A stretch of 33,940 nucleotides of DNA from an uncultured candidatus Brocadiaceae bacterium (lineage in GTDB: Bacteria; Planctomycetota; UBA1135; UBA2386): NCBI GenBank assembly GCA_964392555.1, contig CAYMRG010000002.1, positions 1 through 33,940 of the forward strand, in the 5' to 3' direction. Below, in pieces: positions 1 to 33,940 of this stretch. The notes beneath the pieces were generated by a model. The model saw nothing but the letters and a program-made list of their open reading frames with translations, was not told the origin of the DNA and searched no databases. The translations under genes and the position numbers were made by a program. How positions within the stretch are numbered: position 1 is the stretch's first letter; each line of letters begins with the position of its first letter.

Positions 1-255
1 GATGAAGAGCACGTTGAAGATGTTGCTGCCGACGACGTTGCCGATCGCCATGTCGGTCTGGCCCTGCCACGACGACTGCACGCTGACCGCCAGCTCGGGG
101 GCGCTGGTGCCGAACGCGACGACGGTCAGGCCGATCACCAGCGACGACACACCGGCTGCAGAGGCGACCCGCGACGCGCCGCGCACGAGCCAATCCGCGC
201 CGAGAACCAGCAGGCCGAGGCCCACCACGAACAGCACCACGACACTGATTTCCAT
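1..255 (-). CDS. Ca2+/cation antiporter (CaCA, YrbG-like), first 85 codons; gene runs off the left edge
   Basis: Absent from the supplied ORF track. The reverse complement of 255..1 reads MEISVVVLFVVGLGLLVLGADWLVRGASRVASAAGVSSLVIGLTVVAFGTSAPELAVSVQSSWQGQTDMAIGNVVGSNIFNVLFI with no stop. GTSxPE and GNVVGSNIFN match the alpha-1 repeat signature of Na+/Ca2+ exchanger-type proteins. Third codon positions are almost all G/C. Confidence 0.8.
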   Translation of the reverse strand, partial: MEISVVVLFVVGLGLLVLGADWLVRGASRVASAAGVSSLVIGLTVVAFGTSAPELAVSVQSSWQGQTDMAIGNVVGSNIFNVLFI

Positions 256-325
256 CGAAACCTCGGCGGTGCGCCGGGGAGAGGCCGGCTCGACCACGGC
301 GGGACGCTAGCGGTCGGCCTGGACG

Positions 326-361
326 CATTGCAAATCGTCGGCGAAGTTGCAAGTCATTGCA
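326..361. promoter_or_regulatory. TTGCA-core motif cluster in a divergent promoter region
   Basis: This is the only AT-richer patch between the divergent antiporter (start 255) and epimerase genes. CATTGCA occurs at 326-332 and 355-361. TTGCAA occurs at 328-333 and 347-352. Function is not demonstrable from sequence. Confidence 0.2.
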
Positions 362-428
362 TCTGCATAGCTTGCGGAACACGTTTCACCGGCAGAAAAG
401 CTGCCGCCCGCCGGCATACCCTGACGCC

Positions 429-1415
429 GTGCGCCCGATCTGTTTCCTGACCGGCGGCAGCGGCTTCGTCGGCCGCCACCTCGCGCCGAAGCTCGCCGAG
501 CGCTTCGCCCTGCGCGCTTTGCTGCGCCGCGGTCGCACGCTACACGGGCTCGAGGTCGGCAGCTACGAAGTGGTCGAAGGCCGACTCGGCGACGTCGACT
601 CGCTCGAGCGCGGCGTTCGCGGCGCCGACGTCGTCGTGCACCTCGCGGCACTCGTCTCGTTCCGCCCCGAGGACCGTGAGGCGATGTTCGCGACCAACGC
701 CAAGGCGACCGCGCACCTGGCCGCGGCCGCGCGCATGGCCGGCGTGCGGCGCATGCTGCACTGTTCGACGATCTCGGCGATCGCCTACCGCGATCGACCG
801 GAGGTCGTCGACGAGGACGCCGCGTTCAACTTCGCCAGGCTGCGCATCGGCTACTGCGACAGCAAACACGCTGCCGAACAACGCGTGCTCGCCGAGGTCG
901 CGCGCGGCCTCGACGCGGTGATCGTCAACCCGCCGTCGATGTACGGCGCCGGTGATCGACGCAAGGGCGACGATTCGCTGCTGACCGCCGTGCTGCAAGG
1001 TCGCGTCGGCTGGGCGCCGCCCGGCGGCCTCAACGTCGCGAACGTGCTCGACGTCTGCGACGGGATCCTGCTGGCGCTCGACCGCGGCCGGACCGGCCAA
1101 CGCTACATCCTCGGCGGCGAGAACCTGACCGGCCGCGCGTTGCTCGAACGCATCGCCGACATCGTGCAGGGCCTGCCGCCGCGCCACACCGCGCCGGCGC
1201 ACGCGGTCCGCCTCGCGGCCGGGGCCTTGCGCCTCAAGGAGCGATTGCTCGGCAGCAAACCACCGGTGACCAGCGAGATCCTGCAGCTCGCCGCGCGCTA
1301 CCTGTGGTTCTCGAGCGCCAGGGCCGAGGCCGAACTCGGCTACGTCGCGAAACCGTTCGACGACGGGGTGCGCGCGGCGTGGCGCGAGCTGGCAAGCACG
1401 GGCGCGGCGCGCTGA
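429..1415 (+). CDS. NAD-dependent epimerase/dehydratase (extended SDR)
   Basis: ORF 357..1415; the track start at 357 is a TTG. The Rossmann motif CFLTGGSGFVGRHL follows directly after an in-frame GTG at 429. The YxxxK motif is present as YCDSKHAAE. Neither 357 nor 429 has a clear SD, so the start is unresolved. Confidence 0.85.
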   Translation: MRPICFLTGGSGFVGRHLAPKLAERFALRALLRRGRTLHGLEVGSYEVVEGRLGDVDSLERGVRGADVVVHLAALVSFRPEDREAMFATNAKATAHLAAAARMAGVRRMLHCSTISAIAYRDRPEVVDEDAAFNFARLRIGYCDSKHAAEQRVLAEVARGLDAVIVNPPSMYGAGDRRKGDDSLLTAVLQGRVGWAPPGGLNVANVLDVCDGILLALDRGRTGQRYILGGENLTGRALLERIADIVQGLPPRHTAPAHAVRLAAGALRLKERLLGSKPPVTSEILQLAARYLWFSSARAEAELGYVAKPFDDGVRAAWRELASTGAAR

Positions 1416-1548
1416 TCGACCGGATCGCGGCAGAAATCGCTCGCGCACGCGGTGACATCTGCGCCGCCCGGGGCACTGAGCGCTCGGCGACGCGCGGCGG
1501 GGCACGCATCGCCGCCAGACCTTCGCCCCGCACGAAAGGAGAAGTCCG

Positions 1549-1998
1549 ATGAACAAGCGATTCACCAGCGTGGCCACCGCCGCGCTGCTGTGCACGTCCG
1601 CCGCATTCGCCCAGAACTGCCCGCGCACCAAGGCGGCGCACATCAACGAGAGCATCACCTATGGCCCGAGCGTCCGATGCTCGGGCCTGGAGATCCGCTG
1701 GGGCGGCTTCGTGCTGAATCCGGGTGACGACGGTTGCCCGGTGTTCGCGCGCATCGTCCCCGAGCACGACATCGAGGCGCCCAGCGAACTCGACACGCAG
1801 TGTGTGGTCACGCAGACCAATCCGACCGTGCACATCACGATCGACTGCGTCCGCAAGTACCTGATCATCATCCCCATCAGCAGTTCGTGCCTGGTTCGCA
1901 GCACCCAGAACACCGGCACCGTGCAGTCGTTGCTGACCGTCGGCTGTCCGGCCAAACCGGTGCCCGCAGAACCCTCCCAGCCCCCGCAAGGCAACTGA
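1549..1998 (+). CDS. small secreted Cys-rich hypothetical protein
   Basis: An AGGAG SD lies 7 nt upstream of the ATG. The N-terminus MNKRFTSVATAALLCTSAAFAQN looks like a signal peptide. The mature part has 8 Cys. No family recognised. Confidence 0.7.
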   Translation: MNKRFTSVATAALLCTSAAFAQNCPRTKAAHINESITYGPSVRCSGLEIRWGGFVLNPGDDGCPVFARIVPEHDIEAPSELDTQCVVTQTNPTVHITIDCVRKYLIIIPISSSCLVRSTQNTGTVQSLLTVGCPAKPVPAEPSQPPQGN

Positions 1999-2047
1999 GA
2001 GGAGGACCGCGGCGCATGGTGCGTCGCGCGCTCCGGAAGAAGCCACG

Positions 2048-3616
2048 ATGCAACCATCCACCCACTCCGGCCGGCGCCCCGCGCGCCGGCACCCTCGCCG
2101 CACGGCCCTGCTCCTCGCGACCGGTGCGTTCGCCGCACTGGTCGCGGCCGCTCTCATGTGGCCCACGGCAACCCGACCGGACCGCGCCGGCGAACCCGAC
2201 GCGCCGGCGGCTGCGGCCGTCGCCGCGGCGGCTGCCGCAGCACCCGCGCCGACCGCCGACCCGATCGAGCGCCGGCCCGCGGACGTGCCGTCGACGGCGC
2301 CCAGACGCGCCGACCGCGACGTCCCCGCGTTCGTCGTCCTGGTCGAGGAGCTGACCGCGCTCGGCATCGCCACGGCGCGCCACGTCCAGGACGACGACAC
2401 GGCGGCTGCCGCCGCTTCGGACCAGCAGGCGCGGGAAACCGTCGAACTGCTGCTGGCGCACTACCTCGATGCCGGCGAACGGACGCTCGCGATGATGGCC
2501 GAACAGGCCGGCGAGCCGGGCGCGGACGAACACCGACAGGCACGCCGCCACGTGCTCCGCCTGCTGCTCGGGATCGATCTGGAGCGGCGGCGCGCCTACC
2601 AGGCGGCTGCGGCGACCGCAGCGGCTGGCGCGACCGCGACGCCTGGGGCGACCGCAGCCTCGCCGCTCGGTGATCTCGGCGACCTCGTGCAGATGACCCT
2701 CGACACCCTGCCGCTGGCGGAGGAGTGCGCGCGCGACGGCGCCGGGGCCCTGATCGACCGCCCCTACCTCGCCGCCCGGCACGAACCGACGATCCTGGAT
2801 CTGGTACGGCTCGCCGGCGAAGGGCACTTCCCGCGCGATCTCGCCACCGGACTCCTGGGCACGCTTTGGACCAACCTGAAGGCGTCCGGGGAGCGCACCT
2901 CCGAGGAGCTGACCCAACTCGCGTTGTTGCTGCTCGGCGATACCGACGCCAGCAAGCGCGCCGTGGCGTGTCGACAGCTGCTGACCAACGCGCGCTACCG
3001 GCCGATGCTGCTCGCGTGGTTGCGCGACCACGACGACCATGCGGCGGCCACCGAGGTCGCGAACCTCGCCGCGAAGGACCTGCCGGCCACCGAGGCACTC
3101 GCCGTGCTGCGCGAACTCGGCGCCGTGCTGCCGCGACCCTGCAGCGCCTACCTGCTGCTGGCCCACCGCGATCCCGACGCCGTCGCCGACGCCTACCGCG
3201 AGTTGCTCGCCGCCGACACGCAGCCCGACCAGCGCCAGGATCTGGTGACCAGCTTCGCCGTCACCGCGGGCGAACACGGCACGGCGATCCCATTGCTCGC
3301 TCTGCAGAGCGATCCCTCCCCCGAGGTCCGCCTGCAAGCGGTGTTCGCCATCAGCACCGGCCAGGACCACGACCTGACCGAGCGGGCGTTCGGCATGGCG
3401 CTCGACGATCCGCAGATCGCCGGCAATGTGCGACGGCTCGGCTCGCTGGTGTTCGCGCTGCAGAACCTCGAGGCCGCGGGTCAGACCAACGCCGTCGATC
3501 GCATCGGCAACCGGATGCGCACCATGGCACTCGACGAGGCCAGCCGGCAGCGCCTGGAGACCCTGCTCGCCCGGAGCCTGCCGGGCGGCTCCACCGGCGG
3601 CATCGGTGCGCGCTGA
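2048..3616 (+). CDS. membrane-anchored alpha-helical (HEAT-like) repeat protein, hypothetical
   Basis: ATG start. An Arg-rich N-terminus precedes a TM segment (ALLLATGAFAALVAAALMW) and a poly-Ala/Pro linker. The remainder is Leu/Ala-rich helical sequence with HEAT-like strings (PEVRLQAVFAIS). GC3 is high throughout. Confidence 0.65.
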   Translation: MQPSTHSGRRPARRHPRRTALLLATGAFAALVAAALMWPTATRPDRAGEPDAPAAAAVAAAAAAAPAPTADPIERRPADVPSTAPRRADRDVPAFVVLVEELTALGIATARHVQDDDTAAAAASDQQARETVELLLAHYLDAGERTLAMMAEQAGEPGADEHRQARRHVLRLLLGIDLERRRAYQAAAATAAAGATATPGATAASPLGDLGDLVQMTLDTLPLAEECARDGAGALIDRPYLAARHEPTILDLVRLAGEGHFPRDLATGLLGTLWTNLKASGERTSEELTQLALLLLGDTDASKRAVACRQLLTNARYRPMLLAWLRDHDDHAAATEVANLAAKDLPATEALAVLRELGAVLPRPCSAYLLLAHRDPDAVADAYRELLAADTQPDQRQDLVTSFAVTAGEHGTAIPLLALQSDPSPEVRLQAVFAISTGQDHDLTERAFGMALDDPQIAGNVRRLGSLVFALQNLEAAGQTNAVDRIGNRMRTMALDEASRQRLETLLARSLPGGSTGGIGAR

Positions 3617-3664
3617 TTGGTGCGCACCGGTTTGGCACGCGCTGGTTTGGCGCGCGCTGGCCGG

Positions 3665-3685
3665 CGCCCGCCCTCACCGCGGGCG
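3665..3685. terminator. GC hairpin between convergent genes (possible bidirectional terminator)
   Basis: cgcccgc (3665-3671) pairs with gcgggcg (3679-3685) around a 7-nt loop. It lies between the stop at 3616 and the rpmG stop at 3693. There is no U-tract. Confidence 0.3.
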
Positions 3686-3692
3686 GTCCGCG

Positions 3693-3857
3693 CTACTTCT
3701 TCTTCTCGACGTGCTTCGTGTGGCGACGAAGGCGCGGGGAGTACTTGGACAGCTCCAGCTTCGGCGTGCCGGGCTTCTTCATGATCGTGTAGTTGCGGTC
3801 GCCGGACTCCTCGCAGACGAGGAACACGATCTCTTTCTTCTTCTTGGGCTTTGCCAT
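3693..3857 (-). CDS. rpmG: 50S ribosomal protein L33
   Basis: An internal ATG (3857) of ORF 3693..3938 gives the 54-aa [54 protein letters not shown]. Length and the KLEL.K..P..R.H motif match L33. Only one Cys is present, so it is the zinc-independent type. Confidence 0.9.
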
Positions 3858-3992
3858 GGCGCTACTGGGAGGGCCGAACAGAGTAGCGCCACCCCCCGCG
3901 GTTGCAAGCCTGCGCAGGAAGCGAACCGAACCTGCCACAAACCCTCGCCAGGCACACGCTTCGACCGCCCGGAGCGGTCGGGCCGGCGGCGG

Positions 3993-5102
3993 TCAGTGGT
4001 CGAGGGTCAGGACCGGCATCTGGCCGATGTCCGGATACCAGGGGGACTGCGTCGCCCCGGGCGGGAAGAACGCGGTCGCGCACGCGGTGCCGACGCCGAT
4101 CGTGTTGAGCACCATCAGCAGGCCATTGCTGGTCGTGAAGGGCAGGGTCGGACGCGTCAGGTCAAGCCACCCCATCTGCACGCCGAGCCGCATGCCGATG
4201 ACCGCGCCACCGGTCAGGGGGAAGGTGGCCGTGTAGTTGCCGTTCGAGTCGGCGCTTCCGGTCCAGGTCGCGTCGAGCGGCGCCCAGAGATGGCAGGCAG
4301 CCATCGTGGGATCGACCACTCCCAGGCCGAACCCGAACCCGGGGAAGCCCCCACCCGCGGTCTGCGGGTCGAGCCCGATCCAGGCGAACACGAGGTCCCC
4401 GGCAGGCGCACCGCTCAGGCGCATCTTGGCCGTGCCGGAGACGATCGGTCCGGTGGTCGGATCGTTCCAGACCAGCTGCGTCGGCGCCGCCAGCGTCGAA
4501 CAGCTGCCGTTGCCGACGGTCGCCTGGTAGCCGACCGGTTGGCCGTCGTCGAACCAGACGGCGTCGACCCAGTGCGTCGCCAGCACCTGGAACGGCGGGT
4601 CCGAGGTCTCGAACTCGAGGAACAGGCTGCCGGCGGTCACCGGGAGCGGCGTGGTGAACTGGATGTGGAATAACTCGTCGCCGATGACCGACGTCGGCCC
4701 GGTCGCAGGCGTCGCCGGGATCACGACCGGAGCGGGGCCGAACAGCGTCAGCATGTTGGCGGGCCGGTTCGTGGCCAGGATGCCGGTGAGGCTGGCCGCG
4801 GTCAGCGGCTGGAACCCACCGCTGACCGTGATCGTCCGGGTCACCGTCGGGTAGGCCGGTTCGCCGAGGAAAGTCGGGCGCCGCATGTGCAGACCGGTGA
4901 TGGTCTGGCCGACGAAGTTGGGCGGCAGCAACGACGCTTCGATGCGCACCTGCATGATCCCCTGCGACCAGCGCAGCGGCAGGGAAAGGCCGGCATTGCC
5001 AGGCAGGGTCGCGCAGGCGGCCGGCACGACCGACGACTGGCAGGGGGCGGCCGATACGGCCAGGAAGGTGACGATCGCCGCGGGAAGGACTGGGATCCGC
5101 AT
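3993..5102 (-). CDS. secreted beta-rich hypothetical protein; C-terminal module paralogous to 12065..12718 and 24190..24930
   Basis: ATG start with signal peptide MRIPVLPAAIVTFLAVSAAP. The C-terminal half (GTAKMRLSGAPAGDLVFAWIGL ... MAACHLWAPLD ... TTSNGLLMVL) aligns by eye with the two other copies in the window. Confidence 0.8.
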   Translation of the reverse strand: MRIPVLPAAIVTFLAVSAAPCQSSVVPAACATLPGNAGLSLPLRWSQGIMQVRIEASLLPPNFVGQTITGLHMRRPTFLGEPAYPTVTRTITVSGGFQPLTAASLTGILATNRPANMLTLFGPAPVVIPATPATGPTSVIGDELFHIQFTTPLPVTAGSLFLEFETSDPPFQVLATHWVDAVWFDDGQPVGYQATVGNGSCSTLAAPTQLVWNDPTTGPIVSGTAKMRLSGAPAGDLVFAWIGLDPQTAGGGFPGFGFGLGVVDPTMAACHLWAPLDATWTGSADSNGNYTATFPLTGGAVIGMRLGVQMGWLDLTRPTLPFTTSNGLLMVLNTIGVGTACATAFFPPGATQSPWYPDIGQMPVLTLDH

Positions 5103-5175
5103 GGGGCACCTGGGGTCAGAACCGCCGGTGTCATCGGCAGATCACGGCTGCGACCCGCAGCCGAGCGTCGCGAAA

Positions 5176-5218
5176 TCGAGCAGAAAAGAAGAAGGGCCCG
5201 GTTCCCGCCGGGCCCTTC
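5176..5218 (-). terminator. intrinsic-terminator-like hairpin plus U-tract, oriented on the minus strand
   Basis: Perfect 11-bp stem: gaagggcccgg (5191-5201) with ccgggcccttc (5208-5218) and a 6-nt loop. Read on the minus strand it is followed by TTCTTTTCT. It lies 74-116 nt upstream of the start codon at 5102. Confidence 0.5.
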
Positions 5219-5354
5219 CTGGGGTTCGTCCGCTAACTCGACTCACCCTGCTTCCCTTCCCTCACCCCAGCTATCGGCGCGCACGCGGCGCGAACCTGAG
5301 CCCGCCTGCGCGTCGAGGTTGCGCTGGCATGGGGCCGTGCGCGAGCATGCCGCG

Positions 5355-6131
5355 ATGCCCGGCTCCGTCCCACCCGTCACGATCGTCACCGGGAGCAGCC
5401 GCGGCATCGGCCGCGCCATCGCCGAACGCCTGGCCGCCGACGGCCACCGGCTGCTGCTGGTCGCGCGCGACGCCGAGCGGCTCGATCGGCTCGCGGCCGA
5501 GCAGCGCGGCGGCGGCGCCGCGGTGGCGACGTTCGCCGCCGACCTGCGCGACGAGGCCGCGCCAGCAGCGGCGGTGGCGGCCGCCGAACGGGCGTTCGGC
5601 GCGCCGACGGTGGTCGTCAACAACGCCGGCACCGCGCCGGCCGACAAGATCGAGAACACGACCGCCGAGGCCGCGCGCGAGACCTTCGCGCTGCACGTCG
5701 GTGCGCCGCTGGCGTTCGCGCGGGCCTGCGTGCCGGCGATGAAGCGCGCCGGCGGCGGCTGCCTGCTGCAGCTGGCCTCCACGGCCGGGCTGCGCGGCTT
5801 CCCGTTCACCGCTGCCTACACGGCTGCCAAGCACGGCATGGTCGGGCTGTCGCGCGCGCTGCACGCCGAACTGCGCCCGGCCGGCATCGCGGTCTACGCG
5901 ATCTGCCCCGGCTTCGTCGACTCCGACATCACGCGCGGCGCGGCCGCGGCGGTGGCCGCGCGCGGCCGGACCACGGCCGCGGAGGCGTTCGCCCGCATGG
6001 CGGCGCAGAACCGGATCGGGCGCATGCACACCCCGGACGAAGTCGCCGCCGCAGTGGCCGAAGTGATCCGCGACCATCCCGCGGGTTGCGTCTACGATCT
6101 CGATCGCGACCCTCCCGCGTTCGTCGACTGA
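5355..6131 (+). CDS. short-chain dehydrogenase/reductase (classical SDR)
   Basis: An internal ATG of ORF 4887..6131 gives the N-terminus MPGSVPPVTIVTGSSRGIGRAIA (TGxxxGIG). NNAG and YTAAKHG (YxxxK) motifs are present. The upstream part of the ORF is Arg/Pro-rich non-coding translation. Confidence 0.85.
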   Translation: MPGSVPPVTIVTGSSRGIGRAIAERLAADGHRLLLVARDAERLDRLAAEQRGGGAAVATFAADLRDEAAPAAAVAAAERAFGAPTVVVNNAGTAPADKIENTTAEAARETFALHVGAPLAFARACVPAMKRAGGGCLLQLASTAGLRGFPFTAAYTAAKHGMVGLSRALHAELRPAGIAVYAICPGFVDSDITRGAAAAVAARGRTTAAEAFARMAAQNRIGRMHTPDEVAAAVAEVIRDHPAGCVYDLDRDPPAFVD

Positions 6132-6147
6132 CCCCCGCGGACTCCCC

Positions 6148-6945
6148 ATGAGCCAATACGATTTCCGGTTCGAACGCGGCAGCGACGGTGTCGCCGTGCT
6201 GACGCTCGATCGCCCCGAGACGCTGAACTCGCTGACGTTCGACATCTACGGCCAGCTCGAGCGGCTGTTCGTCGACCTCGAAGACGACGAATCGGTCAAG
6301 GCCATCGTGCTGACCGGGCACGGCCGCGGCTTCTGCAGCGGCGGCAGCGTCGAGGACATCATCGGTCCGCTGCTCGAGAGCGAACTGGACGGCACGCTCG
6401 CCTTCACGCGGATGACCGGCGCGGTGGTGCGCAACATGCTGCGGCTGTCGAAGCCGATCGTCGCCGCGATCAACGGCGTCGCGGCCGGGGCCGGCGCCGT
6501 GCTGGCGCTCGCCAGCGACCTGCGCGTGATGGCGGAGACCGCGAAGTTCGCGTTCCTGTTCACCAAGGTCGGCCTGACCGGCGCGGACATGGGCGCGGCG
6601 TGGCTGCTGCCGAAGGTGGTCGGCACCGGACGCGCGATGGAGATGCTGATGCTCGGCGACAAGGTCACGGCCGAGGAGGCGCTGCGCGCGGGACTCGCCA
6701 ACCGCGTGGTGCCGGTCGACGAAGTGCTCGGCGAGGCCCTCGCGCTCGCCCGCCGGCTGGCCGCCGGGCCCGGTCTCGCGCTCGCGATGACCAAGAAGAT
6801 GGTCTGGAACGAGTGGCCGATGGACCTCGACGCGGCGATCGAGCAGGAGGCGCAGGCGCAGGCGCTGCTGCTGCGCGCCCACGACCACCGCGAGTTCTAC
6901 AACGCCTGGATGGAGAAGCGCGAGCCGCGCTTCCTGGGGCGTTGA
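6148..6945 (+). CDS. enoyl-CoA hydratase/isomerase (crotonase family)
   Basis: VLTLDRPETLNSL and LTGHGRGFCSGGSV crotonase motifs, about 265 aa, 16 nt after the SDR gene. Confidence 0.9.
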   Translation: MSQYDFRFERGSDGVAVLTLDRPETLNSLTFDIYGQLERLFVDLEDDESVKAIVLTGHGRGFCSGGSVEDIIGPLLESELDGTLAFTRMTGAVVRNMLRLSKPIVAAINGVAAGAGAVLALASDLRVMAETAKFAFLFTKVGLTGADMGAAWLLPKVVGTGRAMEMLMLGDKVTAEEALRAGLANRVVPVDEVLGEALALARRLAAGPGLALAMTKKMVWNEWPMDLDAAIEQEAQAQALLLRAHDHREFYNAWMEKREPRFLGR

Positions 6946-7009
6946 CCACGCCGCGCCGAACCGACTCGCCTTGGGCCCGGCCGAGGGCGAACCGCCGAGG
7001 AGCCTGCCG

Positions 7010-8179
7010 ATGAATCCCGATCTGTGGCTGCCGGACAGCGATCTCGACCCCGCTCACCGCGAATTCGCGCGCTCGATCCGCGCCTTCGCGATCGACAAGC
7101 TCGCGCCGCACGCGCGCGCGATCGACGAGGAACGCCGGTTCCGGCCGGCGATGGTCCGGGAGCTGGCCGCCGCCGGCGTGCTCGGCGGCCCGCTGCCGGT
7201 CGAACACGGCGGCCAGGGCTGGACGCCGTTGCAGCTGGCGATCGCGCACGAGGAACTCGGGGCGGTCTGCGGCAATGCGCGCGGCTTCTGCGCCGTGCAG
7301 ACCGGGCTGGTCGCGCAGTGCCTGGCGCGCTTCGGCACCGAGGCGCAGCGGCGCAACTGGCTGCCGGCGCTGGTCGACGGCTCCGACGTCGGCTGCTTCG
7401 CGCTGACCGAACCGGAAGCCGGCAGCGACGTCGCCGCGCTGCGCACCGAGGCGAAGCCGCAGGCCGACGGCAGCTGGCTCGTCAGCGGACAGAAGCACTG
7501 GATCACCAACGGCGGCATCGCCGACGTGATGATCCTGTTCGCGACGGTCGACCCGAAACTGGGTCGCCAGGGCATCACGGCGTTCCTGGTCGACACGCAG
7601 CGCCCGGGCCTCACGCGCACGCCGATGGCCGGCGTCGAGCTCGGTCACCGGGGCAGCGACCACGCGGTGCTGACGTTCGACGGCTTCCGCGTCGGCGCCG
7701 ACGAACTGCTCGGCCAGATCGGCAAGGGCTTCGGCGTGGCGATGGGCGGTCTCGCCGCGGGCCGGCTGTCGGTCGCGGCCGGCGCGGTCGGCATCCACCG
7801 CGCCGCGCTCGCAGCGGCGACGGAGTTCACGACCGGCCGACGCCAGTTCGGCCAACCGCTGGCGCAGTTCCAGATGGTGCAGGAACGACTCGCCGACCTG
7901 CTGACGTCGCTGCACGCGAGCCGCGCCCTGGTGCACCGCTGCGCGCTGCGGCGGCAGGCCGGCAGCGAGACGCACGCCGACGTCGCGATGGCCAAGCTGC
8001 AGGCGACCGAGGCGGCGGCGAAGGCGGCCGAAGAAGCCGTGATGCTGCACGGCGCGCGCGGCTACAGCTCGGCGTTCCCCGCCGAACGGCTATGGCGCGA
8101 CATCCAGGCGCTGCGCATCTACGAGGGCACGTCGATGATCCAGAAGACGATCCTCGCGCGCCTGCTGACGGACGGCTGA
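7010..8179 (+). CDS. acyl-CoA dehydrogenase
   Basis: ATG at 7010 with a GAGGAG SD 8 nt upstream. Motifs FALTEPEAGSD, QKHWITNGG and the C-terminal RIYEGTSMIQ are present. Confidence 0.9.
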   Translation: MNPDLWLPDSDLDPAHREFARSIRAFAIDKLAPHARAIDEERRFRPAMVRELAAAGVLGGPLPVEHGGQGWTPLQLAIAHEELGAVCGNARGFCAVQTGLVAQCLARFGTEAQRRNWLPALVDGSDVGCFALTEPEAGSDVAALRTEAKPQADGSWLVSGQKHWITNGGIADVMILFATVDPKLGRQGITAFLVDTQRPGLTRTPMAGVELGHRGSDHAVLTFDGFRVGADELLGQIGKGFGVAMGGLAAGRLSVAAGAVGIHRAALAAATEFTTGRRQFGQPLAQFQMVQERLADLLTSLHASRALVHRCALRRQAGSETHADVAMAKLQATEAAAKAAEEAVMLHGARGYSSAFPAERLWRDIQALRIYEGTSMIQKTILARLLTDG

Positions 8180-8263
8180 CGGGTCGCCGGCAAATGGGCC
8201 GCCGACCGACGGGCCGCCCACCGCCAGCCGGCCGCCGACCGACAGCCGACCGGCCGCCGCGCG

Positions 8264-9004
8264 CTATCGCCCTTCGGGCCGCGCGTTCGAGAAGGCGACG
8301 ATCACCTTCGCCTGGTCCTCCCAGCCCTTGCCGCTCTGCGAGCCGGGCACCTCCTTCAGCACGCGCCATTCGCACGACACCATGTGGTCGCGGATCTCCG
8401 GGTTCTTCAGCACGACGCGGCGCAGCGTCTTCAGGCGCTCGATGCAGAGGTCGACCGAGGTCACCGCGCGGCCCATCTGGTTCTGACCGATCGTGACGTC
8501 GGGCATCTCGATGATCACACGGATGTCGGACGTGAACGTCAGCGAGGACACCAGCGTCTTGTCGAACCAGCCCTGCACGTCGCGCTTGATCGGGAACGGC
8601 TGCATCGGCTCGAAGAAATCCGAGAGCGGCGCCGTCAACGACACCGTGTCGTCGGTCTGCACGATCTCGAGCGAGCGGCCGGCGACCTCCTCGTACTCGG
8701 GCAGCACTTCCTTCAGGAACTCGCGCATCTCGCCGCTCTGGGCGGTGATCAGAGGCACCGCGACGGCGACGTCGCCACCGCCCTGCTGCTTGTCGAAGAT
8801 GCCGTCGTCCTTGGTCTTGCCCTCGCCGGCGATGTGGAAGGCGAACTGCACCGAGTCCTTGAGCTGCTTCAGCTTGGTCAGGTCCGCCTGCCCGAGCGCG
8901 TACAACACCACGAACAGCGCGAACAGCAGCGTCATCATGTCCGCGAAGGACACGAGCCAGCGCTCGTGGTTGACGTGCTCTTCGTGCTTGTGCTTCTTCG
9001 CCAT
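8264..9004 (-). CDS. motB: MotB-type stator subunit with a divergent OmpA-like periplasmic domain
   Basis: The N-terminal HERWLVSFADMMTLLFALFVVLYAL is the MotB TM/plug signature including the channel Asp. A GAGG SD lies 8 nt upstream. The C-terminal domain follows the OmpA-like pattern, but the motifs read IIEMPD and SVDLCIERL. Confidence 0.8.
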   Translation of the reverse strand: MAKKHKHEEHVNHERWLVSFADMMTLLFALFVVLYALGQADLTKLKQLKDSVQFAFHIAGEGKTKDDGIFDKQQGGGDVAVAVPLITAQSGEMREFLKEVLPEYEEVAGRSLEIVQTDDTVSLTAPLSDFFEPMQPFPIKRDVQGWFDKTLVSSLTFTSDIRVIIEMPDVTIGQNQMGRAVTSVDLCIERLKTLRRVVLKNPEIRDHMVSCEWRVLKEVPGSQSGKGWEDQAKVIVAFSNARPEGR

Positions 9005-9028
9005 TGGCCCGCCTCGGATGCGTCGCGA

Positions 9029-9802
9029 TCAGTGCTTCTTGTCGCCGCCACCGCCGTGGCTGCCGAGGTAGACCTTGAGGCGGCTGCGCAACGCGCCCGG
9101 CGCGACGCCGGACTGGATGCCGACCACGCCCTCCAGCACCATGCTCTTCAGCAGCTGGTCGTGCTCGATGTGGCGCTTCAGCTTGAACGACATCGGCAGG
9201 CAGACGATGTTCGCGAAACCGACGCCGTAGACCGTCGCGACGAACGCGACGGCGATGCCGGGGCCGATCAGCTTCGGCTGGTCGAGCACGCTCATCACGT
9301 GCATCAGGCCGAGCACCGCGCCGAGCACGCCGACGGTCGGCGCGAGCGCGCCCCAGCTCTCCCAGAACTTCATGCCGGCCTTGTCGTCCTCTTCCTGGAT
9401 GTGCATGTCGACCTCGACGGTCTCGCGGATCGCCTCCGCGGAGCTGCCGTCGATCGCGAGCGTCAGGCACTTGACGAGGAACGGATCGCCCTGGCCGCTG
9501 TTGGCGTAGGTCTCCAGCGCGAGCAGGCCCTCGCGGCGCGCGAGGTTCGCCAGCTCGATGACCTTCTCCATCAGGCCGTGGAAGTCGTACTTCGCCGGCA
9601 GGAAGATCCGCTTCAGCGACTTGATCGCGAACGGCACGTCCGACGGCAGCGTCGCCACCAGCGTGGCGCCGAGCGAGCCGACGATGACGATCATGAACGC
9701 CGTGACCTGCAGCAGGGCGGCGGGATGCCCGCCCTCCATGATCATGCCGCCGAGCACGCCAGTGAAAGCGAGCACGAGGCCGATGAGGCTGAAGATGTCC
9801 AT
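9029..9802 (-). CDS. motA: MotA/PomA-type stator subunit
   Basis: An internal ATG (9802) of ORF 9029..9955 gives 257 aa: MDIFSLIGLVLAFTGVLGGMIMEGG... with PTVGVLGAVLGLMHVM and GIAVAFVATVYGVGFANIVCLPMSFKL, typical of MotA TM3/TM4. Confidence 0.85.
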   Translation of the reverse strand: MDIFSLIGLVLAFTGVLGGMIMEGGHPAALLQVTAFMIVIVGSLGATLVATLPSDVPFAIKSLKRIFLPAKYDFHGLMEKVIELANLARREGLLALETYANSGQGDPFLVKCLTLAIDGSSAEAIRETVEVDMHIQEEDDKAGMKFWESWGALAPTVGVLGAVLGLMHVMSVLDQPKLIGPGIAVAFVATVYGVGFANIVCLPMSFKLKRHIEHDQLLKSMVLEGVVGIQSGVAPGALRSRLKVYLGSHGGGGDKKH

Positions 9803-9926
9803 TGCCGCGGTCTTCCCTGTCGCGATGCCGGTCGGAGATGCGCCACCCGGATGATGGTCGGAATCCGGTCCCGCTTGAGCGAGGCGACGGGAAACGCGCC
9901 AGGAATTCGTCGACTGTCGGCTTTCG

Positions 9927-10982
9927 CTACGACTCGCCGGCGACCACGCGCGCATCGGCCGCCATCACGCCGCCGCGCCGACCGCGCAGCGTCCGCCACA
10001 GCAGGCGGCAGCTTTCGCCGACGAACCAGCGCTGCCGCCACCAGATCCCCCACCAGCCGGCCCGCCGCAGCGGCCGCAAGCGGCGACGTTCGGCGAGGAT
10101 CGCCGGCAGCTCGCCCAGCGCCCGCCAGCGACCGCGGACGACCGCCCCGGCGATCGCCCGGCGGCCGGCCAGCGGCAGCAGCAGCACGACTGCCAGGTTC
10201 GACAGCACGAACCACGGCGCATTCAGCAGCACGACCGGCCACGGCAGGTTGACGAGCCACGCCCAGGTGGCGTTGCGCACCGAGCGGACGTTGAACGCGG
10301 CATCGCGGACGCGCCGGATCGTCGCGTTGAGGTGGTGGCGGACCTCGGCCCCCGGCGCGTAGCGGATCCGCCAGCCGGTGGCGACCGCGCGCAGCGACAG
10401 GTCGACGTCCTCGAAGTTGGCGAAGAAGTCGCCGCGGAACGTGCCGATCGCGCGCAGCATCGCACAGCGCAGCAGCATCGCCCCGCCGCACGCGGCCAGC
10501 AGGTCGCCGCCGTCGCCCCACCGCTCGGCCCGCTGCAGCCGCCCGCGCGGCACCACCTCGCCGTTGCCGAGCAGCCAGACGCCGGCGTTGTCGAGCAGCG
10601 CGGGCTCGGCGAACAGGCGCATGCGGCTCGCGACGATGCCGACGTGCGGTTCCGCGGCGGCGGCGAGCAGCGCCTCGAGCCAGCGCGGGTCGGCGACCGC
10701 GTCGTTGTTGAGCAGCGCGACGAACTCGCACGCGCCCTCGGCGAGCACGACGTCGAATGCGGCGTTGCAGCCGCCGGTGAAACCGAGGTTCTGCGGCAGC
10801 GCGTGCAGCCGGATCGCCGCGCCGAACTCCGCGCGCAGCGCCGCGGCCTCCTGGTTCGCCGAGCCGTTGTCGACGACGTGCAGCTCGACGTCGCGATGGG
10901 TCTGCGCGAGCAGCGAACGCACGCATTCGCGCGTCATCGCCAGACCGTTCCAGTTGAGGACGACGACCGCGATGCGCGCCAT
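9927..10982 (-). CDS. glycosyltransferase family 2 with a C-terminal membrane region
   Basis: An internal ATG at 10982 gives MARIAVVVLNWNGLAMTRECVRSLLAQT...VVDNGS...NLGFTGGCN. Its start overlaps the upstream gene's TGA by 1 nt (TGATG). Confidence 0.85.
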   Translation of the reverse strand: MARIAVVVLNWNGLAMTRECVRSLLAQTHRDVELHVVDNGSANQEAAALRAEFGAAIRLHALPQNLGFTGGCNAAFDVVLAEGACEFVALLNNDAVADPRWLEALLAAAAEPHVGIVASRMRLFAEPALLDNAGVWLLGNGEVVPRGRLQRAERWGDGGDLLAACGGAMLLRCAMLRAIGTFRGDFFANFEDVDLSLRAVATGWRIRYAPGAEVRHHLNATIRRVRDAAFNVRSVRNATWAWLVNLPWPVVLLNAPWFVLSNLAVVLLLPLAGRRAIAGAVVRGRWRALGELPAILAERRRLRPLRRAGWWGIWWRQRWFVGESCRLLWRTLRGRRGGVMAADARVVAGES

Positions 10983-12025
10983 CACGCCCCCCCGTCGGCG
11001 CCGATGCCGAAACGCACCGCACAGCGGCGACCGAGCGCGAGCGCGGCGCGGCCGGGCGGGCCGAGCCGCCACAGGGCGCGGAACGTGCGGACGTAGCCGT
11101 CGTGCCACAGTTCGGGCGCGCGATCGCGGACGAAGGCGAGCTTGTCGGCGACCGCGGCGCGGTCGCCGCGTTGCAGGTCGGCGAGCGCCTCGTGCAACAG
11201 GTTGTTGCGCAGCGCCGGGCTCGCCCGCCGACCGGGCCGCAACAGCCCGGCCGCCGCGCCCGTCGCCGCGGCCTCGCCCAGCACGGCGAGTTCCTCGGCG
11301 AACCGCGAGCGATCGGCGGTCGCACCGCGGCTCGCGGCGTCGTCGTGGCGGCGATAGTGCAGCAGCAGGTCCGGCACGTCGACGATGCCCCAGCCGGCGC
11401 GCAGCATGCGGAACCAGTACTGCCAGTCGAGCGCGAAGCGCAGATCGGTTGCAAACGGCCCGACCGCGGCCAGGGCCTCACGCCGGTACGTCACCGCCGG
11501 GCAGCAGACGAAGTTGCCGCGCCACAACCGCTGGTAGTGCGCCGCGCGATCGCGCCCCGGCGCGTGGCTCCAGAAGTGCTCCTTGAACCGCTCGGCCGGC
11601 GAGGCGATCGGCGCGCCGGCCGCGTCGATGGCGCCGGCCCGGCAGTGGGCCATGCCGGCGTCCGGCCGCGCCTCGAGCGCCGCGACCAGGCGCGCCAGGT
11701 AGTCGGGCGCGTAGACGTCGTCCTGGTGCGCGATGCAGACGAACGGCGTCGCGCTCAGCTCGACGCAGCGGTTCCAGTTGCCGCCGATGCCGCGCGCCGG
11801 CTCGTTGCGGTGGATGGCGAGCCGTTCGCCGGCCACGCGTCGCGCGCGTTCGACCGAACCGTCGCGCGACGCGTCGTCGACCAGCAGCAGCGCGAAGTCC
11901 TGGCGCGTCTGCGCGAGCAGCGACTCGAGCAGCGGCTCGAGGAACGGCCCGGCGTCGCGGCACGGGATCGCAAAGGTGACGACCGGGGCGACCACGGACC
12001 GAGCAGAGCCGCGGGCCGGGACCAC
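10982..12025 (-). CDS. glycosyltransferase family 2
   Basis: VVTFAIPCRDAGPFLEPLLESLLAQT...LLLVDDASRDGS...HQDD (DxD-type). The GTG at 12025 is the furthest start, and shorter GTG starts are possible. It lies 39 nt downstream of the protease stop. Confidence 0.85.
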   Translation of the reverse strand: MVPARGSARSVVAPVVTFAIPCRDAGPFLEPLLESLLAQTRQDFALLLVDDASRDGSVERARRVAGERLAIHRNEPARGIGGNWNRCVELSATPFVCIAHQDDVYAPDYLARLVAALEARPDAGMAHCRAGAIDAAGAPIASPAERFKEHFWSHAPGRDRAAHYQRLWRGNFVCCPAVTYRREALAAVGPFATDLRFALDWQYWFRMLRAGWGIVDVPDLLLHYRRHDDAASRGATADRSRFAEELAVLGEAAATGAAAGLLRPGRRASPALRNNLLHEALADLQRGDRAAVADKLAFVRDRAPELWHDGYVRTFRALWRLGPPGRAALALGRRCAVRFGIGADGGA

Positions 12026-12064
12026 GTCAAGCGAGGCCCCGGCGCCGCGGCACCGCGACCCGCG

Positions 12065-15000
12065 TCAGCTGCCGATCTGCAGGCGCAGGCCGTTCGACGT
12101 CAGGAAGCCGAACGGGTTGGCGCCCGGCGTCAGCGTCGCGGTCTGGCTCATCACGACCACGCCGATCAGCGCCACGTTGTTCGGCACGCTGAACGGCCGC
12201 GAGCCGGTGCCGCCGGCGATCGCGATCGTGTCCATCACGTCGAGCGACTCGTAGAGCGTGCAGGTCGGCATGCCGAGGAACGCGAGATCGAGCCCCGGCG
12301 TCAGCGGCGTCGTCGACAGGATCGACAGACCGAGCAGCGTGCCGGCCGGCGCGTGGGTCGTCACGAGGCTCACCGTCGAGCCGATGTGCGGCAGACCGGC
12401 GGAGCTCAGCGTCACGTTCGGCACCGGCGGCACCGGCGTGCCGCAGACCCCGAGGCCGGCGCCGAGGCTGGTGGCGATGACGGTGCTGCCCGGATCGCTC
12501 GCGTTCGCCTTCGAGAAGCCGACCAGGTAGTTGCCGCTCACCGAGATGGTCTGGTAGAGGAAGTGCACGTCCCCGTTGGCCCAGAACTGCACCTGGAAGG
12601 TGTTCGGCGACGTCGCGGCACCGTAGTTGGGCACCGCGTTCCACGTGAACACCGCGCGGCTCGCCGTGCTGTCGAACGTCACGCTGCCACCCAGCGCCGG
12701 GTTGAGGTCGCGCCACAGCGCGCACCACATCGCGTTGGTCAGGAAGGTCGCGACCACCGGCGTGTAGTTCGCACCGCCCGTGTAGGCACCGGTCGTGAAC
12801 CAGCCGTTGCTGCACAGCAGCAGCGAGTTGGTCGTGCCGCCCGGGTACGGCAGCGAGAACGCCAGCGCCTGCGCGGCCTGCGTGTCGTCGCCGAGGGCCA
12901 GCGTCGTGCCGGCCGGCGCGATCCAGGTGCCGACGCCCGGCGTCAGCTGGTAGTTGCCGCCGCTGAAGAGCAGCGAGAACGACGTGTTGGCGAGGCTGAA
13001 CGACGGGAACTCGTAGATGCCTTCGGCGCAGCCCGGCGAACCGCCGCAGCCGGAGCCGACCGGGGAAGCCGAAGCGGCGATGCCGCCGGTGCCCTGCTGG
13101 CCGGTGCCGCCGGAGACCACGAGACCGTAGTCGGCGTCGACCTGCGGCGTCTCGACGTGGTTGTCCTGGGCGATCGACGTCGCGAGGACGTCGACGGTCC
13201 ACACACCCGCCTGCGGGTTCTGCACGAACACGCATTCGAGCGAGTTGATCGTGTCCTCGCTGCCGCCCGCCGTCGACCACATGCCGTTGGTGATGCCGTT
13301 GTTGCCGTAGTAGATCGTGCCGTTCGGCGCGGTCACGATCAGCGACAGGTTGTTGATCAGCGTCTGCGCGGCGCTCGGCACGGCGGCCGGCTCGGCCCAG
13401 TTGAGGCAGATCTTCAGATCCGGCTCACCGGCGGCGACGGTGATGTTGTGGCGGTCGTAGCTGCCTTCGGTCAGCACCGAGGTCTCGTCGACGATGTACG
13501 TCTTGGCCCGGTAGTCGTACATCCGGCGCAGGCTCGGGAAGCCGAAGCCCTGGTGTTCGCGCCGGTTGTCGGTGCTGCCCGCGTTGAAGGTGTACTGCGT
13601 CGCGCTGACGATCTCGAGCGCTTTGAGGGTCGGGAAGTGTGGCCGGTTCTGGAAGCGCGTGCCGCCCGGAACGCGCATCGGGTTGCCGAGCAGACCGACG
13701 CCCGACGTCACCTCCTGCGTGAACATCTGGATCGCGAGCACGTTGTGCCCGGCGACGATCGGCGTGGCGCCCGAGGTGCCGCCGAAGCTCGCATACCAGT
13801 TGGCCGACGAGTAGCCGGCCGCGCCGGTCAGGTCCGACGTGCCGATCGCGTCGTAGTAGGCGCACAGCTCGGGCTTCATGCGACCGTCGGCTGCCGGGCC
13901 GATGCTCGCGCCGCCCGCCGCCCACGAGTCGTTGGCGGGGTTGCTGTCGTTGAAGTGCTCGACCGCGCCGATCGAGAACACGTTCTTCGCCCAGGCCTGC
14001 GGCCGCGACGCCTGCGTGCCGGTGTTGCTCTGGCTGTTCGTCCAGGCGATGCCGTGGTCGAAGCAGATGTCGTCGGCGTCGGCCGAGACCGACGTGTACG
14101 CCGTCGTCTGCGCATCACCCCACGACGCCGTCGTGTGCACGATCTGGTGGATGTTGACCAGGTCGCTGACGACCTGCCACCGCGATGCCGTGACCGAGCT
14201 GTACTGGGTGAAGAACTTGTTGCAGTCGGGCGCCATGCCGCGCACCGCGGGGTTGCTGGTGCCGTTGCCGAACACGCAGCCGGCCGTGCAATGGCCGTGG
14301 GTGTCCGAGCCGCCACCGCTGTCGACGTTCGTCGCACCGCCGGTGAAGTCCTGGTGCGTCGCCTCGATGCCCTCGTAGATGTGGACGTTGAGGCCGGCGC
14401 CGGTGAAGCCGCCCTGCGTCTCGATGTAGTTCGCACCGCCCTGGATGCGGGCGTTGTCCATGTCCTCGCCGGTCGGCGTCCAGCGATCGACCCAGACGAC
14501 CTCGTCGAAGCCCGCGACGGCCAGCAGCTGCGGACCGGTCAGCGTGACGTCGAGCAACAGGCTGCCCTTCTGCTCGTCGTCGACGCGGCCGCCGATCGCC
14601 TTGACCTTCGCCATCAGCGCCGGCTTGTCGGTGTGCTTGTTGGCGACGACCAGGTGGTAGCGGACGGGTTCGGCCTGCAGCCAGGCCTGCGCGTCCAACA
14701 GCGCCGGCTCGAGCCGGTAGGCCGGGTGGTAGCTGCCGACCCAGCGAACCGCCGACGAAGTGCGCACGGCTTCGGCCGCGGCCACCGACATGCGGGCGAT
14801 GAAGGCGCGCTCCGGCAGGTTGCCGAGGATCTCACCACCGGCCGCGGTGATCGCATCACGGCCGAGCTGCGTCGGCACACCGCGCAACTGGACGATCCAG
14901 AGGCCGCTCGCGTTGAGGCTGCGCAGGATCGGCGTCACTTCGGGTTCGGCGACGAGCGGATCGAAGGTCCCGTATTGCAGTTTGATCAGGGACGCGTCCG

Positions 15001-15088
15001 CCCGCGGAGTCGGGGCGGGTGCCTGGGCGTAGACGGCCGCGGATACAGCGCAACCGAGCAGGGCGCCGAGAGAGCGGGGGCTGAGCAT
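12065..15088 (-). CDS. secreted subtilisin-like (S8) peptidase: propeptide, catalytic domain, P-domain-like beta sandwich, C-terminal surface module
   Basis: An internal ATG at 15088 (GAGGA SD) gives 1007 aa with signal peptide MLSPRSLGALLGCAVSAAVYA. Motifs DTHGHCTAG (His), NSQSNTG (Asn) and FGGTSGATPIVAG (Ser) are present. The P-domain-like stretch reads LNWAEP...INNLSLIVTAPNG...GVWTVDV...YGLVVSG. The upstream 222 codons of ORF 12065..15754 are rejected as non-coding. Confidence 0.85.
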   Translation of the reverse strand: MLSPRSLGALLGCAVSAAVYAQAPAPTPRADASLIKLQYGTFDPLVAEPEVTPILRSLNASGLWIVQLRGVPTQLGRDAITAAGGEILGNLPERAFIARMSVAAAEAVRTSSAVRWVGSYHPAYRLEPALLDAQAWLQAEPVRYHLVVANKHTDKPALMAKVKAIGGRVDDEQKGSLLLDVTLTGPQLLAVAGFDEVVWVDRWTPTGEDMDNARIQGGANYIETQGGFTGAGLNVHIYEGIEATHQDFTGGATNVDSGGGSDTHGHCTAGCVFGNGTSNPAVRGMAPDCNKFFTQYSSVTASRWQVVSDLVNIHQIVHTTASWGDAQTTAYTSVSADADDICFDHGIAWTNSQSNTGTQASRPQAWAKNVFSIGAVEHFNDSNPANDSWAAGGASIGPAADGRMKPELCAYYDAIGTSDLTGAAGYSSANWYASFGGTSGATPIVAGHNVLAIQMFTQEVTSGVGLLGNPMRVPGGTRFQNRPHFPTLKALEIVSATQYTFNAGSTDNRREHQGFGFPSLRRMYDYRAKTYIVDETSVLTEGSYDRHNITVAAGEPDLKICLNWAEPAAVPSAAQTLINNLSLIVTAPNGTIYYGNNGITNGMWSTAGGSEDTINSLECVFVQNPQAGVWTVDVLATSIAQDNHVETPQVDADYGLVVSGGTGQQGTGGIAASASPVGSGCGGSPGCAEGIYEFPSFSLANTSFSLLFSGGNYQLTPGVGTWIAPAGTTLALGDDTQAAQALAFSLPYPGGTTNSLLLCSNGWFTTGAYTGGANYTPVVATFLTNAMWCALWRDLNPALGGSVTFDSTASRAVFTWNAVPNYGAATSPNTFQVQFWANGDVHFLYQTISVSGNYLVGFSKANASDPGSTVIATSLGAGLGVCGTPVPPVPNVTLSSAGLPHIGSTVSLVTTHAPAGTLLGLSILSTTPLTPGLDLAFLGMPTCTLYESLDVMDTIAIAGGTGSRPFSVPNNVALIGVVVMSQTATLTPGANPFGFLTSNGLRLQIGS

Positions 15089-15308
15089 GGGTTCCTCGTG
15101 GGGGAGGGATGGGTTGGAGACAGGTCGAGGGAGCGTAGCGAGGCTGCGAGGCTCGTTGGCGACGGCGCACCGCAAAGGCCGAGAATTTTGAAACCCTTCG
15201 CCAGCCTGCCGACGGGCCAGTGCCGACAGCCCGCACGTTTTCCATCGCCAGTCCCCCCTCCCGTTCTTCCCCCAGCGTGCGACACTCCAACCTCCGCCGA
15301 GGAACCGA

Positions 15309-16955
15309 ATGCGTGCCTTCCTACCGACTGCTTCCATCCTCACGCTGAGCGCCTGCGCGCTCGGCCAGATCCAGATCATCCACCCGAGCATGCTGCCCGG
15401 CGAAGAGATGATCCCGTGGCCCGCGGCCGTCGGCAGCGCGCCGACCAAGTTGCTGCCGATGGTCTGGCACAACCTCGACTTCGTCGCGGCCATCGGCTTG
15501 CACCTCGGCGAGGCCGGGCTGGTGCACGCCCCGGCCATCACCCACGCCATCGAGCCGTTGGCCCTTGGCTTCACGGCCGTCGACGGAATCGTGCTGGATG
15601 CCGGCGACGACCGACGCGACACACTGCTGGTCTCGGCGATGAGCGGCACGGAACTCCGCCTGGTCGGATCGGACGCGAACGGCGACACGGTCGTCGCGCC
15701 ACTGCCGCACACCGGCTGGTTGCGGGCCAACCTGATGTCCTCGTCGGCCGACACGACGGGTACGGAGATCCTGGCGCGGTCGCGTTCGAGTTACTCGCTG
15801 CTGCGCATGCGCTTCGACAACGCCTCGTCGACGTTCGCCGATTGGCCGACGCTCACCCTGCCGGAGCCGATCCTCGATCTCTGCCTGACCGATTACGATG
15901 GCGTCGGGGCGCTCGATACCGCCGTGCTGACGGCGACCTCGCTGACGGTCTACGACGCCATCGGCAACACCCTCGGCTCGATGCCGATCGCCGCGGGAAT
16001 CGAGGCCCTCGCCGTCGAACCCACGCCCGCGCCGGGTCAGTCGGGCGCCGTGACCGTGCTGCAACGCACGGCCTCCGGAACGCTGGAACTGGTGTACTTC
16101 GCCAACGGTGTCGCGGAGGTGCCCGCCGCCGTGTCGTTCGACACCTTCGGTTCCACCAACGTCCGCCTCGTCTCGGGCGACTTCAACGGCGACGGCTCGA
16201 CCGACCTCGCCCTGCAGAACGGCGGCAACAAGCTGCGCATCGTCGCCAACGGCACCGAGAACCCACACTACTTCTATGCCGACGAGATCCCGCTGATGAC
16301 CATCGGCAACCAGGGTGGCACGCAGGGCAACGCGAGCGTCGGCGACTACGACCTGGATGGCGTCGTCGACCTGCTGGTGCCGATCACGGCGTCCGGCGCG
16401 ACCTACCTGGTGCTCGAGACCGGACTGGTGCCGCAGCTGCAGCAACTCGCCCCGCCGCTCTACGGCTGCAACATCGACAAGTGCTGGCAGTACCTCGGCA
16501 ACCCCGACCGTCTCGACTGGCAGTTCGACGTCAGCCCCGGTCTCGCAGCGGAGTTTCCGTCGGCGAAGCTGACCCTCTACTGGGCCCACGACAGCGCGGG
16601 GCTCGGCACGACCTCCTTCGCCACCCCGGTCACCGCGACGGCCTTGAACACCGTCGACTTCACCTGCAGCACCTCGATCGCCGACTCCCTGATCGAGCGG
16701 CCGAACGCGTTCTTCGCCACGCTGCAGTTCTCGTACGGCGCGAAGAAGGGGCCGACGTTCCGGATCGCCGGCACGGCCGACCCGAACTACGACGCGACGG
16801 CCAACCCGCCGATGACCATGAACACCGGCTGGTACATCCCGCAGTACGGCACCGGCCCCGACCGCGAGCTGCGGCGCGAGGAGGGTCAGCCGCACGGTCG
16901 CAAGGTGATCGGTCTCGTCACCTATACGTCGAGCCTGCCGATCTGGATCCAGTAG
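15309..16955 (+). CDS. FG-GAP/VCBS repeat protein, probable lipoprotein
   Basis: ATG with a GAGGA SD. The N-terminus MRAFLPTASILTLSAC ends in a lipobox (L-S-A-C). Repeats GDFNGDGSTDLAL and GDYDLDGVVDLLV are FG-GAP Ca-binding-type motifs. Confidence 0.8.
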   Translation: MRAFLPTASILTLSACALGQIQIIHPSMLPGEEMIPWPAAVGSAPTKLLPMVWHNLDFVAAIGLHLGEAGLVHAPAITHAIEPLALGFTAVDGIVLDAGDDRRDTLLVSAMSGTELRLVGSDANGDTVVAPLPHTGWLRANLMSSSADTTGTEILARSRSSYSLLRMRFDNASSTFADWPTLTLPEPILDLCLTDYDGVGALDTAVLTATSLTVYDAIGNTLGSMPIAAGIEALAVEPTPAPGQSGAVTVLQRTASGTLELVYFANGVAEVPAAVSFDTFGSTNVRLVSGDFNGDGSTDLALQNGGNKLRIVANGTENPHYFYADEIPLMTIGNQGGTQGNASVGDYDLDGVVDLLVPITASGATYLVLETGLVPQLQQLAPPLYGCNIDKCWQYLGNPDRLDWQFDVSPGLAAEFPSAKLTLYWAHDSAGLGTTSFATPVTATALNTVDFTCSTSIADSLIERPNAFFATLQFSYGAKKGPTFRIAGTADPNYDATANPPMTMNTGWYIPQYGTGPDRELRREEGQPHGRKVIGLVTYTSSLPIWIQ

Positions 16956-19416
16956 CGCGCGCGGCGCCCTGCCCGCAGCCCTGCACCTGCAGCACGCCGG
17001 TGCGCCAGACGTCGAGCGGATCGCTGTCGCTGTTGGCGGCGGCGCGCGCACGGCGCAGCGACTCCGCCGGCGAGTCGCCCTGCGCCAGGGCGGCGAGCAG
17101 ATCGACCAGCAGCGTGCGCACCCGGTGCAGCGGCAGCGCGAACCGCGATTGGACGACCGCCGTGGCGCCGCCGAGCAGGAAGGCGCCGCCGAGATTGGCC
17201 GGGCTGTCGCCGCTGCGATCGGGGCCCTTGGCCAGCCGACAGCCGGCGAGCACGACGAGGTCGGCCAGCGGCAGACCCGCCCGATCGCGCGCTTCGGCGC
17301 GGGCACAGTCGAGCTCGCCGTCGACGAACTGCAGGAAGCTGCCGCGCTCGTTCGCGGCGTTGTAGCCGCCGTGGCCGACGAACACGCCGATCGTGCCGTG
17401 TGCGCGCGGTGCCGCGAGGCTGGCCAGCGTGCACGCCATGTCGACGAACTGCCGCCGATCCGCGAACCCGACGCCGACATCGTCCAGCCAAGCCGACAGT
17501 CGATCGGCCTCGGGAAGGGCGAGGACGGGCTGCGCACCGGGCGGCGCCAGACAGCCATAGAGGCGCAGCCGCGACGTCTGGTCGAAGTGCAGATCGCGCC
17601 GGCGCAGCGCGCTCCAGGCCGGCAGCGACGCGGCGTGGTCGAGCGCGAACCGCTGCCCCCACAGGCGGTCGTCCTCCCACGGCAGGCAATCGACCGGCAG
17701 GTAGTTGAGGTAGCCGGCATCGGCGCCGCCGGCGATCGGTCCGTGCAGCAGTTCGCCGCAGACCACCGTGAGCTGGTGCAGCGGCTCGAGGTCGGCGCGC
17801 AGCGCAGGCGGCACCAACAGGTCGGCGAGGGTCTGACCGCACTGTCGCAACCGCGCAGCGAGAGCCTTCGCCGCTTCGGCCGACCCGTCGATGCCCTCGG
17901 TCGCTTCGCGCAGCGCGTCGAGGAACGTCTGCACGGTCGCACGCATGCCCATGCCGCTGACGGCGAGCAGATGGTGGTGCAGGGCCCGCGCCGTGGCGAC
18001 GAACACGTGCGTGCCATGTCGCACCGGCAGGAACACGACGACGCCCTGGTCGGGCAGGAGCTGCGCCTGCAGATCGGCCAGGCTCGGCACGCTCGCGCCC
18101 AAGGCCCGCGCCAGCGAGCCGTGCACCTGGGCGCGCAGTACGCATTCGAACGCCTCGGCGACGGCCGCGGCGCGCCCCGCGGCCGTGTCCGGCGCCGCCG
18201 CCAGCGTCACGGCGATCGCCTGACCGATCACCTCGCGCCGTTCGAAGTAGTGCAGGAAGCCGACCCCGCCCGCCCGCACCGGCGTGCGGGCCCACGCCGT
18301 CAGCACCTCGTCGAGCGCGGCGAGCTGGGCGCCCTTCTGCGCCTGCAGGGCGGCCGGGGTGCGCGCCTCGGGTGCGGCTGCGTCGAGCAGGATCCGGGTC
18401 GCGAGCGTCGTCGCGTTCGGGTCCTCGGTGCCGTTGGTGCGCAGCGTCGCAAGCGCCTGACTCGCCGCGTCGATGCCCTCGCGTTCGGCCGCGAGTTCGA
18501 TCAGTCGGGTCTGCGCGAAGCGCGCCATCGCACCCGAACCGTGCCCGGCGCAGTCGCGCAACGTCGCCAGGAACGGCGGTGGCTCGGCATCGGCACCGCC
18601 GACCCACGACTCCGCCATCGCCAGGTAGAAGTCGCAGGCCGCCGGATCGAACCCGTTGGTCACGGCGAAGTCGCGTGCGGCCCTCGCCTCGACGACCGCC
18701 TTGGCGAAGTTCTCGAGACCGAGGTGACAGTCGACGCGGCACAGGTGGTAGCGCAGGACCGCGTCGCGCCAGATCCGCTCGAAGGCGTCCTTGGCGGCGC
18801 CGGCGAATGCGGGCGGCGCGCCGACCAGCTCGCGCGCGCGGCGCAGACGCGCCACGACCGCATCCGGATTGCCGAGGAACATCTCGAGCGTCGCCTTCGC
18901 GCACTCGAACTTCAGCGCGGCGATCGCCAGCATCGCGCGACCGTTGTCGCTTTCCTGCCAACCCTGCCAGCGCGGCGAACCGACGAGCTGCGCGAAGTAG
19001 TCGAGCGTCACATCGGCGGCCGCGAGGTCGTCGGCGAGCCGGTAGGCATCGGCGAGCGTGAACGCCAGGTCACAGATGCGCAGGCCGCAGCGGTCGCGCA
19101 GGTCCCACACCGGCTCAAGCACGGCGATGACGTCGCGGGGTCGATCGCCGCGGACCAGGGCCATGGCACCGTACTGCTGCGCCACCGCCGCGGCGAAGCC
19201 ACAGGCTTCGACCTCGCCATGCGGTTCGGCGGCGAAGCGCAGACAGGCATCGATGGCCACCTGCATCGCCTCGACGTTCGCGCGACTCGACAGCGCAATG
19301 ACGATGTCGCGTTGCGCGACCCAATCCGGTGCTGCGAGCGCACGGCTGCGAAGCTGGTCGAGCGAGAGCGCGGCCAACGCCGGGTCCGGCGCCTGCTGCG
19401 CGGGCAACGCCAGCAC
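16918..19416 (-). CDS. CHAT-domain (caspase-fold Cys protease) protein with an N-terminal TPR-like helical region
   Basis: The C-terminal region has the CHAT dyad context: IGVFVGHGGYN (His codon 17371-17373) and DLVVLAGCRLA (Cys codon 17239-17241). About 500 aa of helical repeats lie upstream. The start is ambiguous: GTG 19416 is the first start not overlapping the anti-sigma gene, while TTG 19515 would add a signal-peptide-like N-terminus. The track start 19581 is a TTG in a low-GC3 stretch. Confidence 0.8.
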   Translation of the reverse strand: MLALPAQQAPDPALAALSLDQLRSRALAAPDWVAQRDIVIALSSRANVEAMQVAIDACLRFAAEPHGEVEACGFAAAVAQQYGAMALVRGDRPRDVIAVLEPVWDLRDRCGLRICDLAFTLADAYRLADDLAAADVTLDYFAQLVGSPRWQGWQESDNGRAMLAIAALKFECAKATLEMFLGNPDAVVARLRRARELVGAPPAFAGAAKDAFERIWRDAVLRYHLCRVDCHLGLENFAKAVVEARAARDFAVTNGFDPAACDFYLAMAESWVGGADAEPPPFLATLRDCAGHGSGAMARFAQTRLIELAAEREGIDAASQALATLRTNGTEDPNATTLATRILLDAAAPEARTPAALQAQKGAQLAALDEVLTAWARTPVRAGGVGFLHYFERREVIGQAIAVTLAAAPDTAAGRAAAVAEAFECVLRAQVHGSLARALGASVPSLADLQAQLLPDQGVVVFLPVRHGTHVFVATARALHHHLLAVSGMGMRATVQTFLDALREATEGIDGSAEAAKALAARLRQCGQTLADLLVPPALRADLEPLHQLTVVCGELLHGPIAGGADAGYLNYLPVDCLPWEDDRLWGQRFALDHAASLPAWSALRRRDLHFDQTSRLRLYGCLAPPGAQPVLALPEADRLSAWLDDVGVGFADRRQFVDMACTLASLAAPRAHGTIGVFVGHGGYNAANERGSFLQFVDGELDCARAEARDRAGLPLADLVVLAGCRLAKGPDRSGDSPANLGGAFLLGGATAVVQSRFALPLHRVRTLLVDLLAALAQGDSPAESLRRARAAANSDSDPLDVWRTGVLQVQGCGQGAARATGSRSAGSTYR

Positions 19417-19424
19417 GGTGATCG

Positions 19425-20174
19425 CTAGCGCGACAGCGTGAACGAGACCGGTTCGCTGACCGTGCGTTCGCCCCCCGCCGGCGCGGCCGGACGGGTCTCG
19501 TAGTACCAGACCCAATGCACGGACTCGTCTCGCATGGTCTTCACGAGGGATGGCTCCGGCTGCCACTGGTTGGTCGCGCAAGGGAAACTCTGCTCGTCGA
19601 GCGGGTTCCCGTCAGCGTAGAGGTGGACGACGTAGCTGTCGCCCGGGCGACCCGGCCAGGTGAAGGGTCTGGTCAGGATCGCGTCGCCGACGTCGCCCGA
19701 CGGCCACGGCTTGTCCGCCTGGGTTCCCAGGGTCCGGTCCGCCGGGAGCGCAGGCCGTTCGCGCGGCGAGCGCCACAGCAGGAGCGTCAGCAGCGCCACG
19801 GCCGCCAGCGCGATCGCCGGCAGCAACCACCAGCGCCTCCCCGGCCGCGGCTGACCCGGCCGAGCTGGCCCCGACAACGTCGGACCCGACCGTGACGGTG
19901 CAGTCGGCGCCGCACCGCCCGGCAGGTTCGCGCGCACCAGCGAAGCGACCAGGTCCTCGCCGGCAGCGCCGCGCAACCGACTCGCCGACGCGAGCACCGC
20001 GCGTTGTTCGTCGCCCAGCCGCGACAGGTCGGCGGCGACCGCTCGCATCTCGAGCAGGCGAACGCGGCAGATCGGGCAGGCTTCGAGCTCGCGAGCCGCC
20101 GGATCCTGGGCCGGCTGGTCGCTCGTCCACAGAGCCTCGAGCAGACGTTCGTGTCTCGGATCTCGGCAGGTCAT
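19425..20174 (-). CDS. membrane anti-sigma factor (zf-HC2-like N-terminus, one TM, ~105-aa extracytoplasmic domain)
   Basis: The ATG at 20174 overlaps the sigma gene stop (ATGA). The N-terminus is MTCRDPRHERLLEAL...ELEACPICRVRL (Cys/His plus CxxC). The TM segment is WWLLPAIALAAVALLTLLLW. Position immediately after an ECF sigma gene supports the call. Confidence 0.75.
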   Translation of the reverse strand: MTCRDPRHERLLEALWTSDQPAQDPAARELEACPICRVRLLEMRAVAADLSRLGDEQRAVLASASRLRGAAGEDLVASLVRANLPGGAAPTAPSRSGPTLSGPARPGQPRPGRRWWLLPAIALAAVALLTLLLWRSPRERPALPADRTLGTQADKPWPSGDVGDAILTRPFTWPGRPGDSYVVHLYADGNPLDEQSFPCATNQWQPEPSLVKTMRDESVHWVWYYETRPAAPAGGERTVSEPVSFTLSR

Positions 20175-20878
20175 GCGTCTCCGTCCTCGCGTCGGCGAAA
20201 CGTCCGCAGGAGTTCGCAGAAGCGCAAAAATCCACGGTAGTAGCGCGTCTTGGCGGTGTTGACGGCCATGCCGCAGCGCGCGGCGATCTCGAGGAACGTC
20301 AGTCCCTCGATGTCCTTCAGTCGGATCAGCTCCGCCTCGACGCCGCCGAGTCGGTCGAGACCCCGCACCACTTCCTCGTGGGCGCTGGATCTCGTCGCAT
20401 CGTCCGGCGCCGGGACGACCGCGTCGTCGCCGAGCGGCGTCAGCAGCTGCGCGCGCCGGGAGCGGCGGCGGACCGCGTTCAGGTACTCGAACTCGCACAG
20501 GCGGTAGATCCAGCCTTCGAGCGGGCACCACGCCTCGAATTCGTGCAGCTTGCGCAGCGCGATCAGCAGCGTGTCGTGCGTCAGGTCGAGGATCTCCTCC
20601 TCGGCCAGCTGCAGGCCGCGCCGCCGGTTCAGGGCGTGGAGGATCCGCGGCACGCAGTGCATGCGCTCCTCGAACTTCACGCGCGCCTCCCGATCACCGC
20701 CCAGCACGGCGGCGAGGAACGCCAGCTCGGCGGCGCGATCGAAGGGTTCGGGGTCGGGCAGAGGCAGCGTGGACACGGCGCGGAACCGGGCCACCGGCTC
20801 GGTCGCCACACTGTAGCGAGGCCTCGGCCGGCGCCTGGATCCGTCTCGGGTGCAAGGGTCCGAACTGGGCATGGGCAT
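20171..20878 (-). CDS. ECF-type RNA polymerase sigma-70 family factor
   Basis: Region 2-like (AEEEILDLTHDTLLIAL...EGWIYRLCEFEYLNAVRRR) and region 4 HTH (EAELIRLKDIEGLTFLEIAARCGMAVNTAKTRYYRG). The start is uncertain. ATGs occur at 20878 and 20872, a GTG lies further in, and the ORF stays open to ATG 21079. Confidence 0.8.
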   Translation of the reverse strand: MPMPSSDPCTRDGSRRRPRPRYSVATEPVARFRAVSTLPLPDPEPFDRAAELAFLAAVLGGDREARVKFEERMHCVPRILHALNRRRGLQLAEEEILDLTHDTLLIALRKLHEFEAWCPLEGWIYRLCEFEYLNAVRRRSRRAQLLTPLGDDAVVPAPDDATRSSAHEEVVRGLDRLGGVEAELIRLKDIEGLTFLEIAARCGMAVNTAKTRYYRGFLRFCELLRTFRRREDGDA

Positions 20879-21150
20879 GACGCGCTGATGGCGTGTCTGC
20901 ACCGCGTCCGGGCCACCCCGGAGGTTGCAAAAATCCGCTCGGTCAGGGCCCGGCACCCGATCCGGCCCGAGCGGCGTGGCACGGGGGCCGAAGCAGTCCT
21001 CGGCGGCGATGCGGCCGCCGACCAGCCAGACGGTCCACGGAACGTAGGGAGTTGCATTGCGGGGTCCCGCGACGCGCATTCGGCGCGCCGCCCCGAAGCG
21101 TTCCGGGCCGCTGACCCGGCCTCAGAATTCCCGCCGCAGGCCTCGCGCCG

Positions 21151-21888
21151 TCACGCGCGCGCCGACGGATCGTCGTTGCGTCGCCGCCAGTCGTCGGGCC
21201 ACGACCGCTCGCGCAACTGCCGTTCGACGACGGCGAGGTAGGCGCGCAGCTGCTTGTCGGGCTCGTCGGCGAACGTGTCGAGCGCTTCGACCACCGTCAG
21301 CCGATCGGCGCGGAACGTGCGGAAGTCGCCGCGCAGTTCGCACCAGGCGCCGAGCGTCCAGACCATGCCCCAGAAGGTCAGGCACAGCGGCCGCAGCACG
21401 CGCTCGCTCGCTTCGCCGGTCGCGTCGACGTAGCGCACGCGCAACCGCTGCCGGCCGTCGACCGCAGCGCGCACCCGTTCGATCGTCGCGCGCACATCGG
21501 GGCAGATCGCCGCCGGCACGTTGAGCTCGGCCCGCGCGAAGCCCGCCGCGAGCCGCGGCGGCACCACCAGCTCGACCTTGGCGAGCAGGCTGCGGGCGCG
21601 CGCGGCGAGCCGTTCGTCGGCGAATGCCTGCACCATGCGCGCACCGAGCACCAGCGCGTCGATCTCGCCGGCGTCGAACATCAGCGGCGGCAGGTCGAAG
21701 CCGCGCTGCAGGCAGTAGCCGACGCCGGCCTCACCTTCGATCGGCACGCCGCTGCCGATCAGGTCCTGCACGTCGCGGTAGACGGTGCGCAGGGAGATCT
21801 CGAGCTCGTCGGCGATCGCGCGCGCCGTCAGCACGCGGTTGGTGCGCAGCAGCTGGACGATCTGGAACAGTCGGTCGGCGCGGCGCAT
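21151..21888 (-). CDS. YafY-family transcriptional regulator (HTH plus WYL domain)
   Basis: The ATG at 21888 gives the typical N-terminus MRRADRLFQIVQLLR. The WYL-domain stretch reads RLRVRYVDATGEASERVLRPLCLTFWGMVWTLGAWCELRGDFRTFRADRL. The track start 21903 is a TTG. Confidence 0.9.
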   Translation of the reverse strand: MRRADRLFQIVQLLRTNRVLTARAIADELEISLRTVYRDVQDLIGSGVPIEGEAGVGYCLQRGFDLPPLMFDAGEIDALVLGARMVQAFADERLAARARSLLAKVELVVPPRLAAGFARAELNVPAAICPDVRATIERVRAAVDGRQRLRVRYVDATGEASERVLRPLCLTFWGMVWTLGAWCELRGDFRTFRADRLTVVEALDTFADEPDKQLRAYLAVVERQLRERSWPDDWRRRNDDPSARA

Positions 21889-21921
21889 GGAACCAGCCGG
21901 CAACGGTAGCGAGCGGCGCGA

Positions 21922-22425
21922 TCAGCTCCACTCGGCGACGTCGGCGGTCGGCCCGTAGGTCGGCGGCACGATCGCGCCGCACAGCCGCAGGTAGACCTGC
22001 AGCTGGCCGCGGTGCTGGATGACGTGGTTCAGCAGCGTCGTCCGCATGACCTCGTCGCGGCGCCCCTTCATCAGCTCCTGGTCGCCTTTGCGGGCCGTCC
22101 ACGTGCCGCGCATCAGCCGATCGTCGAAACCGGCCAGCGCCTCGCGCGCCGCGGCCATGTGGCGATCGAGCCCGGCGAGCAGTTCGGCCGTGGTCTTGGC
22201 GGTGAACGGCTGGTAGTCGCCCATCGCCGCGAAGTCCATCGAGTCCTCGCGCCAGGCCGGGATCCACGACGGCGCGTCGACGATGTGGCCGGCCAGCTGG
22301 CCGAGCGTCCAGGACCTGGGATGCGGGCGGAAGTCGAACTTGCCGTCCGGGATGGCGGCGAGGGTCTTGCGGGTGAGCGCGGCTTCGCGCTCGAGATCGG
22401 CGAGCAGATCGCTGGCGATGGTCAT
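21922..22425 (-). CDS. DinB-family (DinB_2-like) four-helix-bundle protein
   Basis: MTIASDLLADLEREAALTRKTLAAIPDGKFDFRPHPRSWTLGQLAGHI, 167 aa. It ends 33 nt upstream of the preferred YafY start at 21888 (18 nt from the alternative TTG start at 21903). Confidence 0.8.
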   Translation of the reverse strand: MTIASDLLADLEREAALTRKTLAAIPDGKFDFRPHPRSWTLGQLAGHIVDAPSWIPAWREDSMDFAAMGDYQPFTAKTTAELLAGLDRHMAAAREALAGFDDRLMRGTWTARKGDQELMKGRRDEVMRTTLLNHVIQHRGQLQVYLRLCGAIVPPTYGPTADVAEWS

Positions 22426-22624
22426 GGTCGTCTCTTCGTTGGGTTGCGAGCGAGGGATCGTGGCGCCCCCCTGCTGTCAGCGTGGTGGCAGCAGCCTCGC
22501 GCGAATCGCTGCGGTGTTTTGCACCGCTGCGAACGGGCGATGCCAGCGGCCGATCGCCGTCGCCACCTCGGATCTGCCTGTGGACGTTGACCCGCGCGGC
22601 CGCGGCGACCGAAATCGTCTGCGC

Positions 22625-23995
<1,371 letters not shown>

Positions 23996-24006
23996 TCGCT
24001 ACCGGA

Positions 24007-24031
24007 GCGCGATCGGCGATCCGATCAGCGC
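24007..24031 (+). terminator. hairpin 12 nt after the amt stop
   Basis: gcgcgatcgg (24007-24016) pairs with ccgatc-a-gcgc (24021-24031) with one bulge and a 4-nt loop. A second small hairpin, cacaacc-aaa-ggttgtg, follows. There is no U-tract. Confidence 0.3.
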
Positions 24032-24115
24032 GTCCTGCGGCCACAACCAAAGGTTGTGCGGCGCTGCGCGCCGCCAGAAGAGGCCGCAGGGGCGCTGCGG
24101 TCTCCAGGGGCGACT

Positions 24116-24173
24116 ACTACTCCCGCTCGCCAACGGCGAATCCGCTCGCCAGGCGAGGAAACGCGGGAGTAGT
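24116..24173. other. 58-nt inverted-repeat element able to fold as a three-way junction
   Basis: A perfect 11-bp outer stem, actactcccgc (24116-24126) with gcgggagtagt (24163-24173), encloses two small hairpins. These are tcgcc-aac-ggcga (24127-24139) and ctcg-ccagg-cgag (24145-24157). The element ends 17 nt before ATG 24190. Confidence 0.3.
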
Positions 24174-24189
24174 CGATCAGCGATCCTTG

Positions 24190-24930
24190 ATGTACCACCG
24201 GCCGTCGACCAGCTTGAGCTTCAGCTCGCTCGGTCCCTCGCCACTCGTGTTTGCCCACGAGACCTGGTCACGCGCCTCGTTCCAGGTAGGCTCCCGCTTC
24301 GCCTACGTGACGTGGGACGCCGTCTTCGACTACGGCACCACCACGCCGGAGACGATGCAGTACCAGTTCGACCTCGCGACCGGCGTCGTGACGATGATCT
24401 GGCAGAGCATCACCGGCCAGGGCAACGACTACCTGGTCGGCTTCTCGCCGGGCGGCCCGTCGATCGACCCGGGCTCGACGGACCTCTCCGTCACCCTGCC
24501 GACCACGATCCTGCTCGGCGCGGACTACCAGGCGCTCACCCTGTCGGCCTCGCCGGTGGCGATCTCCACGGCGACCTCCGGTTCGACCGTCACCTACACC
24601 ACCGACAACATGCTGGCCTTCGCGCCGGGCGTCTACATCGGCATGAACATCCTCAGCATGTCGCAGATCCCGGCTCCGGGCGTCGACCTCGTGATCATCG
24701 GCGCGCCGGGTTGCGCGGCGCTGGTCGGCTCGATCGACCTGCCCCAGACGATGGTCGGCACCACCCCGACGCAGTCGGTCAGCCTGACGCTGCCGCCGGG
24801 CATCCCGGCCGGCACGACGATCTACTCGCAGTCGGTGTCGCTGTTCCAGCCGAACACCCTCCCGGGCGGTCTGAACAGCTTCGGCATGACCACCAGCAAC
24901 GGCATCGCCTCGGTCATCAGCACCCACTGA
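24190..24930 (+). CDS. 5'-truncated paralogue of the protease C-terminal surface module (possible gene remnant or pseudogene)
   Basis: The 246-aa ORF aligns by eye with residues ~791-1007 of the S8 protease: NDYLVGFSPGGPSIDPGST vs GNYLVGFSKANASDPGST, IIGAPGCAALVGSID vs FLGMPTCTLYESLD, and TTSNGIASVI vs LTSNGLRLQI. It has no signal peptide and no SD. GC3 is poor for the first ~30 codons and gene-like from ~24290 onward. Confidence 0.6.
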   Translation: MYHRPSTSLSFSSLGPSPLVFAHETWSRASFQVGSRFAYVTWDAVFDYGTTTPETMQYQFDLATGVVTMIWQSITGQGNDYLVGFSPGGPSIDPGSTDLSVTLPTTILLGADYQALTLSASPVAISTATSGSTVTYTTDNMLAFAPGVYIGMNILSMSQIPAPGVDLVIIGAPGCAALVGSIDLPQTMVGTTPTQSVSLTLPPGIPAGTTIYSQSVSLFQPNTLPGGLNSFGMTTSNGIASVISTH

Positions 24931-24973
24931 TCCGATTCGCCGATCGCGCGACCCACGGGTCGCGCCTGCCGAC

Positions 24974-25016
24974 GGGCCGCGCGCGGACACTCCGCGCGCG
25001 GCCCGCGGTCGTTTCT
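24974..25016 (+). terminator. strong GC hairpin followed by a U-containing tract
   Basis: A perfect 14-bp stem, gggccgcgcgcgga (24974-24987) with tccgcgcgcggccc (24991-25004) and loop cac, is followed by gcggtcgtttct. Flanking hairpins lie at 24946-24965 and 25018-25033. Confidence 0.5.
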
Positions 25017-25110
25017 GGGGCCGAAAACGGCCCGCTGCGCCCCGACGCCTGGAGCCGGCCCGCTGCCGCGACTACGCTGGCCCGCCCACGACGTCCCGCG
25101 GAGCCCAGCC

Positions 25111-26454
25111 TTGTCAGCCACGACCTCTCCGTACTGGAACCCCAAGACCGAGACCCTCGCCAAGGAGCAGCTGCGGGCCCTGCAGCTGCACAAGCTGCAA
25201 CGGCTCGTCGAACGCGCCTGGCACGAATCACCGTTCCACCGCCGGCTCTACGAAGGGGCGGGCGTGACACCGGACAAGATCCGCACGCTCGACGACATCC
25301 GCCGCCTGCCGTTCATGACGCGTGAGGAGTGGATGGCGAACCAGGCGGAGAAGCCGCTGTTCGGCGACCTGATCACGCGCCCCGAGTCGGATGCGATCCG
25401 TTACCACCTGACGTCGGGCACCTCCGGCCGCCAGCCGCTGCGGGTGCTCGACTCGCGCAAGGACTGGTCGTGGATCACCGACATGTGGTGCTACGGCTTC
25501 TGGGGCTTCGGCATCCGGCCGACGGACAGAGTGTTCTTCGCCTTCAGCTACGGCTCGTTCATCGGCTTCTGGGGTGCCCACTATTGCTGCGAGAAGCTCG
25601 GCTGCCTGACGCTCGCGTCCGGCAACATGACCACCGAGCAGCGAGTCAAGCAGATCGTCGAGATGGGTGTCACGGTCGTCTGCGCGACGCCGACCTATGC
25701 GCTGCGCATGGGCCAGACCGCCGAGAAGATGGGTATCGACCTGCTGCGCGACGGCAAGGTACGCCGCGTCGTCGTCAGCGGCGAACCGGCCGGTTCGATC
25801 CCCGCGGTCAAGAAGATGATCGAGGACATGTGGGGCGGCAAGTGCGGCGACACCGCCGGCATGACGGAGATCGGCACGATCATGATCTTCGAATGCGACC
25901 ACCAGCCGGGTGGTCCGCACATCATCGAGGACCACTTCATCGAGGAAGTGCTCGACCCCGACAGCGGCCAGCCGGTCGGCTACGGCGAACGCGGCGAACG
26001 CGTCGTGACGTCGTTCGGCCGCGGCTTCATCCCGCTGCTGCGCTACCGCACCAAGGACCTCGTCTGCAAGGTGCCGCACACGCGCTGCACGTGCGGCCGC
26101 ACCGGCGACATCTACGAGGGCGGCATCCTCGGTCGCGTCGACGACATGAAGCTGATCCGCGGCACCAACGTCTACCCGCGCGCCGTCGAGGCGGTGGTCC
26201 GCGAACACGGCCAGGTCGAGGAGTTCCAGATCGTCATCACGCGCGTCGACAACGTGCAGGACGAGATCACCGTCAAGATCGAGCTGAAGCCCGACCAGCA
26301 GGACTGCTGGCCGCGGCTGCAGGCGCTGCTCGGCAAGGACCTGGCCGACGCGCACGAGGGCCTGCGCTTCAACCTCGAGCTGGCGAAGCCCGGCGAACTG
26401 CCGCGCTTCGAGCTGAAGGCCAAACGCCTGCAGGACCTGCGCCCGCAATACTGA
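25111..26454 (+). CDS. phenylacetate-CoA ligase (PaaK)-family adenylate-forming enzyme
   Basis: TTG start. The N-terminus YWNPKTETLAKEQLRALQLHKLQRLVERAWHESPFHRRLYEGAGV is typical of PaaK-like proteins. Motifs TSGTSGRQP, SGEPA and GMTE are present, about 447 aa. Confidence 0.85.
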   Translation: MSATTSPYWNPKTETLAKEQLRALQLHKLQRLVERAWHESPFHRRLYEGAGVTPDKIRTLDDIRRLPFMTREEWMANQAEKPLFGDLITRPESDAIRYHLTSGTSGRQPLRVLDSRKDWSWITDMWCYGFWGFGIRPTDRVFFAFSYGSFIGFWGAHYCCEKLGCLTLASGNMTTEQRVKQIVEMGVTVVCATPTYALRMGQTAEKMGIDLLRDGKVRRVVVSGEPAGSIPAVKKMIEDMWGGKCGDTAGMTEIGTIMIFECDHQPGGPHIIEDHFIEEVLDPDSGQPVGYGERGERVVTSFGRGFIPLLRYRTKDLVCKVPHTRCTCGRTGDIYEGGILGRVDDMKLIRGTNVYPRAVEAVVREHGQVEEFQIVITRVDNVQDEITVKIELKPDQQDCWPRLQALLGKDLADAHEGLRFNLELAKPGELPRFELKAKRLQDLRPQY

Positions 26455-26472
26455 TCGTTCGCGAGGATCACC

Positions 26473-26679
26473 ATGACGCACCCCGACACCGATCTGCTCG
26501 GCCGCCTGATGACCAAGGACGAGCGTGAGCTGCGCGAGCTCTACGTGCGGCTCAAGGCGCTCAGCGCGCGCGACGACCTGCCGCCGGTGATGAGCGCCAA
26601 CTGCAAGCAGGCCATGGTCCTGCTGTGGAACGCCTGCAACGACCTCGCCCTGATCGGCGAGGAGCCGGGCTGCGACTGA
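26473..26679 (+). CDS. small (68 aa) helical hypothetical protein
   Basis: ATG with a GAGGA SD 5 nt upstream, 18 nt after the ligase stop. GC3 is high. No family recognised. Confidence 0.6.
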   Translation: MTHPDTDLLGRLMTKDERELRELYVRLKALSARDDLPPVMSANCKQAMVLLWNACNDLALIGEEPGCD

Positions 26680-26705
26680 ACGCCTTCCGTGCGCCCCGGG
26701 AAGCC

Positions 26706-28181
26706 ATGCTGACCACGACCCTGACGATCGCGCTGTTCCTCTGTCCGCAGGAGCCGCCGAGGCCCCACCGCCCGCCGAACGTCGTCTTCGTGATGGCCGA
26801 CGACCTCGGCTACGGCGAACTCGGCTGCTTCGGCCAGCAGAAGATCGCGACGCCGCACCTCGACGCGCTGGCACGCGAGGGCATGCGGCTGACGCACCAC
26901 TACGCGGGCTCGCCGGTCTGCGCGCCGTCGCGCTGCGTGCTGATGACCGGCAAGCATCCGGGACACGCCGCGGTGCGCGACAACAAGGAGGCCCAGCCCG
27001 AAGGCCAGTGGCCATTGCCGGCCGGCGAGACGACGCTCGGCGAAGTGCTGCACGGCGCGGGCTTCCACACCGGCGCGTTCGGCAAATGGGGCCTCGGGCC
27101 GTTCGGTTCGAGCGGCGATCCGCTGACGCGCGGCTTCGATCGCTTCTACGGCTACAACTGCCAGCGCCACGCGCATAGCTACTGGCCGGCGTTCCTCTAC
27201 GACGACAGCAGGCGCGTGCCGCTGCACAACGACCCCGCCGTGCCCGGCGGCGGCAAGCTGCGCGACGGCGAGGATCCGAACGATCCCGCGAGCTACGCGC
27301 GCTTCGTCGGCAAGGACTACGCACCCGACCACATCCGCGACGCGGCGCTCGCGTTCCTCATCACGCACAAGGACGAACCGTTCTTCCTCTACTACCCGTC
27401 GACGCTGCCGCACCTGGCGCTGCACGCGCCGGCCGACGAGGTGCAGCCGTACCTCGGCAAGTTCGAGGAGACGCCCTACACCGGCAAGAACGGCTACACG
27501 CCGACGCCGACACCCCGCGCGGTCTACGCGGCGATGATCACGCGCCTCGACAAGGAGGTCGGCGCGCTCGTCGAGGTGCTCGATGAATTGGGTCTGCGCG
27601 AGAACACGATCGTCGTCTTCACCTCCGACAATGGCGCGACGCACAGCCCGGTCGGCGGCACCGACTGCGACTTCTTCGCTTCGTGCGGCGAACTGCGCGG
27701 CCGCAAGGGTTCGATGTACGAGGGCGGCATCCGCGTGCCCGCGATCGTGCGCTGGCCCGGCCATGTCGCACCGGGCAGCGAGAGCGCGCGTGTGACCGGT
27801 TTCGAGGACTGGCTGCCGACGCTCGCCGAGCTGTGCGGCGCCAAGGTCCCCGCCGGCGTCGACGGCATCAGCTTCGCCCCGACCTTGCGCGGCGAACCGC
27901 AGGAGCCCCGGCCGTTCCTGTATCGCGAGTTCGCCGGCTACGGCGGCTGGCAGGCCGTGTGGGTCGGCGACTGGAAGCTCGTGCGCCACGACCTGCAGAA
28001 GGCGAAGCCCGTGACCGAGCTGTTCGACCTCGCCCACGACGTCGCCGAGTCGCGCGACCAGCTGGGCGAGGAGGGCAAGCGGGCGGCCGAACTGGGCGCG
28101 ATCCTCGCGCGCGAGCACGTCGAATCGGCGACGTTCCCGCTGCTGGCGATCGACGGCAAGCCAGGCGAAGAGGAGCGGTGA
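26706..28181 (+). CDS. Cys-type sulfatase (arylsulfatase A / GALNS-like)
   Basis: An internal ATG at 26706. Motifs PNVVFVMADDLGYGELGCFG and the formylglycine motif SPVCAPSRCVLMTGK (C-x-P-x-R) are present, along with FTSDNG and GGIRVP. Confidence 0.9.
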   Translation: MLTTTLTIALFLCPQEPPRPHRPPNVVFVMADDLGYGELGCFGQQKIATPHLDALAREGMRLTHHYAGSPVCAPSRCVLMTGKHPGHAAVRDNKEAQPEGQWPLPAGETTLGEVLHGAGFHTGAFGKWGLGPFGSSGDPLTRGFDRFYGYNCQRHAHSYWPAFLYDDSRRVPLHNDPAVPGGGKLRDGEDPNDPASYARFVGKDYAPDHIRDAALAFLITHKDEPFFLYYPSTLPHLALHAPADEVQPYLGKFEETPYTGKNGYTPTPTPRAVYAAMITRLDKEVGALVEVLDELGLRENTIVVFTSDNGATHSPVGGTDCDFFASCGELRGRKGSMYEGGIRVPAIVRWPGHVAPGSESARVTGFEDWLPTLAELCGAKVPAGVDGISFAPTLRGEPQEPRPFLYREFAGYGGWQAVWVGDWKLVRHDLQKAKPVTELFDLAHDVAESRDQLGEEGKRAAELGAILAREHVESATFPLLAIDGKPGEEER

Positions 28182-28316
28182 CCCGAGTGCGCCGCTTTCG
28201 CCGCCCTGCGGCGTCGGGCTCCCTGCAGCGTGCTCGGCGGGGCTACGGCCCCGCCTCCGCGCGCTTCGGTCGCCCTCCTTGCCGGACGACGAAATCGACG
28301 CACTCGGTCGCGGCCC

Positions 28317-28520
28317 ATGCGCGAAATGGGGGGCTCGCAGGGCATCTCCCAGGGTGCCGCCGAAGCGCGCCGCGACATGCTCCGCACCCTGATGACCGAG
28401 CGTTTCGGGCCGTTGCCAGCGGCGGTCGAGGCCCGGCTCGCCAAGGCCACCCCGGACATGCTGGCGACGTGGACGCAGCGACTCCTGTCGGCGCCGACGT
28501 CCGACGACGTGGTCGCGTAG
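28317..28520 (+). CDS. stand-alone DUF4351-like small protein (C-terminal module of Rpn/YhgA-type nuclease-transposase-like proteins)
   Basis: An internal ATG gives a 67-aa protein with ...RRDMLRTLMTERFGPLPAAVEARLAKATPDMLATWTQRLLSAPTSDDV. This matches my recollection of the DUF4351 pattern (RFG.LP......L......L..W...L..A.SL). No PD-(D/E)XK nuclease part lies upstream. Confidence 0.55.
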   Translation: MREMGGSQGISQGAAEARRDMLRTLMTERFGPLPAAVEARLAKATPDMLATWTQRLLSAPTSDDVVA

Positions 28521-28588
28521 GAATTCCATCGGCCGGCTCGCCACCGATCCCGCGGCCGCGGCATGGATACCATGCCTGACCGGCCGCG

Positions 28589-31042
28589 ATGAACCAGGAC
28601 CTCCCCAGCGAACTGCACCGCCACGCCAGCGCCCTGCGCAGCCTGGCGCGCGAGCTGCTGCGGTGTCCGCACGCGGCCGACGACGTCACCCAGGCGACGT
28701 TGCACCAGGCATTGGCGCGACCGGATCTGCGCCCGGGGCCGCTGGGCGGCTGGCTGCAACGCACGCTGGTCAACTTCGCCCGGCAGTGGCGACGCGGCGA
28801 ACGGCGCCGCGCGGCGCGGCATGCCGCGCTCGCGGCTCCCGAATCCGATGCCGAGCCCCGCGACGCCCTGGCGCGCCGCGAAGCGCTGCGTTCCGTGACG
28901 AACGCGGTGCTGTCGCTCGACGAGCCCTACCAGACGGCGATCTTCCTCCGCTACTTCGAAGACCTGCCGCCGCGCGTGATCGCGCAGCGCACCGGCGCCA
29001 ACCTCGCGACCGTCAAGTCGCGGCTCGCGCGCGGGCTCGCGATGCTGCGCGTCCGCCTCGACAGCGATCAGGGCGAAGGCACCAGATCCGACCGCGGCCG
29101 ACGCGCCGACTGGCGGCTCGGCCTCGCCGCAACCTTCGGCCTCGGCCTGCCGACCTCCGCCGCCGCCGGCCTCACCCTGACCACCGGAGCATGGCTCGTG
29201 GGAACGACCGTCAAGACCTTCGCTGCCGCCGGCGCCCTGCTGGCCGGCGGTGTCCTCTACTACGTGCTCGCGAACGACACCGCGCCCGAACCGTCGCGCC
29301 ACGTGACCCACGATGGCACCGCGGCCGCGGCCGAGCGCGTCAGCGCGGAGGCCAGCGCGCCCGCCACCGCCCCCGAGCGCGAGCAGGTCACCGCGAACGT
29401 CACCGCCAGCGCCTCGTGGCTCGACCACCCGTTCCCGTTCGTCCTCGAGGTCGCCGTCGTCGACGACCTCGGCCTGCCGGTGGCGAACCACTCGATACGC
29501 CTGTCCCCCGACGGCTGCGCGCTCGACAACCCCGAAAGATCGACCGACGCCGATGGTCGGCTGACCCTGCAGTGGCGCGGGCGCACCGGCCGTTGCCGGG
29601 TCGCGATCGAGGACGGCAACGAACGGCTGTGGCGGCTCGAGCTGACCAGTGGCGAAACCGCGCACCTGACGCTGGGCACGCCACCGCAGGGCGACGGGCA
29701 ACCGATCCGGTTGACGTTCACGACGGTGAAGAACACCTTGGCCGGTGCGCCGGCGGGTGAACCGGTCGTCCGCTCGGGCTTGCCCGTGGTCGGCCGGATG
29801 TTCCGCAGCGGCGGCCTGGCGATGCACGCCGGCCTGCATCCGTTCGCGCAATTCACCGACAACGCCGGGCGCAGCGTCGAGGCCGAGGCGAGCGCTTCGG
29901 GTCCGGAACTGGTCCTGAAGGGTGGGTCGTTCACGATCAACCTCGGCAACGACAACTCGCGCACCCTGTTCACGTCCTACCGGGATGTGATCGGATCCGC
30001 ATCGGCCACGCCGCAAGCCGCGCCAACCACGGCGATCGCCGGCACCGTGTTCGGCGAGGACGGCAAGCCCGCGGCCAAGGTGAAGGTGGTCGTGTTCGGC
30101 GAATCGCCGCAACCGATCGCTCGCACGGAGACCGACGAACACGGCGAGTTCCGCGTCACCGGGCTCGCCGCCGGCACCTTCCGCGTGCGCGCCGGTGGTG
30201 GCCCCGAAGGGCTCGCGACCACCAGCGTCCCGGTGACGACCGGCACCACGCCGGCGACGCTGCAGCTGCAGCGCGGCGCGTGCGTGCGCGGCCACGTCGT
30301 CGACGGTGACGGCAAGCCGATCGCCAACGCGCGGCTCGTGTGGCAGAGCCTCGACCAGCAGTCGTGGGACGCCACGAGCAGCGGCGACGACGGCGCGTTC
30401 TGCTTCGCCAACCAGCCGGGCGGCCCCGGCCGCGTGCTGTGCTGGCCCGGCGACGAAGCCCAGCTGCCGCTCGCGCAGGCGCAATCCGTGCTGCCGGACA
30501 CCGGCGACCTGCGGCTCGTCTGCGACACCGCGCACGGCGGCGCGCTGACGCTCACCGCGAATGCGCCGCTGGGCCTCGACGGTCGGCCACAGGTGCGCGT
30601 CTGGCAGCTCGACACCGGCGCCAGCACCGTCGTGCCGTTCGCCCAGAAGGCCAAGAACTGGCGCCTCGAACACCTCCCGGCCGGCTGGTACGAAGTAGAG
30701 GTCCGCGCCCCCGGCCTCGGCTTCGTCGCCGCCGGCCGGCACTATGTCGACGGGCAGGGCACCACCGACCTCGGCGCGATCGAGCTGCCGGCACCCGGCC
30801 TCATCCGCTTCGATCTGGCGAAGGCGGCGCTGCCCGACGAGGGCCGGCAATTCGACGTCTGCGCGCTGCGCAAGGACATGGACGTCCACCTGCTGCTCGA
30901 CGACGACTTCCCGACCAAGCCGCTGCAGATGCCGGCCGGCAGCTACGTGGTCTCTTGGCTGCGCCGCGACGGCACGACCGCGCATCGGCGCTTCGACGTC
31001 GTCGCCGGCGAAACCAGGACGATCGCGATCGGCACCGAGTAG
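28589..31042 (+). CDS. ECF sigma factor fused via membrane segment(s) to a ~580-aa extracytoplasmic domain with CarboxypepD_reg-like repeats
   Basis: Residues 1-165 carry sigma region 2 (AADDVTQATLHQAL...WLQRTLVNFARQWRR) and region 4 (LDEPYQTAIFLRYFEDLPPRVIAQRTGANLATVKSRLARGL). A hydrophobic stretch follows (TFAAAGALLAGGVLYYVLA). Then come repeats such as IAGTVFGEDGKPAAKVKVVVF...TDEHGEFRVTGLAAGTFRV and VRGHVVDGDGKPIANARLVW...DDGAFCF. It is a single uninterrupted ORF with high GC3. Confidence 0.8.
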   Translation: MNQDLPSELHRHASALRSLARELLRCPHAADDVTQATLHQALARPDLRPGPLGGWLQRTLVNFARQWRRGERRRAARHAALAAPESDAEPRDALARREALRSVTNAVLSLDEPYQTAIFLRYFEDLPPRVIAQRTGANLATVKSRLARGLAMLRVRLDSDQGEGTRSDRGRRADWRLGLAATFGLGLPTSAAAGLTLTTGAWLVGTTVKTFAAAGALLAGGVLYYVLANDTAPEPSRHVTHDGTAAAAERVSAEASAPATAPEREQVTANVTASASWLDHPFPFVLEVAVVDDLGLPVANHSIRLSPDGCALDNPERSTDADGRLTLQWRGRTGRCRVAIEDGNERLWRLELTSGETAHLTLGTPPQGDGQPIRLTFTTVKNTLAGAPAGEPVVRSGLPVVGRMFRSGGLAMHAGLHPFAQFTDNAGRSVEAEASASGPELVLKGGSFTINLGNDNSRTLFTSYRDVIGSASATPQAAPTTAIAGTVFGEDGKPAAKVKVVVFGESPQPIARTETDEHGEFRVTGLAAGTFRVRAGGGPEGLATTSVPVTTGTTPATLQLQRGACVRGHVVDGDGKPIANARLVWQSLDQQSWDATSSGDDGAFCFANQPGGPGRVLCWPGDEAQLPLAQAQSVLPDTGDLRLVCDTAHGGALTLTANAPLGLDGRPQVRVWQLDTGASTVVPFAQKAKNWRLEHLPAGWYEVEVRAPGLGFVAAGRHYVDGQGTTDLGAIELPAPGLIRFDLAKAALPDEGRQFDVCALRKDMDVHLLLDDDFPTKPLQMPAGSYVVSWLRRDGTTAHRRFDVVAGETRTIAIGTE

Positions 31043-31078
31043 CCACGCCGGCGCGAGCGCGTATGCTCGCCCGCGCCC

Positions 31079-31462
31079 ATGGATTCCCCCCGCACCGCAC
31101 TTGCCCGCAACGTGCTCGGCACCGCGCTGAAGGAGTGCGGCATGCGGCCGTTGACGGGGTTCTTCCGCGACGGCTGCTGCAACACCGACGGCACGGACCT
31201 CGGCGCCCACACCGTCTGTGCCGAGATGACCGCCGAGTTCCTCGCGTTCTCGAAGAACGCCGGCAACGACCTGTCGACGCCGCGGCCGGAGTTCGGCTTC
31301 CCGGGGCTGGCGCCTGGCGATCGCTGGTGCCTGTGCGCGTCGCGCTGGGTCGAAGCGCTCGACGCCGACAGCGCGCCGCGCGTGGTGCTCGAGGCGACGC
31401 ACGAACGAACCCTCGAATACGTGCCGCTGGCGATCCTGCAGCGCCACGCGATCCCGGGGTGA
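31079..31462 (+). CDS. DUF2237 family protein
   Basis: PLTGFFRDGCCNTDGTDLGAHTVCAEMTAEFLAFSKNAGNDLSTPRPEFGFPGLAPGDRWCLCASRW matches the conserved DUF2237 core as I recall it, 127 aa. Confidence 0.8.
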   Translation: MDSPRTALARNVLGTALKECGMRPLTGFFRDGCCNTDGTDLGAHTVCAEMTAEFLAFSKNAGNDLSTPRPEFGFPGLAPGDRWCLCASRWVEALDADSAPRVVLEATHERTLEYVPLAILQRHAIPG

Positions 31463-31470
31463 CCTCGCCG

Positions 31471-31534
31471 GCCAGGAAACCAGTTCGCCAGGAAACCAGT
31501 TCGCCAGGAAGCCAGTTCGCCAGGAAGCCAGTTC
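31471..31534. repeat. 16-bp tandem repeat x4 (GCCAGGAARCCAGTTC) between convergent genes
   Basis: Copies lie at 31471-86, 31487-502, 31503-18 and 31519-34. Copies 1-2 have A and copies 3-4 have G at position 9. CCAG recurs every 8 bp. A degenerate fifth unit runs into the stop codon region of the gene ending at 31536. Confidence 0.9.
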
Positions 31535-31535
31535 G

Positions 31536-32318
31536 TCAGTGCACCAGCTCGCAGGCCTCGTAGACCGGGCCTTCCATGCAGGTGCGCGAGTACGGCCAGT
31601 TCTTGAAGCGCGGGCCCTGCACCTTCACCGTGCAGCCGTTGCAGACGCCGTAGCCGCAGGCCATGTAGGTCTCGAGGCTGAGGAAGCAGCGCAGGCCGCG
31701 CTGTTCGCACAGCTTCGCCACGGCGTGCATCATCGGATCGGGCCCGCAGCAGAACACGACCTCGCCGCGGGCGACTTCGCCGCGCGCGATCAGCTCGTCG
31801 AGCAGCGCGGTGACCATGCCGCGGAACCCGTGGCTGCCGTCGTCGGTCGACGCGAACACGCGCGCGACGTCGGCGAAGTCGTCGATGCCGGCCAGCGCCG
31901 CCTTGCTGCGCCCGCCGAACAGCAGGCGCGGCTTGCGGCCGTTCGCCGCCATGCCGCGCGCCAGCAGCAGGAACGGCGCGAGGCCGACACCGCCGGCGAC
32001 GCAGATCGGATCCGCGACGTCGCGCGGAAACGGCCGGCCGAGCGGGCCGTTGAGCACGATGCCCTCACCGGGGCGCTGGTCGCACAGCGCGCGCGAACCT
32101 TCGCCGACCGGCTTGATCAGGAAGCTGCCCCACGAGCCGTCGGCGGCGCGGTCGTAGAGCGAGAACGGCCGCGGCAACTGGACCGGCCAGCGCCGCTCGG
32201 TGCGCAGCATGAAGAACTGCCCCGGCTCGGTGGCCGGGACCGGGCCCTCGACCTCGAGGGCGAACGAGCCGCCGCCGAGGTCGCGGCAGCGGCGCAGCGC
32301 GTGGACGCGAGTCTGCAT
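31536..32318 (-). CDS. PyrK-like FAD/NAD(P)-binding oxidoreductase with a C-terminal 2Fe-2S motif
   Basis: GQFFMLR, RPFSL, VAGGVGLAPF and the C-terminal CGYGVCNGC...C pattern are typical of the dihydroorotate dehydrogenase electron-transfer subunit family. There is no pyrD next to it. Confidence 0.8.
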   Translation of the reverse strand: MQTRVHALRRCRDLGGGSFALEVEGPVPATEPGQFFMLRTERRWPVQLPRPFSLYDRAADGSWGSFLIKPVGEGSRALCDQRPGEGIVLNGPLGRPFPRDVADPICVAGGVGLAPFLLLARGMAANGRKPRLLFGGRSKAALAGIDDFADVARVFASTDDGSHGFRGMVTALLDELIARGEVARGEVVFCCGPDPMMHAVAKLCEQRGLRCFLSLETYMACGYGVCNGCTVKVQGPRFKNWPYSRTCMEGPVYEACELVH

Positions 32319-32366
32319 GGTCGGCGCGCAGCATACGGGCGCTGCGTCCAGGACGCGACCGATCGC

Positions 32367-33323
32367 TCAGCGGCCGTGGCCGACGGCGGCGCGCGCGCCA
32401 CCGACCACCTGGGGCACCGGTGCCCGCAGCACGACGATCGGGATCTCGGGCGGCGCGTCGATGCGCAGCGGCAGGAAGGTCATGCCGACGCCCCGGCCGA
32501 CATAGAGGCGGCAGCCGTTCTCGGCGAACCAGCCGCGTTCGTAGCCGAACCTGCTGTGGTGCAGCGGCGCATGGCCGGCGATGCGGACCTGGCCGCCGTG
32601 CGTGTGGCCGGCAAGCGTGAGATCGACATCGACCGCCGCGGCCTCGAAGAAGAAGTCCGGATGGTGGCTCAGCAGGATCGCCGGTTCGCCGTCGCGCCGG
32701 CCGCCGAGCGCCTGCGCGAGATCGGGCGTGCCCTCGGTCAGATCGTCGACGCCGCACAACCACAGCGAGGCGCCCGCATGCTCGATGCGCCGCCCGGCAT
32801 TGAGCAGCACCTCGACGCCGTGGTCGCGCAGGAACGCGCTCCACAGCCCCAGATCCTTGCCCCAGAAGTGATCGTGGTTGCCGGGCACCGCGAACATGCC
32901 GAGCCGCGGCCGCAGCAGCTGCAGCGGCTCGCGGAACAGCAGGATCTCCCGGTCCCGCGTGTTGACGAGGTCGCCACCGAACAGCACGAGGTCGGGTTCC
33001 GCGGCGGCGATCCGCGCGAAGATCGCCGTCAGATCGCGGGCGTCCATGAAGCTGCCGGCGTGGACGTCCGAGACGAACGCGAGGCGCAGGCCGTCGAGCG
33101 CTTCGGCGCCGGGACGCAGCGTGATCTCGAGTTCGGGCAGGTCGAGGCTGCGCTGCGCGCGGCGGTGCAGCCAACGCCCGACCGGCAGCAGGTCGATGCC
33201 GCGGTTGCAGGTCGCCGTCAGCACCGAGACGAGTCGCCGCAGCGTCGTCCGCGGCCCGCTCAGCGGCCCCGTCGGCAACGGCGCACGCCGCGGCCGTCTG
33301 CCCGCTGGCTGGTCGGCGTTCAT
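32367..33323 (-). CDS. metallophosphoesterase (YaeI-like)
   Basis: The internal ATG at 33323 overlaps the upstream stop (ATGA). Motifs SDVHAG, GGDLV, PGNHDH, LSHHP and GHTHGGQ are present. Confidence 0.85.
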   Translation of the reverse strand: MNADQPAGRRPRRAPLPTGPLSGPRTTLRRLVSVLTATCNRGIDLLPVGRWLHRRAQRSLDLPELEITLRPGAEALDGLRLAFVSDVHAGSFMDARDLTAIFARIAAAEPDLVLFGGDLVNTRDREILLFREPLQLLRPRLGMFAVPGNHDHFWGKDLGLWSAFLRDHGVEVLLNAGRRIEHAGASLWLCGVDDLTEGTPDLAQALGGRRDGEPAILLSHHPDFFFEAAAVDVDLTLAGHTHGGQVRIAGHAPLHHSRFGYERGWFAENGCRLYVGRGVGMTFLPLRIDAPPEIPIVVLRAPVPQVVGGARAAVGHGR

Positions 33324-33940
33324 CGCGCGGCGACCGGTGCCGCGCCGCCCAGCTGCAGCTTGTTGAACAGCGTGCGCACGCCGATGCCGAGCATCTCGGC
33401 GGTCTTCGTGCGGTTGCCGCCGCAGGCGGCCAGTGTCCGCTGCACGAGTTCGCGTTCGACATCGTCGAGCGACCGCCCGACCAGCCCGTCGATCGGATCG
33501 CGGGCCGGCAGCACGCAGGTCGGCTCGACCGCGAGCGCGCCGGCATCGGGGCCGAGCCAGCGCCGCACGAGTTCGGCCGTGATCACGCCGTCCTCGCACA
33601 GCAGGCCGACGCGCTGCACGACGTTCTGCAGCTCGCGGACGTTGCCGGGCCAGCCCCAGGCCTGCAGCACCGCCTCGGCCTCATCGCTGAGCGTCGCACC
33701 GGCGCGCAGGAAGTGGCGCGCCAACGGCACGATCTCCGCGCGCCGCTCGCGCAGCGGCGGCAGCACGATCGGCACGACGTCGAGACGGTAGAACAGGTCC
33801 TGACGGAACCGTCCTTCGCCGACCGCGGCCACGAGGTCGCGGTTGGTCGCCGCGACGATGCGGACATCGACGCGCACCGTGCGGTTGCCGCCGACGCGCT
33901 CGAACTCGCCTTCCTGCAGCACGCGCAGCAGCTTGCTCTG
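33320..33940 (-). CDS. sigma54-dependent Fis-family transcriptional activator, C-terminal part (runs off the right edge)
   Basis: The reading frame is open to the window end: QSKLLRVLQEGEFERVGGNRTVRVDVRIVAATNRDL...FRQDLFYRL...WPGNVRELQNVV, then the Fis-type HTH GNRTKTAEMLGIGVRTLFNKL. Confidence 0.9.
   Translation of the reverse strand, partial: QSKLLRVLQEGEFERVGGNRTVRVDVRIVAATNRDLVAAVGEGRFRQDLFYRLDVVPIVLPPLRERRAEIVPLARHFLRAGATLSDEAEAVLQAWGWPGNVRELQNVVQRVGLLCEDGVITAELVRRWLGPDAGALAVEPTCVLPARDPIDGLVGRSLDDVERELVQRTLAACGGNRTKTAEMLGIGVRTLFNKLQLGGAAPVAAR

Follow-up and report, generated by a model that had tools for sequence, protein, structure and literature searches.

In Escherichia coli, the single-pass anti-sigma factor RseA is cut by DegS (site-1) and then by RseP (site-2), and the released ECF sigma factor sigma-E autoregulates. 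The logic we propose below for a cassette of Planctomycetota is the same, with a periplasmic site-1 cut, a site-2 cut and sigma release. However, DegS is a serine protease with a PDZ domain whose gene lies elsewhere, while the candidate here is a caspase-fold cysteine protease in the same operon. Proteases of this fold have been linked to ECF sigma factors before. DdvA of Myxococcus xanthus is an anti-sigma factor fused to a periplasmic TPR-CHAT part, for which a site-1 role was proposed; cleavage by CHAT within DdvA is put forward there as a hypothesis only, and removal of the TPR-CHAT part exposes DdvA to RseP (PMC11506125; for DdvA-DdvS see also PMC6061681, PDB 8rot and 8rw5). In the type III-E craspase, the TPR-CHAT protease Csx29 was demonstrated to cleave Csx30, thereby relieving ECF sigma inhibition (PMC10028731). 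The association of a caspase-like protease with a sigma/anti-sigma pair is thus of a kind already described, and the split form reported here is a variant of it. A first, sequence-only reading of the locus had stated that no mechanistic description was known, which is outdated by both systems.

The window analyzed here is a stretch of 33,940 nucleotides. It contains three minus-strand genes packed head to tail, which encode an ECF-type sigma factor, a single-pass anti-sigma factor and a TPR-CHAT protein. The open reading frames and junctions were found as first read, including the ATGA at 20171-20174 in which the sigma stop and the anti-sigma start overlap. This overlap was kept in all five loci checked, as ATGA or TTGA. 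An FG-GAP beta-propeller gene (15309..16955, plus strand, 548 aa, FG-GAP_3 at 30.6 bits against a Pfam cut-off of 26.9) is convergent with the CHAT gene and overlaps its 3' end tail-to-tail by 38 nt. Its product is predicted to be exported with a lipoprotein-like LSAC signal, and its homologues bear signal peptides.

Genomic context was analyzed for 11 of the more than 1000 clusters of the CHAT family. The order sigma, anti-sigma, CHAT and convergent FG-GAP was identical across all 11 independent lineages sampled, with FG-GAP scored where the contig reaches, and did not depend on whether the CHAT protein or the anti-sigma factor served as sampling seed. Sigma homologues were found at the same position in 10 loci. 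In the eleventh lineage (L013), the contig stops about 125 codons into the gene 3' of the anti-sigma gene, and this partial gene appears to encode a signal peptide and then helical repeats. The CHAT gene starts at most 8 nt past the anti-sigma gene or overlaps it. Identity between lineages is only 19-37% for the cassette proteins, the flanking genes vary from locus to locus, and all genome records with related cassettes are Planctomycetota MAGs. The arrangement was found again at each related locus that was examined, far more than chance would give. These data support sigma, anti-sigma and CHAT as a conserved functional unit and the CHAT protein, kept beside the pair in all lineages sampled, as its dedicated partner. 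Both had been suggested from the sequence; the unit, however, consists of four genes and not three, since the FG-GAP gene is always present and shares the promoter motif described below. The S8 protease gene (Peptidase_S8 above the Pfam threshold, likely ATG at 15088 on the minus strand), which is divergent from the FG-GAP gene, had been noted as a neighbour whose product might act together with the CHAT protein. It is not conserved with the cassette across loci and was rejected as a member.

The sigma gene (20171..20878, minus strand) encodes 235 aa from ATG 20878. Its reading frame is open over 20171-21079, but promoter-like sites fall between 21079 and 20878. Therefore, 21079 was set aside and ATG 20878 is the most likely start. 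In line with the original assignment, Sigma70_r4_2 scored above the Pfam threshold (32.9 bits, cut-off 25.7) and Sigma70_r2 just below (21.4, cut-off 24). Numerous full-length ECF models of NCBIfam matched as well, and the sigma profile matched SigE/RpoE/SigH structures at 3e-16 and weaker. Upstream of the gene lies a candidate ECF-type promoter (20906..20932, minus strand), composed of TTTTGCAACC as -35-like element, 14 nt and GAC as -10-like core. A second, weaker match, GCAACT-N14-GAC, is located at 21033..21055 on the same strand. A corresponding candidate site, TTTTGAAACC followed by 15 nt and GAC, precedes the FG-GAP gene (15186..15213, plus strand), and equivalent sites were seen upstream of the FG-GAP genes in four other loci (L001, L003, L007 and L010). 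The sequence TTTTG[AC]AACC occurs twice in the whole window, upstream of the sigma operon and of the FG-GAP gene, with 0.02 occurrences expected. It fits the motif [AG][ACG]AAC[CT]-N14-15-GAC, which was defined post hoc. Across loci, this motif was present upstream of sigma or FG-GAP genes in 10 of the 14 regions inspected (0.47 in shuffles) and missing from the other four; the whole window holds five matches to it.

The anti-sigma gene (19425..20174, minus strand, TAG at 19425-19427) encodes 249 aa. An N-terminal helical domain with C3, H8 and C33xxC36 is followed by a single transmembrane segment (aa 115-134, 19773-19832), so that the cysteine/histidine N-terminus and the one membrane pass of the sequence-only reading were recovered. 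H8, C33 and C36 are invariant among the anti-sigma factors aligned (alignment A1). The suggested zf-HC2 assignment did not hold, as no Pfam or NCBIfam model matched the protein, zf-HC2 included. The profile matched the ZAS domain of RslA (3hug_B) weakly (E=0.15). We infer that the protein binds the sigma factor of the cassette. The outside part comprises 115 residues, a linker predicted to be disordered and then a small beta domain up to the C-terminus. In the AF2 model, the N-terminal helices reached a pLDDT of about 90 and linker residues 136-175 stayed below 50; the outside domain was modelled at low confidence and gave no significant fold match. The sole conserved feature of the linker is Leu149-Gly150 (19725-19730, minus strand), which is retained in 11 of 12 anti-sigma sequences.

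The CHAT reading frame is open over 16918-19581 on the minus strand. As originally noted, one start, GTG 19416, lies 8 nt past the anti-sigma TAG and others overlap the anti-sigma gene. GTG 19416 is the database start (832 aa); the in-frame upstream starts TTG 19515, GTG 19566 and TTG 19581 all overlap. We consider TTG 19515 most likely to be used (16918..19515, 865 aa), since it adds a predicted signal peptide that had been missed before (aa 1-39, 19399..19515, minus strand, ending in GLVHAVALAITVLALPA|QQ). This peptide, read from the sequence and overlapping the anti-sigma 3' end, hinges on the upstream TTG, whereas the database annotation chose another start. Two relatives (P0003 and P0005) carry N-terminal signal peptides, and upstream in-frame extensions in L001 and L003 yield equivalent hydrophobic segments. 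Furthermore, 79 of 153 family members have a C-terminal transmembrane anchor; the window's own protein is without one. Signal peptides and frequent anchors point to export of the CHAT protein. The protease and the 115-residue outside part of the anti-sigma factor would then face the same compartment, so that an action on that domain would be topologically possible.

The N-terminal half of the CHAT protein (aa ~45-485, 18061..19383, minus strand) is all-helical in the AF2 model (overall pLDDT 68.5, pTM 0.68), and the family profile matched consensus TPR proteins at 1.6e-18, in agreement with the TPR-like helices first noted. The CHAT domain (Pfam envelope aa 558-831, 17023..17844, minus strand) matched PF12770 above threshold at 2.6e-16. 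Its dyad had been described as intact and consists of His715 (17371-17373, minus strand, context VFVGHGGYN) and Cys759 (17239-17241, minus strand, context VLAGCRLA). The family comprises 1084 clusters at E<=1e-30. Among 153 representatives with less than 50% mutual identity, His715 and Cys759 are invariant, while R767 and G769 are kept in 152. Around the catalytic cysteine, the window protein differs from the family consensus, with CRLAKGPDRSGDS in place of CGAARGPLRRGDD. In an alignment with 19 unrelated TPR-CHAT proteins, Cys759 did not vary and His715 was conserved to at least 90%. Invariance in all 153 representatives argues that catalysis is under selection, and the protein is presumably an active protease. 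Neither fusion to an anti-sigma factor nor an N-terminal CxxC was seen in any of the 153 representatives.

Foldseek searches with the CHAT model gave Csx29 (5e-11), DdvA (7.6e-10) and separase among the best matches. Of the top structural matches, DdvA had the highest sequence identity (15-16%); by sequence alone, no similarity to DdvA was detectable. DdvA-DdvS and the cassette both have an ECF sigma gene followed by a single-pass anti-sigma factor with a cysteine/histidine zinc-type cytoplasmic domain. Both have a flexible linker after the membrane helix, and both have a TPR-CHAT part with the His/Cys dyad, located or predicted on the periplasmic side. In contrast to the single polypeptide of DdvA, anti-sigma and TPR-CHAT are two genes in the cassette, its anti-sigma factor has a small outside domain of its own, and an FG-GAP propeller gene invariably accompanies them. 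Reports of fused DdvA-like proteins are limited to Myxococcota and one Comamonas, whereas the cassette is found in Planctomycetota. No Cas gene, CRISPR array or CBASS neighbourhood is present at the cassette, which differs in this from DdvA-DdvS and from craspase. Craspase likewise encodes a TPR-CHAT protease together with an ECF-type sigma factor (CASP-sigma) and an inhibitor. However, Csx29, the best structural match, is cytoplasmic, Cas7-11-bound and activated by target RNA, whereas the protease of the cassette is predicted to be exported, and Csx30 does not belong to the membrane-bound anti-sigma factors of the ZAS type. The SAVED-CHAT/PCaspase cascade of Haliangium ochraceum also ties a CHAT-family protease to a sigma gene and to proteolytic signalling, but it is cytoplasmic, activated by cyclic oligoadenylate via the SAVED domain, and its CHAT part cuts a second protease and not an anti-sigma factor (bioRxiv 10.1101/2023.06.23.546230); the structural match is far weaker (1.6e-3). 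Separase shares helical repeats and the caspase fold and is a highly specific switch protease kept inactive by its partner securin. It is eukaryotic and much larger, and acts on cohesin outside any membrane or sigma-factor context.

We propose that the sigma factor would be kept at the membrane by the zinc-type cytoplasmic domain of the anti-sigma factor, and that the protease from the next gene of the operon would go to the periplasm, tethered there by a C-terminal anchor in about half of the family. Upon an envelope signal, CHAT would cleave the anti-sigma factor in trans within the disordered linker as site-1 cleavage; the conserved Leu-Gly about 15 residues past the membrane is a candidate cut region. 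The stub would become a substrate for RseP-type intramembrane proteolysis, and the released sigma factor would transcribe its own operon and the convergent FG-GAP gene from the matching ECF-type promoters. The FG-GAP protein would therefore be at least an output and may feed back on the protease as sensor, inhibitor or substrate. We infer the anti-sigma factor as CHAT substrate, with RseP acting next. That CHAT starts anti-sigma proteolysis, one of the roles originally suggested, is the best-supported reading, and as a whole the split, DdvA-like switch has a chance only somewhat short of even. It draws on direct observations, namely the conserved gene order, the domain assignments, the dyad without variation, the export signals and the common promoter motif. 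The coupling of sigma, anti-sigma and CHAT, the topology, the linker, the fold and precedent count for it as well.

Several points weigh against cleavage: the hypothetical status of such a cut in DdvA; the negative searches of the anti-sigma factor against curated models and its outside domain, modelled at low confidence and with no significant fold match; the missing anchor and the deviating cysteine context of the window protein; the signal peptide that hinges on the upstream TTG; the post hoc promoter motif, absent from four regions; and a gene context drawn from 11 of more than 1000 clusters. Moreover, a gene that shares its transcript with sigma and anti-sigma could just as well be a target that sigma switches on. 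The pair may sense envelope stress conventionally, and sigma may induce an exported protease and propeller for the remodelling or degradation of envelope or foreign proteins; the propeller may also be matured by the protease. In favour of this, sigma would induce both genes, as CHAT is part of the operon that sigma autoregulates and the FG-GAP gene has a matching promoter motif; both products are predicted to be exported, and the genes are invariably adjacent and convergent. However, genes of ECF sigma regulons are usually linked less rigidly than CHAT, which stays directly 3' of the anti-sigma gene, often overlapping, even at about 25% identity between lineages. The characterised TPR-CHAT proteases (separase, Csx29) are all highly specific switches and not bulk proteases, and DdvA physically joins TPR-CHAT to the anti-sigma factor. 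We thus regard outputs without a regulatory role as rather unlikely.

A regulatory protease might also be directed at the propeller. FG-GAP would then inhibit CHAT or be cut by it in a securin/separase-like manner, and the anti-sigma factor would be affected only indirectly, for instance through binding to CHAT or FG-GAP. FG-GAP is conserved in the cassette as strictly as the anti-sigma factor, the tight tail-to-tail junction couples expression of both genes, and separase, a structural relative of CHAT, is controlled by a bound inhibitor. This arrangement is compatible with cleavage in trans and does not exclude it; taken as the explanation, it appears improbable. Alternatively, TPR-CHAT could be a non-catalytic co-anti-sigma factor similar to RseB or the periplasmic domain of DdvA, which would bind the outside domain and shield it from site-1 or site-2 cleavage until it is displaced by a ligand. 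Protein binding is typical of TPR arrays, and the TPR-CHAT part of DdvA does block RseP cleavage, but the invariant dyad and its conserved neighbouring residues are hard to explain without catalysis, which makes such a shield very unlikely.

The best reading of the cassette is a four-gene envelope-signalling system of Planctomycetota and a split version of the DdvA system, set apart from DdvA by the two-gene form and the attached FG-GAP propeller. With the protease and the anti-sigma factor encoded by separate genes, the cassette allows a direct test of the idea of sigma factor activation by a caspase-like protease.

An ORF check of the window (33,940 bp, G+C about 71%) bore out all coordinates of the sequence-only reading, which had proposed an operon of an ECF sigma factor, an anti-sigma and a TPR-CHAT protease. 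Three ORFs are tightly packed on the minus strand. That of sigma spans 21079-20171 and is followed by the anti-sigma gene (20174-19425, -), whose ATG overlaps the sigma stop codon as ATGA. An overlap of this kind, as ATGA or TTGA, is kept in all five loci checked. The open frame for CHAT spans 19581-16918 (-). Its GTG at 19416 lies 8 nt past the anti-sigma TAG, and the in-frame alternative starts TTG 19515, GTG 19566 and TTG 19581 all overlap the anti-sigma gene. The FG-GAP gene (15309-16955, +) shares a 38-nt overlap with the 3' end of the CHAT gene. The S8 protease gene, with a likely ATG at 15088 (-), is divergent from the FG-GAP gene. Pfam searches identified both products above threshold, as FG-GAP_3 and Peptidase_S8 respectively.

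Conservation of this unit was analyzed with HMMs that were built from our own alignments and run against the six-frame ORFs of all homologous loci (L numbers). Four distant homologues (26-29% identity), the first to be detected, are each accompanied by sigma and anti-sigma in the same arrangement, and by a convergent FG-GAP gene where the contig reaches that far. All related loci among the matches listed in the genome scan (at least three) belong to Planctomycetota MAGs, and a metagenome scan added at least three further cassette loci. The anti-sigma gene was found directly upstream of CHAT in every lineage. Wherever the contig allows, sigma lies upstream of the anti-sigma and an FG-GAP homologue follows right after CHAT in convergent orientation. 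Sampling from the anti-sigma side yielded one locus with the full tetrad (L014) and another (L013) in which the ORF after the anti-sigma, with a signal peptide and TPR, is cut off by the contig end after about 125 codons. The same arrangement was observed in 11 of 11 lineages checked, so that the triad of the sequence-only reading is conserved with FG-GAP as a fourth gene. In all 11, anti-sigma and TPR-CHAT are two separate genes. The CHAT family is large, and its members were linked to a sigma/anti-sigma pair in every case checked.

The cassette boundaries follow from the flanking genes, which vary between lineages: Dus, methyltransferase, M16 peptidase and RHS toxin genes were seen, among others. 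The S8 protease, previously regarded as an associate of the module, has no homologue at the other loci and was rejected as a cassette part. The genes directly upstream of sigma on the same strand, for an HTH-WYL regulator and a DinB-family protein (21151-22425, -), were likewise rejected as they are not conserved elsewhere. The HTH-WYL regulator strongly matches CRISPR-associated WYL models (5e-58, PADLOC). Among the neighbours at other loci are a second ECF sigma gene overlapping a Ser/Thr kinase gene (L013, 586-2636, -) and a large RHS/YD-repeat toxin gene (L014, 8928-11339, +). The FG-GAP homologue of L011 (3694-5755, -) is spread over three reading frames, possibly through pseudogenization or faulty assembly.

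In Pfam searches of the sigma factor, Sigma70_r4_2 scored above and Sigma70_r2 slightly below the cut-off. Full-length matches were obtained to many NCBIfam ECF models, although TIGR02937 stayed below its cut-off (37.6 against 42.9). A five-sequence profile matched the SigE, RpoE and SigH structures over positions 7-190 with E values down to 3e-16. By these domain and profile criteria the cassette sigma is assigned to the ECF (group IV) sigma-70 factors, in agreement with the initial identification. The sigma homologues of all loci carry a conserved segment, R-[LM]-x-C-[VI]-P-[RH]-x-L-x-x-x-N-x-R, before the region 2 residues (20600-20690, - in the window). To our knowledge, this segment is atypical among familiar ECF sigmas, and it may be a group signature.

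The anti-sigma had been described as having a Cys/His-CxxC N-terminus and one TM helix. Both features stood. The protein has no Pfam or NCBIfam match, zf-HC2 included. Pfam searches with relaxed thresholds on five anti-sigma homologues also gave nothing relevant. The protein carries C3, H8 and C33xxC36, and H8, C33 and C36 are invariant in the alignment of the five homologues. The spacing, H-x24-CxxC with an additional C/H upstream, resembles the CHCC type of DdvA, a Myxococcus anti-sigma fused to TPR-CHAT, more than the ZAS motif H-x3-C-x2-C. The zinc anti-sigma RslA gave a weak profile match (E=0.15), located exactly at the CxxC helix. The zinc site is not universal in the family, because the L008 homologue (~3940-4600, +) lacks the CxxC cysteines and has RRRRAEL at that position. 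The N-terminal domain is predicted as helical (helices 6-17, 25-32, 34-67 and 73-83) with a pLDDT of about 90. The single TM helix spans aa 115-134, and a TM helix was found in all homologues. Direct placement after sigma, translational coupling and a single TM helix correspond to the definition of class I anti-sigmas. The outside part of 115 residues is predicted to consist of a disordered linker, in which a Leu-Gly is kept in 11 of 12 sequences, followed by a small beta domain. The low-confidence model of this outside domain gave no significant fold match (best E 0.39, Ig-like or RhoGDI-like sandwiches).

The CHAT domain was recognized by PF12770 with an E value of 2.6e-16 (60.4 bits, cut-off 24; profile positions 2-270 of 289). 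A word-indexed homologue search recovered only five close relatives, and the family became visible by exhaustive profile search. This search yielded 1084 family representatives at E<=1e-30 (50%-identity clusters); the best 150 of them all have E<1e-105 and are mostly near full-length, with 700-960 residues. Residues are counted from TTG 19515. In 153 aligned representatives, less than 50% identical, His715 and Cys759 are invariant (153/153), and Arg767 and Gly769 are kept in 152. The dyad picked out earlier by eye (VFVGHGGYN, VLAGCRLA) is this pair. In an alignment alongside 19 unrelated TPR-CHAT proteins, Cys759 was invariant and His715 at least 90% conserved. The TPR-like helices of the N-terminal half, also noticed at that stage, were recovered as a TPR profile match and are all-helical in the model. 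The model of the whole protein is of moderate confidence (pLDDT 68.5, pTM 0.68). Its best structural matches in Foldseek were Csx29, the TPR-CHAT protease of the type III-E craspase (5e-11), DdvA (7.6e-10) and separase, with E values from 5e-11 to 9e-7. Sequence searches of the PDB with the CHAT protein itself and with profiles of 5 and 60 sequences returned TPR proteins and no CHAT-containing structure. As modelled, the fold alone reveals the relation to DdvA, Csx29 and separase. Taken by its conserved residues and domains, the protein is a real and probably active TPR-CHAT protease.

Translation from TTG 19515 gives a signal peptide of classical type by sequence, with an Arg-rich start, LVHAVALAITVLAL and ALPA|QQ. 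Clear signal peptides are present in the CHAT homologues P0003 and P0005, and equivalent hydrophobic segments arise from in-frame upstream extensions of the CHAT genes in L001 and L003. A C-terminal TM helix followed by an Arg-rich tail was found in 79 of 153 family members, a topology that requires most of such a protein to lie outside. From these signal peptides and anchors we infer that the TPR-CHAT protein is periplasmic. An anti-sigma-type zinc motif occurs in none of the 153 representatives, which makes this a family without fusion to an anti-sigma. A CxxC near the N-terminus occurs in a single protein (P0164) and is isolated. One fused zf-HC2-CHAT protein, P0014, was found on a short contig, with an upstream ORF that has a weak sigma-like match.

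No sigma-70-type promoter and no intrinsic terminator were detected between 14900 and 22000, and a naive exact two-block promoter search returned GC-rich noise only. Upstream regions were read by eye and the resulting motif was tested afterwards. The window contains exactly two copies of the 10-mer TTTTG[AC]AACC (expected 0.02). One lies upstream of sigma at 20932(-), the other upstream of FG-GAP at 15186(+), and each copy is followed after 12-13 nt by C[GC]GACG. Of 14 regions upstream of sigma or FG-GAP in the different lineages, 10 contain the generalized form, [AG][ACG]AAC[CT]-N14-15-GAC, whereas shuffled controls (2000 trials) averaged 0.47 and never exceeded 4; these statistics are inflated because some of the same sites had served to derive the motif. 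Both strands of the 254 kb of locus sequence contain 24 matches, about 11 of which fall within these ~5 kb of upstream regions. Of the five matches in the window, three are located in the two intergenic regions concerned. The other two look like chance matches and are located inside the gene at 28589-31042. The position of the motif places the sigma start at ATG 20878 and not at 21079. At L009, the standard motif is absent upstream of the FG-GAP gene; the usual single promoter-like site is replaced by three T(A/T)GA(A)TCGAACGTCGG elements within ~60 nt (~10340-10400, -), separated by short variable gaps.

Further features of the window were recorded outside the cassette. The gene at 28589-31042 (+) encodes an 817-aa protein with an N-terminal ECF sigma core (Sigma70_r2 and r4_2), subsequent hydrophobic segments and an extended C-terminal part that contains Big_1/MG4 and CarboxypepD_reg-like domains. 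It looks like a sigma fused to a membrane-spanning, extracytoplasmic extension. A 16-nt unit, GCCAGGAAACCAGTTC, is repeated in tandem about five times at 31471-31550, in the interval from this gene to the 3' end of a PyrK-like gene. GGAAACC, a sequence similar to the -35-like element of the cassette promoters, is present in every unit. One domain is common to the C-terminal ~200 residues of the S8 protease (12065-12700, -) and a small ORF at a distance of 9 kb (24100-24930, +; 36% identity, E 1e-18), with the shared motifs YLVGFS...DPGST and a terminal TSNG[IL]. This domain has no Pfam match and may serve in sorting or anchoring.

The sequence-only reading had stated that no mechanistic description of such a module was known, whereas three exist. 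The anti-sigma DdvA of Myxococcus xanthus crosses the membrane once; its cytoplasmic side is a zinc three-helix domain, and its periplasmic TPR-CHAT part, about 900 residues long, carries a His/Cys dyad. Without this part, DdvA becomes exposed to RseP (PMC11506125). Signal-induced CHAT autoproteolysis of its juxtamembrane linker was proposed as the site-1 step and stated to be unproven; according to the authors, this role cannot be tested before the signal is known (PMC11506125). Fused DdvA-like proteins were reported only from Myxococcota and one Comamonas (PMC11506125). In type III-E CRISPR, Csx29 was shown to cleave Csx30, a binder and inhibitor of an ECF-type sigma (PMC10028731). The SAVED-CHAT/PCaspase cascade counts a sigma factor among its substrates (bioRxiv 10.1101/2023.06.23.546230). 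In the literature searched, no publication combined a CHAT domain, FG-GAP and a sigma factor, and the ECF classification mentions neither CHAT nor FG-GAP in its main text (PMC7826278).

In contrast to the single polypeptide of DdvA, anti-sigma and TPR-CHAT are encoded by separate genes here, and the cassette adds the small outside domain of the anti-sigma and an obligatory FG-GAP propeller. As in DdvA, the TPR-CHAT part would be periplasmic, judging from signal peptides and anchors. DdvA-type control is associated with a CBASS/CRISPR defence island, whereas no such island surrounds the cassette. The type III-E craspase protease is cytoplasmic and acts with Cas7-11; the protease of the cassette carries export signals, and no Cas hits and no CRISPR array accompany it. 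PADLOC gave no hit for the cassette proteins, no CRISPR array was found at the cassette locus and the neighbourhoods consist of housekeeping genes. Thus the cassette is not a defence island, and a reading as a defence system was rejected. Systems that couple a TPR-CHAT protease to an ECF sigma and to the inhibitor of that sigma are already known; new here is a split, four-gene, planctomycetal and defence-unlinked version. Of the initial interpretation, the conserved unit and the intact dyad stood, while the undescribed status fell and S8 turned out to be a neighbour only.

In the reading we favour, the CHAT protease would cut the anti-sigma in trans, intramembrane proteolysis of the anti-sigma would follow, and the released sigma would induce its own operon together with FG-GAP. 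We give this sequence of events slightly less than an even chance. Trans cleavage is the most economical explanation because the dyad is invariant, the topology matches, the disordered linker contains the Leu-Gly and Csx29 provides a precedent. The upstream motif pattern is what an autoregulated ECF operon with an additional regulon gene would look like. CHAT and FG-GAP could also be pure outputs of the sigma, which we consider unlikely, or FG-GAP might be the true partner or substrate of the CHAT protease, which appears quite improbable. Least probable is that the CHAT protein acts as a non-catalytic shield, the only one of these alternatives that is clearly disfavoured, by the invariant active site.

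Trans cleavage can also be placed in a wider frame, which we put forward as tentative and rather doubtful. A free-standing, periplasmic, caspase-like protease would act as dedicated site-1 protease on an ECF anti-sigma in trans, with a co-evolving FG-GAP propeller as ligand sensor or securin-like inhibitor. The cassette would then represent a widespread 'separase-type' envelope switch of Planctomycetota, unrelated to phage defence and an ancestral or split form of the DdvA mechanism.

Since protease and presumed substrate are separate polypeptides, cleavage is directly testable, and the unproven site-1 hypothesis for DdvA becomes a two-protein assay. The cassette shows a large CHAT protein family with an invariant active site. 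It adds the FG-GAP propeller as a fourth obligatory partner and provides a candidate promoter motif that can be used for mapping of the regulon. The link between TPR-CHAT proteins and ECF sigma/anti-sigma pairs extends beyond defence islands and Myxococcota.

Follow-up and report, generated by a model that had tools for sequence, protein, structure and literature searches.

The window analyzed here, which is the whole stretch of 33,940 nt from contig CAYMRG010000002.1, derives from a fragmented Planctomycetota MAG (875 contigs, genome 69% complete). At 28589..31042 (+) it contains the full-length gene of an 817-aa protein, in which a sigma factor, a linker, a transmembrane (TM) helix and an ectodomain follow each other, as delineated by the ORF, Pfam, NCBIfam, homologues and an AF2 model. 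The single ORF with a coding signature that was noticed in a preliminary description of this DNA is the longest frame at this position (GC3 0.91, GC2 0.55). The upstream neighbor encodes an exported sulfatase (26625-28181), and a DUF2237 gene (31079..31462, +; Pfam DUF2237, 185 bits) begins 36 nt 3' of the fusion gene on the same strand. Neither neighbor is anti-sigma-like, in agreement with the earlier remark that no anti-sigma gene is adjacent, and the sigma/anti-sigma/CHAT cassette mentioned for another part of the window is present at 16918-21079. No TonB-dependent receptor was found among the Pfam-scanned ORFs of the window, which include every ORF from 15309 to 33599. A sigma-54 activator gene is located near the fusion gene. 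DUF2237 lies downstream of the fusion in 27 of 28 loci with neighbor matches, the sulfatase is kept in 19 of these 28, and the gap between fusion gene and DUF2237 is 12-87 nt in 22 of the 28 loci measured. No terminator was found between the two genes, and read-through from the fusion gene into DUF2237 is possible. The idea that DUF2237 is the operon output is weakened by its own -10-like element, TATGCT at 31062-31067; a TAnnnT-like element recurs 10-30 nt 5' of the DUF2237 ATG in most of the loci measured. DUF2237 therefore apparently has its own promoter, and even a one-gene operon output is uncertain. None of the solved structures of the DUF2237 family carries a functional name.

The fusion is a genuine single polypeptide, with about 95 full-length homologue clusters (757-870 aa, 99-100% coverage), and the orthologues are almost always encoded as one gene, so that the proposed search for split orthologues came out in favor of the fusion. 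Twenty-seven orthologous loci from Planctomycetota MAGs were examined, most of which show the order sulfatase, fusion, DUF2237. It could be argued that a sigma gene and the gene of an exported repeat protein were joined by an assembly or frameshift error, as the window comes from a MAG of so many contigs and gene calls without the sigma part occur in a few cases (P0115-P0118, P0120). However, the same unbroken architecture is found in all 27 independently assembled loci, single-contig genomes among them, and the sigma-less calls that were traced, P0115-P0118, can be explained: in L012 the contig ends, in L011 the sigma part has been deleted, and L013 carries a deletion as well as a frameshift. 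A stand-alone 171-aa sigma factor near L013 is unrelated (31% identity). The probability of such an artefact is thus negligible. The neighboring genes are 65-90% identical, whereas the fusion reaches only 37-48%, with 57-77% in the sigma module and 36-42% in the ectodomain. The fusion is the syntenic orthologue present in some members of a single family of uncultured Planctomycetota. The survey that had been suggested for this type of fusion found the sigma-linker-TM module in 124 clusters (E<1e-30), nearly all of 600-1200 aa and with the TM helix aligned. All nine sampled family members contain sigma r2, r4 and CarboxypepD_reg, and about 10 paralogues, all long, are present in this genome. 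The homologues named to phylum all come from Planctomycetota MAGs, a few further records being designated just "bacterium". Among the papers searched, none links CarboxypepD_reg to ECF sigma factors, and the sigma-linker-TM-CarboxypepD_reg family is large and experimentally untouched.

Residues 5-160 are a complete ECF sigma factor comprising sigma2 and sigma4. Both regions, which had already been noticed in the N-terminal part, score above the Pfam cut-offs: Sigma70_r2 at residues 10-74 with 31.6 bits (cut-off 24) and Sigma70_r4_2 at residues 101-153 with 40.4 bits (cut-off 25.7). Furthermore, the NCBIfam model sigma70-ECF (TIGR02937) matches with 53 bits against a cut-off of 42.9. Sigma regions 1 and 3 have no Pfam match in the 817-aa protein, and the presence of regions 2 and 4 together with the absence of 1.1 and 3 places it in group 4. 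The module can be aligned to SigE, SigK and SigH of M. tuberculosis. Region 2 (residues 5-80; 28601..28828, +) is defined by Pfam, the SigE alignment, AF2 helices at 5-24, 27-43 and 52-80, and the invariant residues D32, Q35, W55 and L56, and region 4 (residues 90-160; 28856..29068, +) by the Pfam match at 101-153 and the invariant residues E112, P113, Q115, R121, T141, K143, S144 and R148. No Cys is among the invariant or >=90% conserved columns of residues 1-170, and Cys26, present in the 817-aa protein, is not conserved.

Sigma region 4 is followed by a conserved linker of 47 aa (residues 161-207; 29069..29209, +), recognizable in the alignment and by its low AF2 pLDDT. W175 is invariant and R176, G184, L185 and G200 are near-invariant; W175 is even retained in about 90% of 108 distant family members. 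The linker contains neither a Cys/His motif nor any conserved Cys or His, no anti-sigma family (zf-HC2, RskA and FecR included) matches the 817-aa protein in Pfam at E<=1, and 47 residues are too short for an anti-sigma domain. The single TM helix (residues 208-228; 29210..29272, +) is predicted to run N-in/C-out on the basis of AF2, hydrophobicity and the flanks in the family. The hydrophobic segment is as claimed before, with the best window at 210-228 (TFAAAGALLAGGVLYYVLA, mean Kyte-Doolittle 1.72), and the topology check yielded one TM helix, 208-228 being the only long helix after sigma4 in the AF2 model. Family-wide, the outer flank is acidic, with 2.06 D/E versus 0.24 inside, and K209 is conserved at the helix. 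A two-TM topology, which would leave the repeats in the cytoplasm, was rejected: the segment 177-205 has low hydrophobicity and many conserved Thr, Gly and Pro residues, AF2 shows two short low-confidence helices there and one long helix overall, and in 84 of 108 family members a strong hydrophobic segment occurs exactly once. The TM helix is Gly/Ala-rich and includes a conserved AGG. On its outer side follows a disordered Ala/Pro/Glu-rich juxtamembrane stretch (residues 229-271; 29273..29401, +; pLDDT 32-41, variable in the alignment), which may be a region for site-1 cleavage. Substrates of regulated intramembrane proteolysis (RIP, with RseA-like logic) are expected to combine an N-in single pass, a helix-destabilizing TM segment and a site-2 protease in the genome. 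The topology and the Gly/Ala-rich helix of the fusion would fit a possible RIP substrate. An RseP-like 740-aa open frame with a split Peptidase_M50 domain is located on contig C432, but M50 proteases are universal and present in 14/14 control genomes.

The ectodomain is predicted to be an outward-facing rod of five Ig-like beta-sandwiches, one of them Big_1-like and four CarboxypepD_reg-like. At least three repeats of the G.V.D..G.P...TD..G.F type had been described, and they can be read from the translation at about 285-329, 483-527 and 565-606. The first beta-sandwich (residues 274-363, Big_1/MG4-like), together with the loops and the strand that follow it, occupies 29408..30031 (+; Pfam, AF2). 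The Big_1/MG4 match covers residues 274-329 (Pfam Big_1, 38.8 bits), and AF2 pLDDT is >90 for residues 282-363 and 410-430. In the same region two long variable loops (373-407 and 434-476) enclose a conserved strand, GLHPFAxF (415-424), of which H417, P418, A420 and F422 are conserved in >=90% of the aligned sequences. The remaining four beta-sandwiches, CarboxypepD_reg/prealbumin-like, are located at residues 482-559, 561-658, 668-743 and 755-814 (30032..31030, +; Pfam, AF2, Foldseek), with AF2 pLDDT of 89-97 and two stretches from residue 483 matching Pfam CarboxypepD_reg at 80.4 bits (cut-off 32.3). The structure search recommended earlier for the beta-rich part gave pilins, adhesins, alpha-2-macroglobulins and teneurin TTR domains as the best Foldseek matches. 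As a clue to a ligand these were discarded, for only generic pilin, adhesin and macroglobulin beta-sandwich strings matched. WD40 repeats have no Pfam match at E<=1, and AF2 shows beta-sandwiches and no propeller. The main proposal of the preliminary description, a membrane-tethered ECF sigma factor with a large beta-rich ectodomain, is therefore upheld by the sigma domains, the one TM helix and the extracytoplasmic-type folds.

A putative internal translation start signal (29186..29200, +), which emerged from codon conservation, lies where the soluble domain has ended and the TM helix is about to begin. It consists of the SD-like GGAG at 29186-29189, an 8-nt spacer and GTG at 29198-29200 (codon 204). 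Gly200 is encoded by GGA in 23 of 24 orthologues versus a GGA usage of 7.7%, and in a within-gene control 29 other conserved Gly columns are GGC-dominated. Codon 204 is ATG, GTG or TTG in 26/27 orthologues and thereby ranks second among 56 M/V/L columns, after the annotated start (median 13%). The predicted second product is a sigma-less anchored protein of 614 aa, beginning shortly before the TM helix with GTTVK. No SD is found before the ATG at 28589, and the RNA fold at the internal SD is not unusual (z -0.7). The element could instead be a pause site, at which GGAG-N8-NTG stalls ribosomes before the TM helix for sigma folding or SRP engagement and only one protein is made. This would suit its position exactly between soluble domain and TM helix and the frequent GGA also at codon 205 (12/23). 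However, codon 204 is almost always capable of serving as a start, which a pause would not require; all three Leu at this position use the rare TTG (6.5% usage), and the natural sigma-less gene of locus L011, which has lost its sigma part, begins at exactly codon 204. A mere pause is for these reasons quite improbable. Among the paralogues the SD-plus-start arrangement occurs in 23 of 45 loci; since about half of them are without it, it is not essential to the architecture.

Upstream of the gene we describe a second new element, a bipartite ECF-type promoter-like motif of 32 nt (GCCACCGATCCCGCGGCCGCGGCATGGATACC; 28540..28571, +), which ends 17 nt 5' of the ATG. It is composed of a -35-like GCCACC (28540-28545), a 17-nt spacer and a -10-like ATGGATA (28563-28569), and it aligns without gaps in 27/27 orthologous loci (37 bits), the surrounding intergenic DNA being unalignable. 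A conserved, group-specific promoter motif in front of the sigma gene is what autoregulated ECF sigma factors are expected to have. This genome was scanned by PWM, mismatch and relaxed regex and complete relatives by the strict pattern. In this assembly the motif is the sole site, with 40.2 bits by PWM and 15.6 bits for the next best, and it is single-copy by the exact pattern in relatives of 6.6 Mb and 7.2 Mb. A second exact match in genome G005 was dismissed as a target because it lies inside a long ORF, and on contig C100 a site with two mismatches, in front of the gene of an exported M16 peptidase, is not distinguishable from chance. Because the motif occurs once per genome, it is likely that the sigma part recognizes its own promoter and other targets are undetectable, although a genome of only 69% completeness may lack some of them. 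At the family level, GCATCC is found upstream in 27 of 50 paralogous loci (chance 1.6/50), and 25 aligned paralogue upstream regions have the form TGCATCC-N11-CGCGGGGTGnTAC in a classical -35/17-nt/-10 geometry. The common ECF promoter consensus is GGAAC/CGT, which the -35 and -10 of the motif do not resemble, and the motif could be the site of another regulator. A sigma-54 promoter was rejected, as the GG/GC spacing does not fit by eye and the downstream half is not conserved, and so was an RNA element, for which there was no Rfam match and no conserved hairpin, the palindrome in the spacer occurring in the window alone.

The regulon search bears directly on the view that the protein is a classical one-component envelope sensor, whose ectodomain binds an external ligand, e.g., a sulfated glycan, and releases the sigma factor for a missed regulon elsewhere, with GGAG and NTG being incidental or a pause. 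In favor of this, ECF52/SCO4117, which has a carbohydrate-binding domain, shows a comparable architecture (PMC5826349, PMC8999054), most orthologous loci have the gene of an exported sulfatase immediately upstream, the ectodomain changes rapidly in evolution, as is often the case in sensors, and the incomplete genome may hide targets. However, no second site was found either with the relaxed patterns here or with the exact pattern in the two relatives, and the motif is absent upstream of the sulfatase gene. Moreover, the entire neighborhood is syntenic, including unrelated genes, and therefore the adjacency of the sulfatase has little functional weight. Pfam and Foldseek detected no carbohydrate-binding family in the ectodomain, only generic Ig-like folds, and the conserved synonymous sites at the GGA and NTG codons would be left in need of explanation. 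We therefore regard an envelope sensor of this kind as rather unlikely.

Taken as a whole, the data are best explained by an autoregulated, two-product, tethered sigma factor that is released by proteolysis, to which we assign a probability of roughly 0.5. The gene would be transcribed from its own ECF-type promoter at 28540-28571, recognized by the sigma part, which would amount to positive autoregulation. As suggested by the synonymous-site conservation, one mRNA would yield two proteins, the full-length sigma-tethered form, weakly initiated at the SD-less ATG 28589, and the sigma-less form from GTG 29198 behind the conserved GGAG, which would share the TM helix and the ectodomain. The tethered sigma factor would be kept from productive holoenzyme formation. 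After clipping or perturbation of the ectodomain, the Gly/Ala-rich TM helix would be cut by a site-2 protease, and the freed sigma factor would cause re-expression of the gene. The release step is modeled on IutY and ECF52. Both proteolytic release and membrane-proximal transcription had been raised in the preliminary description, and both are viable mechanisms. In the latter case the sigma factor would never be released, recruit RNA polymerase core at the membrane, where ToxR, TcpP and CadC also act, and transcribe DNA lying there, chiefly its own gene, held there by co-translational insertion. With about 47 residues, the linker from sigma4 to the TM helix would give enough reach, there is no anti-sigma domain that would have to be destroyed, and the sole detectable promoter belongs to the gene of a membrane protein. 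However, we know of no sigma factor that acts in the membrane-bound state, the TM helix with its conserved Gly-rich stretch (AGG) may resemble the substrate of an intramembrane protease, and the characterized hybrid IutY requires cleavage by Prc and RseP (PMC8999054). A permanently tethered and active sigma factor thus appears unlikely.

Within the preferred reading of an autoregulated and proteolytically released sigma factor, no second promoter of the same type is detectable, and therefore the system has the appearance of a loop in which an envelope product is surveyed and renewed by its own gene. The earlier proposal that the repeat domain would be the sensor is complicated by the predicted internal start, the sigma-less relatives and the sole detectable promoter at its own gene, which together suggest that the ectodomain may serve as output no less than as sensor. 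In the fullest form of this idea, which we put forward tentatively and as doubtful in its entirety, most ribosomes would start at the SD-led codon 204, and the resulting untagged, membrane-anchored rods would be the main envelope product. A minority of ribosomes would start at the SD-less ATG and give sigma-tagged rods interspersed with the untagged ones. Upon clipping, unfolding or turnover of the rods the tagged copies would be processed in the membrane, so that the sigma factor fires its own sole promoter and both products are replaced. If this were true, sensor, transducer, regulator and sole output would all reside in one ORF.

Usually, a separate anti-sigma protein governs the activity of an ECF sigma factor. 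In the present fusion family the sigma factor itself is apparently the membrane-tethered substrate, with no anti-sigma domain, and the family is very large in uncultured Planctomycetota. If the once-per-genome promoter and the internal start both hold, the gene would be a minimal one-gene feedback device and an unusually clean system for studying how tethering alone silences a sigma factor; moreover, the compact sigma factor and its cognate promoter would be candidate orthogonal genetic parts. If both predictions fail, the protein would be an ordinary member of the known ECF class with built-in extensions.

The ECF52 type, which the preliminary description had named as an example of membrane-spanning fusions, is no match. 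Members of ECF52 are actinobacterial and carry, between sigma4 and the membrane, an anti-sigma domain of the zinc-finger type (PMC8999054, PMC5826349), whereas the fusion is planctomycetal, with about 47 residues between sigma4 and the TM helix and no Cys/His motif. SCO4117 of Streptomyces coelicolor, which belongs to ECF52 (PMC8999054), is, like ECF48/ECF53, similar to the fusion in that a sigma factor is joined via TM helices to a large external domain and proteolytic activation is proposed (PMC5826349, PMC8999054). ECF52 combines the ZAS (HxxxCxxC) with a Pro-rich region and, on the outside, a domain of the carbohydrate-binding or glycosyl-hydrolase kind, none of which is found in the fusion protein, whose ectodomain matches only Big_1- and CarboxypepD_reg-type families. 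ECF57 (formerly ECF01-Gob) is likewise planctomycetal, with long variable C-terminal extensions (PMC7671368), and is multi-copy, at 5.3 copies per planctomycetal genome according to Casas-Pastor et al. (PMC7826278). As hallmarks of ECF57, WD40-like repeats have been described along with a pair of conserved cysteines, one in sigma2 and one in sigma4, that link the two regions (PMC8999054). With respect to these described hallmarks the fusion family differs from ECF57: its repeats are of the CarboxypepD_reg type, WD40 has no match, and residues 1-170 contain no conserved Cys. IutY of Pseudomonas putida (ECF243) also combines an N-terminal ECF sigma factor, one TM helix and an extracytoplasmic C-terminal domain in one polypeptide. 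It has, in addition, a FecR-type anti-sigma and periplasmic domain, a TonB-dependent receptor as partner and a role in iron signaling, and is activated by regulated intramembrane proteolysis in which Prc and RseP release the sigma factor (PMC8999054). The fusion differs from IutY by its Ig-like rod, the lack of a FecR/anti-sigma domain and of a receptor gene nearby, and its different phylum.

An internal in-frame SD and start that give a short C-terminal product are established for SpaO/YscQ, CheA-L/CheA-S, ClpB and IF2. None of the cases known to us includes a sigma factor, or a signal-anchor helix common to both products. The fusion would differ from genes of the SpaO/YscQ type in both respects, its internal start being predicted from comparative codon evidence. 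The membrane-bound one-component winged-helix activators ToxR, TcpP and CadC work while tethered. They resemble the fusion in that one TM helix connects a DNA-directed component of transcription to a sensor domain in the periplasm; in contrast to these winged-helix activators, the tethered component here is a sigma subunit that needs RNA polymerase core.

The fusion of sigma, linker, TM helix and ectodomain is encoded by the longest frame at its locus (28589..31042, +), which shares its coding signature with the other window genes (GC3 0.91, with a G+C content of ~70% across the whole window) and yields the 817-aa product P0001. Pfam places Sigma70_r2 at residues 10-74 and Sigma70_r4_2 at 101-153, both above the cut-off, followed by a Big_1/MG4-like stretch (274-329) and two CarboxypepD_reg stretches from residue 483. 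Sigma regions 2 and 4 align with those of M. tuberculosis SigE, and the ECF superfamily model is the sole NCBIfam model past the cut-off, which no named subfamily passes. No anti-sigma family has a Pfam match in P0001 at E<=1, and the flanking genes encode an exported sulfatase and a DUF2237 protein. Since the ORF, Pfam, hydrophobicity and neighbor checks agree, all elements of the preliminary description are confirmed, namely a single 817-aa ORF with coding signature, N-terminal sigma regions 2 and 4, a TM segment, which is the most hydrophobic 19-residue window of the protein (210-228), a beta-rich repeat part and the absence of a separate anti-sigma gene beside the fusion.

In an AlphaFold2 model from a 55-sequence alignment (mean pLDDT 79), the sigma2 helices (residues 5-80) and sigma4 helices (90-160) are followed by two short low-confidence helices (168-182, 190-197), one long helix that is the TM helix (208-228) and a disordered stretch (229-271). 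The conserved strand GLHPFAxF (415-424), which is flanked by two long variable loops, completes the first beta-sandwich (282-363), and four more beta-sandwiches (482-559, 561-658, 668-743, 755-814) are modeled with a pLDDT of 89-97. Foldseek matches only strings of Ig-like domains of extracellular proteins, i.e., pilins, adhesins, alpha-2-macroglobulin and teneurin TTR. Among 108 distant family members, 84 have exactly one strongly hydrophobic segment, and the outer flank of the TM helix is acidic (2.06 D/E versus 0.24 on the inner flank); K209 stands before the helix of P0001. The predicted topology therefore has the sigma on the inner and the repeats on the outer side of the membrane. Between sigma4 and the helix runs a 47-residue linker, in which W175 is invariant and R176, G184, L185 and G200 are near-invariant; it contains no Zn-finger motif, and a class I anti-sigma domain would not fit into its length. 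Comparative sequence evidence demonstrates that the sigma is intact, that there is a single TM helix and, in the predicted topology, that the Ig-like domains are external.

Comparison of homologs also establishes that the fusion is one gene. Among 5.8 billion proteins searched, ~95 full-length clusters were found (757-870 aa, 99-100% query coverage, 32-62% identity); those with a name come from Planctomycetota MAGs. In GTDB species genomes, 298 loci encode a relative. The sulfatase is kept in 19 and DUF2237 in 27 of the 28 loci with neighbor matches, and a PyrK-like DHOD-B, a metallophosphoesterase and an opposite-strand sigma-54 activator are also kept at many of them. The neighboring genes are 65-90% identical to those of the window, whereas the fusion reaches just 37-48%, with 57-77% in the sigma-linker-TM module and 36-42% in the ectodomain. 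Within the GTDB set, 9 of 24 other genomes of the same family, each of a different genus, and one of 16 elsewhere in the order have an ortholog. A fusion artifact, of which the few sigma-less gene calls could be a sign, was considered and rejected: L012 meets the end of a contig, L011 has cleanly lost the sigma part, and L013 is a remnant with a deletion and a frameshift. The natural sigma-less version L011:1593-3419 begins at an internal start codon, 92 nt downstream of the end of a glycosyltransferase gene. In L013:2761-4617, also a natural sigma-less version, the sigma-coding part is deleted and a frameshift precedes the ectodomain, whereas the TM-coding segment is retained together with the -10 block GGCATGAATACC. 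Between this remnant and DUF2237, genes for an unrelated stand-alone 171-aa ECF sigma and then a 497-aa LRR protein are inserted (L013:4661-6666, -), which may be a different sigma/sensor pair.

The start codon was located for 27 orthologous loci, and the only upstream DNA that can be aligned among them is a gap-free 32-nt block ending ~17-30 nt before that codon, in the window GCCACCGATCCCGCGGCCGCGGCATGGATACC (28540-28571). Both halves of the block are conserved and its middle varies; its information content is 37 bits. When the genome assembly (69% complete) was scanned with a PWM, the self site scored 40.2 bits and the next best 15.6 bits, and scans with 3 mismatches or a relaxed pattern gave no excess of further copies in this genome over reversed-pattern controls. 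A 6.6-Mb single-contig relative and a 7.2-Mb chromosome each have the exact pattern at the ortholog and nowhere else; an extra match in one other genome is internal to a long ORF. The comparison hence reveals a unique and conserved promoter-like motif. Upstream of paralogs in other genomes, GCATCC is found within 110 nt in 27 of 50 loci (1.6 by chance, two in the reverse-strand control), and in the common paralog motif TGCATCC-N11-CGCGGGGTGnTAC, a 17-nt spacer separates a -35 hexamer from the -10 GTGnTA. ECF autoregulation is, as standard, predicted from a conserved group-specific bipartite motif before the sigma gene (PMC7826278), and on this basis we infer that the 32-nt block is the predicted own promoter of the fusion's sigma. 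No sigma-70-type promoter or terminator was found in 28100-31700, no Rfam family matches at the locus, and no SD precedes ATG 28589. The best non-self match, GCATCCGATCCTCATCCGGGCGCATGGCTC on another contig of the MAG (C100:10410-10439, +), has two mismatches and is indistinguishable from chance; a gene for an exported M16 (HxxEH) peptidase follows ~150 nt downstream, and the site is flanked by the direct repeat ATCTTGGGGCAGGCAGG(G/A)AC. A classical ligand sensor with a regulon that escapes these scans would be a rival explanation. Since no second target is detectable, we favor a loop that would mainly report on and replenish its own product.

A second conserved element lies just before the TM helix. 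The window reads ACC GGA GCA TGG CTC GTG GGA ACG, i.e., GGAG (29186-29189), 8 nt and then codon 204 (GTG), after which come GTTVK and the helix. The Gly200 codon is GGA in 23 of 24 orthologs, with GGA making up 7.7% of the Gly codons in these genes, and in each of the 29 other columns of conserved Gly the codons are mixed, with GGC dominant; as this control uses the same sequences, shared ancestry is removed as an explanation. Codon 204 is ATG (15), GTG (8) or TTG (3) in 26 of 27 orthologs, and Leu at this position is encoded by TTG in all three cases, although TTG accounts for 6.5% of Leu codons. Among 56 columns with >=85% M/V/L, its NTG fraction is second after the annotated start (median 13%). 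Furthermore, an SD-like sequence with an in-frame NTG at most 10 codons before the TM helix is present in 23 of 45 paralog loci (background 10.6% per NTG codon), and the sigma-less gene of L011 starts at the codon equivalent to 204. No unusual RNA fold was found at the internal SD and start. Across the orthologs, these comparisons demonstrate a selected internal SD and start codon. The element could alternatively be a pause site instead of a start. On the synonymous-site, NTG, paralog and L011 evidence, however, the mRNA would also yield a predicted sigma-less protein of 614 aa that shares the signal-anchor helix and ectodomain of the full-length one. The sequence after the helix is Pro-rich (consensus DPxP), which argues against signal-peptidase cleavage.

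In the scheme that we predict, from promoter recognition and the second product to topology and proteolytic release, the sigma would recognize the 32-nt motif as the promoter of its own gene, from which two products would be made, the SD-led short one probably being the more abundant. While tethered, the sigma would be inactive; its activation would require clipping of the ectodomain and cleavage of the Gly/Ala-rich helix by a site-2 protease. The MAG has a gene for an RseP-like M50 protease on contig C432, and IutY, which is released via Prc and RseP, is a precedent for proteolytic release (PMC8999054). In a rival explanation to such release, the sigma works while still tethered.

The fusion belongs to a wider family. 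With residues 1-240 as query against 1.84 billion cluster representatives, 124 sigma-linker-TM clusters were found at E<1e-30, nearly all of 600-1200 aa and with alignments reaching through the TM helix; sigma r2, r4 and CarboxypepD_reg are present in 9/9 sampled clusters. The window's MAG (5.7 Mb, 69% complete) encodes ~44 ECF-like sigmas, ~10 of which have the sigma-linker-TM module and then 400-1100 more residues. Many ECFs with long, diverse C-terminal extensions are already on record in Planctomycetes (PMC7826278, PMC7671368), as is ECF duplication with new extensions (PMC7671368); the sigma-CarboxypepD_reg architecture is not described in the literature searched. More distant long sigma-TM paralogs in the window's MAG, on contigs C30, C44, C238, C123, C259 and C188, have a different upstream motif of the GGAATC/GGATTC(n)GGTCAC/GGTGAC type, 40-90 nt before their starts, which is probably a second promoter class of another family subgroup.

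Downstream of the fusion, the spacer to DUF2237 (31043-31078; equivalents in L012-L055) is 12-87 nt long in 22 of 28 loci. In most of these a -10-like hexamer (TATGCT, TAGCAT, TATAGT, TAACAT; in the window TATGCT at 31062-31067) recurs 10-30 nt before the DUF2237 ATG, which suggests that DUF2237 is transcribed from a promoter of its own, with a very short leader. Upstream, the small ORF 28230-28520 between sulfatase and fusion has an alignable counterpart in L018 only, among 12 orthologous loci displayed; it appears to have been inserted upstream of the conserved promoter motif and not to belong to the sigma system. Elsewhere in the window, the overlapping genes of the cassette 16918-21079 (-) encode an ECF sigma (20171-21079), a CHAT protease (16918-19581) and a membrane anti-sigma (~19425-20180), which has a TM helix and whose N-terminus is C..H...CxxC-like; this cassette resembles a split form of the DdvA/DdvS system (PMC11506125).

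Among known systems, the sigma/anti-sigma hybrids (IutY of ECF243, ECF52, ECF48 and ECF53) are those that the fusion would resemble in how it works. However, their defining FecR or ZAS domain is absent from it, and its phylum and ectodomain differ from theirs. ECF57, with a mean of 5.3 copies per genome (PMC7826278), has phylum, copy number and long extensions in common with the fusion's family, whereas its described WD40-like repeats and two conserved cysteines (PMC8999054) are absent here. The lack of an anti-sigma domain, a predicted self promoter occurring once per genome and a predicted internal start appear to be features not described before.
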